A stretch of DNA of 64,000 bases from Sporopachydermia quercuum (taxonomy: Eukaryota), in the NCBI GenBank assembly GCA_001599295.1, contig BCGN01000007.1:260433-324432 (forward strand), read 5' to 3'. Position numbers and translations under genes: made by a program. Of the stretch, positions 1 to 64,000 are shown one piece after another (the first letter of the stretch is position 1; each line of letters begins with the position of its first letter). The notes beneath the pieces were generated by a model that saw nothing but the letters and a program-made list of their open reading frames with translations, made no database searches and had not been told where the DNA came from.

Positions 1-1
1 T

Positions 2-418
2 GTCAGAATATCTGCTTCTGATAGTAAAGATGATGAGCCTAGTGCATGGAAAATTGAGGATTCACTGAAATTAGCAGATCTTCTTATTGAAAAAGGTATT
101 GATCTTATCGATGTATCTTCTGGTGGTATTGTATATAATCAGGATCGTTATAGAAAAGAGGATAACTATCAATTCAAGCTTGCAAAGCAAATTAAAGATC
201 ATGTTGGAGATAAAATATTAGTAACGAGTGTGAAAGACATTGATAGTGCCGCTAAGGCAACTGATATACTTGAGAAAGGAATCGATGCTGTTTTCGTTGG
301 CAAAGGATTTCTTAGAAACCCCGGTCTTGTATGGACATGGGCTGATGATTTGAATATTAGATTACATCAAATCCAGCAATATGAGTGGGGATTTTATCCG
401 AAGATTGAATCTATTTAG
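2..418 (+). CDS. 3' part of an old yellow enzyme / NADH:flavin oxidoreductase (YqjM-like); 5' end lies outside the window
   Basis: Frame open from base 2: VRISASD...W..EDS..LA..L...GIDLIDVSSGG...DAVFVGKGFLRNPGLVWTWADDL, typical C-terminal half of the OYE TIM barrel. TAG at 416-418. Confidence 0.88.
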   Translation, partial: VRISASDSKDDEPSAWKIEDSLKLADLLIEKGIDLIDVSSGGIVYNQDRYRKEDNYQFKLAKQIKDHVGDKILVTSVKDIDSAAKATDILEKGIDAVFVGKGFLRNPGLVWTWADDLNIRLHQIQQYEWGFYPKIESI

Positions 419-1923
419 AAGGATCACTCATATTTCATATTAGAGGTGTAAACATTCTTTGGTTGAGAGCTAATAGTTGTACTTTAGTTATGGTGATTGG
501 TTTTATGACAGTTGAGTTAGTGTCGATGGCTATTGCGTAGCAACTAGACTCCATAGGCTGTCATTGTTTTATTGATATTATTTTATAGATAGATAGATAA
601 AGATTATTCATGCTAATGTTTTTTCATATTATTTTAAACAGTACAACGTGTATATATATAAATCACTTAACTAGATTGTGATTTATTATTGGTGGCCACA
701 TTTACAAATAAATAGAAGTAGTATCTCCAACTGCTAAATCAATTTAAAGCAACAGACCACCAGAAAGAACCAACATTATCAATAAAATCAGGATCTCAAG
801 AAATATTCGAGTTTCTATTTTCCTTAGTTATCGGCGTCAGCAATTGAGTTTATAGCTTACTCACATTAGTCCTATACTACAAACCTTATTTGGCTGGCAA
901 TGACTTGTTGATCTTCAACAAGAACTATATGAACGAGCTAAATTCCCAGGTGAATATCTATTGAGTTCACCCCTTACTACGCTCTTCTCGACTAATAAGG
1001 AAGGTTTCCAATTATCTTCAAATAATTTCAAAGGATTTCATACGTGAATAATTATCTTTACTGTATCAAAGCAAGTACTTAATAAGCTTTAAGTTGCAAA
1101 CTCTCTTTTCTCATCGAAGGGACATGCGTATTCATGCATATATCTTCAAACCTTACTCAACCTATTCTTATCAATTACTTCCGATTACAGTGTATAAATA
1201 AAAGTCTTCACCGATGCAAGATAAATTATATGTATATGCATTATNGAAAAGCAATTCAGGCACTTCTGAAGCTTTTATATGGTCTACGGTATTGACGTAT
1301 CATCTACTCTTGAGAAGAATGTTGTATGATGAATTCAGTCCAGCATGAGCGAATGGGCGAACATCCTATGATTCACAGTGGAACAATGGAACAAGGAATT
1401 GAATCATTGAGATGTATTTCTTTCATTGGACTAACAGAATATACAGGAATAAGTATCAATTTCCGGACAATTTGGTATTTCTACACGTCGTGTAGTTCTA
1501 ATAAACAGTCAATCCAGCAAATAAAAAANTGACGCCCCAAACAACCATTTAAATAAGAATTGATCTACATACANTTCATTTTCAGATCATCATGAAAAGA
1601 AACCTCTATTAGCCTTTAAATTTTCTATAGATAAAATAAAACATATAATTTCATAACCAAAAATAAAAATCAANTAGATAAAACTACTAAAACAATTCAT
1701 CAAAAATCATAAATATGAAACATTTACGTTCATTATTCATTCATGTGGTGTAAGGAAAAGGCTATAAATTGAATAGAAAATAGGGAACTAGAGAACGTGA
1801 TTCGTTCTTATTATTTGAATCAATGCTTTCATTACCATTATCTTAAGCTTGGTAATATTCTACGCTTAACAAATCATACCATTTCTTATATCCTTTCCTC
1901 ATTCTTCTTCCGTTTTTCCTTTC

Positions 1924-4900
1924 TTAAATAGTATTCTCAAGTACACTTCTCTCTTTAAAGCAACTTTCAACTAGTAAATACTCATCTTTCTCTTTCTTCC
2001 CTTTCTCGCTTTCCTCTTTCTTTTCTTTCCATTGACTCAGCAGTTTTTCAACCTTAGAGAAAACAGGCTTCGGATAACTCATTCCTTTCATTATCTCAAC
2101 TATTCTTGCTGCACTCTTAACATCGTTCCAATAAACATAGCATCTAACCATTGATTCAAAAGTAGAAGGTTCAATCAACTTTTTACTGAGAATGTAGTCA
2201 AATAGCATTTCGCTCTTAGTTATATCCTTTAATGCCCAACCACGAATAAGAACATTAGCCATATAAGCATCTAGCTCGATATCATATCTGGCCATTTCTC
2301 TCATAATCCAACTTGTTTTCTTTAGTTCCTTATGGACAACACAGCATTCAAGTAATGTTTGGAATATAATTGGATCAGGTCTTATTATGACATTTGTTTT
2401 CCAAGCATCATTGATATGATTAGAATTGGAGGATGCATCATAACTCACAGTAGTATCTATATCTACAATATCTTCAATTTCTTCATTTAATTCAACATTA
2501 CCAACTTCAACTTCAATATTCAGAGCTTTCGACCGAATTGGAGTATCATAGCCAGTAATTAGCTTATAGAACTCAATAGCAGCATCAAGGTTGTTCAATA
2601 AGATTCCTCTGGCATAAATCAATGTAGCATAATGTCTACCATTAGGAGCGANTTTATTCTCAGTCATAGTAACTAATACTTTATCAGCTTCAACCAAATC
2701 TGTAGGTTCAATAACTGTATGCATATCGATTAATAGCTTATAAGTATAATGAGATGGTTCAATGCCTTTAGCAATTAGCCTCTCGTACAATTTCCTGGCT
2801 CTCTTCTTATCGTTCTTGTTATGAATATAGTACTTCAACATAATGTTGTAAGGAGCAATCTTCACAACATAATTGCTAGCATTTTCCATATCACTGAAAA
2901 GTTGTTCAGCTTTTGATCCCATATTGGCTCTAACTGCTGCTGATATCATAGTACCATAAGTAACGCTTGATTTCTTGATGTTTTTGGACTCCATTTCATC
3001 AAATAAAGCAAAAGCATCACGAATCTTCCGTGCTTTTGATAATTTGGCAAGCACTGCGTTATAGATAAACGTATTCAGCACAACATTATGTTCCTTAGCT
3101 TCCTGAAACCATCTCATAGCCTCAGTCACATCATCATGACCACCGAGTCTTGATGGGGATGATCCAACTATCAAGTGGCCATATCCATCAGCACAAGGAG
3201 TGGTTCTAAGATGTCTTAGTTCACAATATGCTTGTAAAGCCATNGAATAGTCTAAATTGCTGACAGACTTAATGACACTTCGGTGGATATTCGTCCATGC
3301 TGTATACGCAATATGGTTGGTTGTAGCACTGGGGAAAGCTTTATTGGCCTCAAGCAGAACAATTTTAATAGGATCAATAGCATGCTCATTACCGGCTGCT
3401 TCAATCAATGCACAGTATGCTTTATACGATAACGGGATATTCTCACTGATAGCATCTTCAAATCTTCGGAAAGCAAGACCAATCTTTCTGGGTGTTCTAG
3501 CAAGAAGGACAATATCATTTGAACGAATAGTGTCGTAAGTCATAGTAACTGAAGGTGTATAAGGAATATCTCTTAATGGGGGCTCCTCTGGAACAGCTTT
3601 TGAAATAGCAGAAATCACAGTACCCTCTGTGCTGGTTGACTTTCCTGGAGACATACTTAAAGAAGGCGAAGAAGCTTCTGTCAATAACAGAGGGGAAGCA
3701 TTTCCTGCTGAAGAAACTGTAGCTACTGGTGNCAGAGCTACTGGNGCTTTCTCATTGGTTGCTGTACTAGCTTTAGTTTCACAAGGATTGCAGTTCAATC
3801 TGGATTCAATTTCGTTGGCATAGCTAAACTGATCCCAATCATCAGCTACAATGCTCAGACCATTAGAAATATCAGTAATAAAGGAATCGCTTGCTTTCAT
3901 CCCACTGTTTGTGAAATCTTCAACAAATGCGTTAAATCCTTCTTTAAAACAGAGATATTGCTCTTTGGTGATGCCTTCCTGTCTGGTGAACAGCACCTCG
4001 TTAATGAACAGTAAATACCAGGAAATTACCTGAGAAATAATAAACGGCGACTTGTTGACAGCAGAAAGATAGCTAGAGGTCTTATTTGCCCGTTCTTCAG
4101 CTAAACGGTTTAAAAGTAACAGTATTGGTTGGAAATTAGTATTGGTACAACAGCAAGAAGCACTGAACAAAGACGAGCTGCATAGCTTTGCTGCTGTTTC
4201 GAAGTTCAGTAAGGACTTAGTTGATAACGACTTGGTGATCAGAAATAGAGCCTCTGACGACAACCCAGGGGAAGAGTACTTACTGACTGAGTTCTCGCTT
4301 CTAATACACTCTAACCAATCCAAAACCATAGTAATATTCATTAAATCCTCTGTAAGCAGATAATCAACGACCTCAACAAGCATTAAATCATCAAACTCAA
4401 CCTTTCGGATCATTGACTCTTTGACTAATTGCAGAACTTCATTGGTGTCGCCATGCTTTAATGCTAAGGCCAGATAGTCCATTCTAGCTGTTTGAATAGC
4501 AGAAACGCTGGTTAGATCGTTTCTAGCAGCAAAAAAGTTATAAATACGTTTAACGAAGCCAAAAGGGGAATCTGAATAACAGGCTTTAGAAACAAGCTTC
4601 CCAATGGTTGCTGGTAGAATAACTGAACCCTTCGATTCGTCGAGCTTTAAAATGCGGTTCCACGCTGTTTTCAGATCATTTGATTTGATTAAAGCAGCAA
4701 TCAGACTATCATATAGAAGGGTAAAGTCCTTAGCCATACTATTACTGATATTCGTAGTACTACTGCTATTACTATAACTATTATTACTGTCAGTACCCTG
4801 CTCTTTCAGTTTAGCTTTTTCTAGGAAATCAAATGCTTCGGTGTATTTTCCTGATAACACCAAAGCCTCAATCAAACAACAAGACATGTCCACTCTCAGG

Positions 4901-6597
4901 CCAGTAAGAGCTTCATTCTTACTGCTTCCTTCAACCATTTCCTTATATCGGCGGAAAATCTCAATTGCTGATTCCAATTGGTTGGAATTGGTGAAAATCC
5001 TCATTAAATATAAATAAAAGTGACCGGTTTGCTTCAGTTCTTTGTTGAGAATGTCGTTGGTTTCGATATATCTAACTAGTCTCAAGATACTTGTACTATC
5101 GGGTGAATTAAACACGGAGTAGCCTTTTAGCAGTTGTAGTATTAAATCAGCTGGATACTCCCGCTTCTTTCCTCCAGTTAATGAAGCAAAGAACAGTTTT
5201 GTAGACAACGTGAAATAGTCAGATGCTTCGTCTATATGATTTGAAGCCTCCGATATAGAAGCAGGTAATGCAGAATTAGGATGTAGTTGCTGGAACCGTT
5301 GTAAAGTGTTTCCATAGCAAACGGTTGTTTCCTTAGTTGAATGTAATGTGAGAGCAGCCTGTAGTAAGCCGGATAGGATTGTTTGATAGGTTTCAGTATT
5401 GGAAGAGACTTTATTATTAAGCATATGTTGATAAGAAGTTAGTAGGGATTCTACCTTTTCGCTGGTGCTTGAGTAGTAACCTTTAGAATGGATGATTGAT
5501 TTCAGCACAGCGTTATATGTTGATAGTTGTATTTTGGTTGCGTGAGAAGGAAAGGAAATAAGATGGGAATAATGATTGAGAACAGTGTTATAATCCGAGT
5601 GAGTAAAAGCTTCAGCTATAACAAATTCAGTAGTGTTTAACTGAGACGATAAGGATGTCACTGATGACGATGTGCTTGTGGCGGTGTCACCCGTTTCAGA
5701 AGTAGTCGAGAGTGCATTAGATGCCTTGATGATACCTTCTGTTTCAACAGTTGGCTCCGATACCTTTGCTGCTCTATTGCTCTCACTTCTCAAATCATCA
5801 ACGGTATCCTTTGTTATATTCAGAACTTTGCCATTGTCAAAAGCCATGACCTCGGGACCATTCTGATATGTTGTATTGAGAATCTGGTGAGAGTCGTTAG
5901 AGTTTCTCCTTAACACCTCCTCGGGTATCTGTGAATCTAAGGTGTGCTGTTGCTGCTGTTGATGTTCCTGAAGTTCAGAGTAATCTCTAATGTGTATATT
6001 CTTTCGACCCTGTTCATTATGCCATTCTATCTCCCGTTGTCTATCTTGTTGTGAGTTCTTCTGTATTTTCTTCTCAGTGTCTCTTTCATGAGAATTCGTT
6101 TCAGGATTACCTTCAGTAGTCTGATAAGCTGAACTACTATACCTTCTTCTATTAACTCGTTTGTTATCAACACTATGAGGTATGTTATCTAGAAAAGCAC
6201 CCTCTTTTGAAGCAATTAAATCTATAGCTTGACGAGCTCCAACCGCAACACTGAAAGAGCTTCTGCCTCTTTTACGAGATCCAATAGCAACTTCGGCTCC
6301 GTCTATGGCGATATCAGTATCATCATCATCATACTCAGATAACTGTGGATACTGAGCATCAGATCCATAAATTGAAGGACCAGAGAAATAATAAGCACGG
6401 TAATGAGGATCGCTATTTTTTTCATTAGAATAATTATTTCCGCTTGGGTTATAAAAATCTTTCGGTATTACTTTATTATGTTTCGAGTAAAGAAAAGGAT
6501 TTGATGGGTTGAAGAAAGACGGTTGAGACTGTATAGATGAAGCAATGAAGAGATTCTTTGCTACAGCAGCATGTCTTGATAAGGACTTGAACATCAT
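1924..6597 (-). CDS. Large mitochondrial pentatricopeptide-repeat (PPR) protein, 1557 aa (Ppr5/Rpm2-like class)
   Basis: Tandem 35-aa PPR motifs (FIYNAVLAKLSKARKIRDAFALFDEMESKNIKKS; VTYGTMISAAVRAN; APYNIMLKYY; YTYKLLIDMH). Basic, Ser-rich N-terminus resembles a mitochondrial presequence. Confidence 0.85.
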   Translation of the reverse strand: MMFKSLSRHAAVAKNLFIASSIQSQPSFFNPSNPFLYSKHNKVIPKDFYNPSGNNYSNEKNSDPHYRAYYFSGPSIYGSDAQYPQLSEYDDDDTDIAIDGAEVAIGSRKRGRSSFSVAVGARQAIDLIASKEGAFLDNIPHSVDNKRVNRRRYSSSAYQTTEGNPETNSHERDTEKKIQKNSQQDRQREIEWHNEQGRKNIHIRDYSELQEHQQQQQHTLDSQIPEEVLRRNSNDSHQILNTTYQNGPEVMAFDNGKVLNITKDTVDDLRSESNRAAKVSEPTVETEGIIKASNALSTTSETGDTATSTSSSVTSLSSQLNTTEFVIAEAFTHSDYNTVLNHYSHLISFPSHATKIQLSTYNAVLKSIIHSKGYYSSTSEKVESLLTSYQHMLNNKVSSNTETYQTILSGLLQAALTLHSTKETTVCYGNTLQRFQQLHPNSALPASISEASNHIDEASDYFTLSTKLFFASLTGGKKREYPADLILQLLKGYSVFNSPDSTSILRLVRYIETNDILNKELKQTGHFYLYLMRIFTNSNQLESAIEIFRRYKEMVEGSSKNEALTGLRVDMSCCLIEALVLSGKYTEAFDFLEKAKLKEQGTDSNNSYSNSSSTTNISNSMAKDFTLLYDSLIAALIKSNDLKTAWNRILKLDESKGSVILPATIGKLVSKACYSDSPFGFVKRIYNFFAARNDLTSVSAIQTARMDYLALALKHGDTNEVLQLVKESMIRKVEFDDLMLVEVVDYLLTEDLMNITMVLDWLECIRSENSVSKYSSPGLSSEALFLITKSLSTKSLLNFETAAKLCSSSLFSASCCCTNTNFQPILLLLNRLAEERANKTSSYLSAVNKSPFIISQVISWYLLFINEVLFTRQEGITKEQYLCFKEGFNAFVEDFTNSGMKASDSFITDISNGLSIVADDWDQFSYANEIESRLNCNPCETKASTATNEKXPVALXPVATVSSAGNASPLLLTEASSPSLSMSPGKSTSTEGTVISAISKAVPEEPPLRDIPYTPSVTMTYDTIRSNDIVLLARTPRKIGLAFRRFEDAISENIPLSYKAYCALIEAAGNEHAIDPIKIVLLEANKAFPSATTNHIAYTAWTNIHRSVIKSVSNLDYXMALQAYCELRHLRTTPCADGYGHLIVGSSPSRLGGHDDVTEAMRWFQEAKEHNVVLNTFIYNAVLAKLSKARKIRDAFALFDEMESKNIKKSSVTYGTMISAAVRANMGSKAEQLFSDMENASNYVVKIAPYNIMLKYYIHNKNDKKRARKLYERLIAKGIEPSHYTYKLLIDMHTVIEPTDLVEADKVLVTMTENKXAPNGRHYATLIYARGILLNNLDAAIEFYKLITGYDTPIRSKALNIEVEVGNVELNEEIEDIVDIDTTVSYDASSNSNHINDAWKTNVIIRPDPIIFQTLLECCVVHKELKKTSWIMREMARYDIELDAYMANVLIRGWALKDITKSEMLFDYILSKKLIEPSTFESMVRCYVYWNDVKSAARIVEIMKGMSYPKPVFSKVEKLLSQWKEKKEESEKGKKEKDEYLLVESCFKERSVLENTI

Positions 6598-9500
6598 TTT
6601 GCTGCTTTTTGGTTTAAATGAGTGTAGTTATTTCAATCATTAGGATTAATGATGATCTGTTCATTCACTAGTGAAAGTGACGACGGTAATAGAAATAATA
6701 TTAGTTATTGTGTTGATGATGTTACAATGAGTAAATCTACTGAGCACCAGTGGTAATACTGCAATAGATAGATAGGTATGCAGAACAATAGGTGAGTTAT
6801 TGTCTGCTGAAAATAAGAATCAACAACACATTGAAAAATGAATATTCAATCGGAAATATGCAATTCCTAATAAATAAACGGAGCAAATCTATACTGTTAA
6901 TAAGAGAAGAAGTTAATGATATCTGTGAAGATGAATGAAACTTTTCATAGAGAAAGGATACGGACATGCCGAATAAAACAGAACAAACAGCAATGTCACA
7001 TATGTCATAGAGGACGAAACTGGATATAAAATTTAGATTGGAGTCAAAAGTACTGAAATTAGTATTAAGGTTTGAGGGAAATAAACGGTGGAAATTAGGA
7101 TAAGGTTAAAGCTGCGTTAACTGTGCAGAGTGCTACTATCAGGTTGAGAAGGAAGAATGGAAAGAAAGGGAATAATTTTACGAATAGAAATGGGCTAAGT
7201 TTTTAAATGCGTTGAAAATGAGATATATTCCATATGCTGAAGGCTTTGGCTTATGTGAAAGAATTGAATCGGAAAAGGGGTAAACTTAGGACAGACATTT
7301 CATTTCGGCTTTCACTAACGACTTGCTTCCGAAATAAACCCAATGCATGGAATATGTAGATGGTTGGTAAGCTTTTGAACGAATAGCAGGTGGAAGGAAA
7401 TATTCGGAAAGTGGAACTTAATATTNCAGAAGTTTAACTTAGGACATTTTGCAATGGAGACTTGATGTTGGTGCATTGAATAGTCTGCCTTTCATCTAGA
7501 GAATAGAATAGCAGTGAAATGAATAGACGGGTTACCAACAATCAAAGAAAAAAGAGTTAATCTAGCAAAATATTGTGATGGTAATCTATCATAGCGTTTA
7601 ATGTTGAATTATTTGCGTCGGACATTAGATATTGGAATGTTAGAATGTAGTATGTAGCCTTCAAGTAATGTGAGTATAGATGAGTAAGGTCAAATGTCAT
7701 TATAGGTCCACCAAGTAGTGAAACATTGGATTAGCTAGGAGATATATTTTTTATTGAAAACGATAATAAAATAACTAAATTTCAAAAGAAAAGCGATCCC
7801 AATTCCCGAGTTTCCATTCTTTAATTTTCATTTATANTATTTCAACTTTCATGTTTGGATGAAGAAGTAAATGTCAGAAAATGTCAGGGCAATTCATTTA
7901 ATGCTAGTTAAACTTTGTTTTAAAGTTTGGTTAAGCTCCGGTGCCACCGCCACAATTCTGATATTATTGTCACTTGTTCCTTGCAAGCACACATNTCACC
8001 ATCAATTTTGTAGTGCGAGATTTCGGATTATATTTTACTTGATTTGCACACTTCATTTACCGATTGTTATTTATACTTATATATGACTATTTCAATAGNC
8101 TTCAAAGCATTTATTGTCTTCTAATCAATATTGAGGGCACGATGGCAGGCGGCTATATTCAAAGATTATCGGTGGCTGTTATTGTTCCAATCTAAGAGTT
8201 AAACATTCATCAGTCTATTGTCCCCAAGTAGCCACCAACNCTTCCTTTTTTGTCTTAGGGCCTGAACTAAAATTCAAATAGCAGCGCCACAAACGAAAAC
8301 ATTTCGGACTCTAAAAACACATGTTACGCATTATTCAACGCGAAAGTTAACCTTATTAAGCTTCGCCAAAGAAATGAAATTTGCCCTATGTTATTGAACT
8401 TTTCACTTCTGCTCGTTCTTACCACTAATGTAAGCCAATCAAAGAAAAGGCAATACTGTTCTTTATATTCATGTTTTAGAGCAACGACTTAATGGGAACA
8501 ACCATTGGACTGACATTTAAAATTCTTTGTTTGACATGCTGAGATAGGATTTAAAGGTTTCAATAGAATTTGAAGTATCTTGAAGTAGTAGAATGATACG
8601 CGAAGTAAATCTGGTTGACAGCAAATGTCTGATGGGTCTTCATTATGAATGAAGCGATTCTTGATGGTTAAGCAACGCAGATGAGCAGACTGCTGTTGAN
8701 ACTTATATTGATGAGAAGCTTTCTTCTAAAACTTTTACTATTGGGACGGTTACTTTTTTTTGTTTACCAATTTTAATAATCTACTTGTACCTCTTTACTG
8801 AGAATAGAATGCATATTATCCACGTTGAATTCCTCCAATAACCTAATACGTTGGACCATATATCGTTCACTGCTCTCTTAAAATGACTATGTAGTTTACC
8901 ATTGATATATAATAATCAGACAAATATACATACTATCGATCAGTATAAACGCTAGAGAGTACTTTATTTACTCAATAAGCCTTGACTTGTCTTCGACTTA
9001 ATAATCAACAACAGGCCAAGTGAGAATAGAGAATATGATCTTCAATTGAGAAATATCGTTATCATATGCCAATGAATTTTCATTTATTGTAGTGTCAACA
9101 TTATCAAATCATGATAACAAGAGAGTCAATGCTAAATTATGAATCAATCGTAATAAGCGTATTACTCATGCTTCATACTGAATATACGTATATTTATTTA
9201 ATAGTTCACTGATTCGACTAATAATTGCCAATTATATTCTTATTCATTTCTGTTCTATGGGTAAAAAGGTATCCATCATCAACTATCTGTATTGATATAG
9301 TTTGATGAATATAATAAGTCATGTAACTTTATCAACTTTTGGTCAATAATTACGAGCTGAATAAACATTCATCCTACAGGAGATATCCCAAGAACGTTTG
9401 AAAGATCTTTCTCAAACTATTTCTCTATTATATTATTGTATTAATTATATTATTATTATTAGTATTAGTTTAACTGTTTCAGTAAGATGAATCAACTGAT

Positions 9501-9693
9501 TACTATTTAGTTTTAGTAGCATTAAAAAGAGTTCATCAGCATTTAATATTTCTAAACTTTGATAGATAAATAAATAAAAGAATAGAAAAAGAATAATATA
9601 GATAAACAGAAGATTACTCCCCTATTTTTATTATTTTATTATTAACCAAAATAAACATAATAGATCATTCAATGAAGATAATGAATCCAACGC

Positions 9694-11303
9694 TTACTCT
9701 TTGATAGCATATGATCTTTGGTACATATCATTCACTTCAACTAAATAATAAGTACCAGATTTAAGATCAGCAATAGGTCCAGAAGGCTTAACACCTTTCT
9801 TCAAATGAAGCTTTTCTCTTAAAGCCAAAGATGCTTCGTACTCACTTGGTGTTTTGGTAATTCTGTTGTCAAGTTTTGATTGAATATCCAAAACTTCAAC
9901 AATTTTACTGATATCACCTTTAACGACAGCTGAAAAGAATGAAGCAGCTAAACCTGAACCATAAGAGAAGAAACCAATTCTCTTCCCTTTCAACTTTTCA
10001 GCACCAACATAATATAAACAAGAAGCTAAACCAGAATAAACTGAAGCACTGTACATATTACCACAATTTGTTGGAACAATGATTGAAGGTGCAAGTCTTT
10101 GCTTTGCTAAATCTTTGGCAGCAGTGACAAAAGCCTTTTCAACACCTCTGTCGGTTAAAGTTTTTTCATAATCTAAAGTGGCATATTCTTCTGGGATATC
10201 ACNTTCAACAATACTAGGATCAGCACGATAATCATTAAACAGAAGTCTGGCATATGACTTGCTCACTAACTTACAGGTAGGAGCATGGAAAACGTTATAA
10301 TCGAATCTCTTGAGGCCCTTCTCAGTAGTATCCAAACCAAGCTTTTCGGCTTTCTTGTTGTAGTTATTATAAGCTTTATCTAAAGCTTGAGTGTAACAAG
10401 TCAATGAGTAATGACCGTCAACATATGGGTATTCAGAAGTAAAATCAGGCTTATAGAAATCATAAACGTGCTCCATATGACTACCCCTGGCATTGTCGAA
10501 GACGATGGGAGCATCAGGTCCAATCAACATTGCAACAGTACCAGCACCACCAGTTGGTCTTGCACTACCTTTATCATAAATAGCAATATCACCAGCAACA
10601 ACAATTGCATCTCTTCCATCCCAGGCAGACGATTCAACCCAGTTGATAGCATTGAAAACTGCATTAGTACCACCATAACAAGCGTTAATGGTATCAACAC
10701 CTTCAACATCAGTGTTATCTCCAAACAATTGCATCAAGACGGACTTAACAGACTTTGATTTATCTAACAAAGTTTCAGTGCCAACTTCTAATCTGCCAAT
10801 GCTAGAAGGATCAATGTCATATTTTGTTAATAAGGACTTTAACACTGTCAAAGACATTGAGTAAATATCTTCAGTATCATCGACAAATCCCATATTGGTT
10901 TGGCCCAAACCAATGGTGTATTTACCCTTTGGGATTCCATCAAATTCTTCGAGGTCAGATTGGTTGACACACTAAAGATATAGTTAGAATGGGCTCAGAT
11001 TATTAGCATCGATCGAGTGCAAAATATGTGAGAGTTGATTTAATATTGGATAACTGATGGTTTACATGCTGTTTATCTATTGCGCAAGAAATATAGTAAT
11101 AATAACAACCAAATCAATCAGTTTCTTTCTCAACAACAAGATCCCAACATCGCACTATCCACACCTTGTGTCGATCATGTCCAACTACCTCCCAACACTA
11201 TCCACCATTTCAATTGGGTCAATAGACAGCAAATACTTACTTTTGAAGGAATATAAATATCAAAAGCTTTGATACCAACGTTTTGAGGTCTTGAAACAGT
11301 CAT
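9694..11303 (-). CDS. ERG13: HMG-CoA synthase, about 446 aa; exons 11241-11303 and 9694-10971, intron 10972-11240
   Basis: Spliced [33 protein letters not shown]...GKYTIGLGQ. Motifs [16 protein letters not shown] and GNMYSAS. Intron GTAAGT...TTCTAAC...TAG, phase 0. Confidence 0.97.
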
Positions 11304-12513
11304 TGTGATTATTTATCAATATGTCTTCTCTTGGTTATGTTATTTCTATTCCTGTTATNTTAGTATTCATTCACAACGCGACTCACTAAGAAATCGCCAG
11401 TTCCCGAGCGCCCAAACTATGCAATCTTGACCATGTAATAAAAAATAATAAGTAAAATTGTTATATCAAATACCAAATCTCAGCTATTGGTTTCATTTTC
11501 AATTAACCAATTCACCAATAACTACTTACTTCAGCTCTGTTCACCAATTGGTTACACTCCCTATGTTTCGTTTCCTTTGTTGAATTGAACGACNCAAAAA
11601 CAATCCTTTCAATATACTCTGGTTGAATGCTTCTAGAACAAATCCAACACAGTTGTTCTAATATAATTATAACAAATATATATATTAAACCTATCCCCAG
11701 TTTATATATAAATCAAATCACCTATCGAAATTATAAAATAATAAACAATGTAAAGAAGAGCCAGAGCAAACCTTAGACACAAAACCAGATTGTAGTGTAA
11801 TTTTTCGTCGAGTTGAGTTTCACTCAAATAATTCAAAACACGACACGCAATCACTGTTAGGTTGGAAAGCTGCAAGTAAGCAATCTAAAGTAGATTTTTC
11901 ACTATCGGATCCGATTTGGAAAATAAATTTTGTTTGGTTTATTTAAAATTATTCTACATCGATTACGCGATATGCCAATTTTGGGTTAACTTCCTTCATT
12001 GTTCTTTTGCATGGATGGAGATGAAGATTTTGAGAGCGTGCAAGTATGCGAGGGTAGGAAAAGAGGCTTAGAATACTGGGAAAACGGTTAAAAATTATAC
12101 TAGGAATTTGCAGAGAAAAATGGATAAATTATGAAAGGAGGTTGTGGCTATATTGAGTATTTAATGGATAGTATTTGGGGCCAAAAATAAAAGAATTGGC
12201 CTGAAGGATTGAAGAATTAGTAAAGGTAATTGACAGTTGACTCTGCTGAAGGGTAAAGGATGAAACACTTAAAGTTTTGTTGGAGTTCGAGTTTGACAAG
12301 TATATTTCCCAGAAAGGAAGTAGACCAGGAGGGGAGAATAATAAGGTTTCAGTTTAGTGAAGTAAGAATGAGTTAAGAGGTAAGAACCTAAGCCAAGGTA
12401 CAATTGTAGAGAGTTGGAGCTTAAAATTTAGTTTCTTTTAAAGTTGGAAACATTACATGTATACAATAAGTCGTTACCAATGCGGTAACAAACTAAAACT
12501 AGGTTGTTGAGTA

Positions 12514-12553
12514 GCATGAAAGTGCATGAAATATGCATGAAAGCGCATGATAT
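12514..12553. repeat. Four tandem GCATGA(AA) units with a 10-11 bp period
   Basis: gcatgaaagt gcatgaaatat gcatgaaagc gcatgatat. Confidence 0.7.
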
Positions 12554-13460
12554 TTTCTTCATAACGTTGATTATTGGAAATGAATGTTGCAGAAGCATTG
12601 TTATATAGATTAGAAAAAGATTATCATTTCTGTTACTGACTTGATTACAGAAAGAGTAAGAAAAGAATGATAAAAAAAGATTTGCATGTTGACGCACCAG
12701 AGTTGTAGGATAGGAGATTTTAGATTTGATGGAAACTTATGTTAGGTTAAATTAGGTTTGAAATGAGTTCACATCTGGTTTTTCCTCAGTACTACTGTCT
12801 CTTTGGCTGGTGATATTAATATTAGTGAGATTGATAACAGTTCACTTCTTCTGGAAAAGGGTACTGTTTTGATGATCCATAAGAATAACATCCTCGCGGT
12901 AAATATAGAAAGATTTGAAGGCATTGGGTTTTGTTAGAAGAGATCAAGAAGCAGTGAATAATAGATAACATTATTTAATTTGGCATCCCTTTTTGAGTGT
13001 ACTGTTTTGGAATTAATATTGAAATTTTAATCAGACTTGTTGGGGATCTTCCTTGTAGGGAGTAACTGCATGAAAATTGAACATCATCGCCTTTATTTGA
13101 AATGATACGGTAAGAAATAGCTACCACTATAAGCCTCTTTGAAAGGAAAGGAAATAATTCACCTGCTAACATTTCCCAAAGTATGGGGCGCAGTTAAGAA
13201 CCATGTCAATGGCCACTATCTTGGAAGCATAGCCATCTGAGGAACGTAGAAATTTTCATACAGATCCAATTAACAGTCAAAATCAGGATCTGGAAGGTCT
13301 ATAATTGGCATCTCATGGGGGCTTTATAACTTATTCTGAGAGCTCGTATGATATATTTTGATATATAACCTCTTCTTAATCCTTTGTACTTCGATTTAAA
13401 TTGAACAAGCAACTTCCGAATCAGTCAGATCATGCAATATTGCTTTTTGAGTGACAACAA

Positions 13461-13534
13461 GGTCTCTTGGCCCAGTTGGTTAAGGCACCGTGCTAATAAC
13501 GCGGGGATCAGNGGTTCGATCCCGCTAGAGACCA
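13461..13534 (+). tRNA. tRNA-Ile, anticodon AAT, intronless
   Basis: GGTCTCTTGGCCCAGTTGGTTAAGGCACCGTGCT-AAT-AACGCGGGGATCAGnGGTTCGATCCCGCTAGAGACCA. Acceptor stem GGTCTCT/AGAGACC, A and B boxes, and a T-run Pol III terminator at 13538-13542. Confidence 0.98.
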
Positions 13535-14645
13535 TTGTTTTTGGCACCAGGTTTTTTTTTCAAGTCCCTCTCAGAACCTCAAGAGATGATTGAGCATGGT
13601 TATTTGTACTCTTCTTTTCCTTCCAAACAACAACAATAATAATTATTGGTTTCAGCCTCAATAATATTTCTAATCAAACTATCGTACTGCTGTTTTACAG
13701 GCGTGTTCTCTCAATATGAATTACTGTAGGCATTTACAATCATTGCATACAGAGTCTTCCCTTTAAACTTGCCACTACCGCCCGTTTGGTCGCCCATTAC
13801 CCCTGGTATCATATATACACCAGAGACATAGTAGTTTTCCCCCAACAAACTCTATCAGTACTCAAGCAGTTTTCAGCACACCTGCCCTAATCCACCCTCG
13901 GGTTCCTCCTGCCTCCTTCCAGTTTCCCCAATGATTCCTCATCTTAATCTTCATCAGCAAAAAACTAGAAGAAATGACAGAAGACATATTCATTGACGAT
14001 GCACATCATCAAATTGACTCATCCTCGAACATGGATCTGCCTGTATACATCAAAGCATAATAGATATTACAACTTTTTGAACAAAAAATATTCAGATAAG
14101 AATGAACACTAAAAGTTTTCTTTGATTGATGTTTTTATTGATGTATGCTTTGTTTTTATAGATTGGTGATAGAAGACAGCGAAGCTAATAATAGGAAGAA
14201 CNATTGATACATACACAATAAGACTCTGAAAGAGAGATTTAAATAGAATAATTACTATTGTAATTCAATTGAATGAATTACTAAAGTCTAATTTACTGGC
14301 TTAATATTGTCAAATTCAATCAATTAGCTGGTTTAATAATCACATCGAGTCATAAGCAGCATAACTGTTAATACAATCGTCAGCGATCCAACCTCTGTTT
14401 GATTACACTCATTTAATCATTGTAACGATTTTCGAACCAATACCATTCTCTGTGGTGATTATTATATCGATAATTTAGTGGTTGAATGAATGATAAGACG
14501 TTGTACAAACAATAAAAGAATAATAACGAAAGGGAAACTACCAATCCTTTCTACCAACAAACTACTACTTTTATACCATTTATTTTCATACCAACAATCA
14601 ATAATCACTTCCCCATTCTAAACGCACATATATAACATTATTGAA

Positions 14646-17600
14646 ATGGATATCAAATCACTTGATCCTGATGCGATTACTGCGTATCTTCATGATATGT
14701 TGGCAGCTGATCGCACTAGAGCTCCGTTAGCTGGGTCAATGATCTCAGAAACTGACATGACTGATAGGTTTGTCAGAGAGATTCAAGATTTTTCTTTAGC
14801 GCTTGAAGTAGCTTCAGAAGCAGCAAATGCTGGCTGGACTGGCTTTGACAAATTCTTATCGGAAAAATTAGCTGAATCATCCAGTAATGCGAATAGCAAT
14901 GATTCAGCTGATTCAACAGTTACTGCTGCTACTGCTGCTACTGCTGCTGATGGTAGTGCTGATGGTAGCGCTGATGGTAGTCGCCATACCAATGGTAATG
15001 CTAATGGCAATAATACTAATAATTCTACCACGAACTCTTCAAACGCTTCTATTCTTTTACAATTCTTGGATAGTAAAATAGCACCAGAACCGCAGCCTTC
15101 TTCTTCAACACCTCCTCCTAATTCAACATTATCTTTAGGTGTGGTTTATACGATCATACAGCATTTAGCTTCTCAAAGATTATCTCCACAAGATCTTGAC
15201 CAATTTAAAGATCTACAAACTCTTTGTCTACAAACATATCCTCGTTTGATCAACTTAGGCGCAGGGCATGATGCTGCAATTCTTTGTCATGAAGGATCAA
15301 ACGCTGGATTCTCTCCTGAAGTTGAACGTGAAATGAAGCTTTACTTTCAAAAAATGTATAATCGAGAAATTGAGATAAGGGATATAATTGCTATGTTGCA
15401 AGGTCTCAAAGATTCCGATTCTCCTCATGATCAAGATCTATTTGCATGTATGATTCATTCTTTGCTTGATGAGTATCGGTTTTTCCCTGAATATCCTATT
15501 GAAGCTTTAGCAGCTACTTCAGTTCTACTTGGTTCTTTGGTCTATTATAAACTTATACAAGGAACTGCTCTTAGTATTGCTTTAAGATACGTTCTTCAAG
15601 CTTGTCGACAACCTCCAGATAGTAATATGTTCAAGTTTGCTGTTCAAGCATTATATGCATTCAGACAACGATTACCTGAATTTCCTCATTATTGTGCTGC
15701 CCTAGTTGAGATTCCTGCTTTAGAAGCTCATCGGCCTATTTACTCTTTGCTACACGACGTTGTCGATGGTAAATTAGGTCCAGAAGGTGTTCAAGTTCGT
15801 AAGGAGAACCCTCCTGCCGCTTGCAAATTCAAATCCATTTCTGCAGGATCCATCAACTTCTCTTTCCCTGCTCAAGAAGCCCCCGCTGATAATATCAGAT
15901 CTAAAGTGTTATTCTTGTTAAATAACATGTCTCACGATAATCTTGTCTCCAGATGTGGCGAATTAAGAGAATCGTTAACTCCAAAGCATTTCGAATGGTT
16001 CGCTCGTTACTTAGTCGGTGAAAGAGCTCGTATAGAACCAAACTATCATGAACTATATGCAAGAGCTGTTTTAACATTAAATAATGCATCGTTAAGACAA
16101 CATGTACTTATTGTATCTTATACTTTGATTATTGAACTATTCAATAAAACAGATTTAGCTGAGAACCCTGGAGATAGAAACTGTTTGAAGAATTTAGGCT
16201 CTTGGCTGGGCTACATTACATTATCACAAGACCAACCTTTATTACATTCCAATTTTGCTATTAGAGAGCTTTTAGCTGAAGCAGTTTCTACCTCGTCGTT
16301 ACCAATCGTTCTACCATTTGTATGCAAAGTGCTCGATGGTGCTGCTAGATCTAAGATATTCAAGCCTCCTAACCCATGGACATTAGGTGTTTTATCAGTA
16401 TTGAAAGAGCTTTACGAAACAGCTCAGCTCAAGTTGAACTTGAAGTTTGAAATTGAGGTTCTATTCAATGAATTAGATATGGATTTGGCTGATGTGAACG
16501 CTTCTACGTTTATTGCTGATTCTACTGCACCGCAACCACCAGCAGGGACAACAGGCCTAAGCGCTGCTGCTGGAGCTGGTATTGGCGGAGGATTCTTACC
16601 AACAGGTGCACCTCTCCAAGGAGGCCAACAGCAAATCCCCGGGGCATCTAATTTAACTCCTAGCCTAGGATTGGTAAATATGAATAACAATCAGGTGGGA
16701 CCTCCAACAGGATTAACTAATATTCCACCCTCAGTTCTACAACAGAACCTACAACAGAATTTACACCAGCCATTACAACATGCCGCGCTTTCGGGCAATG
16801 CTACTGGCACAGGTGCAGTAGGCACATCAGTGCTTGGCCCTGAAGCTCGCTTGGCTACTGGCATGAAGAATCTTGCCTTGAATCCTCAAACGCAAGCCCC
16901 GAGCCAACAACAGTTAGAGTCCTTGGTGCAGGAAAATCTCTCAGAGGCTAACGTGCACCCCGAACTCCGGAAACTGGTGAATATGGCCTTTGAGAAAGCG
17001 GTTAGAGAGATTCTACCACCTGCTGTTGAGCGATCAGTGAGTATTGCAGTTGTAGCAGCTAAAACTCTGGTATTGAAAGATTACGCTACAGAAGCTCGGC
17101 CTGGGGATCTGAAGGCTGCTGCAGTTGCCACAGTCCGCAGTTTCGCGGAAGGACTCACTTTGGCTACCTGTAAAGATCCTCTACGCGAGAATGTCACCAG
17201 TAATCTCAGGGCCTTACTGGCGTCAGCAGATATTCCTCCTACCGCTGTGCCTGCCGATGAATTATCAATGGCCGTAAACGATGGCTTGGATGCTGCATGC
17301 GCTATAATCAATAGAGCAGCTATGGAGAAGGCCGTTCAAGAAATGGAAGAACAATTGGCCCCAGCTTTACTTCTACGGGCTAGATACCAAGAAAGTCATC
17401 CTACACAGCCTTTCTTTTCTCCTCAGCTGTCAAATACCCCTTTACAACTACCTGAACCTTTGGGATTACGTCTTGGTGGTGTAACTCCTCAACAGAATGG
17501 ATTATATGAATCACTGGCTGCTAGAAGACCCTTTTCTAGCTTACCAGGCACTAATACTATGCCCTTTGTCGGTCAAGATGCAGTTAAACAGATGAGAGGT

Positions 17601-20081
17601 GGGATTTCACAAGCTGGTAACGCAGGAGACCCAATTCAAGTTCAACTACAGCAATTCCTTGATCTTCTGGTTAAAATACTTGCGGAAGCCAACGAGAATC
17701 CTTCTGGTGGTCCTTCTGGTGGATCTGTTTCTGCGCCAGAGAAAATCAATATCGTTTTGAGCCAGATGCTTGAATTCATTGTCAGAAGCGTTCAAAAAGA
17801 TGCCCTGGCCCTGAAAATTGCACAAGTTGCTATCAACTACTTATTTACTGGTGCTGACACTTCATTGGCCAGAGACACGTTTGCCGTGCTATTAGAAAAA
17901 CTATGTGCTNTCTCCAGCCATACAGCCAGAGAAGTAGTATATTGGCTTGTGCACTCTGACGATGAGAGGAAGTTCAACGTTCCGGCGGTTACTGAATTAA
18001 TGAAATGTGGTTTGATTGCTGCTGGGGACTTGGATTCCGGCTTATCTTCAGCCGTAAGTAATAAATCCCAACCAGCAATTGAATTTGCTGTTGCGCTGAT
18101 CAAAACTACTGTATTAGCAGAGAAACCTCAAGCTTTACGGGCAGAATTTGCCTTAACGATCCAAGCTTTGGCCCAGGTCTGTAAAGAGGAAAAAGACCAG
18201 ACCGTTTTCAGTGGCGCCCGGGATTTGCTTACAGCTCTTGAAACGGCTCCTCAAGGCCGTTCTATCAGTGAACAGTTGACATATGTATTTGCTGAATGGA
18301 TGAAGTTAGAGCAACAGGAACAACAGCCAGGACAACAGCAACAACATCAAAGAGGCTCTGCATCCTCAGAAAGGCTCCAAAAAGTATTCATCTTCCAATT
18401 AGGTGAACAGGGGATTCTCAGCAAGCCCGAATTGCTTGCTCAGTTCATTTGCTCAAGTATTGAAACCGCTATTGCTACATTCAAACGTAATGATGGCCAA
18501 GAAGCATACACGGGTGTAAATGCTTTAGCAGATTTGATGTACGCTATACTACAAGCTGATGAGCGTAATGAAAACAAGAAAATCGAAGGTGAAGCTGATG
18601 CTGATTCTAGTAGTTCTCAGAAGAATGGCAACAGCCAATCAGATGGTCAAGCAGGTAACCATGACAATATCGACAAGAATAATAGAAAGAGCTACGGAAG
18701 TCTCCTTCACCAGATTCTTTCTGTCGTTGTCTTAGTCTTAGCAAGAGATCACGAGGATTTAGGTAACGAGTTCAATGAAAAGCCTTATCAACAGTTATTC
18801 TTACGACTACTATCCAAATGGGAAGATAAACCCAGTAGTGATTTAGAAGCTCAAGATGTATTGAGTGTTATTCTAAGAGTCCTTTTAGCGTTACAGCCTC
18901 AAGNCTTCCCTGGTTTTACATTTGCATGGATTACAATTCTCAGCCATAAGAGTTTCTTACCTAGGATTATGGAGACGGAAACTCTTTGGAACGACTATGT
19001 TGAATTGCTAGTTGCATTATTACAATTCTTAGATTTATGTGCTAGCGAGAAAGACGATTCTGGCATTGTTAGTGTTTTGGTTAAAGGCACAACTAGAGTG
19101 TTTTTGTTATTACTTCATGATTGTCCAGAGATTCTAGTTAAATTCCATTATAAACTATGCTGTGCAGTTCCTGGAGCATTTATTCAACTGAGAAATATAA
19201 TTCTTACTGCATTCCCAAGTCATATGGTTATTCCTGATCCATTTGCCTCAGGATTGAAAGTTGACAGACTTGAAGAAATAGGGCAAAAGCCACCAATTGG
19301 AACTGATCCTGGTGATGATTTACAACGATTGGGGCTCCGAGAATTAGTTGATATGTATCTTAAGAGTCCTAATAACAGTATCGTCAAGAACATATCGTTA
19401 GGAATGTCTTTAACAGAGCCAAAAGCAAGTCCTGGCATTGGATATGAGGAAGTTACCATTGATGTTGTTGCAGCTAATGCATTAGTTTTATATTTAGGTA
19501 TCTCTGCTATTGCAAGTACGGACGATAAAACCAAGAATCCTCCAACATCAGTTCAATTCAATCAACGGGCTCCTCAAGTGCAACTGCTAGCTTCATTGAT
19601 TCAAGAAATCAACGTGGAAGGTCAGTACCAAATTTTGAATGCTATTGCCAACCAATTAAGATATCCCAATGCTCATACTCATTTCTTCAGTTGTGTTGTA
19701 TTACTGTTCTTTGGCTCTCAGTCATTATGGGGGTCTCGCAAACAAGCAATTCAGCAATTGATTACTAGAGTTTTGCTCGAGAGAGTTATGAGCAACAGAC
19801 CTCATCCATGGGGATTATTGATCACATTCACAGAGTTATTGAAGAATCCCGAATACAACGTTTCAGGGTTACCGTTCATTCGTATTTCTCCTGAAATTGA
19901 AAAAGTATTTTCACTACTATTGAAACATATTGGTAATTTCAATGTTAAAAAGGCGTCATTGTCACAGGAATCATCACCAACTAATAGTGCTAGCAGTACT
20001 GCTGCTAACACTACTGCTACCAATGCCAATGCTGCTACTGATACTGTGTCAAGCTCAACATCAGGTAGTGGTTGGAGATAG
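14646..20081 (+). CDS. CDC39: CCR4-NOT scaffold Not1, 1811 aa (N-terminally shorter than typical)
   Basis: TTP-binding region (FACMIHSLLDEYRFFPEYP), Caf1-binding MIF4G (KVLFLLNN...KNLGSWLG...FKPPNPW), DUF3819 and the Not1 C-domain (NQLRYPNAHTHFFS; RPHPWGLLITFTELLKN). Confidence 0.97.
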   Translation: MDIKSLDPDAITAYLHDMLAADRTRAPLAGSMISETDMTDRFVREIQDFSLALEVASEAANAGWTGFDKFLSEKLAESSSNANSNDSADSTVTAATAATAADGSADGSADGSRHTNGNANGNNTNNSTTNSSNASILLQFLDSKIAPEPQPSSSTPPPNSTLSLGVVYTIIQHLASQRLSPQDLDQFKDLQTLCLQTYPRLINLGAGHDAAILCHEGSNAGFSPEVEREMKLYFQKMYNREIEIRDIIAMLQGLKDSDSPHDQDLFACMIHSLLDEYRFFPEYPIEALAATSVLLGSLVYYKLIQGTALSIALRYVLQACRQPPDSNMFKFAVQALYAFRQRLPEFPHYCAALVEIPALEAHRPIYSLLHDVVDGKLGPEGVQVRKENPPAACKFKSISAGSINFSFPAQEAPADNIRSKVLFLLNNMSHDNLVSRCGELRESLTPKHFEWFARYLVGERARIEPNYHELYARAVLTLNNASLRQHVLIVSYTLIIELFNKTDLAENPGDRNCLKNLGSWLGYITLSQDQPLLHSNFAIRELLAEAVSTSSLPIVLPFVCKVLDGAARSKIFKPPNPWTLGVLSVLKELYETAQLKLNLKFEIEVLFNELDMDLADVNASTFIADSTAPQPPAGTTGLSAAAGAGIGGGFLPTGAPLQGGQQQIPGASNLTPSLGLVNMNNNQVGPPTGLTNIPPSVLQQNLQQNLHQPLQHAALSGNATGTGAVGTSVLGPEARLATGMKNLALNPQTQAPSQQQLESLVQENLSEANVHPELRKLVNMAFEKAVREILPPAVERSVSIAVVAAKTLVLKDYATEARPGDLKAAAVATVRSFAEGLTLATCKDPLRENVTSNLRALLASADIPPTAVPADELSMAVNDGLDAACAIINRAAMEKAVQEMEEQLAPALLLRARYQESHPTQPFFSPQLSNTPLQLPEPLGLRLGGVTPQQNGLYESLAARRPFSSLPGTNTMPFVGQDAVKQMRGGISQAGNAGDPIQVQLQQFLDLLVKILAEANENPSGGPSGGSVSAPEKINIVLSQMLEFIVRSVQKDALALKIAQVAINYLFTGADTSLARDTFAVLLEKLCAXSSHTAREVVYWLVHSDDERKFNVPAVTELMKCGLIAAGDLDSGLSSAVSNKSQPAIEFAVALIKTTVLAEKPQALRAEFALTIQALAQVCKEEKDQTVFSGARDLLTALETAPQGRSISEQLTYVFAEWMKLEQQEQQPGQQQQHQRGSASSERLQKVFIFQLGEQGILSKPELLAQFICSSIETAIATFKRNDGQEAYTGVNALADLMYAILQADERNENKKIEGEADADSSSSQKNGNSQSDGQAGNHDNIDKNNRKSYGSLLHQILSVVVLVLARDHEDLGNEFNEKPYQQLFLRLLSKWEDKPSSDLEAQDVLSVILRVLLALQPQXFPGFTFAWITILSHKSFLPRIMETETLWNDYVELLVALLQFLDLCASEKDDSGIVSVLVKGTTRVFLLLLHDCPEILVKFHYKLCCAVPGAFIQLRNIILTAFPSHMVIPDPFASGLKVDRLEEIGQKPPIGTDPGDDLQRLGLRELVDMYLKSPNNSIVKNISLGMSLTEPKASPGIGYEEVTIDVVAANALVLYLGISAIASTDDKTKNPPTSVQFNQRAPQVQLLASLIQEINVEGQYQILNAIANQLRYPNAHTHFFSCVVLLFFGSQSLWGSRKQAIQQLITRVLLERVMSNRPHPWGLLITFTELLKNPEYNVSGLPFIRISPEIEKVFSLLLKHIGNFNVKKASLSQESSPTNSASSTAANTTATNANAATDTVSSSTSGSGWR

Positions 20082-21325
20082 GAGGCATTGAGTAGCACTG
20101 GGTTGAATAAAGACACGAAACTCTGATCTTTTGGGTCTGTTGGTGTTCGTGTTTCTGTTTCAACTATATATTTTTGTTTTGATGATTATATAAATTATTC
20201 CAATCATCCTCATTGGGATGGGATCCTCAATTATAAGATCCTCATGTATTATAGATGTTTATGCATTACCCCATAGCTAATGTTTTATGTATGCTAATGA
20301 ATTGAATTTTGATGTTTATCCTTTTATCATTTAGTACAATTGGAAGCAATGGAGAAGTAAGCCTCTCTACAATGCATTTNGCAATGATGGTTCACCTGCA
20401 GGATCTTGTGATCGAAGCTCTCTTAATTCTCAGCATGAATGAATGTTACTTCCAACATCTGGTATCATTATTGCATTCTCATTATTATTACCTTTTTTAT
20501 TATTACACGTACCATCTTTCCATTCAAGCGGAGGNGCTTAGCCGCCANTCCATCAAGTAGCCTTTTCAATGTCACATGATCTTCNTCCTTTATTACCCTG
20601 TGGGTCTCCAGAACAACCCCTCATTATTTCCATTATTACCTGGACCCCCACCCGTCTCTTGCATTGCCCCTGCGTCTGAGCCTCAAGTCTTTTTCCACCC
20701 CTNAAGTCTAATGAACATTAATTGATTACAACTAGCAATCTCCCATATATAATTTGTATGTATAGTGGTTTGCTGTTGTACTGATCTGTTTTATGTTCAA
20801 TCCAGGACCAACAGAATAGTCACTGGAAGTTACTATTATAGGGTAGTTTTTCTGTAGGTAGAAAGTCTTCTTGGAGCTTGATTGCTTTTCTTATTGTTTA
20901 AAGGNAAAGAAAAGAAAGAAACAAGACGCTATAATAGGTTGATTGTGGTGAAGATAGCATATAATAGACTCAGACAGACAAGATAGGATACGATAGATCC
21001 TTTTAGTTGAGAAAGAGCTGATTGCAGTAGAATAAACTACTAATAGTTGGATATATGCAGAAATTCACACAACTAGGCTGAAAGAAAGAAGATACGAATT
21101 GGAACAGAAAATTACTATCTACAGTGCAGGTTATTTATATTGTAGTTGGAAGGTACCAAGAAGTACATTATTTTTCCGTTTACATATAAATATATGAATA
21201 AGCTCGGTGCTCTGTCATTGGTTACCAGCATATAATTGAATTCAGCGCAACACTAATTCAATTGCTATTCNTTCAATTATTTTATCATCTAGAGGAGATA
21301 TAAGTAACCAAACTGGGATATAAAA

Positions 21326-22848
21326 ATGCAATTGAGATTTAGAAAACGAAGATCTGAAGACAGCGATTTTCAAGTTGATAACGACAATGAAGAAGTGAAA
21401 TCAAGAAGACCACCAAGTATGTATTGAAAGCGTTTAAAGTGTTGATGTGCAGAATGGCGCGTCGTTGATATCTACGATTTTATTTGTCTTTTGGAAAGGA
21501 AACTGGACAAAAGACCCTCTGTTTAAATACCTTTTGGATAATGCAGTATATTGCTGTGGATTGTTACTACTAGTTGGGGTATCTTTCATTCACCTTCAAC
21601 AGAATATATCAGAATATATTCTCTGCTCTTATGATACTAACTAACAATTTATAGATACTGCTTTCCGGCAACAAAGGTTGAAAGCATGGCAGTAAGTATA
21701 TCGCGTCGTCTACTAGCACTTTTGCTGCATGTAGTATGACATTCTAGTCGTGTGAGCCGTTAACTGCTGTTGAGGTTTCCCAACAAAAATATCACTTTAC
21801 TAACGTCATTAGACCTATTCTCACACCTAAAACCACCATACTATTCCTATCAGTCATCACTATTATATTCGCTCCTTTAGGAATAGCACTTTTATTTGCT
21901 GCCCTTCATGTTCAGGAAGTAGTGATTGATTACTCTGACTGTGGGGAACTAGCATCGTCAACTCTTGATCAAATACCTTCAAAATACGTGTCCCTCCATT
22001 TCAAAACCTCATTACCTAATTCATATGCTCAACCCCAATGGAGAGTTCAAGAAGCAGATGATACTCAAGTCTGCCAAATAGTGTTTTCAGTGCCAAACGA
22101 TCTACAGCCTCCAATTTTCTTATACTATAAACTTACTAATTTCTATCAAAACCAACGAAACTACGTGAAATCTTTTGATTGGAGTCAATTGGAAGGAAAA
22201 GCTGTTTCTGCTGGTTCTCTCAGTGGTGATTGTTCGCCGATTCGTACTGATTCTGAAGGAAAACCATATTATCCTTGTGGGCTGATCGCTAATTCCTTAT
22301 TCAATGACACTTTCTCATCTGCAGTTTTATTAAACCCTGCTGAAAGCTCAGCAAGAAATGAAACCTACGAGTTAAGTGAAAATGGGATTTCTTGGACATC
22401 AGATAAATCTCGTTTTGGTAAAACTAGCTATGACCCTTCAGAGATAGTTCCTCCACCTAACTGGGTCAACATGTATCCTGATGGTTACACAGAAGAAAAT
22501 TTACCTGATTTAAGTGAATGGGAGCCTTTTCAGAATTGGATGAGAACAGCTGGATTACCGTCATTTTATAAATTAGCTAAGAAGAATTCAACAGCTGTAA
22601 TGACTCAAGGAACGTATCAAATTGATATTGGATTGAACTATCCTACCAGTATATTTGGCGGAAGTAAATCTTTGGTGCTATCAACGAATTCTGTTATAGG
22701 AGGTAGAAATATGGCATTAGCTATTTGCTATCTTGTGATTGCGGGTGTTAGTGTAGCCCTAGTGATATTCTTCCTTGTGAAGCATATCATATCACCGAGG
22801 AAACTAGGTGATCATAGTTACTTAACTTTTGGTGCTGGAGAGTCATAG
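21326..22848 (+). CDS. CDC50: Cdc50/Lem3-family P4-ATPase beta subunit, about 387 aa; exons 21326-21416, 21655-21691 and 21813-22848
   Basis: Splicing restores [25 protein letters not shown]. Motifs YYKLTNFYQN, YPCGLIANSLFNDT and WMRTAGLP. Introns GTATGT..ACTAAC..TAG and GTAAGT..TACTAAC..TAG. Confidence 0.94.
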
Positions 22849-24074
22849 AATGTGAGATTTGGCTATACAATCTCTTGCATTGGCGATGTTCATTGTATGA
22901 ATTTTTTCTCATATATNTTTTATTTTAGCAAAACAGTTCTAGGTGGGGTTTCATTAAGTCTGATTTACTTTGTTTCAGTAGATGTTGAGAGTTATTAAAT
23001 AGGTCTTATCAGAGAATACTGAACGTTTGGAATTTATGGAACTTCGAAGATCTCATCAGAAAACATATTTTGTTGCAGGTACATGCTTTAAGTTTAGCCA
23101 ATTGGGAAAAGAGGGAATAAGAGAAGCCATGAATAACAGCCTGTGAATGTGAAATAAGCTGTTTTGTAAAATTGTAAACTATCGAATCGATTAATATGGT
23201 AAACCGGGGTTGATGTGCTTATTGTTAGGATACCATGCATAAGGTTCTGTCTTGCATGATGTACGCATAGCATAAGCATAGGTTTTGATGTACAGGTTAT
23301 AGGAGTAGGAGTTTGTTGAGGTACCTGATTATAGATAAAATACTTAGTCGAATATAGTTCTTATTTCTGNTCTGAAATCACATTTATAGTTGGTCTAATC
23401 TTATTTTCTAAGAATTCGTATAAAAAGATCAATAAGGAAATAGTATAACCATTGTTATTCATCTTTTTCTCGCTTACTCTCAAACCAACTATACATATTA
23501 CTGCATAAGGATGCATGATTTGCACACAAGTTCAATAAATACAAAGGTAAGTGCCACCCATCAGTACAGTTCGAGTAAAGAAACCTACAATAAAACCAAA
23601 GGAAATTGAATATACCACAAAACTGCACTTACGGTTGTACCTTTTCTTTTACTTTTTTCCCTTAATATCCTCACAATCTGCTTGGTTTGAACTATCATTC
23701 ATCTCTTCAAGCATCCATATGAAGTTCCTTTGTTCCTGCATTGTTGTGTATTTATGCATCAACCCGCATGATACATTTCATAATTTTTCCATTTGCAAAC
23801 AGAACACTTTTTGCTCTTCCTTTAATGACTGAGCGACATCAAACCGGTAATTAAATGAATGAATTTCCTATAAATATCTCGGCTTCTGAATCCTGCATTC
23901 TGTCTGTATCCATTATTTATCAACAGCAAAGCTAATAGTGATTTATTGACTTTAAATAGTCATTTTGAGCCATAAACCTGTCTCTAGTGACCATCGCATC
24001 ATCCTTACACTAATGGGCTCCATCAACACTTGATCGTCACAAGATACATGCAGAATTGAGCACAACTATCAGCA

Positions 24075-24806
24075 ATGTCAAGATCGAAAAGAATTACAAA
24101 GGAGTTAGAAGAAATCAAGAAGGATACTACATCGGGTGTCCGACTTGAGCTCGTTTCTGATGATTTAAGCCATTTAAAAGGGTTCATCTATGGACCCCCA
24201 GATACACCATATGCAGGAGGTGAATACGAAATCGATATTAAAGTACCATTAGAATATCCTTTTAAACCACCAGTGATGAAATTCGACACTCGTGTTTATC
24301 ATCCTAATATTTCTTCTCAAACAGGTGCCATTTGCCTAGATATTCTCAAAGACGCTTGGACTGCTATTCTATCTCTTCGATCATGTTTAATATCATTACA
24401 AGCTCTACTTCAATCACCTGAGCCAAACGATCCTCAAGATGCTGTGGTTGCCAGACAATATATTTCTGACCGAGCAGGATTCGACAAAACAGCCAGGGAA
24501 TGGGCTGTGAAGTATGCAGGAGCTGCTGCTGATCTCAAAAGAGATGTTATTGTTTTAGACGATGACGATGAAGATGAAGGAAGATCAAGCAATCAAAGTA
24601 GTAGAAGTACAGCAGTGGAAACTGTAGATGAAGCTGTTGCCTTAGGACTTGACTTACAATTAATCAAAATGTTTGTTGATATGGGATTTCAAAGGTCTAG
24701 TGTTATCAATGTGTTGAAGCAGTTGAGAATCAAGTCTTTGAACGGTTTATCAAGTCAGAAAGCTCAAGAGTGTCAAGACAAGATATTAGAGAAGTTACTT
24801 GGATGA
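24075..24806 (+). CDS. UBC1: E2 ubiquitin-conjugating enzyme with C-terminal UBA domain (Ubc1/E2-25K)
   Basis: MSRSKRITKEL; YHPNISSQTGAICLDILKDAW; PEPNDPQDA; UBA-like FVDMGF...LEKLL. Confidence 0.96.
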   Translation: MSRSKRITKELEEIKKDTTSGVRLELVSDDLSHLKGFIYGPPDTPYAGGEYEIDIKVPLEYPFKPPVMKFDTRVYHPNISSQTGAICLDILKDAWTAILSLRSCLISLQALLQSPEPNDPQDAVVARQYISDRAGFDKTAREWAVKYAGAAADLKRDVIVLDDDDEDEGRSSNQSSRSTAVETVDEAVALGLDLQLIKMFVDMGFQRSSVINVLKQLRIKSLNGLSSQKAQECQDKILEKLLG

Positions 24807-25318
24807 ATTATGAATCAAAAAGAGATAAGATAATAGTAAGAGAGTAATAAAACAAACCACTCGTGGCATTCAAAACTCTTGTATTTATAATCGTTATTCC
24901 TGTATGACTATTACCAAATAATGCAAATTATGGTAGCTTATGGTATCTTATTAGTTTACTCTGAAAGAGTGAAAAAACATAGTATAATATAATATAACGT
25001 AGTATAACATAATCATATATTCTTCGTAGCTATACTTATAACACTTAATTAGTACATCTCTCTTTCTTCCACAACTACAGTTGTCAAGCAAATATTAGCT
25101 AAATGATTTGATTATATAGAACAAAGATAATATATAGATTATTAGTAATGCTGTATATATATTATTTTGAGGAGACACAAAAGTGTATCAAATGACAGCA
25201 TTTCTTCTTCCATAAATAATCAAAAAAGACCATTTCTTACATAGATTATTTATACTGAATAAGTTCATTCCACTTTACCATTAATTATAATCATTTTTCC
25301 ACACATCATACAATATCA

Positions 25319-26608
25319 TCATTTGAAATCTCTTCTTCCATTGAAGTTTCTTCTAAAGTTATTAACATTTCCAACGTTTTTGCGTCTCTTTCTCTCATCA
25401 ATAATCAATTTATGTCCATTGGGACCAACGGCTACTTCACCAGCATTCAAAGCTCTCCGCATTGACTCAGCATCGATATAATCAACATAAATGCATTTAT
25501 CAGGAACGATTTGGAAATGAGTAACAGTACCAAATGTTTCTAAAGCCTGTCTCATATCGGCAGGATTCAAATCAGAAGAGATGTTTTTAACATAAACCGA
25601 ATGATAGATCTTTTGAATTGGACTGTTGAAAGCAGCAGGCGGGGGAGAAACCAAATTAGGCTGGAATTGTTGAGGAATATGCTGGAATTGGCCTGGTTGT
25701 GGATGAGGGGGGATGGGTGAATTAAGTTGTGGTTGAGGAATAGCAGGTGGCATACCACCGTTAGCTAAAGCAGGAGGAACACCACCGGCGACAGCAGGAT
25801 GGATGGCATTGGGAATAGGTTGCANATGAGGTGCAGCTCCTGAGGCCCTAGCAGCCCAAGTCATTGGAGGTGGAGGAATCACTGGTTTAACATTAATAGG
25901 TAAGTCCTTTTTGATATCAGGGACAACAGGATTAACAGGTATACTCGATGTGGAGAAAGCGTTAGCAGCAGAAGGGCTGGGTTCGCCCTCTGCAACTGAT
26001 TTTGGTTCTTCAGCATTAGCAGTACTTGCATTACTGCTAGAGACATTTCCAGATGATTCGACACCTGCAACAGGTTCTTCTTTTGATTCAGAATCAGCAC
26101 CAGCAACAGGAGCGGCTTCAACGATGGTCTTGCTAACAACTTCATCTTCGTATTGAGATTCATCATACTCGATAGGCTCGTCTTTCAGGAAACAAAGCAT
26201 ATCATTAAGAATGAAGTAGCTAGTAGGACCTTGAGGAGCTAAAACAAAAGTTTGAACGAACTTCTTTGCTTCTTCATAATTCACTGACATTTCACCAAAG
26301 ACGTTAACCAAAATTGAGTCTCTACTTGGTTGAAATTGTGCCTGAGAAATAACAATCTTACAGTCTTTGAAGTTCCCAGCTTCAATGGCCTTTTTAACTT
26401 CATTAATACCATGGAATGTAGATGCATTTTCTCCTTCTTCACCATGATATAAAGTAGACTCTTCAGAATAAAACAAAGGAATCTTCTCGGAATCAGTATT
26501 CAACTTGGTATAATACTCTTCAATAAAAGCCCATCCAATATCTTCAATTGCTTTCGAAGTACCAGCGGGTTTGCCACTAGCAGGTTTCTCGCTTGTAGCT
26601 CCAGACAT
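25319..26608 (-). CDS. BRE5: NTF2 + Pro-rich + RRM protein, G3BP/Bre5/Nxt3 family
   Basis: NTF2 (IGWAFIEEYY...KFVQTFVLAPQ...YFILND), C-terminal RRM (SVYVKNI...CIYVDY) and basic tail. Lies next to POP2 as in S. cerevisiae. Confidence 0.9.
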   Translation of the reverse strand: MSGATSEKPASGKPAGTSKAIEDIGWAFIEEYYTKLNTDSEKIPLFYSEESTLYHGEEGENASTFHGINEVKKAIEAGNFKDCKIVISQAQFQPSRDSILVNVFGEMSVNYEEAKKFVQTFVLAPQGPTSYFILNDMLCFLKDEPIEYDESQYEDEVVSKTIVEAAPVAGADSESKEEPVAGVESSGNVSSSNASTANAEEPKSVAEGEPSPSAANAFSTSSIPVNPVVPDIKKDLPINVKPVIPPPPMTWAARASGAAPHXQPIPNAIHPAVAGGVPPALANGGMPPAIPQPQLNSPIPPHPQPGQFQHIPQQFQPNLVSPPPAAFNSPIQKIYHSVYVKNISSDLNPADMRQALETFGTVTHFQIVPDKCIYVDYIDAESMRRALNAGEVAVGPNGHKLIIDERKRRKNVGNVNNFRRNFNGRRDFK

Positions 26609-28223
26609 TCTTTAATGTGCCCCTAATTAAAATATTCTTTATATCTTTCTTCAGGAGTCTTCTTTTTTAGCTGTAACGAACAATTCAACGTTAACAGCAC
26701 TAATAAACAAAAAAAGTAGTTGGAAAAAAGCTATTTAGACTAATTAAGACTGTCAATGACATTCAATTCAATGTCCTTTCAACAAGCCAAATAACCAGCG
26801 AATCAATGCAAATAACAATGAACCAAGCCTCTCAGCAAAACCAGCTGTTTCAACTCTCAATCTTTAGGTTCTTATTCAAATACTATCCAATAGAAACACA
26901 GATCTCAATGCATTCTACTAACAAAGTCGATCAAAATACCAACGGATAGTAATTTAACAAAGAGCTGAAAATATGATTGATGATTCCTTCAACTGCACCT
27001 TCAAGTACAACTTCAACTATNAAAGTATTCAATCCAATCCAATTACTTATTTCACCGGCTTTGAATTAGGAATCCTTTGGAATTATGAATAATCAGACTC
27101 CAGAATACTGCGATTAGTATGTTTTATATATTGAGAACAGTAGTTCTTTGTTTCTTCACCTCTTTGCTGGTTGATTGAATGATTTGGTATCTGCACTTTT
27201 GATTCCTTTAATTGTTCGTGTTTGGGTGACAAAATTTCCAGTTTTTTGGTTCACAAGCGGTAAGAGTTTGAAATTACCCTATTAGTGAAGCTTATATGAT
27301 TCTCTGTTGGTGATGTACGAGATGAGATGTGAAGTAGGACTAAGGTCGAACGGAGGGCAATATGGGGGAGGTGAATGGGTATNCAAGTGGAGATAATTCT
27401 CCGTTTGGGTCAAGTAATGAGGATTATATTCGTATGGTATTGGAGAATGGGATGAGGAAGAAATGTGCTGAGATTTAGTTACTGCTGGCTCTCTTGATGG
27501 GTGATTGGAGAGAGCACGGAGATTCGATAGGACAGGTTGATAGGTAGTTTGTGATTATGTAATCTGAAATAAATTGCTCGGTCAGCATTATGATAAAAAT
27601 GTTGGAGATTGATGCTAAAACTTAGAGAATCTAGTAGTGGTGTTGGTTGGGGCCCCTCATACTTAAATTGTGATAAAAGGTTTATATTGAATGAAGTTTA
27701 TAAAGACTACAATTTCAATGAAAACAGAAAAACTTTNATGACGGCGATGCAGCCTTCATGCAAAGTTAATGTATCTACATGAATTATTGAATCCCACTAC
27801 CTAACTGATGAATCACAAAATTACTTCCGGTTCTTACCACAACATATGCGCATCAAAGTTACTTTGAAGACTCCCGTTATTCTCACTATATCAAGATTCA
27901 AATACTTACACCACTTTNTTTGATAGTAGTAAGGGCATAAGTGACATAGATACCACCAACGCTATGATTCATAATCTTCTCTCAGATGCTTTCATATACA
28001 AACTGTACTTCTTCATGTGCTCCAATGCACAATGTACATATACCTACAGATCGAATACTCAATCTTATAAGTAGTATTACATTGATTAGTAAAATAAAAC
28101 AGCATTAAATAACGGAGAACCCAGATAATGACAATTAATTAATACCGTGTATAGAAAAGAAATCATCATCAAATTCTNTAAACTGACTGCTTATAGATAA
28201 ACGTACCATACAACTACAATCTC

Positions 28224-29394
28224 TCATTTACCTCCAGTAAGATGTCTTGACCCCTCTCCGTTACTATCAGCGTCTGAGTTATTTGCCAATTGAGAACCAG
28301 AAGCTTTTGAAGCTCCATCATCAATNTCAACAGACGAAATACCGTCTAATCCAAATATTTTTGTATCGAACGTTTTCGTGAAATCTTCTCCTAAATCCAA
28401 CCTCAACAGCTCAAAGAAACAAGCTCCTGTAAGTAGTGATTGCCCGCCAGCTTTCTGAGATAGAGGCAAAGCAGCAATTCCAGGAATTGCAGCTAATTCA
28501 GGATTGAAGAATGCCAAACTTGAAGGAATCTTCAATTCATCGGATAATTCATCAACACCTCCTTTGAACGTTGCCCTAAGGGTTCTTGATATATATTTGA
28601 CGTCATAGTGCGAAGGGAATAGCTTCTTGACCCACCATAAAAACTTCTCTTCTTGAGCCGGTAGTTCTCTATTGATCAATAAAGAAGTTAAAAAGCCATA
28701 ATCATATCCACCATGAAAGCTGATCCAGCTTACTTGGTCTAACAGTAATAAGCCTGAGTCATACAAAAATTGGGCAAACTCTAGTTTCTCAATACCAAAC
28801 TCTTTACTGCGTTGAAAATCAAATCCGATTCTTCTTAATGCTTCAATAGATTCTGCAGCAAACATTTCTTCTTCTATATCAAATTTGAAGTTGAACTGCC
28901 ACGCATTTGGTGACCCTTCTGGCCTATTACCATTGACATCCCATAGTGTAAGACCCAGCTGAACAATATTGACCAAATCTGCATTACATCTCATTGTTTG
29001 ATAATGATAATCTGAAGTAGATTTGAACTCACCTATAGGTCTTGCAATGATACCAGGTAACTCTGTGCTGACAGAAATGTACCTGCACTTTGGAATAAAG
29101 CTTCTTATGGATTCGAGTTCAGAGCGTAAGTTATAAGAATAAACGTCTCTAAACAAAGTCTGGCTGATATTATTCAATGATTGGTAGTTTCTCATCATTC
29201 CCATTGAATTCCCTTGCATTAGATTAGGGGTTTCACTTCTCGCGCCTGTCATAAATAAGTTATTGCCGGCACCAGCAACAGCGGCAGCATTGCCTAGACC
29301 AATTCCCATACCAGCGTTGTTACCAGTCATCAGACCAGTAGGGATTCCTCCCTGCATATACCCTGACGCCAGCTGTGGTGACGCGATTAGATGT

Positions 29395-29434
<40 letters not shown>

Positions 29435-29457
29435 GCTGTTGTTGCTGCTGTTGTTGC

Positions 29458-29508
<51 letters not shown>

Positions 29509-29744
29509 CTTACTTGTGCTTGATGGATGGGCTCTCCCGATTGTTGTGATTGGTTATACAAAGCTTCCATTAACGCTGCACTATGAGAAGAGTCTCCTGC
29601 AACATTATTGGGCATGCCACCAGGTCCTTGAGGACCCGTGCCCATCTGAATCCCGACAGGACCTCCCATATGATTCACATTGACGTTAACATTGTTCATG
29701 TTATCCGTTAGAGGGTACGAACCATTACCTTGCATTTGCATCAT
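28224..29744 (-). CDS. POP2: CCR4-NOT deadenylase subunit Pop2/Caf1 with Q/N/G-rich N-terminus
   Basis: RYISVSTELPGIIARPIG; DYHYQTMRCN; WQFNFKFD; WISFHGGYDYGFL. Confidence 0.96.
29394..29507 (-). repeat. CAA/CAG trinucleotide repeat encoding 38 consecutive Gln in Pop2
   Basis: 114 nt of (TTG/CTG)n on the + strand between an Arg codon (29508-10) and a His codon (29391-93). Confidence 0.97.
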
Positions 29745-31328
29745 TTCTTGTTGTTATTATATGCGTACTGTTTGAGTGAAGACAGTATGCCAGTTGAATT
29801 GTAATTTTAGTTAGTTGACTAGTTAATACGTGCTTCCTTATGTAATTATTGTTGATAAATCTAATATACCGATAGATAGATTCTGTATATGTATAGTTAT
29901 ATGTAGCGAAACAAGTAAATCAAACTAGAAGTCTGTTGAATATTTTCATAGCTGACAACGTTTGCTAACAATTGAGACTTAATAAGAAAACCAAACCTCG
30001 CGCCGTTCTTGTATATCTATAATACTACNCAATTGAGACAGAATTTAGTAGAATAATAAAAGGCACTTGTTGATAATAAGTTCGCTTGCACTTGTAACTG
30101 ACAATACCCAATATTTGGTTTGGGTATATAACAGTCTCAGCTGATGATGAGATTCTAAAGCAAAATCCTATAAATATTTGTAGCGTTGCTTGCAGAATTG
30201 AAAGTTCTATTAATAANAAGATATCAAATTCAGCTCAGTATATGATCGAATACACCTTTCTCTCTGCCTGCCGCTGCTATATGTTATGCGGTACTGGAGC
30301 AACTAGCGTTAAGAGAATGTAGATATAAGCAGANACTGGTAATCTATTGAACACAGGATTTGAACAAAAAACTGGAATCAGCAAGATAATAGTCGTTTAT
30401 NCTTTAATTCACTACCCAGTAAACTTCTTTGCTATAGAATGTCTTTTTGTCAATTCTCTCATGCGCTTCNCAGTTGATAGAATGATATTTGGGGAGAAAA
30501 ATTAAAGGAACAAAATATGTTTGGGAGTAGAAGATGTTGATGATTTCCGGAATTCACTATGGCGGAAGATAAAAAATGGGATTACCTTCAAACACCGGAA
30601 ACTATGTAAACAATATGCATAATGGTGTATAGTAATGCACATTGCATACACGAACTGTAATTGATTCAAATTTATTTACCTGGTAGTTCAACCTAATCAT
30701 GAAAGAACATAATGAATAAATAACTGATCAAGCATTACAATAAATGCTTTCAATTTCTATATAAAGCAAACATTAAATGCCAAAGTAAGAACGAATAGTG
30801 AACATGCTGAACAGAGGACATTGATATGTTTGAGCAGACTTGTGAACTGATAAGAAAGATCAGGTAACATTACAGTGAGATATGACGATCAATAGCTGAG
30901 AAATGAAAGAAAAAAAGAAAGCAANATGAATCAAAATCGTTTGGTCTTCAGTATTTTATTGTGAGTGTCTGAAGCAGCAAGTGTATTGAAAAATGGAATG
31001 CTGCCTGTATCCGGTGAATATCATATCGTTCCCTTGAGTCTCTCTACACTCTGAGTGTATATCCCATAAATGGTGTTGTACAGTATAGAGTATAGTATAG
31101 TATCGCTGTATTTAAAACCAACCCAACCCGAATTAAATATATATAACGTTTTCAATATAAAAATATATATAATGATGACAATCAAATGGTAACATCAGTA
31201 GTATCCTTGATCTAGGCACAATGTAAAAACAGTGATTCATTCTAGCTAATGCATTCTGTTTATAACGTTACAACAATTCATCAATAAACTTCTGAAGCTT
31301 TACATTGCTTTNAATTCATTCATTCTAT

Positions 31329-33532
31329 CTAATCTTCAATCCCATCCCATTCTTCTTCCTTTTCACCTTCGACTCGACCTTCTCCTTCTTCCGAGACCTC
31401 ATCCTCATCCTTTTCGTCGTCACTCTGCTCTTTTTCAGCCTCTGTATCATTCTTCTCAGTTTCATTTTCATTTTCATTGGATTCACTATCTTCATTACCA
31501 CCGTTATTTGGTGGAGGAACAAACCATGGAATCTTTCCTCTATTGAAATCATTCAATATTTGCTTGGCAACACCACTCTCATCCGGTTCACCACCTTTCA
31601 ATAATCGACCTTGTTTTCTGGCCAAAAGTTCTAGAAATGTCCCAGCAGATGTCCATCCTGAGATCTCATACGTTCGCTCTAAATGCTTTCTTTCACATCT
31701 TCTCAATAAAGCAGGTATAAACTGTTCAGGATGTGAGACATGCTCAACTCTAACGACACCACGGAACAAAATATCTTCTTCAGTATCCTTAGTACTGGGA
31801 GGGACAATACCAGGACAGTCAATCAAGAAAATCCTTTTCATGAGAGTGATGTATTGCCATACTTTCGTTTCACCAGGAATAGGTGCAACGTTACACACTT
31901 TCTTTTTCCTTAGGGTGTTGATGATAGATGATTTACCAGTATTAGGATATCCAACAAATCCAACAGATATTTGTTTTCTATCAGAGTGTAACGATGAGAA
32001 CTGTCTTAATAATTGAATTAATGAACCTTTACCAAAAGAATTAGTGATAGAAGCATGGAATGCTAGAGTAGGATACTCTTTGGATAAATGCTTAATCCAG
32101 GCAGCCTTAAAAACCCAACAGTTAGTAATCGTTGAACAGAAGAAAGGAAAATAAGAAAGAAGGCAAAAAAAAGAGAATAATGAAGATTAAACAAAGCAAA
32201 AAGAATGATAGGAAAGAAGATTCAATGAATAAACAGGGTGGATGTATTGTTAGGGGTAACAGATAATTTGATAGTACTATCATACAATCATATACTCCGA
32301 TCCACCCCTATTGCTATCATCCGACGAGATGACATCAGCAAATACCAATAATCTGATCAAACCGACGACCAAACAACTAATTCAATCAATAGATGATATG
32401 TTGGTCTCTTTACTACGAAGATGAAAACAAGTGCCAACTAACTCAACAACTTCACCTTCAACTCTTAAGAGATTAAGCTAATCATTCTCAGGAAGACACT
32501 CAAAACGAGGCCTTTAAAAGCGAGATTGATATTATTCTTCCAAAATTGTAACAGACTTCTTCTTATTGAATATTATGACTTGACGTCAAAGAAGAGACTT
32601 GACTTAAACTTTGGGTCCGATTAAAGAGTTGAGAAAAGAAAGAATATAAAAGGAAAGGAATAACAAGAGAAACATAGGAAAAATATTCAGATTTTTAATC
32701 AAATAACACTTACTGCAACCCAAGTAGGTACCAAATCACATTTGTTCAAGACAAATATCAAATGCTTATGAGGAGCTTCCTTCTGAATATATTGCTCGAT
32801 AGCTCTACATCTTGTACCTAAAGGATCCCTTGCATCTAAAACATGAATAACAACATCAGATGAATCAACCACTTTGTACAATTCGTTCCAAATTCTCTTT
32901 GATTGACCTTTATTGAAAATAGCTTCTTTTGCCTCGTTACTCCAACCGTCGTTACCGTTATCAATATCAGTAGTGAGAAGGCCTGCTTCGATTTGATTCT
33001 GCCTTTTGTCTTCATATTTCGTGTGAGTCTCATTTGTCGATGCAATCAATTCATCAAAATTGGAAGCAGCTAAACGGGGCTTCTTTCTTTGAGCTTTTGG
33101 CCCAAATGTTGATTCAAAAGATTCAGTTTCAAGAATCCGAACTGTAGGAGACGTTGTTGAATTACCTGCTCCTTCATTAATAAGAGACAATGGTAGTTTG
33201 TTTCTTTTTAACAGCACCTGGTATGAATCATTGACTTTTGATCCTAGAGCCTCTCGGAAATGGCTAAGAGCATCTTGAGTAATAACGCGAGTGTTACCAA
33301 ACCATCTTCTATCTGGGGCGACACGAGCATTTGGAATATCAGTTGATTGGAAAGTAGCGCTTTGGACAATGTCACCTTTAGCATTTCGTACTGCTCTACC
33401 TTCTTTATACATGGAAAGCTTTTTTATCTTTTTAGCATCTCGATAGAAATTTTCACCTTTCACACGTAAATTTCCATCGCGAGAATCTCCTTCTCGGACT
33501 CTTCTTTGCTTTTCCTTTTTACCTGTACCCAT
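31329..33532 (-). CDS. NOG2: Nucleolar GTPase Nog2, about 531 aa; exons 32714-33532 and 31329-32105, 608-nt intron 32106-32713
   Basis: MGTGKKEK...[16 protein letters not shown]; spliced [32 protein letters not shown]. Intron GTAAGT...TACTAAC...AAG. Confidence 0.97.
32396..32617 (-). ncRNA. SNR191: Intron-encoded H/ACA snoRNA snR191/U19, guiding two pseudouridines in LSU rRNA helix 69
   Basis: Minus strand. Hairpin 1 has pocket AGUCA...GUUAC with H box AGAAUA 14 nt later. Hairpin 2 has pocket GAGU...UAGU with ACA 14 nt later, then 3 nt. Both pockets complement rRNA GUAACUAUGACUC. The NOG2 intron is the known host in S. cerevisiae. Confidence 0.88.
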
Positions 33533-33978
33533 TATGATATTATGTAGATTGGCTAGAAATGCTAAGAACGATATGTGTAAGCAGATTACTATACTAGCTA
33601 GGCTATTTGTTTCTAAATGAAAAGCTGTGGAAACAATAAATACTTTGTANAAAATACAATGTAGAAATAAAATACTTCTAGAGTATCAATTCGAAGTGAT
33701 CAAATCACAATCTTTCAATTAATTACCTTAATACCTTCTTTTATTGGTACTAGGTTGCATAGATATGTGTCTAGGAGATAAACCAGTATCAATACGAGCA
33801 TATGGATGATGATCAATTGTAGGAATGAACAAATCAAGTATATAATATTTGGTATTGTTTAGACGTACAATTGAGATTAGTGGAACACCAAGTTTTATCC
33901 GGCTGATTAAAGGTAATCAGAGCTGTTGATCAACCATTTATATTCTGTTTGTTTTCACAAGAGAAGGAAGGGAATAGT

Positions 33979-33989
33979 TGAAAAATTTT
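33979..33989. promoter_or_regulatory. RRPE element upstream of the ribosome-biogenesis gene NOG2
   Basis: Exact TGAAAAATTTT about 450 bp upstream of the NOG2 ATG. Confidence 0.65.
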
Positions 33990-36443
33990 TAGGCTTTGAA
34001 AAGAAGAAAAAATTAATATTATGGCAAAGAAAGCGGAGATCATAGAACAGTGAGGGTTGAATATAATTTCCGGAATTGGCTTGAATGAATTGGAAAAGGT
34101 ATGGGGTGTATCTGGAGATATAGAGAAAGAATGATGATGTAAACATTGTTAAATTATACAGTGAGTTTGCATAACACCTTATTGATGTCAAATTGGTTGA
34201 GGAGTGGATTGTATAGACTCCATGACGATGGGGAAGGCGATGGGGAAGGAAAGAGCTGGTTTTACCTTTCTGTTTTGCAATATTGACAGTTTGAACTAAA
34301 TAGGTCTTGAAGAGAGGTGAATACATAAAAAAAGAAAAAATTACTTCCTTTACACCCCATTAAGATCGGAAATATTTGTAAACTTAATGTTGAGTTGCGA
34401 AAAACTTAGATCCCGTAGAAAAAACTTTATCACTATTGGTGATCATAAGCCCCAAAACGAAAATCAATTGACTACCAAATAACTATCCAAGTAACTCATA
34501 ACGGAGCTGAACTATTTGTGTTCATTAATATCTCGTTAGTTTGTTAATGGTTAGAAAACCCGTATAATTTTTAATACGTTTTTTTCATGTAATCCTTTGG
34601 TCCAACTAAATGGCGTGTAGAATTTCTGCCCACCTTGCAGACTAATTTCACGGCATTTGCCGTTCCCTCTCCAAAAATTAACTCTTGCAAGAAATCTAAC
34701 TAGCTCTATTTTTCCCACATTTAGTACNAATGATATAATGAATACCATTATATTTATTTCCTTAACTTTCCCTCCCATATTTCATTATTTTATCACTTTG
34801 TTGAATCCACTCAAATTATTAACTGTTCTGGTGTTCTTAGGTGTGAAAAATAAAGTTCAACCTTAAATTATGCATATGACTACCTGTATTCAACCTTAAA
34901 AAGTACATATTTACTTATGCTATGCCGATATTCTTAANAAAAAGAATCTATCAAATGAGGCTGAAACTATCCCAACCGAGAATCTATTGATTACACATTC
35001 TTGGTGGTAACTCCGGTCTAACCAAAGTTCTGTTAATAACTGTACTTGGCTTTGGTCATAGTTTTCAGATACTTTTCTTGATGACCTTGTGACAGTGATA
35101 TATGACGTGAAGTGTAGGCAACGAACTTATCACTAATTAAGAAAGTAATCAAACCCCACATAGACAACCGCTAAAAGTAAAATAGTGAAATCTCAAGCAG
35201 CATATATCAGATTTTGCAACTATTGAAACGAAAATTCTACCTACCAGAGTAAGAATTCTAAACTTACATATAGTAGTTTTTATGTCATGCAGCCAAAGAT
35301 GGTAAATCCGATGGGTAGTTATCCGCCCTAAGAACCAAATTGTAAACTATTTGTTTCAAAGAACAGGATACTAAGTGAGAGACTCGAACAACGCGCTGCT
35401 GGCAGAAATATTAATCTTATTTATCAGAGAGTCACTTACAAGCGTAATATCTTCATATTAACTAACAAGTAATGCTCAAACTATTTATTAATCCTAGCTT
35501 CTCTAATTATATTAACTGTGCATGATTCGCTGGCGACACTCAATTATAAGGTTTAGCTGTCGCTTTTAGAGTTGAACTTAGTTTGTTCTCTTTCTTTTCA
35601 AGGAGCTTATTTAATGAGAAGCACTTCAAAGTTTAAATCCTTTTCACTGATACTCAGTAGTTTATTTCTCAAGCAATGAGCAACCAAAGACTTATTTGCC
35701 GATAAATATTGAATTCTTGTTCAACACTTTCCACCATTAAATACTTGCTTTGGCAGTGGTAGAGTTTCCAATTTTTCCAGCTTTACCTCAACTGTTCGCC
35801 ATACTTCCACGATCATGAACTTTCCTCAAACTATACAAAACCTTAAATGGGAATCGACATATTCTTGCATGTTCATGAAATTAAGCTAAAACCTTATGTG
35901 AAACTCTAGTTTTAGGTCGTCCAGGCAAATGCGTCTTTCCTGCTTCGCTATTAAACATTTTTACCAATGAGTGAAAAAGAACTGTTTATTATGGTATAAT
36001 TACTATATTCAAAGAGATTCTTTTATCAAAGCTTTCAGTCAAATTATTGCTATGCAACATCAATCAGAATTGAATTTAATTTGCTTTATTATTTTTTTTC
36101 TCCCACGTATTTGACTTTCTATCCTATAATATATATAATTAATGATGCCTACTTAATTACTATACATATCAAACTCCAGTTTGCTTTATGGAATGAATGG
36201 AAAGAAGGACTCGTTCACTATTTGCCTGCTATTCAAAACACATCAAACTTGTGCTGTGTCACTTTGAATATCCTAGTAATGAAAGGATTAAAACCTAGCA
36301 ACAATTCTTATACCTCTTATACTGTTGGATATAAAAGATAGATTGGTCAGTCAGTCGTCAATCGTCAGTTAGTTTAACTGTTACTTTCCAGTGGTCACAA
36401 CTGAAAAGTTTCCAATTAAACAGCATACAATAAAATCTCTACA

Positions 36444-38420
36444 ATGGTTGAACCTGAACGATCAAAATCTCATGGGAAATCCCATGAATCATTTAAATCA
36501 TCGGGATTAGGTCCTCCGTTGGATTCAAGCAATATCAATTCGAAAAACTATTCCAATACCAATACCTTATCTAATCACTCGTTTCCACCAAGGAGCATGT
36601 CCGTTAGCCATTCGACACAATCTGCCAACTCAACATACTCGAACAACTCAGCGTTATCATCACAATCAACATTCTATTCAGATGAAGTATCAGCTTCAGA
36701 GAACAAATCACCTTCAAGGCCTTCTTCGTTACGTTCAAATCGTTCAAGTACGTTTCCTGAAATGTCTACCTATCATAAATCATCATCAAGCTACAACAAT
36801 AAGAATATATCATCTTCACTGGGTAAAACAGTTACTCCAAGCTATAATGCTCCAACAACAAGTCAGAGAGTTAGTCAAGGGACTGTTCAAGGATCAAGCC
36901 ATCAGCCTACAAAGACGCGCCAGGCTTCAAATGCTACACTTCCAAGAAGGAAGAATAAACCTCATCATATTGGTGGGAGACCCAACTCGCTATGGGAGGC
37001 TTTTTACCGATTTGCAGTTAACAGCAAGAACTCAGACGCTTTAGTTTATGCATCGACAAGAAGAGAGAGCTTTGTTCAACAAATGAGACGGGCCTCTTCA
37101 TCAGATTCACGGTTTGCTGTTATGAATAACGATTTGGACTTGATTGAGCTGTGGGTTATCATGTCATTGAGATTCCTATTGAAAGGAAAACTGCTATTTT
37201 CACCAGGTGCCTCAAGACACATTGAGAAAAATAACTCCAGTTTTGTCGATCCAATACTTGATTTGCAAGGAGTTCTGAAAGACCAATGGACTTGGCAATT
37301 GGCATTGGATCATCCGTCGTCATTAGTATATGGATACAGGCTGAAGAAAGATAGGTTCAAGAAAGACGCAGGAATGCATACAACCAGAAAACTGAAGGCA
37401 CTGAACAAAGCATCAAAATCGTCTTCTTCTGTTAACTCAATTCCTGACACTGATAGAGAATCAACGTCAGCTTCTTACGAAGGTCCTCCTAATTTCGTAC
37501 CTTTCATAGGTCGGTCATATTCTCAATTGCCATTTGAAGAAGGCCATTTTGGTACCATTGTAGCTAAATCTCTATGGTATTATCTAAAGACAGATGAATG
37601 GGAAGATACTTTGAGTGAGATTTATCGAATACTAAAACCAGGTGGTTGGGCAGAGTTTGTAGTTTCTGATTTCCAGCAATTGAATACTTTTTATCCTACT
37701 GAAGGTGGAGAAGAAAATGGAAATAAGAATGAAGGAAGTAATAAAACGTTTGATGAAAGGTATTTTTGGGATAAATTAGCACAAGGAGTGAAGAAGAGAG
37801 GTATGGATGTTTATCCTAGTAAAAGTCTTGTTAAAAGACTACTAGCAGCAGGATTTATTAACATTCGTAGAACGTATATTGCATTGCCCCGAGGAGGATG
37901 GGGAGGACCTGTGGGAAATTTGACAGATCTTCTATCTAGTTATTTCACCCAGTCAATGTTTTTTAATTATGCAGATTTGTCACCTCAAGCTCAACATTTG
38001 TTTCGAAAGGATTTGAGTGATATCAGTGATGGTAGTACCGGACGTTCACGTAGTAGGAGAAATACTACAGAGATGGGAAACAGAGGATCAACAGGAGTTG
38101 GAAAAGGAGGAGGAGATAATACAGGGAATCCAACAACTGGAAGCATTGCAGAAAGCGTCACTGGTTCATCTAGCGGAATGCATCATCAGCACTCATTTTC
38201 AACATCTGGAGCTTCTGTTCCGCCTTTGGTGAACAGTAATCCATTTACTAAGCTTCATGGATTCCATAGTATGAAAGGGTCAAGTATGAACGCTGCATCA
38301 ACATCTTCTGCGTCTACAGATGCTAAAAAATATAACCAAGAGGGTTCAATCACGCACAGCAAGCTACCTAGAGCGAACTATCTTATGTTATGTTACGCTC
38401 AGAAGCCTATAGATAGCTAG
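36444..38420 (+). CDS. Fungal class I SAM-methyltransferase-like protein with Ser-rich disordered N-terminus, 658 aa
   Basis: ILDLQG...WTWQLALDHP; QLPFEEGHFGTI; EWEDTLSEIYRILKPGGWAEF (Methyltransf_11-type motifs); terminal strand LMLCYAQKP. Confidence 0.72.
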   Translation: MVEPERSKSHGKSHESFKSSGLGPPLDSSNINSKNYSNTNTLSNHSFPPRSMSVSHSTQSANSTYSNNSALSSQSTFYSDEVSASENKSPSRPSSLRSNRSSTFPEMSTYHKSSSSYNNKNISSSLGKTVTPSYNAPTTSQRVSQGTVQGSSHQPTKTRQASNATLPRRKNKPHHIGGRPNSLWEAFYRFAVNSKNSDALVYASTRRESFVQQMRRASSSDSRFAVMNNDLDLIELWVIMSLRFLLKGKLLFSPGASRHIEKNNSSFVDPILDLQGVLKDQWTWQLALDHPSSLVYGYRLKKDRFKKDAGMHTTRKLKALNKASKSSSSVNSIPDTDRESTSASYEGPPNFVPFIGRSYSQLPFEEGHFGTIVAKSLWYYLKTDEWEDTLSEIYRILKPGGWAEFVVSDFQQLNTFYPTEGGEENGNKNEGSNKTFDERYFWDKLAQGVKKRGMDVYPSKSLVKRLLAAGFINIRRTYIALPRGGWGGPVGNLTDLLSSYFTQSMFFNYADLSPQAQHLFRKDLSDISDGSTGRSRSRRNTTEMGNRGSTGVGKGGGDNTGNPTTGSIAESVTGSSSGMHHQHSFSTSGASVPPLVNSNPFTKLHGFHSMKGSSMNAASTSSASTDAKKYNQEGSITHSKLPRANYLMLCYAQKPIDS

Positions 38421-38440
38421 TTTCATCTTCTCTGTGCGAG

Positions 38441-38450
38441 ATCACGTGAT
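38441..38450. promoter_or_regulatory. Perfect palindromic E-box ATCACGTGAT (bHLH site, Cbf1/SREBP type)
   Basis: 10-bp palindrome 20 bp after the methyltransferase-like stop codon, with TATAAA about 45 bp downstream. Confidence 0.35.
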
Positions 38451-39880
38451 GGGGCGGTGAATTGAGCCATGTTCGGCATGATCAAGCTAAAATGCATATA
38501 AAGGGTAGTTTGACTCCAAAATAGTAATGTACAAGAACAGGGTGAAGTATTATGACTTTAATGAAAATAAAATAGGAGTAAAAATGAATGAATGATTATT
38601 TTTAATGCTTGATAGTATTGCAGCAATATTGATGTAGAAGTTGAATGATTAAACCCCATTATTGATGAGGTAATCAGAAATTGTACTTTGTAGTGTGTCA
38701 TGACTCGTCATTGAGCAGTAAAGAGTGAGAATAAATTAGGAAGTTTTCATACAAGTCAGTTACCAATACGAGTTGTTGATATCAAATCGTCAATGGTAAC
38801 TATGGAGCTTACGGTTGGGTTCAGACAGGTTTTTCTCTACATAAGGATTCCATATACAATGTCGAATATTGCTTAGCATCAAGCGGGAGGATGGTATCAA
38901 TTATAAGGTTTTCAGTTGATGGTTCAGTCGCATCATACTACATTAAAGTGTTCCTGAACTCCCTCTCTCACAACCTCTGATACATTTATAGACAATGTCA
39001 TTGTAAATCAGTTTATAATTTGAATTTAAGTCCGTAATTATTAAGTCCATGTCGAGTTTCAATTGAGCGAACATATTAGTACGCCTGCTAGATTTTCTAT
39101 TTTGACGTACCGTACCTTCAACTTGTTTCCTGTCTATCCAACTCAATTGACGCGTCTTACTGTGTTGCCATCTTCTATCAATTATAAGAAAGACTGGCGT
39201 AAGGATGATGGATCTAAAATAAATACTGCTAATTACCAAAGCAAAGCTTCTTAAAACTGCAAACCGTTTATCTGGATATAATTTTTGCGTTCTTTTATTA
39301 GGATCTATACAATCCTTCATTCACACTTTCGCCATTCGAGCAATCAGCCGACCATTTAGTATATAAATATAGTTTAAATTTCTATGTATACTATATGTAT
39401 GANAATGCAACAAGTCTGTTTCTATCAGCAAAGCACTACCTCCATTAGGATTAGAACTAGCTTCTTTGCATTATTAAAGCTTGTTGACTTTGCTTTCGTC
39501 AAAGCCATCTCAGTGAACCTCCAAACTGTTTTAACTATGGTCTTCTTTTATTCCCCCTTGAATCAACCCAATCATTCTACCCGTTCGTTCATTTCTCTCT
39601 TCCCTTTATTCAATCGTTATGCAATAATTATGCATAGTTCCTTGCCTTTCCTAAACAGTCCAAACATCTACAACCTTATTCTCTTTGCTGGGCGAAGTTG
39701 CTAACAAATGCAAGCCGACGTTTCCTTATTGGAGAAATCAATCTACTTACTGTTCTTATTATGATTTTAGGAACAGGAACATCTACAAAATGAAATTACC
39801 TGTTATACGTACGATTACTTTTTTCATTTTACTGAAAGCATTATAATTGAGAACTGTTGAAGAGTATAAACTTTTGCAAC

Positions 39881-41901
39881 ATGATACATGGTGTTTGCCC
39901 TAAGCTATTTGCTATTATCACAATGGCCCTCTGGGCCGTAGGTGTGATAGGCAATACGGTAAAGCTTGATCAAACGTATGATAATCAAGAAGTTTGCTCT
40001 GGAATGTATAGTAAGAAAGATTGGGGTGGGAAATATNCACCTCATATAGCAGGTAAGTTGGATTTGTGATTCGCGGGAGATGCAAGGTAGCTTCAACTGT
40101 ATACGCCATAAGTGGCACTGGTGCTGATGTTCCTATGGATTAGTGTCAATAGAGCTTCTGTTTGAATACTTGAAACTAACGAATCAATAGTGAATTTGGA
40201 CCGTGATGATAAGGAAGATTACTGGGTAGCTGTTGTTATATTTGAATGGAAAGATATAGGCTTACTAGGACATGAGACATCATCAGGAGTGAGTATTATA
40301 ACTATTGATATATGCGTATATAACTCTATANCGTATATCATCACATCGTCTGTTTTTGCTTTTAGCTGTCCTTCCTGATATCATCTACTAACAACTTATA
40401 GAATAAAAAATATGTCTGTGATGAATTAGCTATTGAAAGTGGATACTGTGATGAAGAATCATTAGGAACTTATATTGTTCAGAATGCAACAAATGCAACA
40501 GAGAGCGGAAAATTTTCAGCAATTACTACGGTTGTGATGAATCCTTCAGATCCTAAACCTTTGAACTATGACATAAATAAAACTGGGTTCTACTGTATTG
40601 CCTCATTTTCACCAGACAGTCGTAAATACACTGGAACCGTTGTTTTTCAAAATGCTTACGGAAACTTACCAGCAAGCCAAATTCCTAAGTTACCTTTTTA
40701 TGGAGGTATGGCAATTGCCTATCTTGTTGTGTTGGCTTTCTGGCTATTTCAATATTTCCGATACAAGAACGATATTCTACCATTACAAAATTATATTACC
40801 GCAATTTGCGGGTTTATGGTATTTGAAATGATTGCTATTTGGGCATACTATGATTATGTCAATAAGCAAGGTAACACAACATTTGGCAAAGCTTACCTGA
40901 TCGTATTGTCAATCTTGAACTCATTTAGAACTGCTTTTTCCTTATTTATGCTGTTGATTGTTTGCTTGGGTTATGGTGTTGTCAGACCATCGTTAGGCAA
41001 ATTGATGTGGAAATGTCAAGCCTTAGGATTAGCCCACTTTTTGTTTGGAGCTGTTTATACTTTGATTACTTATTTGACAGACCCTGAAGACGTTAATGAT
41101 TGGACTTTTTTCCTTATTTTACCATTAGCAATAACATTTACAGCATTTTATGTATGGACATTAAACGCTTTGAACAATACAAGCAAATATCTAATTGATA
41201 GGAAACAAGAAGTGAAAGCCAATATGTTCAAGATCCTATGGAGATTATTAATGGGATCCTTAATAGCTATATTTGTATTCTTTTTCGCTGATTCATTTAT
41301 AATGGTTGGCATGAGCACAACAGACTTTATTGAGAATCACTGGAAATCCCGATGGTTTTTGTTGGATGGATGGCTGAATATTGTTTATTTTGTTGTCTTT
41401 GTTTCCATAGCATTTGTTTGGAGACCCACGCGAGATAACAGAAGATTTGCAATGTCAAGCCAATTAGCTCAAAGCGAAGAAGACTACGCTGGTGATTTTG
41501 ATCTAGACGATTTGCAGTCGCTGGAAGAAATGCCTGGTGCTAATGATATCGAAGCAGCTCAGGCAGGTCCTCGGGACACCATTAAAACTAAAGCTCCAAA
41601 TAGAGGTAGTACTGACAGCATTGGGTTTGATGCTACACCTGAAGGACAAAGCTATAATAATAGCGGCTATGGTCATTTAAGCAGTGTTCCCGATACTGTT
41701 AATGAAGCGGACTTTGATCATGAATCTGATAACCAGTATGATAAGCATACTGATTCGTCAAATGCTGATAGTAAGAAGAAAGAAGATACTGGGAAGAACA
41801 GCAGCAGTAATAAAGCTGGAGACGAGCCAATGTTTTCCCTTGATGACGAGGATTATGAAGAATGGAGTGATGATGATTTTTCCAGTAATAAAAAGAAATA
41901 A
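39881..41901 (+). CDS. PTM1: Ptm1/GOST (lung seven-TM receptor family) membrane protein, about 589 aa; exons 39881-40052, 40191-40288 and 40402-41901
   Basis: Signal peptide; CSGMYSKKDWGG; VVIFEWKD; KYVCD; FQNAYGNLPASQIPKLPFYG; LGYGVVRPSL; WRPT..NRRFAMS. Introns GTAAGT..AACTAAC..TAG and GTGAGT..TACTAAC..TAG keep the frame. Confidence 0.92.
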
Positions 41902-43813
41902 AGGTGGTAGCTTTTAATAGATTCTGTATAGAATATGAGAAGGGGTTGAGGGGGAAAATAAATAAAGTTTAAGTTTTTATGTAAGTTTGACGTTATGCAT
42001 TAAATGGACATGAGATGGCATAAAGAGAAAGTAATTGTGAAACGAACAATAACATACGAATATGATATTTACCATTCTGCAACGAACTATTATTGTGATT
42101 GGGAGGTAGAGAAGGCATTAATTTGGCAGGAGTCAGGTTCAACTATTTATGTTGGGAATTGGATATGTGACTTTTCTAGTTATTTGAGTTCAATGAGAAA
42201 CTGCAGCTATGTAGAAAATGCATTAACATTAACTTAATTTCGATACATAAGTGTAGAGGGAAATAGTATGTATGCTTTCGGTTTTCCAACTACTCATACA
42301 AATTATATTCTCAATTCGAGACTAATGAAAACGATATTGGATTGCGAGGGCTAATAATATTAAGCAAGTAATGATTGACTTTGAGTGGGGTTTCTTGTAG
42401 ATTCTGTTGACAGTAGATCACGCATCATGGCTAAATCAGTAAAGCTCCATCCTTTTCTTCCTGTTGAGGGTTCACGAAGTATGAAACGACAGAAAAGAAG
42501 AATTTACCAGTGAATTGTCTTTTTTTTTCATAATAATTACACTGGTTCTCTATAATCNTCTTTCTGAGCCGACAAACCTAACAACTAATTCAAAAGCATT
42601 GAGGAGACTTGTTCTCACAAGGTGAAAGTCTAGAAGTGAAGTTCGTGCTGGCCGTCTCGAACAGGAGGGAACTTTGATAAAAATGGCTATTGAATATTGT
42701 TTTGATTATACATTAATTACTTTTTTCACGGCTCAAATCAATAAATGTCACTACTCTTCGAAGAATGAATCTTCATTCTACCATAGATTATGACAGTTTA
42801 TGAAACTGGGAATCATTTGAATCAAGTTTCACAAGTTCATAGTTAAAGTTAGATTATCATTACTTATTTAAGGGAAAAGAATAAGCTTAGCTTAATAAGG
42901 TTTCATGTAGAATGAATGATGTATTGCGAAGTCTTTTTTTATTTTTTATTTTTTACTTTTATTATCTCTTCATGAAATCTACTTGAAGTACTTTTACAAG
43001 AATAAAATAATTTTGTCATTGTTTTGCTGAATAGCTGAATTCCAGGCTATAGCCTGATGTTCCACTATGGCTCGAATATCTCGAACACCTTCCCTCCCAA
43101 AGCTAATTTTCCAATTCCAGTATCCTGTAATGCAGCCCATTTTAAACGGAAAGTTTATTTAAGCCTCGATCTCAATCTACCCTCTAATGACTGAAGGTCT
43201 TCATAGTCTTCATACTGACATTTTTGTTCAACTTTCAAGCATTAATACCTAACATTATTTACCGTTACTCCTTCAGGTACCAATTTTCCATGCTTTCCAT
43301 CCTCAAATAGACCCATTTTCAAACATATCACTCATCTGCCGTGCTTCTCGTCCTTTCCAATGTTTGGCTCTTGCAGCTTACTCTAATCGTATTACTTAAC
43401 ATTATTTCCATTTTAGTTAAGGAAGCTCCCAATCCAGCAGTTACTTCCTGAAACACGCCCTTAACTCCTCTCCTGGAATTTCACCCTATCCATGTCAATA
43501 GATCGGTGCTTATTCAACTATTCTTCTTGTATTCCTCCTACTCAGAGACACATCATAATACCATTTCTTTGTAATATGACTATCTAGGCTACAAGTCTGA
43601 TTTCATAACGCGTTATTAATATACAAACTATTTAAACTTTTCAGCAATCAGACAAACATTCAACTTTTGTTGAACTGTCATAAAATTGTCGTTGGTAGTT
43701 TCGCTTGTTTCTTGCCTTGGAAGTATAAGACACGTCAATATATGATAGGGGATTCTTACTAAGATTCTTTAACCAAAAGGACTAAAACTTTCATAGGACA
43801 GGCACCAGAAAAG

Positions 43814-45499
43814 ATGAAAATAACAGAACTAAGACCAGGATATATCCTGGCAACATTTGTTGTGATAATAATAGTTATCTCCAGTATATTCTCAACAGAA
43901 GCAGCGCCTAGATTATATGAAAAGGCCTCCTCATTTTTCCCTTACTCACGCGTACCATTAGGATTGAAGGAAACCAACGTTTTATCCATGAAGCCGTATC
44001 CAAATCTGAAATACGAAAAGCCTCTACCTCCAAGTATCAAGTATACCATTAAAGATCCAGAAATTCGAAATCCAGTTGTTGAAGGTAAGATGGAATCCTA
44101 TGTGCTCGTTGATTATATAATAGCAGGCAAACTTGAAAGACTTGCTCCAATGATAAAAAATGTACAACTGACTCAGTTTGTTCATCAGTATTTGGATGAT
44201 TTGGCAAAGTTCAACGAAGATGGGGGCAAAGGAGGATTCAAGATCGAGACTGGCAAGATTCCAATTTTAGACGAAGCATTAGAATTGAAACAATTACTTG
44301 ATGATGCTAAAGTTCAACACACCGAAACCAATCAAGAAAAGCCACCATATGATTTTGATAGAATTGCCGAAGGCTTGAATCATATGTTGGGCAGAATTAG
44401 CGATACCAGCAATAGGGGTGAATGGAAGTATCATAACAGTAAAAATAATCTTAAATTCCGTACTGTTCAGTCATTGTTCAAGAAGTTCATCCCTGAAGAA
44501 GAGAAGAGATCAAATATTAAATGGACTCCTTTATCTTCTGAACAGAAAGCTTCTGTTAATAAGAAATTTGATAACTCTAAGATTGCAATTATTACGGAAA
44601 TTGAACCCCATGTTTATGAAGAGCTTCAAGATTCTTTCAAGCTGGAGGAAATGAAAAAGAATAGAAACAACTACTGTAAATCACATGGTTATAAATGTAT
44701 CTTTATTGACATTGACAGCTATAAGTCATATACTAATGCTGTGACATATCGCAATCTTAGATGGGCTAAACAGAAGGCTATTAAGGATCTATTTGACAAT
44801 GATCCTAATATTGAGTGGATCTGGTGGGTTGATCCCAATGTTATTATTATGGATCAAACAGTTGATTTATACTCATATTTACTTGATCCCACTGTTTTGA
44901 AGTCCAAAGCATCTTTTGGACTGCCAGTTAGAAACCCAAGCCGTGAATATGAAGTTGGAGGGCCAAAGAGTTACATGGATCCTAAAGTTCTAACACTACC
45001 ATCGATTGATGTTCGAACTGTTAATAATGAAAAAGTGTTTGAAAATCCTGATGATATTGCAATTATTGCCACTTATGGACCTCATGGTTTAGACGACTCG
45101 TCTATTTTTTTTCATAGGTCAGTTACTGCCAATTTCTTCTTATCAATATGGGATTTTGGAATGCTGGATGAGATATTTCACCCCGCAACAAAAACTGCAG
45201 ATAATCTGAATAATTTCTATTCTCACCATTATTTGATTCATGATCGTACTGTTGTTGTACCCAAGAGATCAATTGATGCTGTAACTGAGTTACCTAAGGA
45301 TTTGATGTTTGGTGGTTTGGATTATGATCCAACTGTTTCTGACTTATCCCAAGAAGAATTAGAGAAGCTAAAGAAATCTGCTGAAAGTCTAATGTTGTAT
45401 CAAAATGGTGATTTTGTTGCAAAACTCACATGTCCTGATTTCAATTCCAAAGAATGCAAGGCTACTATGAGTAAACTTTATCGTGAAGCTGAGTTTTAG
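43814..45499 (+). CDS. Type II membrane glycosyltransferase family 34 (Mnn10/Mnn11/Gma12-like), 561 aa
   Basis: N-terminal TM anchor; NRNNYCKSHGY; WAKQKAIKDLF...EWIWWVDPNVIIMD; C-terminal YQNGDFVAKL.C. Confidence 0.82.
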   Translation: MKITELRPGYILATFVVIIIVISSIFSTEAAPRLYEKASSFFPYSRVPLGLKETNVLSMKPYPNLKYEKPLPPSIKYTIKDPEIRNPVVEGKMESYVLVDYIIAGKLERLAPMIKNVQLTQFVHQYLDDLAKFNEDGGKGGFKIETGKIPILDEALELKQLLDDAKVQHTETNQEKPPYDFDRIAEGLNHMLGRISDTSNRGEWKYHNSKNNLKFRTVQSLFKKFIPEEEKRSNIKWTPLSSEQKASVNKKFDNSKIAIITEIEPHVYEELQDSFKLEEMKKNRNNYCKSHGYKCIFIDIDSYKSYTNAVTYRNLRWAKQKAIKDLFDNDPNIEWIWWVDPNVIIMDQTVDLYSYLLDPTVLKSKASFGLPVRNPSREYEVGGPKSYMDPKVLTLPSIDVRTVNNEKVFENPDDIAIIATYGPHGLDDSSIFFHRSVTANFFLSIWDFGMLDEIFHPATKTADNLNNFYSHHYLIHDRTVVVPKRSIDAVTELPKDLMFGGLDYDPTVSDLSQEELEKLKKSAESLMLYQNGDFVAKLTCPDFNSKECKATMSKLYREAEF

Positions 45500-46677
45500 T
45501 AGCCATGCTGAGATAATAAGTAGATAGGAAATAATACTGAGAATGTTGCGAATAAAGCTGCTAAACGTTTTTACTTAATTATGATGATAGTAGAAGAATA
45601 GTATAACGCATGCCATTAAAATAGTTGTAAAATTAGTATCCTATCTGTGATCATAAGCTGCGAGATGAGATAAACGATACATGTGAGTTTATGTGACTAT
45701 GAGAAATTCAGTATGCAAAACATGCAAATTATACATTAAGATGAAAACCTCTACAGAAGATTCGTTGGTAAATTGTTAATGGAGTAAGAGAAGTGCGGGC
45801 ACATTAAATTATACAATTATTGGTTCCGGCTAGTAATTTGGTAATTCGGCAATTCAATTAGATAGAAAAAAGAGGTTCTCATCTGTTCGCTAAAAAAGCA
45901 AGATTTTGCATCATCGACTGTTGAGATACCACGCACGAGAAGCTTCTAAAAGGATTTCTAAATGGAGTCTAGTATCGCATTGACTATGCAGGATCCTCAA
46001 GTTAAACATTTTTGAATATAATAGAGGTTTCGATTCATTAGATGAGTGGAATCTAGAGAGTTAGTTACTAGTTCAAATGCTCAATTCTTTCTACATTAAG
46101 TGTCCTGAAAAGCTGTGTAAATCGTAGTATCGAGTAATACCTCAAAGGTTTGGGAGTGTTCCCATGTTTAAGCTGTAGAGTGAAACCCTATTTCCATTCA
46201 AATATATCACTGAGTTCGTCTTTGAACGTTCTAATGCCTTTAGCATTTTTTAGTCCGAGTTATTCCACCCTATCCTATCCTTTTGTATAGAATTAAGTAT
46301 AATTTTAGCGAGACCATGCATTTCGTATCCTACTGAACTTCAGGTCAACAGTTAGTATGTTGAGATCAATTAGGTTGCCTCAGCATGTTTCCTTCTATTC
46401 TTAATTATTTCTATTCTTTCTGCCGTACTCTTTGAACTTATAATTCCAGCCATCATCTCCATTATTAATATAATCATTTAATCAAACAAACTGAGAAAAA
46501 CTTCCAACTAATCTCCTGCGCACACACACACACATTTGTTACAGTCTCATACGCAATGCATATTTCTACCTTCTGATATAAATAATGAGCGCCAGTATAG
46601 CATTCATAGTGCACAGCATCAATGCAAACTCTGCAGCTCCTAACAATCATCCCCATCTCACATCACCATAATACTGC

Positions 46678-49600
46678 TCATACAGTATTACATTTGCAGT
46701 TACAATCAGGGACAGGACATACAAAGTGCTTTGCAAACCATTCCTCTGCATGGCCCGCATGCATTCCATGATTACAGCTCAAACAGAAACTAAACCATTT
46801 CTTGAACTCATTCGTAACATCTTTATCGTTATCTTCCGTGTTATAGTCATCATTTTGTTCTTCCTCTGAATGGGTTTCAAGCCTTGATGATTTCGCGGGA
46901 TTCATCTCTGACCTGCTAGTCTTATTATTCAAATTATGGAATGAACTTGCTAGGCCATGATTAGCATTTGCTGATAAAGATACATGTTTCGCAGTAGAAC
47001 CTCTTGGACCACGTTTTGCTCTTCTTTNAGTTGATTCTGCACTAGTTACATCTAAAATAGGTATCGACGAACCTAATGATAGTAGGCATACAGCGCACCT
47101 AGGTAAAGGAGAATTGCAATGAGGACAAGTGATATTGTCGGAGGCCCGGATCATTTCGGAGCTGGAGCTTCGACCAGATCTTTGGAAAAACTTCCGAACT
47201 GTTTCTGCCTTTCTTGTAGCTGTTGTTTGTTTAGAAATACTCTGATTACACCGAGTACACTGTAAATATACTTGTCTAGGTGCAATTCTAACCATATTTT
47301 CGCCGCTATTATTAACTGATAGTTTAGCACGTGCTACATCAAAACGAGCTCTTTGATGGAAAAAGCCCCAGTGGTTTAAAAGTTCTCGATACGATTCAGT
47401 CCACATTTCGGCTTTTTCATCGGAGAAATATTTCGGAGTTCCGAACGCAGCTATTAATGCAGCTGTCTGGACGTCTCCTGTACGATCCACATATGCCTGG
47501 AGTAATTTCATGCCATCTGGAGTTATTCCTGTTAACAATAAGCCTTCAAGTTCACCTTCTTTGATAGCTCTTTCCGAAACTCGTGTTAGATATATGGATA
47601 AGTCCTTATCAGAAAGAAACCTCAAAGCAATTCCGAGCCTCTCTCTTAATGGTAGTGAGCTTTCATCTAAAACTTCCCACCAATCATTATCGGCTATAAA
47701 CGCGAAGATTGCTCGGAGATATGGGTCATCCAACTCCGAAGACATTTTTCGGCATTGTTCCTTCCATGGTGAATTCTCTGGTTTATCCCGGAACGCAGAG
47801 TATCCTGCTATGGCTGTAGATATTAGTTTCAGCCTTTCCGAAGGTGACCGGCTTAACACCTCTACTGCTTTTTCCACATTTCCATGAAAAACTGCCCATC
47901 CTGCTGCTTTTTCGTATTGTTGGTTTTCTATTATCTTGTCTAGCATGTCATCAAGTTCATCTAAGCCAAAGGAGAACCCCAGGACTATCAAACAGAGTTT
48001 CCGATGCCATAAATTAGATTTCACACCATGAACCTTATTCTGGAAATTATTCTCAACTGGGAAAGTGCGGCAGCCTATTTTGGCAATTATTTCTTCAATA
48101 GCTGTTTCGAATAAGCTTGGGGTTAAAGGTTGGGTTCCTTTTGGGAAGTAACGGTTTTGACTATTCAGCCCGGATACTCCTGCCCATATTCCGGATACTC
48201 CCTCATATCCCAAATCTATTCCCGAGCTCGAAAAGAGTAATTTATCCCTGGTGTATTGTTCCCCCAGTTTGATCCATCCCCAAGTGTTGTGTAGATGTTC
48301 CATAGACCCGACAATATCCACATTAGATAGGATTTCTATATTATTACTAGTATTAAGAGAATAACCAGCTTCAGCCCGCTTTCTAATTAAAGAACAGACA
48401 TCACGGTCCAGTACTTCACTTGCAGGAAGAACTCTGTCAAAAGAGCGATTAGATGATTCTCTAGATGCACCGTCTTGTAGTGAAACATCTGATGGGTACC
48501 TTGTTTTCGTCGTGTTGTCTGTTGGTAAAGTATCTTTGGGGCCCATTCCAATAGTACTTAAACGATGAGTTTCTGGTGAGCTTTCTGCTGCTTCAATCGC
48601 ACGGGCGAGTCCGGAAGGATACTGCAGCATTGTTCCGTCAACACCTGTTATTGCCATCGAGTTCCGAGGATCGAACTTTACTGCATACTGACTTTCCACG
48701 GCTTCCATTTTGAATACTAAGCCGGACATTCTCATACAAATCACGTTAACTTTCTCGGGCAAATAGGGATCTGGACAGTANTCAAAGGACACTATTTTAT
48801 CTAGATTACTTTTAACATCTAGAACATTAGCGACGAATAATGTCCGAGAATAATCAAAGTCCGATTGGGTTCCAATATCATCCGAGGCTCCCGTGGACTT
48901 CCGAGATTTTCTCACAGGAGGGATTTTACCTAATTGCCATCTTCTTAATAAATCTCCGGAACTTAAAACACCAAACTCTCCCCTTCGGATGGCGGAATAT
49001 CGGAAACATGTAGAATGACTCTTCCGAGATGTATCGGACAGTAACCTGTTGAAATATAAAAGAGGCTCCGCAGAAGTACCTGTGGCTGATTGGCGAAGTT
49101 GCCGACGGTCCCAGATAGCTACTGAACCTTCTTCTGAGTAGGAGGCAAATAGATTCGCATCATAAGGATCCATAGAAATGCCATGGACGCATCTTGTAGC
49201 ACACTGCATCACTGAGGATTGATTTGTTGGTTGCCGTATGTCTATCTCCCGTAGAAACTTGTAACTTCCGCATACTAAATTATGGTTTGAATCAGAAAAG
49301 AATCCTAACGACGAAACGACTTCTCCTAATAGATTATGATACACTGGTTTGCCAAATATATCAGAAGTGTTTGCCGAAGAAGCAGGGACAGACGAATTTA
49401 TCATCGAGGCAGCTGAGTATCGGGATGTGTCCCATATCTGTAAAGAGAAATCGGACCTTACTTTATCCAATCCAACAGCAAGAAGATTATCGGCATTGAA
49501 TACAACAGAATTACAGGGACGTGCCTGTCTACTTTTCAGTCTCACTACTGTTGAGTCTGGGTCTGTTATATCCAGTAGCGATACCGTTCCATTGAGTTGT

Positions 49601-50076
49601 CCAACAGCTAATAACCCTGTGCGCGATTTGCTGAAATTCAGACACTGGATAGAATCAAAACCGGATCTTGATTGTAGTTTGGTTAAGCTTTGAATATGTG
49701 CCTGAATATGTTAGTGAATGTCAAGCCACTATACCTGTTGTTCTGTTCTACGGGTTGACGTGTAAATCTATTGTTGCATGCCGTTGATGTAGGATCACCG
49801 ATGCACACAAAAACATATGCTTGGCTTTAGAGATCACTCATAGATAAGAATCTAGCAAACATGCGAAGCGAAGCAAACGATAAGCCTCGTCCATTTGGAA
49901 TCAACTCTCTAACTCAGCAAACACCATCAACAACAACAACTACATATTCCTGTACTTACTGGTGACTCATACTGTGCCACATGTAACGATACTTCGTCTC
50001 GTGAGGGATTCACAGCTAGAAATCTATGTTCCAATCCTGCTTCCCATTCTGCAATTCGAATGATTGTCCCTGTCAT
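46678..50076 (-). CDS. SEA4: SEACAT/GATOR2 subunit Sea4 (MIOS), about 1046 aa; exons 49960-50076 and 46678-49701, intron 49702-49959
   Basis: N-terminal WD40 (LAVGLDKVRSDFSLQIWD), solenoid (DPYLRAIFAF; YVDRTGDVQTA) and C-terminal RING (LPRCAVC...CNHGMHAGHAEEWF...CPVPDCNCKC). Intron GTAAGT..CACTAAC..CAG in frame. Confidence 0.95.
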
Positions 50077-50806
50077 TGTAGATAGTTGGTGTCCCCAATA
50101 AGAAAGTGGCTTCGCATAGCATAACAAAGAAATGGGTAACTACTGCACAATTGTGTTATAGCAGAAGCAGAAGCAGAAAGAATGAATAATCCGAGAGAAC
50201 GATTTATTCATGTCGGTGATTATATTTGTATCAATTATCAAACGATCAATTGAGNTTTTGTGAGAAACTACAAATTTATAATTTCCGGAATTAGCCAAAC
50301 CCGGAGACTATAATATAAATTCCGATGTTGAAATATACTACGGATATAATAATATAATTTTCGCAATGTACTTAATGTCGGAAACTATAACAACGTATCT
50401 GATACACGTCTTCCTACTTATACTTCAATTAATTATTAAAACCTACATTTCATTTATATGATCCGTTGACCGACCAATTATAACATTCCTATTTTCTTTC
50501 GTAAATAGAGTTTTCGATATCAAAAGATACGTTATTCATTGTCCTTCTAAACTCATCCCATAAAGTAACCATGAATGACGATATGATACAATAACTGTAT
50601 TCTCCTTAGACGTTATGGTTGTATTTGCAGTGAAGATATTGAGCCAGCAAAAGCATAAAGCAGTGAAGTCAGTGAAATCTGTAAAGCATGTTAAAGCAGT
50701 GTTCATCAAGTCTTCTTCCTTGTTACTATTCGCACTAACCACAGCAATCGAACAAATCTCACTAATATTCTATACTGCAAGGGCTTCTCATATACATATA
50801 CATATA

Positions 50807-53041
50807 TCAAACTTTATCTAGCACATTTTCTAACAATAAACTCTCAATTTCATTAAACTGATCAATCTTAACCTTTTCCCTCTCTACCAGTAGATCCACT
50901 ATTTCCGAAAGCTTCTTCAAATCAGGCAGCAACATGTCCGATCCGTACTTACTCAGTTGCATAAGAATCTCCTTCTCTGATTGCCATTTTCTCTCCACTA
51001 TTTCTTTGAATGTCGGCAAACTAGCTAGGGAGTTCAATTCTGTGCCTTTCACCATTGTGAGCATTGGATGCTGGAATTTCAATGGCTCTAGACTTCGGAT
51101 TAAAGGTGCTCCACGCTTCAATTCCCGTTTGAGAGTCCAATATTTACAAATCTTGGAGACGATTAGGCTGGCTACTGCAAACCCACATGAAAACCCGAGC
51201 CGAGATTCAATGTTTTCGTCATTAGCTATAAGGTCGGTTATAAATTCATGAACAAATCTCGGAATAATTGGTATTCCTGATCCGGTTTTCCACGGGATTT
51301 CGATCGCTTCTTGAATTCCCCGCTGATGCAATTTAATTTTCTTTTTTCCAAACCCTTTCGATTTTGATTCCGATAATTTCCGTTTTATTCCCACTGATCT
51401 AGCAATTTTTCGCTTTGAATCTCTTCCTGAGCTTCTTCCCGTGTTTCGTTCCGCTTTCTTCCGAGAATGTTCATGCTTGATCAAAAGCTTAGCTCCAGCC
51501 TGAGCCGTTGCCTTTTTATACCGTCTTCTTCGTCTATAGTAATCACGTGCTCTCTCTAAGTTTTCTATCACATGATTTTCTCTGAAATACTCCTTAGAAC
51601 AATGCTTCTCGCAGTATGTAGTCAAAATTCCTGTCCCATTCACCGCCCCAGAAACACCGAGCTCCATAGAAAGATATAAGTGGGCATTCCGAGCACAGGT
51701 CACATGATAAGCTTTGAAACAGTTCTTGTTACTGCATTGAATAGGAGATCCCATTTTCTCTTTACATATGTAACAAACAAGTTTCCACCGAGATTTGGGA
51801 ATGTTTTCCTGTCCTTGGATTGGTTCCAGGTAAACGTGATTGCCTAAGGAAAGTTCCGGGATCCACAATGCACATAGTAAATGACCCCATTGATTAGAGT
51901 CAGTTTGCTTGAAAGCTCCGGAAATATTCGGGCAGAAAATGCATTCTACCGATTGATCCCGGAGAATAAGACACTTTCGGCAGAGCCATTGACCCTCTGG
52001 TATAAAAGCTACACCGTAACATTCCTGATGTACGGCAATATCACAACCGTCACAGAAAACAATGGCATTGCTATTGTCACATTCACTTTCATTACAGACA
52101 ACACAAACTTGCTCTTCATTAGCGAAAAACGTTTGCTCATCCATAAACCCGTTTTCTGCTTCCGAGCTTTTTATATGGACGTCAAGTTCTGCTTCCGAGA
52201 TATCGGTGTTTCCTGTGTCATGTTCCGTCTTCAGAGCATGAAGCATACTTTTCTTCAACTTTGTGGGCATTCTCCGTTCTAATGTAATCCAAACATTCTC
52301 TATAAGGCTCATTATGAATTCAAATTGAATTCGGGATAAAGGGGAAGATCCATCCGCTATTATTTCCGCGTCTAATGTGGAAATGAACTCTTCGTCCTGT
52401 TCATCCATGTCGTAAGATATTGGAAGATCCATGATAGCATCGGAATCAACTATAGGAATTGATCGATCTCCCCGTAAGTGCTGATTTACTATGGAATCAA
52501 TGATCCAGTCTAGTTTCAGGTTGTGGAGCTGGTGAGTTCCGTCTCCGGTTTGAATATATGCATTTTGTAGTGAAGTGTCTGATGGTTGTTTGTTGGTGCT
52601 GTGGACTGTATCGTTGCCATCGGTAATATTGTTTATACTCCTACGGCTTTTTAAAGCCAATTCGGTAGTAGATCCCAAATCTGGCAATATATCCGATAGT
52701 GGGGTTCTGAAAGATCCCGTAATCTCAATTTTTGGTTTATTGAGCGGTGGAAGAACTCCGGAATCCTTTCCTATATTCCCATTTGATCTATCATTTTTTC
52801 CGGTATTCACCTGCCGCAAAGTTGGAATTTCGGAATCTATGTCGGAATCAGTGATGAAAACCGGTAATAGTTTTTTATCTGATAGATCAGGATAAAACTC
52901 TTCGTATCCGTATTCTTCCCGAGGTTTCCCGTCAAATACAACCCCGGATCTATTGCCATTGGTGATTGCACTGAGTCCTGTTGGATTCACTGTTCCGTTC
53001 CCCAAATGAAGTCCGGAGAGAAGATTATTATTTGTAGACAT
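50807..53041 (-). CDS. NTO1: NuA3 HAT complex subunit Nto1 (EPL1 + PHD + extended PHD)
   Basis: EFYPDL; YDMDEQDE; CVVC...NAIVFCDGCDIAVHQECYG..IPEGQWLCRKC; GAFKQT; WKLVCYIC; KYWTLKRE..RGAPL. Confidence 0.94.
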   Translation of the reverse strand: MSTNNNLLSGLHLGNGTVNPTGLSAITNGNRSGVVFDGKPREEYGYEEFYPDLSDKKLLPVFITDSDIDSEIPTLRQVNTGKNDRSNGNIGKDSGVLPPLNKPKIEITGSFRTPLSDILPDLGSTTELALKSRRSINNITDGNDTVHSTNKQPSDTSLQNAYIQTGDGTHQLHNLKLDWIIDSIVNQHLRGDRSIPIVDSDAIMDLPISYDMDEQDEEFISTLDAEIIADGSSPLSRIQFEFIMSLIENVWITLERRMPTKLKKSMLHALKTEHDTGNTDISEAELDVHIKSSEAENGFMDEQTFFANEEQVCVVCNESECDNSNAIVFCDGCDIAVHQECYGVAFIPEGQWLCRKCLILRDQSVECIFCPNISGAFKQTDSNQWGHLLCALWIPELSLGNHVYLEPIQGQENIPKSRWKLVCYICKEKMGSPIQCSNKNCFKAYHVTCARNAHLYLSMELGVSGAVNGTGILTTYCEKHCSKEYFRENHVIENLERARDYYRRRRRYKKATAQAGAKLLIKHEHSRKKAERNTGRSSGRDSKRKIARSVGIKRKLSESKSKGFGKKKIKLHQRGIQEAIEIPWKTGSGIPIIPRFVHEFITDLIANDENIESRLGFSCGFAVASLIVSKICKYWTLKRELKRGAPLIRSLEPLKFQHPMLTMVKGTELNSLASLPTFKEIVERKWQSEKEILMQLSKYGSDMLLPDLKKLSEIVDLLVEREKVKIDQFNEIESLLLENVLDKV

Positions 53042-54133
53042 CTCCTTCCTTTGTATTTTATAATATTACCTTTGAGGCTGCATCATTATATTTATAACGG
53101 ACAAGTGGTAATAGTATTGGCTTATAGTGGGAACAAGATTGATTGATTGCTTTCCCCTTAGTGTCACACTTGCCAATAAAGCTGAAGGTCCCCAGAGTGT
53201 CAATGTTTTGATAGGAAGAACAGGATGCTAATAGGAAGACTCCGTTGATGATGAATAAACAATCCAGCTGATGTATGGACTGCAAATACTCAGAAATTCT
53301 CGGATTCTCTCCGCCTTTTTTGATCTGATGATTGAGATTGTTCCGTTATAAGCAGATAAACAATGCGCGATTGGGACAGAGATAATATCGGACGGTAAAA
53401 TGCGTTGTTAATGNACAAATATGGAGGTAAAAATGTCCGAATAATTACGGAGACAGCAGGGAGGGGGGAAGAGAGATATATATGAAGAAGAGTGTGTTTA
53501 CATTTGTTGAATTACGACTATTAGCTATTCCTTTTCTTCTATTTAAATAAATGAATATTGGAAACATATTTATTTATGTTTTTAATTTTAAAACTTTATT
53601 TTCACTGTGTAATATCTATCAGNTGCACCTCTTTCGCGCCTCATACAGTGAATNACGGAAACTATGTCATATCTAGTAACATAAAATGCGAGCTAACGCC
53701 AAAATCAATCTACCTTTCAAATTTGTATAATCTCCGGAATCATTTCCTACAAAACACGAGGAGCGTCGGCTCATCCGAACCATTTCCAATAAGCCTGTAA
53801 ACAACTGGGATCTTAGATATTCTTCCTGTTTTTTCTCATTTTCATACAGTTTTCCTCCGAAAGTTTTTGTGCGGTATTTTCGGGGTATTCTGATTGTCTC
53901 CTTAACTGTNGGCTATCATCAATTGTATTGTCGAACCGACATCTNCAACATTAGGCTTCTATTCATAGTAAATGTATCTATATCAACAATCATCGTACAT
54001 TTATAGCTTCTATTAGTACCAGCGGCACATCCGAAGCGGAGGAAAAGTAGCGGAACGAATACTGTTTGACATTCTGTACAAATTCTATACACTTTAATTG
54101 GAATTGGAATTCGTATCTGGCCAATAGCCCACG

Positions 54134-57100
54134 ATGAATACTCAGCCGCAACCACTCGAAGAACGCATGCTGCAAAAAATGCGAAAGCAATGGGCAGCAG
54201 AAACTTTGATGTTGAAGACACGAGCGAGATTCCAGAAGGTCCGAAGCGTGCGGATAACGGTGTTCCTGGTATTTTTCCTATTGTTAGTAATCCATGGAAT
54301 AGCAGTTTCATTATTCACTAAAGGGTTTTTGCTCAGTCGGCAAGTTTTACCCGATCTTTCCCAATGCGGTGAATTACCCGGCAGTTTCAGTAAAACCGGA
54401 AACAACTCTGGAAACGATCTTGAAAACGGATGTTGGAATGAACCGACATTCGACCGGGCGGTGGTGATCCTAATCGACGCGCTGCGCTATGATTTTACAG
54501 TGCCAGGCCCTTCGGATCCCAAGCTGAAACGGGCATATCATGACGCTTTCACTGTTTTGCACGAAACGGCAACAGAAGAGTCTGAGAATGCGTTACTCAT
54601 GAAATTCATGGCTGATCCTCCAACAACTACTCTACAGAGACTTAAAGCTCTTACTACAGGATCTCTTCCTACTATCATTGACGCTGGGTCTAATTTTGAT
54701 GGAACAGACATAACAGAAGACAACCTTTTAGCCCAGCTAAAAAGTAATGGCAAAAGGATAGCATTTTATGGCGATGATACCTGGATAGCTTTATTTCATA
54801 AATATCTTGATCCTGTGTTGAGCGTACCATATGATTCACTTAACGTTAAGGATATTCATACTGTTGATGATGGTGTCCAGAGTCATTTATTACCATTACT
54901 AGGAGATAAAAGCGGATATTCAGAATGGGAAGTTGCTGTTGGACATTTACTAGGTGTTGATCATGTAGGTCATTCGTTTGGGCCAGACCATTATACTATG
55001 ACGGAAAAACTACAAGAAATGGATGAATTTATCCGGAATGTCATTGATATAATTGATGATGAAACACTTTTGGTTGTTATGGGTGATCATGGAATGGANC
55101 CTCGAGGAGATCATGGAGGAGAGTCTATTTTAGAGCTTGAAGCTGCTCTTTGGATGTATTCTAAACGACCAGTTTTTGGTAAACGATACACCGCTGTTAA
55201 TAATGGCGGTGGTGATAGTATTAGCAATGGTGAAAGTGAAGGATTTGACGTTCGAACGGTGAATCAGATTGACTTTGTTCCGACTTTTGCTATGTTGATG
55301 GGAATTCCCATTCCNTATAATAACCTTGGACTTCCTATTGAGGAAGTGTTTGTCAAATCGGGAAATGTGGCCAGGAACTTTATGCTAACTGCAGAGCAAA
55401 TATTCCGGTACTGGAAAACCTATCCTGGGTTGGACTTATCGGACATGTTAAGTAAGAAGTTTTCCGCTGTTGTTAGTCATTGGTCGGAACAAACCGGAGC
55501 AGATGAATTGGAAGGAAAATCGGAATTTTCTGCCGACATTATCTCCGAAGTTTCGGAATTCCAAAGTTTGGCTCTTGCTGATCTCAGAAGCAGATGGACC
55601 TCTTTTGATTTGCCTATCATAGGCCTAGGCATCTCATTATTAGCTACTGCAGTAGCTCTCACTGCTGCTTATGGATTCTTTCTACCTGCTGTAGTAGCCA
55701 TGCAGCTTTACACTCAAGTGCTACAGAATGTTGGCAAAGCATCTGCCCTTGGATTGCTAGCAGGCCAGTTTCTCGGCTGGAAAGTTGTGCCCGAATTAGG
55801 ACCTGTTTGGTGCAGTCTTTTAGGCGCAGGTTATGGTTTATCTATGGCTTTCATTCTGCCTATTCTACAGCGGTACCATTCTGTTGGTATCAGCAGGCCC
55901 GACGGCTGGTCTATATTTGGTGGGGCAGTAGTTGTGGCTCATTGCCTTTTGTTTGCTAGCAATTCGTTTGTAGTCTGGGAAGATGCCGCCGTGAGTTTAT
56001 TTGTTCAGACTGTCACGGCTGCCTTTTTGATTGCGGGTATACGTAAAAACAGAGGGATTTTCCGAATCTTCACAATTTTACACTCTTTGGTGTTGATAGG
56101 AGTATCCCGGATCAGTTCTGGCAGCAGAATCTGTAGAGAGGAACAATTGCCTAACTGTTCTAGCTCTTTCTATGGTTCAGAGCATAATTCTGTCTCCTCT
56201 GGTACAACTGTTGCAGGTTTATTGACAATTCAAATCTGTTTACCAGAGATTGCTCGTACCTTCTATACGTTCCAAGGGTCGTATGAGCTGTCGGCCAAAG
56301 CTTGGATTGGAGCTGCTTTACGCCTGCTGCTTCTACTCACATCAGCATTTTGGGGCATAGAATACGCTGAAAGCGCAGGCGTTAAGTTCTTTACCCGCAA
56401 TCCCTCTGTTATCAAGGAGACTAAGTTCACGTTGTCGAGAATTGTTATGGGGGTTAGTTTTGTTGGTATTTTGATATGGTGGTGGCTTGTCCCATTGTGT
56501 GTAGGTGTTTCTGTTGATATTGAAGGCAAAGCCCCGCAGAATGAATCGAGTAAAGGAGTTGGTAATGGACCAAACAAGCAGGAATCGGCTGTAGTAAGCA
56601 ATAGTGAAACTGAAGATCTCCATGAATCTCATAATACCTCAAACAAGAAGATTGTTGGCCTTGATAATATTTATGGCTCTTCTTATATGTTGTTACTACT
56701 AACATTCTTTGTTCCAATTCAATTGACCGCTAAACCAATGGGAGGGATCTGTTTAGGCTTATTGATTTACTCATTATTCACCTGTGCCGAGCTTTTCCAT
56801 ATCCTTGGTATGCAAACATCTGTAATGGCACCGCTGATACTTGGATTGCTAGGAAACAAGTATATATTTGCTACAGGACATCAAGCAACAGCTCAATCTG
56901 TTCAATGGGATGCTGGTTTCATTACCGGTTCTACTATCACCTTCCCTTTCACTCATATCAATATTCTCCTTAACTCAGTAGGGTCGATCCTACTCACAGG
57001 ACTTGCAGTTCCCTTGCCATTATTATGGGGAGTGAAACCAGTGAAGAATCCTAATTATCTTCTTAGTGAGATAGCTCAATCATCAATGGTGTTTTTATTT

Positions 57101-57298
57101 TATCATAGTGCTGTTGCTCTAAGCACGTTTATATTTGCTGCATTTTTCCGAAGACATTTGATGGTATGGAAGATATTTGCTCCTAGATATTTGGTAGGGG
57201 CTTTGACCATGATAGTTGCTGATGTGAGTGTTTTGATAGGAACTGGTTGGAATGTTGGTAGGCTGTTGTCTCAAATAGCGAAGACTTTTGGAATATGA
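54134..57298 (+). CDS. GPI13: GPI ethanolamine phosphate transferase 3 (PIG-O)
   Basis: FTKGFLLSR; IDALRYDF; ADPPTTTLQRLKALTTGSLPT; HLLGVDHVGH; GDHGM; CREEQ; RRHLMVWKIFAPRY; multi-TM C-terminal half. Confidence 0.96.
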   Translation: MNTQPQPLEERMLQKMRKQWAAETLMLKTRARFQKVRSVRITVFLVFFLLLVIHGIAVSLFTKGFLLSRQVLPDLSQCGELPGSFSKTGNNSGNDLENGCWNEPTFDRAVVILIDALRYDFTVPGPSDPKLKRAYHDAFTVLHETATEESENALLMKFMADPPTTTLQRLKALTTGSLPTIIDAGSNFDGTDITEDNLLAQLKSNGKRIAFYGDDTWIALFHKYLDPVLSVPYDSLNVKDIHTVDDGVQSHLLPLLGDKSGYSEWEVAVGHLLGVDHVGHSFGPDHYTMTEKLQEMDEFIRNVIDIIDDETLLVVMGDHGMXPRGDHGGESILELEAALWMYSKRPVFGKRYTAVNNGGGDSISNGESEGFDVRTVNQIDFVPTFAMLMGIPIXYNNLGLPIEEVFVKSGNVARNFMLTAEQIFRYWKTYPGLDLSDMLSKKFSAVVSHWSEQTGADELEGKSEFSADIISEVSEFQSLALADLRSRWTSFDLPIIGLGISLLATAVALTAAYGFFLPAVVAMQLYTQVLQNVGKASALGLLAGQFLGWKVVPELGPVWCSLLGAGYGLSMAFILPILQRYHSVGISRPDGWSIFGGAVVVAHCLLFASNSFVVWEDAAVSLFVQTVTAAFLIAGIRKNRGIFRIFTILHSLVLIGVSRISSGSRICREEQLPNCSSSFYGSEHNSVSSGTTVAGLLTIQICLPEIARTFYTFQGSYELSAKAWIGAALRLLLLLTSAFWGIEYAESAGVKFFTRNPSVIKETKFTLSRIVMGVSFVGILIWWWLVPLCVGVSVDIEGKAPQNESSKGVGNGPNKQESAVVSNSETEDLHESHNTSNKKIVGLDNIYGSSYMLLLLTFFVPIQLTAKPMGGICLGLLIYSLFTCAELFHILGMQTSVMAPLILGLLGNKYIFATGHQATAQSVQWDAGFITGSTITFPFTHINILLNSVGSILLTGLAVPLPLLWGVKPVKNPNYLLSEIAQSSMVFLFYHSAVALSTFIFAAFFRRHLMVWKIFAPRYLVGALTMIVADVSVLIGTGWNVGRLLSQIAKTFGI

Positions 57299-58025
57299 TA
57301 GACATGAAAAAATGAGTGATTAGAACCTAATAACATAACATATGAAGAAAGCCATGAAGTTTTTGACAGTATTGTTGAAATGATGGAAGAAAGTTTGTGA
57401 GATGATGAATAGCATGAAATGTGGCTGATTCAAGGTTGAGAATAGAAGGAAGTCGATAAAAAGAATTAAACGTTGAGTTTTGGTTGAGAGAAGTATAAAA
57501 TAAACGTAGTATAGCATAATATAGTATATAAAATAATACGAAATAATACAAAATAATACAACTAATAAGGTAATGTACATAAAATGATTCATAATTGAGG
57601 GTCTCGACTGTCGAATCATTTATTAGTTAATTGTGAGTATGGTAAAGAGGAGGACAAATATGAGGATGACGATGTCAAAATTTGAAAGGTATGTTTAACC
57701 TGCCATCCTGCAGTTATTGTTCTGCTCAAATTGAATCTTGCCTCATGCAACAAGCAAATAGAGTCTAATAGCACTATCTTCGATCTCCGATACCTATACC
57801 TGGTGCCCATCACTGGTAATGATCTTTATGTTTAGGTTTATGTTTATGGTAAACCAGCATCAGTACCATAGGCCACGTTTTGTTTATTGTCAACAAAAAC
57901 AATGGAACAGCTTGTTGCTGTCTATAAGCTGTTCCTATTGACCCTCAGTGATCTCCTGTGTCAAACTAACGGTAAAATCTCAGTGCTAGAATACAGCTTA
58001 CTGNTATTACTTGATCACCAGTGGA

Positions 58026-59351
58026 CTAAATAAATACTTGATCATTCAAAGCCAGATCAAAATCATTGAACTCATTCATATCATCATCAACAGGAACATC
58101 ATTAGGGTTACCATATCCTAAGTTATTGTTACTGCTCTCCGGACTCAGTCCCAAACCATTATTTTGATCATCTTCAATACCACTCATTGCATCTACGGAA
58201 GTACTAGTAAAGTCGTCAAAAAAGTTTTGACCTTCCATTTCAGTAGGGAATAATGTATCAACTTCAGCATCTTCTGGTATAACCATATCTTCATTTGGTA
58301 AAAACTCTTCCCCAGCAATAACTAATCCATCGTCATTTATGTTAGATATACGATCATGTTCTAGCGGCAGCTGTTGCTCTTGAATTTGTTGACCTTGCAG
58401 ATCCCGTNGAAGCTGTTGTCCTACTCCTTGTTGAAGATGTTGTAGCTTTTGTTCACCTGATTCTGGTTCTGGTTGGCCTAATGGCTTTGGAAATCCTAAT
58501 TCTGTATATAATCCTGTTGAGATATCTGATGAAATCTTAGCTGGTGCTAGAACAACAGAAGCTGCCCTTTCAGGTTCGGGTAAACCTAAGTTCACCTTTA
58601 CTGGACGAAATTTAGGTTGGGATAACGTGGTAGGNATATACTGTTTAGCTTCGTTGACAATCTCTTTAAACAACGTTTCAGCCTCTGACGACTTGCTGTA
58701 CGTGTAGTTAGAAAACTGCTGCTCAAGTTTTGCTATACTATTACGATAGAAAANACTTTCTTTATCTTCTTGTAGATAACTTTCACCTGACCAGCTCTCT
58801 TTTTTAGCTTGAAGTAATGCCACTTCGTCTTTCAACTGCTGTGCTCTTTCTTGCACTAACTTTTTATTTCCAAACCACAGTTGTAAAGGCGATAAATCGC
58901 TGAATTTAGTACAGTTTAAAATATCCTCACCGGTGTTAGGGCCGTTTAAAGTAGCTGTAGCCACGCCAGAGGCTTTTTTATCGGGCAATCTGAATTCTGG
59001 TGTTATGCTAGGAGGAATAATTTTATTTGTAGGTACAACATTATTGACCAGTGTTTCCATTATTTCATGATTCTTCACATACCGTGTCGCTGATACATTG
59101 ACAATACTCAAAGTGTCAATCTCATCGTGAACACCTCCTAGTTCATCTGCTGCAAGGTTTTCTTTCACTCTCACTGGTAAATAGCGTATATAAGGCTCNG
59201 AAGTTCCTATTACTTTCTGAGGGCCTCTTTTTTGGTCAATTAGTGCATTACCACCAGCAATGTTGCCAGCTTGAGCAACTTTCGCGATATCTGTTTGACT
59301 TACAGATGNGCGGCTCTTCTTCCTGTTGGTCTTGAGTACTTTAGTACTCAT
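58026..59351 (-). CDS. SNF6: Probable SWI/SNF subunit, Snf6-like, 441 aa
   Basis: Block VHDEIDTLS...RYVKNHEIMETL...VVPTNKI resembles recalled S. cerevisiae Snf6 IHDESDTIS...VP. Basic N-terminus, Q-rich segment and acidic end EFNDFD...VFI (Snf6 as recalled: EFGDLDAVFF). From memory, not searched. Confidence 0.6.
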   Translation of the reverse strand: MSTKVLKTNRKKSRXSVSQTDIAKVAQAGNIAGGNALIDQKRGPQKVIGTXEPYIRYLPVRVKENLAADELGGVHDEIDTLSIVNVSATRYVKNHEIMETLVNNVVPTNKIIPPSITPEFRLPDKKASGVATATLNGPNTGEDILNCTKFSDLSPLQLWFGNKKLVQERAQQLKDEVALLQAKKESWSGESYLQEDKESXFYRNSIAKLEQQFSNYTYSKSSEAETLFKEIVNEAKQYXPTTLSQPKFRPVKVNLGLPEPERAASVVLAPAKISSDISTGLYTELGFPKPLGQPEPESGEQKLQHLQQGVGQQLXRDLQGQQIQEQQLPLEHDRISNINDDGLVIAGEEFLPNEDMVIPEDAEVDTLFPTEMEGQNFFDDFTSTSVDAMSGIEDDQNNGLGLSPESSNNNLGYGNPNDVPVDDDMNEFNDFDLALNDQVFI

Positions 59352-59843
59352 TCTGAAGATATGTGCGCGCGTATTGAAGCTTCGTTGCTAAGACAATGAA
59401 AACGAAGGGGAACAATGGTGACAAAACAAAGAAGCTATCGCTAAGAATGCTTGCGTTAACGATTTTAACAGGGCAAGAAAGATATTTGTAGGAGTTTCTA
59501 AGCTAGTTGTTCGCAGAATACGGTGATTGTATTATGTTAGTGATTGTGGTTATGGGAGCGTACACCCTAGATTTAGTATTATTTCCGGAGTTTTGGATGT
59601 AAAAGTGAAATGAGATTTTATGTCTTACTACATAGGAAATGGGACAGGGGTATAATCAAGTGATTTGATATTATTTGCTTGCTGAATCTTGGGNAAATCA
59701 AACTATGGGAATATATAGTGAGGAGTATTGGCACGGAATAAGAACTTTTGAATCGTAATTGGTAGGTTCAAGTACAAGTTTCACTTTTAAAGGTTTCAGT
59801 AGTACTTTTTGTTATTGGTATATGCCAGTTATAAACCTATTAA

Positions 59844-62738
59844 CTATATAACGGTTGAGAAAGCACGCTTCTTACTCTTTTTCTCTTCAAGCTCCATTTG
59901 TTCGTACTCATCAATGAACTCTTTATTATGATGTAATTCCCACGTTTTCTTGAGCATATTTAACCCAGCAACGTTAAATCCAACTTGATCTCGAACTCGT
60001 TTCAAACTGGCTTGTAAATTAGCTCTCACTTTAGTTAATAGAGCCATCATAGTGTTATTAGATATTATTTCCTTTTCATGGACTTTCACTAGGAAAAATA
60101 AAACATTGGACATTAATTGAAGATGGAACTCTCCAATATTGGAATTGAAGCCAGAGGTACCATTTTTCTTGGAAACAATAGTCCAGATTTCAATAAATCT
60201 GAATAGAGCTAAAACCATATTGAAAGGTAAGATGATCAATGCGTCTTCAAGTTGAGGACGCTTAATTTTCTGTAATACATCAAGCACGTATTCTGCGGGA
60301 GCCAGATTCAATGCTTGTAAAATAGGATTCTTATTAGGTGCCACAGCTGTTGCAGGATTCTTTACTTTATCTTTTTGATACTTCAATTCGTTATCAATGT
60401 CATCAATGGCTATCTGTAGGGCTTCCATCAGCTTTTCTCCTGCTTTCAGAGTTTCACTAGTTTGTTTGCTAACTCTTGCTTCATCGGATTCTTCTTCAAC
60501 TCCATCTTCGTCTTCACCATCGGCATTGCTCCTTCTACCTTCAATATCATCCCCTTCTAATGATGTTAACAGCGTAGATTCATATAATTCTTCAAGCTCC
60601 TTTTCTCGCTCTTCTTCTAAGAAAATCAAATCATCGGATTCAGCCCATACTCTGATACTCTTATCATGAGAAGCCGAGATAATAAAGTCTCCTTGTCTTG
60701 ATATAGCAATAGCCCATACTTCAGAATGGTGTCCTGCTAGCTTTTGAATGTTCTCGAACTTATCACCATCCCAATATTTAACCAAATGGTCCTTTGAACA
60801 AGAAAAGAAATTATGAGTCAGGTTCTCGAATTGAAGAGACATAATGCTATCTTGATGAGCAAAAATTGATTTATGACAGTCACCGAAATCTAAACCCCAA
60901 ATCTTGATGTTTTTATCTGCTGAACAAGTAACAATGATCTTGCTATCAAATGAAATATCCATAGAAAGGACAGGAAGTTTATGCCCATAAAGACTTAGAT
61001 AGAACTTGAGACTATCAGTGAAAAAGATCTTGACAGTATTATCTAATAAAGATGCGGCTATGTATTTCCCATCAGGAGAGAATCTAACTGATAGAACATC
61101 ATCAGTCAACTCCAGGGTTTTGGTATGATGAAGATTTAGCGTACGAATAGTCCTATCAGTGCCTAAAACTTCTTCTTCTGTTACTTTAAACTCCCAGAAT
61201 TTAACCTTCTTGTCAGTACCTCCGGTTGCTATCTGTTTACCATCTTCTGATATATGAAGAGACCATACTGAACCTTCATGAGCTTGCAATTTTTGTAAGA
61301 GTGTAGATCCAGCAACATCATATAATTCTAGATGCCCAGATTTGGTGCCTACAACAACCATCGTATCACCAGGTAAGAAAGAAGAGCATAAAGCGTATCC
61401 ACAATCAAATGTTCTAATGCAGTTGCCAGTTTTGATGTTCCATACTTTTAGCTGTCCGTTTGAAGCTGAAGCAACTAATTTATCATCTGATGTCAATGAT
61501 AACGTTCTGACATCAGACCTATGACCTAACCTATCAATTGTATATAGAAGTTGAGCTTCTACGCTTTGACTGGCCTTCCTGCTAACAGTAGCTGGTAATG
61601 GTAAACTGTGGTATTCCAAGCTGTTGTTCGCTAATGATACCAGTATATGAATGTTTCTATTCACACTTCCTTCACTGTTGGTACCATTTTTCGTTATGTG
61701 GCCCCAATCTGCGCTTCGGCCTTTGGAGTTAAATCTCAGTATACTATAACCTCCAAATAATAGGTTCACGTCATCTTCATCGATCTCCAAATCTCCTCCC
61801 GCNTTTTCCCTTAATCTTTTCCGTCTTCTGGCTAATACTTTTTTTATTTCCTCCGAGGATCGGATTCTCAAAATCTCGGTTGTTCTATCAGAATTTTGAA
61901 CCAAAATCAAAGGTTCTTTCTCATGAAATTTCAAACTAATGGTTCTGGCACTTTTTGCTTGTTTTTCGATATTTCCATGTGAGAATATTTTCTCTCCATC
62001 TTCTTTAGTTAAATCAACATTCCACACCTTTAATTGACCTTGGGCTCCACCACTAGTTATTAATCTAGTTCCATCAGGAGCTACAGACAAATTCCAGCAT
62101 TCTCCTTCATGAGCAATATGAGTTTCGACGCATAAATGTGTTTTCAAATCCCATAATTTGATCATTCCATCTTTTGAAATACTCACGAGCCAGTCACAAT
62201 CCTCAGGATCACCAGGTGTTCTCAAAAGCTCCATACCTGTAATTTCATCTCTATGAGACCTCAGTTTAAACAAACCGGCCTCTGCCACTAAATCCCATAA
62301 AATGATATTGCTATCTTTGGAACCACTTACTAAACGAGTACCTGAATCATCAAAGCATAATTTCGTAATAGCAGATTTATGCCCATTGAATGTGACAAGC
62401 ACATTTCCTGCTTGAATATCCCATACTTTGATAGAACCATCGGAATGGCCTGCTGCAACTAGATCGTATTTTGATTCGTAGCCTAGCTGGGTGATTTCAA
62501 CTGGTGGCTTACTACTGCTAGCGCTATTTGAACCAGGAATTTCTCCATCACGAAATTTGGAAATCTCCTCTCCTGTTTTTATATCCCATACGAGAATTTC
62601 TTCTAATCCAGCAACTAAAGCTCTTCCTGCTGACTGTTTACCTTGTGAATGGCTTGGTGGTAACCAGAGCACATTACAAGCTGATGCTATAACACCAAAA
62701 CAGGATTCCTGCTCAAATCGCTTATACGACTTAACCAT
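59844..62738 (-). CDS. DIP2: U3 snoRNP/UTP-B WD40 protein Dip2/Utp12
   Basis: MVKSYKRFE; many WD repeats; LSLYGHKLPVLSMDIS; WGLDFGDCHKSIFAH; TLKAGEKLMEAL; Utp12 C-terminal domain. Confidence 0.97.
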   Translation of the reverse strand: MVKSYKRFEQESCFGVIASACNVLWLPPSHSQGKQSAGRALVAGLEEILVWDIKTGEEISKFRDGEIPGSNSASSSKPPVEITQLGYESKYDLVAAGHSDGSIKVWDIQAGNVLVTFNGHKSAITKLCFDDSGTRLVSGSKDSNIILWDLVAEAGLFKLRSHRDEITGMELLRTPGDPEDCDWLVSISKDGMIKLWDLKTHLCVETHIAHEGECWNLSVAPDGTRLITSGGAQGQLKVWNVDLTKEDGEKIFSHGNIEKQAKSARTISLKFHEKEPLILVQNSDRTTEILRIRSSEEIKKVLARRRKRLREXAGGDLEIDEDDVNLLFGGYSILRFNSKGRSADWGHITKNGTNSEGSVNRNIHILVSLANNSLEYHSLPLPATVSRKASQSVEAQLLYTIDRLGHRSDVRTLSLTSDDKLVASASNGQLKVWNIKTGNCIRTFDCGYALCSSFLPGDTMVVVGTKSGHLELYDVAGSTLLQKLQAHEGSVWSLHISEDGKQIATGGTDKKVKFWEFKVTEEEVLGTDRTIRTLNLHHTKTLELTDDVLSVRFSPDGKYIAASLLDNTVKIFFTDSLKFYLSLYGHKLPVLSMDISFDSKIIVTCSADKNIKIWGLDFGDCHKSIFAHQDSIMSLQFENLTHNFFSCSKDHLVKYWDGDKFENIQKLAGHHSEVWAIAISRQGDFIISASHDKSIRVWAESDDLIFLEEEREKELEELYESTLLTSLEGDDIEGRRSNADGEDEDGVEEESDEARVSKQTSETLKAGEKLMEALQIAIDDIDNELKYQKDKVKNPATAVAPNKNPILQALNLAPAEYVLDVLQKIKRPQLEDALIILPFNMVLALFRFIEIWTIVSKKNGTSGFNSNIGEFHLQLMSNVLFFLVKVHEKEIISNNTMMALLTKVRANLQASLKRVRDQVGFNVAGLNMLKKTWELHHNKEFIDEYEQMELEEKKSKKRAFSTVI

Positions 62739-62839
62739 ATTTATGAGTTATGATTAATTTCGATAGCACGGTTGTATAATCTCAATAGCAACATAACTTT
62801 TCATATCATTATCATCATTATAGTTAACGATCAAGTGAA

Positions 62840-62882
62840 TGAAAATTTCCTTTAATTTTCCTCTAACAAATTAAAAAATTTT
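62840..62882. promoter_or_regulatory. RRPE-like elements upstream of DIP2
   Basis: TGAAAATTT near 62840 and AAAAAATTTT at 62873-62882, 100-140 bp upstream of a ribosome-biogenesis gene. Confidence 0.45.
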
Positions 62883-63220
62883 AAGGTATTCCCGATTTTG
62901 AATTGTGCATGTAGAGTGCANACAAATGCATAGATAATGCATGTTTGTTAAATGATGATGTAATCCAGTTTTTCTAAGTGTTCTGGCATGTTTGAAGCAA
63001 GCAATTGTTAGATAAATTGGAGGGCTCATTTATGGGGATAAGAGAATGATCGATTTGTCGACCGGTTAGAAAGGATACCAATAGACTATTTTATTGAGTT
63101 GGTGTCAAATATAATGCCTGGTTTCCTATAAATGATAGATTCCCTGCTGTAAAGAAGGAATGTGTTTGGATAAATGCAAAATTAGTATTAGTATATATCT
63201 TATAGCGGTGATAGATCAAA

Positions 63221-64000
63221 ATGGTATGTGATAAATGCAGGATATTTAGTGTATTCCTGTTATATTTATATTTTCAACCCAGAATGATTATGATTAGTTA
63301 GTTACTATCAGGCAAATATTTGATATTACAAGTAATGTGATCTTAAGACCGAGCTATTAACGTGAAGTTCGATATAGAGTCAGAAACAAATGGCTAAGTT
63401 CTTTGGTGATGCCACAGGAGCATCATCAACAGTTGCTACAAAGTATCTGAAAAAAGCTGGTTGGTCTATAGAAGATGCTATGGAGTTATACTTCAATGAC
63501 TATAAATCTAGGAATGATCCAGGTGCGCAGAAAAATAGAATTGCAATGAAACAGATATTTGATTCATATAAGGGTATGTTGAAGAGCACCATGATTGATT
63601 TTTATGCTGAATCGAAGTTGGTATTTGAGGTATGAAGCACCTAACAATTGTTTCAGACGAGACTACAGGAATTATAGGCATAGATGGAACAATCAAATAT
63701 TTTGAGGATCTAGAGGTATCATTAGAAGATGTGGTAGTTCTGGCAATAGCTCAGTTATTAGGATCAGAAGCTGTTGGCGAATTTAAAGAAATACCATTCA
63801 TAGAAGGATGGGCAAGTGAAGGGTATGTTTTATGTGCATCTTGTTGATTGGCAGATTATTTCAATATTGCTAGAAATATGAGGAAGACAATAGGATTGGT
63901 TATACTGACTTATGCACAGGGTGAATTCTATTGACAGTATGAAAGCAGTTTGTAAGAAGCTTAAAGAGAGGCTTGAAAACGACAATAGTTTTTTGAAGGA
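63221..64000 (+). CDS. DCN1: NEDD8 ligase Dcn1 (UBA-like + PONY), 5' part; exons 63221-63223, 63378-63573, 63657-63822 and 63920 to window end
   Basis: Spliced M|SQKQMAKFF..ATGAS...LKKAGWSIEDAMELYF...IFDSYK|D...IGIDGTIKYFEDLEV.LED...GEF....FIEGW...G|VNSIDSMK. Three GTATGT introns with TATTAAC, CCTAAC and TACTGAC branch sites; phases consistent. Confidence 0.9.

Follow-up and report, generated by a model that had tools for sequence, protein, structure and literature searches.

The flanks of Gal4, Pdr, Ppr1 and Rgt1 binding sites are contexts of the CGGA/TCCG type. Moreover, CCG-rich DNA can itself create a recombination hotspot, and in S. cerevisiae (CCGNN)n hotspots that exclude nucleosomes are said to have been described by Petes in 2001 and by Kirkpatrick and colleagues in 1999. 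The frequencies of CCWGG-related words are shaped by very-short-patch repair in E. coli, and AT islands constitute compositional replication origins in S. pombe. DNA methylation is not known in budding yeasts. One source (PMC10954478) describes zinc-cluster proteins that bind CGG triplets singly (as monomers) or in inverted, direct or everted repeats, promoter sites of which several weak ones act together, and Gsm1/Rds2/Ert1 site cores that include CCCGGA and overlapping CCGG. Furthermore, a 4-8 fold preference for CpGG is given for the CXXC domain of CFP1 in PMC3072069, and GC-ACS origins are located at promoters in P. pastoris (PMC3945215).

The window, that is, the whole stretch of 64,000 nt from Sporopachydermia quercuum that was analysed, was scanned for CCG/CGG density with a likelihood model of two change points, which selected the tract 47100-56150. 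The edges compatible within 2 lnL were 47000-47100 on the left, which was fairly sharp, and 56100-56400 on the right. This unbiased search agreed with the domain 47100..56200 proposed in an earlier sequence-only reading, whose six hand counts of CpGs in CCG/CGG context were exact when recounted (18/19, 16/19 and 7/10 inside; 0/2, 3/10 and 1/5 outside). The island spans three ordinary genes and their promoters and is flanked by two convergent, promoter-free intergenic regions, and a second, weaker island was found elsewhere in the window, as follows:

4800..8200, no strand: second, weaker CCG/CGG island (density, lnL gain, permutations)
46678..49710, minus strand: SEA4/MIOS-like gene, stop-to-stop frame (Pfam MIOS_a-sol, zinc_ribbon_16, MIOS_WD40)
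47100..56150, no strand: main CCG/CGG island (change-point scan, k-mer enrichment, flank frequencies, counts)
49711..50806, no strand: non-ORF stretch from the open SEA4 frame to the NTO1 3' end (sequence read directly; bin counts)
50807..53041, minus strand: NTO1 (NuA3 subunit) gene (Pfam PHD/EPL1 domains; codon resampling; per-bin profile)
53042..54133, no strand: divergent NTO1/GPI13 promoter region (sequence; CpG context counts)
54134..57298, plus strand: GPI13-like gene (Pfam Phosphodiest)

A total of 229 CCG/CGG triplets were counted in the main tract against 62.5 expected (3.7x), leaving ~165 surplus triplets over ~9 kb of budding-yeast chromosome, most of them at silent positions. CpGs were also in excess (329 vs. 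179.5 expected, 1.8x), with 200 out of 325 in CCG/CGG context inside the island compared to 337 out of 1073 outside (Fisher P-value of 4.7e−22). As the remaining CpGs occurred at 13.8 per kb inside and 13.4 per kb outside, the entire CpG surplus corresponded to that context. When 47-56 kb was divided into nine 1-kb bins, the CpG observed/expected ratio was 0.83-1.01 in seven of them and 0.65 at 55-56 kb; over the whole window it was 0.59. The G+C content was 0.407 in the island and 0.364 outside, a rise that disappeared when CCG/CGG was masked (0.363 vs. 0.352), and GC3 (0.34-0.38 vs. 0.27-0.34) did not indicate a general AT-to-GC enrichment. In particular, CCG+CGG reached 1.50 times the expectation from base composition in the island and 0.56 outside, while the ratios to a first-order Markov expectation were 1.60, 0.95 and, in the GC-rich control 16001-19000, 1.16; the surplus was still present against a GC-matched control. 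The stretch 40400-53622 appeared in two independent public data sets with at most 3 letters different, so it is not an assembly error, and ambiguous bases were equally dense in the island (9 in 9.05 kb) and in the rest (61 in 54.95 kb). Overall, these data support a real, regional and context-specific effect at the DNA level.

The surplus was independent of coding. Although 193 of the 229 triplets (~84%) lay within ORFs, it was about equal in ORFs (3.5x) and in non-ORF DNA (3.0x, with 16.5 vs. 5.5 triplets per kb). When amino acids were kept fixed and codons were drawn from the ten other genes in the window, CCG/CGG exceeded the expectation in SEA4 (65 vs. 33.9, z 5.1), NTO1 (74 vs. 25.1, z 9.4) and GPI13 (61 vs. 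41.8, z 3.0), in contrast to z-values of −2.9 to 0.1 in those ten genes. Codon arrangement added to codon choice, as shown by a within-gene synonymous shuffle (65 vs. 52.1 in SEA4, 74 vs. 55.8 in NTO1). All five classes of silent opportunity were used 2.3-3.5x more often in the island, including Arg CGG (35/137 vs. 22/302 outside) and xC[C/G]-G (88/253 vs. 91/668). Choices unrelated to CCG (T/(T+C) of 0.63-0.69, AAA, GAA, CAA) were like those of the window's other low-bias genes; SEA4, NTO1 and GPI13 have low codon bias, yet their low-bias neighbours lacked the surplus. The sequence-only reading had held that a regional, context-specific process ignored gene boundaries and used silent sites, and that neither protein constraint nor a simple GC rise explained it, which was borne out; the enrichment survived amino-acid and GC controls and was lacking in nearby low-bias genes, the two points on which that reading had beforehand let its claim depend.

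The ATG ORF of SEA4 covers 46678-49404, and its MIOS_WD40 match begins at profile position 123 (Pfam). As the open frame continues past this ATG to 49710, an upstream exon is likely, and the stretch 49711..50806 probably holds it together with the SEA4 promoter. This AT-rich stretch contains TTCCGGAA, CCCGGAG, TTCCGAT, ACGGAT and TCGGAA within 50280-50390, and the bin 50251-50500 had nine CCG/CGG despite a G+C content of 0.29. Similarly, the NTO1/GPI13 promoter region is AT-rich yet carries CpGs in CCG/CGG context (7/10 at 53281-53460). NTO1 lies entirely within the island and is its peak, with 26-54% of silent CCG/CGG opportunities used, a proportion (0.26-0.54) that dropped on either side of NTO1, reaching 0.14 in SEA4 and 0.07 in GPI13. 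The final ~420 bp of SEA4 fall outside the island, with 62/247 opportunities used inside and 3/35 outside (P-value of 0.03). GPI13 has its first ~2.0-2.3 kb in the island and its last ~1 kb out of it (51/202 vs. 10/93, P-value of 0.005), which matched the earlier statement that the pattern fades through this gene. Among other fungi, the pattern was absent from 40 NTO1 loci, where 18-46% of CpGs were in CCG/CGG context compared to 75% here, and the amino-acid composition of NTO1 was within the range of 43 orthologues.

Regarding the words enriched in the tract, TCCG/CGGA was found 116 times (20.1 expected, 5.8x), TCCGA/TCGGA 53 times (7.3 expected), TTCCGA/TCGGAA 27 times (2.8 expected) and TTCCGAA/TTCGGAA 8 times (0.8 expected), while CCGG was enriched 4.9x, CCCGGA was the top-enriched 6-mer (8 vs. 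0.1 expected) and TTGAAC was depleted (1 vs. 12.3). The consensus around the triplet was t-T-CCG-a/g-a-a on both strands equally, with T favoured at the two preceding positions, −2 and −1 (0.51 vs. 0.32 outside for the latter), and A/G followed by A at +1 to +3. However, the flank information was weak: the logo was faint past 2-3 bases, and a second-order Markov model mostly predicted TCCG/CGGA (116 vs. 101). Direct CCG-N7-CCG pairs, 10 bp or one helical turn apart, were significant (n = 11, maximum-statistic permutation P-value of 0.006), and seven everted pairs were found at 11 bp. Most triplets had no partner, and no dominant spacing or orientation was found in the tract besides the direct 10-bp pairs and CCGG; nor was a long-range 10-bp periodicity detected in it, or a 5-bp CCGNN periodicity (only two direct pairs at distance 5). 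The triplets were strand-symmetric, without strand-coordinated runs (87 vs. 87.1 expected). No depleted precursor word, single-step or dinucleotide, was found in the tract, the single-step precursors CTG/CAG and CCA/TGG included, and the near-variants TCCCG, TTCGG, TTTCG and CCCGA were enriched in a graded fashion, so the pattern matches a degenerate recognition site. Outside the tract, depletion was no stronger for CCG than for the other NCG words.

The second island, 40 kb from the main one on the same molecule, had 14.1 CCG/CGG per kb compared to 6.9, with a G+C content of 0.361 and an lnL gain of 11.0 (maximum of 6.9 in 100 permutations). From the RPM2 start it extends about equally far in both directions, over ~600 codons of the gene and over ~1.6 kb of DNA upstream that holds no gene. 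Codons 1-600 of RPM2 used 28/135 opportunities and the remainder 14/189 (P-value of 0.0007), while the upstream DNA at 6598-8097 had 18 CCG/CGG triplets alongside 29 CpGs and no ORF of at least 70 aa with a plausible product. Both islands sit on promoter regions and extend 2-3 kb into gene bodies. The other genes in the window were alike overall at their 5' and 3' ends (0.088 vs. 0.090); the effect is therefore confined to a subset of promoters, as is the case for hotspots. Of the chromosomal domain that had been proposed earlier, the regional character stands; it is neither the sole domain, given the weaker island, nor an arbitrary block, being promoter-anchored. The earlier interpretation is thus partly supported, and its core inference is supported.

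The tract is probably native yeast DNA, and a CGG-reading protein may use the island as a landing pad. Tentatively, its T-CCG-R triplets are proposed to be densely arrayed half-sites for such a protein, under weak selection at silent sites. A strand-symmetric force at the DNA level would have added ~165 T-CCG-R triplets (TCCGGA, CCCGGA, TTCCGA) and changed nothing else. These putative half-sites would be recognized most likely by a fungal Zn2Cys6 zinc-cluster protein or, alternatively, by a CFP1-type CXXC domain. The island would act as a multivalent pad, sensed through the density of its sites. The SEA4 and NTO1/GPI13 promoters would anchor it, it would reach 2-3 kb into gene bodies, and weak selection would maintain it via silent codon choices and free intergenic positions. 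The protein reader, its identity and selection rather than transmission bias as upkeep are all three what we infer. This proposal is favoured by the enrichment of the triplet alone, other CpGs being flat and G+C flat once masked, by the direct pairs one helical turn apart, by the preference for T at −1 and A/G-A after the triplet, by the use of all five silent classes with an arrangement beyond codon choice, and by the presence of the top-enriched 6-mer, CCCGGA, among the Gsm1/Rds2/Ert1 site cores. It is weakened by the location of ~84% of triplets in ORFs, where the known zinc-cluster sites do not act, by the lack of a dominant spacing and of long-range 10-bp periodicity, by the weak flank information and by the tiny marginal gain from one more site among 200. 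Moreover, a per-site transmission bias would give uniform use of opportunities without function, the shape of the island, which extends 2-3 kb from a promoter and peaks between two of them, suits conversion tracts equally, and no precedent for such a CCG/CGG domain was found in the literature searched. A CXXC reader should favour other CpGs too, yet those are flat. No Zn2Cys6 family match was found by Pfam among 20 window ORFs.

A close rival to the landing pad, possible although somewhat doubtful, is a bias of gene conversion or mismatch repair that is sequence-specific and spreads from promoter hotspots. Meiotic (or mitotic) breaks would begin in the SEA4 and NTO1/GPI13 promoter regions, heteroduplex would run 2-3 kb, and a repair step recognising T-CCG-R would settle mismatches toward the CCG allele, so that CCG-creating mutations near the hotspot would be over-transmitted, coding or not. 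Such a force, working site by site, agrees with the similar surplus in ORFs and non-ORF DNA, the strand symmetry, the highest silent use in NTO1 between two promoter regions, the promoter-centred position of both islands, the convergent promoter-free regions bracketing the main one, the equal extension of the second into RPM2 and its upstream DNA, and the restriction to some promoters; the geometry of promoter centre and 2-3 kb reach is compatible with recombination initiation sites. However, the known GC-biased type favours any G/C, whereas here G+C outside the triplet was unchanged and non-CCG CpGs were flat, and classical GC-biased conversion is disfavoured because the triplet is the sole thing enriched. 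We know of no CCG-specific repair activity in fungi, and none was found in the literature searched. In addition, 10-bp direct pairing is unexpected from single-mismatch repair, and the undepleted CTG/CAG and CCA/TGG speak against it, though back-flow from CpG decay could mask their depletion.

Promoter-anchored local mutagenesis coupled to transcription initiation, making CCG directly and extending about as far as somatic hypermutation does, is unlikely. In each of SEA4, NTO1, GPI13 and RPM2 the effect reaches ~2-3 kb from the gene's start, which would fit it, but several different substitution types are needed to turn AT-rich triplets into CCG, the effect also covers the ~1.6 kb of gene-free DNA, and CCG/CGG exceeds the neutral expectation (observed/expected of 1.5). 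With no depleted precursor and strand runs as expected, a hypermutation or RIP-like tract was also rejected.

Even less probable is a protected domain of the CpG-island type in a genome whose bulk loses CpG by methylation or other decay. Although the island is associated with promoters and its CpG ratios exceed the window-wide value in most bins, the surplus is limited to one context, the triplet is over-represented (1.5x) beyond a mere lack of depletion, CCG is not singled out for depletion outside the tract, and a G+C content of 0.41 is under any CpG-island criterion, so this type is largely refuted. A vertebrate-type CpG island was rejected as the tract lacked context-independent CpG retention and did not combine a CpG observed/expected ratio of at least 0.6 (here 0.65-1.01) with a G+C content of at least ~0.5 (here 0.407). 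The protection of CCG from decay suggested earlier is disfavoured since the triplet is 1.5x over the base-composition expectation and other CpGs were not spared.

An equally improbable origin is a foreign segment introgressed from a yeast whose sequence signature differs. The fairly sharp left edge and a tetranucleotide distance without CG/CC/GG words of 0.154, compared to 0.083-0.12 in nine control segments, would be consistent with it. Nevertheless, both edges fall within genes (SEA4 and GPI13), the profile is graded and not uniform, codon choices unrelated to CCG are native-like, a second island exists, ambiguous-base density is equal inside and outside, and a donor with such a signature would need its own explanation.

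In S. cerevisiae, GPI13 is an essential gene. It is very improbable that the tract is related to a centromere, with a Cep3-like zinc-cluster protein on an array of TTCCGAA sites that resemble CDEIII, despite the excess of TTCCGAA/TTCGGAA, the CCGAA at the conserved core of CDEIII (PMC12925627) and a CCG-containing 17-bp centromere motif in a Phaffomycetales yeast (PMC12711049). The tract has three intact conserved genes, GPI13 included, and no gene-free core, inverted repeats or retroelement cluster; a single molecule carries two islands separated by 40 kb, and five window gene names gave no matches in the available part of the centromere-synteny paper (PMC12711049). With 9 kb, three genes and a weak logo, the tract is not a sequence-defined yeast centromere, of which each chromosome has one, as a short gene-free element with a conserved motif of >15 bp. 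Finally, an explanation at the gene level, by codon usage, amino-acid content or low expression, to which the low codon bias of the island genes would point, has next to no probability and is refuted by z-values of 3.0-9.4 vs. at most 0.1 in ten others, the change of use within GPI13 and SEA4, the enriched non-ORF DNA and the lower CpG context at the 40 fungal NTO1 loci.

Among known systems, the tract resembles the clusters of Zn2Cys6 sites (Gal4, Pdr1/3, Ppr1, Rgt1, Gsm1/Rds2/Ert1) in its unit, CGG/CCG, often as CGGA/TCCG, CCGG or CCCGGA, and the enrichment (3.7x; CGGA/TCCG 5.8x) agrees with this recognition unit. In contrast, those clusters have 2-10 sites over a few hundred bp of promoter, while here ~200 triplets extend over 9 kb, 84% in ORFs rather than upstream DNA, with no dominant dimer spacing. 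As in the vertebrate CpG islands read by CXXC domains, a short motif read by density would form a promoter-anchored compositional island reaching into first exons; however, those islands are GC-rich and passively escape methylation decay with CpG kept in every context, whereas here CCG/CGG alone is in surplus, above the neutral expectation, at a G+C content of 0.41. The kb-scale compositional peaks around promoters that ignore coding are shared with GC-rich recombination hot regions and GC-biased gene conversion, which raises all G/C and not, as here, one triplet without CCGNN periodicity. Very-short-patch repair in E. coli is similar as a sequence-specific mismatch repair driving the frequencies of particular short words, but it is genome-wide, bacterial and tied to Dcm methylation, while the tract effect is local and eukaryotic. 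Lastly, compositional-island origins share the promoter association and the encoding of activity by local composition or a short GC-rich motif, yet the core of P. pastoris GC-ACS is TYGAAC, not CCG, with TTGAAC depleted in the tract, and the origins of S. pombe and P. pastoris are intergenic and <1 kb, whereas the tract extends 9 kb over genes.

A likelihood scan of the whole window returned 47100-56150 as the best single segment enriched in CCG/CGG, with supported edges at 47000-47100 on the left and at 56100-56400 on the right. This agrees with the domain of about 9 kb (47100..56200) proposed in the sequence-only reading, whose six hand counts of CpG contexts were all reproduced exactly. All results rest on this one 64-kb window, which is nuclear budding-yeast DNA with a GC content of about 36% and in which the following genes were identified with Pfam.

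46678-49404, minus strand: SEA4 (MIOS-like)
50807-53041, minus strand: NTO1
54134-57298, plus strand: GPI13
Other window genes: RPM2, ERG13, CDC39/NOT1, POP2, an MNN10-type transferase and DIP2

Within the tract, CpG was 1.8 times as frequent as in the rest of the window and CCG/CGG 3.7 times (229 vs. 62.5), with higher ratios for TCCG/CGGA (5.8), CCGA/TCGG (4.6), CCGG (4.9) and TCCGA (7). A total of 200 out of 325 CpGs were in CCG/CGG context inside the tract, compared to 337 out of 1,073 outside (P = 4.7e−22). CpGs in all other contexts occurred at 13.8 per kb inside and 13.4 per kb outside, and the GC content (0.407 vs. 0.364) became 0.363 vs. 0.352 once CCG/CGG was masked; thus, the tract corresponds to an ordinary background carrying approximately 165 extra CCG/CGG triplets. 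A GC rise, already discounted in the sequence-only reading, is no explanation, since the difference disappears on masking. Relative to the expectation from base composition, CCG/CGG reached 1.5-fold inside and 0.56-fold outside, and relative to a first-order Markov expectation 1.6 inside, 0.95 outside and 1.16 in a GC-rich control region (16-19 kb). The four NCG contexts outside the tract tracked base composition, so the background has no specific lack of CCG. As a separate observation, several words were scarce in 47100-56150, namely TTGAAC/GTTCAA (1 vs. 12.3 expected), TTCAA/TTGAA (30 vs. 65) and CTTGA/TCAAG (13 vs. 31.5), a loss far beyond the general drop of AT-rich words.

The excess was then compared with that expected from the encoded proteins, keeping the amino acids fixed and drawing the codons from ten other window genes. 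SEA4 had 65 triplets against 33.9 expected (z = 5.1), NTO1 74 against 25.1 (z = 9.4) and GPI13 61 against 41.8 (z = 3.0), while all ten other genes were at or below their expected count in the same kind of resampling. When synonymous codons were shuffled within each gene, the excess of SEA4 and NTO1 persisted, which indicates that codon order contributes besides codon choice. Triplets of the tract genes were spread over all three codon phases, Arg CGG was used in 35 of 137 cases versus 22 of 302 elsewhere, and, relative to other genes, usage was higher by a factor of 2.3-3.5 for all five kinds of silent opportunities (places where CCG/CGG is possible by synonymous codon choice). Silent usage changed at the tract edges inside genes, from 51/202 within to 10/93 beyond in GPI13 (P = 0.005) and from 62/247 to 3/35 in SEA4 (P = 0.03). 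When 43 similarly long orthologues, selected from 120 listed, were compared with NTO1, its amino-acid composition was inside their range, and the fold excess was 3.0 in non-ORF DNA and 3.5 in ORFs. The triplet excess is not a property of genes or proteins, and the earlier dismissal of protein constraint holds under the amino-acid control that had been proposed for it.

Regarding its internal structure, CCG and CGG were equally frequent in the tract, and the triplet was preferentially flanked by T at −1 (a frequency of 0.51, compared to 0.32 outside) and −2, A/G at +1 and A at +2/+3, giving the consensus tTCCGraa with a short flank preference. Enrichment extended to near-variants of the triplet words, among them TCTG and TCCA, which are products of CpG decay. 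No strand-coordinated runs were found along the tract (87 runs vs. 87.1 expected), nor any depleted precursor word among the single-step neighbours and dinucleotide precursors, including AA/TT-to-CG swaps. Direct CCG-N7-CCG pairs, spaced by one helical turn, occurred 11 times (maximum-statistic permutation P = 0.006); searches of the tract for a long-range 10-bp periodicity and for a 5-bp CCGNN spacing were negative, and the nucleosome-scale periodicity raised in the sequence-only reading was likewise absent. Silent usage was highest in NTO1 (0.26-0.54 per 150-codon bin) and fell outward, from 0.27 to 0.14 in SEA4 and from 0.39 to 0.07 in GPI13, the latter in line with the fading noted by eye. 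The tract holds two promoter-bearing intergenic regions and is flanked by two convergent, promoter-free ones.

A second, weaker island was found at 4800-8200, covering the start of RPM2 and its upstream DNA, where CCG/CGG reached 14.1 vs. 6.9 per kb with unchanged GC (0.361) and the likelihood gain was 11.0, compared to a maximum of 6.9 over 100 permutations. The first 600 codons of RPM2 used 28 of 135 silent opportunities and the remainder 14 of 189 (P = 0.0007), and approximately 1.6 kb upstream without a plausible ORF contained 18 CCG/CGG triplets beside 29 CpGs. In nine other genes, 5′ and 3′ usage were alike (0.088 vs. 0.090). The feature therefore recurs and is promoter-centred, at only some promoters. 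A CCG/CGG peak in CDC39 (16500-18300, 18.9 per kb) was discarded as an island, the GC content there being 0.47 and the gene total 53 triplets against 65.2 expected from its amino acids.

The sequence 40400-53622 was present in three public data sets of one organism with at most three letters differing, and it is therefore real sequence there rather than an assembly artefact; two further organisms of the same study gave matching pieces of only 38-50 letters, and the data sets listed with the sequence included none from RNA. The best database matches of DIP2 were 52-53% identical and about equal across many budding-yeast orders, and the best match of NTO1 was 36% identical; the lineage is isolated. 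NTO1 relatives in 52 metagenome loci were all distant. Of those, 40 were compared, the 12 omitted being duplicates or short, weak matches, and 18-46% of their NTO1 CpGs were in CCG/CGG context versus 75% here. Furthermore, 3-kb windows over 35 NTO1 loci (547 kb) gave nothing near the anomaly (best P = 3e−3 vs. 1e−11 here), and the limited literature searched contained no description of yeast islands specific for one triplet.

As gene models were simple ATG ORFs and the lineage seems rich in introns, promoter positions are approximate. Among ORF fragments at 9694-10893, 22471-22848, 32699-33532 and 46678-49710, the N-terminal domain of ERG13 was missing roughly its initial 43 positions, a C-terminal piece of the CDC50 family stood on its own, an NGP1NT (NOG2-like) domain was within a 277-aa ORF, and the open SEA4 frame (46678-49710) extended upstream beyond the first ATG. 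Taken together, such fragments suggest that this yeast lineage has more introns than usual. The RNA genes detected in the window were an snR191 H/ACA snoRNA (32396-32617, minus strand, 75 bits) and a tRNA-Ile(AAT) (13461-13534, plus strand), with no others, and among 20 ORFs put through the Pfam scan none matched a Zn2Cys6 family. The 69 bp at 50570-50638, located between the SEA4 and NTO1 genes, matched neither a tRNA nor an Rfam family; they aligned with 4 mismatches and 4 gaps to a contig of about 830 bp and are probably part of a dispersed repeat. In two runs, the depth of this contig exceeded that of the chromosome by a factor of approximately 29 (2827 vs. 97.5 in one run, 1051 vs. 34.8 in the other). 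Moreover, the window had 70 single N positions (about 1 per kb), clustered in intergenic DNA, with 5 of them within 532 bp (53414-53945, the NTO1/GPI13 promoter) and 6 within 526 bp (20380-20905). These letters may have been masked, or they may mark positions at which a diploid is heterozygous. They were equally dense inside and outside the main island; 2 of 9 inside and 3 of 61 outside fell on potential CCG sites, which are small numbers.

Overall, the findings require a force that is directional, acts on single sites in favour of T-CCG-R and is anchored at certain promoters. One possible reading, put forward tentatively, is that the triplets are candidate half-sites for a CGG-reading protein and the island is kept by weak selection, in which case it would act as a density-coded landing pad for this putative protein. 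Three features are in keeping with protein recognition, namely that the flank preference is short, that near-variants are enriched in a graded manner and that pairs are spaced by one helical turn. According to PMC10954478, exactly the CGG triplet is recognised by zinc-cluster proteins, either singly by monomers or in pairs with a direct, inverted or everted arrangement, and CCCGGA and CCGG are site cores of Gsm1/Rds2/Ert1; CpGG is preferred by the CXXC domain of CFP1 (PMC3072069). Alternatively, and only slightly less likely, a word-specific conversion or repair bias could act in heteroduplex reaching 2-3 kb from promoter hotspots, consistent with opportunities being taken to a similar degree whether the DNA is coding or not and with a usage peak between two promoters that decays outward; however, a repair specificity so far undescribed would be needed.

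The remaining explanations are unlikely. A foreign segment is favoured solely by the tetranucleotide signature, which still deviated after removing CG/CC/GG words (0.154 vs. at most 0.12), and is opposed by edges within genes, the graded profile, the second island, native-looking CCG-unrelated codon choices and an unchanged density of ambiguous bases. A simple mutational signature would need several substitution types, and there was neither precursor depletion nor strand runs, with an excess above neutral expectation. Protection of CCG from decay, suggested in the sequence-only reading, or a CpG-island mechanism is improbable, since a single context was affected and it overshot. Classical GC-biased conversion is at odds with the rise of the triplet only, and a centromere with three conserved genes inside and two islands 40 kb apart.

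It is conceivable, though far from established, that this lineage carries "CCG islands", i.e. promoter-anchored domains of 3-9 kb that are defined by how densely one triplet occurs and run through coding sequence at silent sites. These would be either a methylation-free yeast counterpart of CpG islands, in which a reader of the zinc-cluster or CXXC type sets the state of chromatin, replication or recombination, or the footprint of a DNA-word-specific conversion or repair bias. To our knowledge, neither form has been described in eukaryotes. The usual explanations of compositional islands are GC-biased conversion, methylation decay or AT richness, all of them bulk forces. In the present tract, one triplet is raised over 9 kb with the rest unchanged, and a quarter to half of the silent opportunities are taken in three unrelated genes, which points to a position-dependent force at the DNA level that is able to overcome codon preference. 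A protein-read island would amount to a chromatin signal coded by density, in a yeast that is easily manipulated; a conversion bias would represent the first case of a eukaryotic genome shaped locally by word-specific biased gene conversion, and a caution against taking synonymous-site patterns as selection. Under either reading, such islands are detectable from sequence alone and open to standard yeast genetics.

The nearest known systems are promoter clusters of zinc-cluster sites, CXXC-read vertebrate CpG islands, GC-rich recombination hot regions, very-short-patch repair in bacteria, which is word-specific, and compositional-island replication origins. Among the latter, the GC-ACS origins of P. 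pastoris are promoter-associated, but their core TYGAAC is unrelated to CCG (PMC3945215). Each of the systems compared failed on at least one tested defining feature and has one or two features in common with the island.
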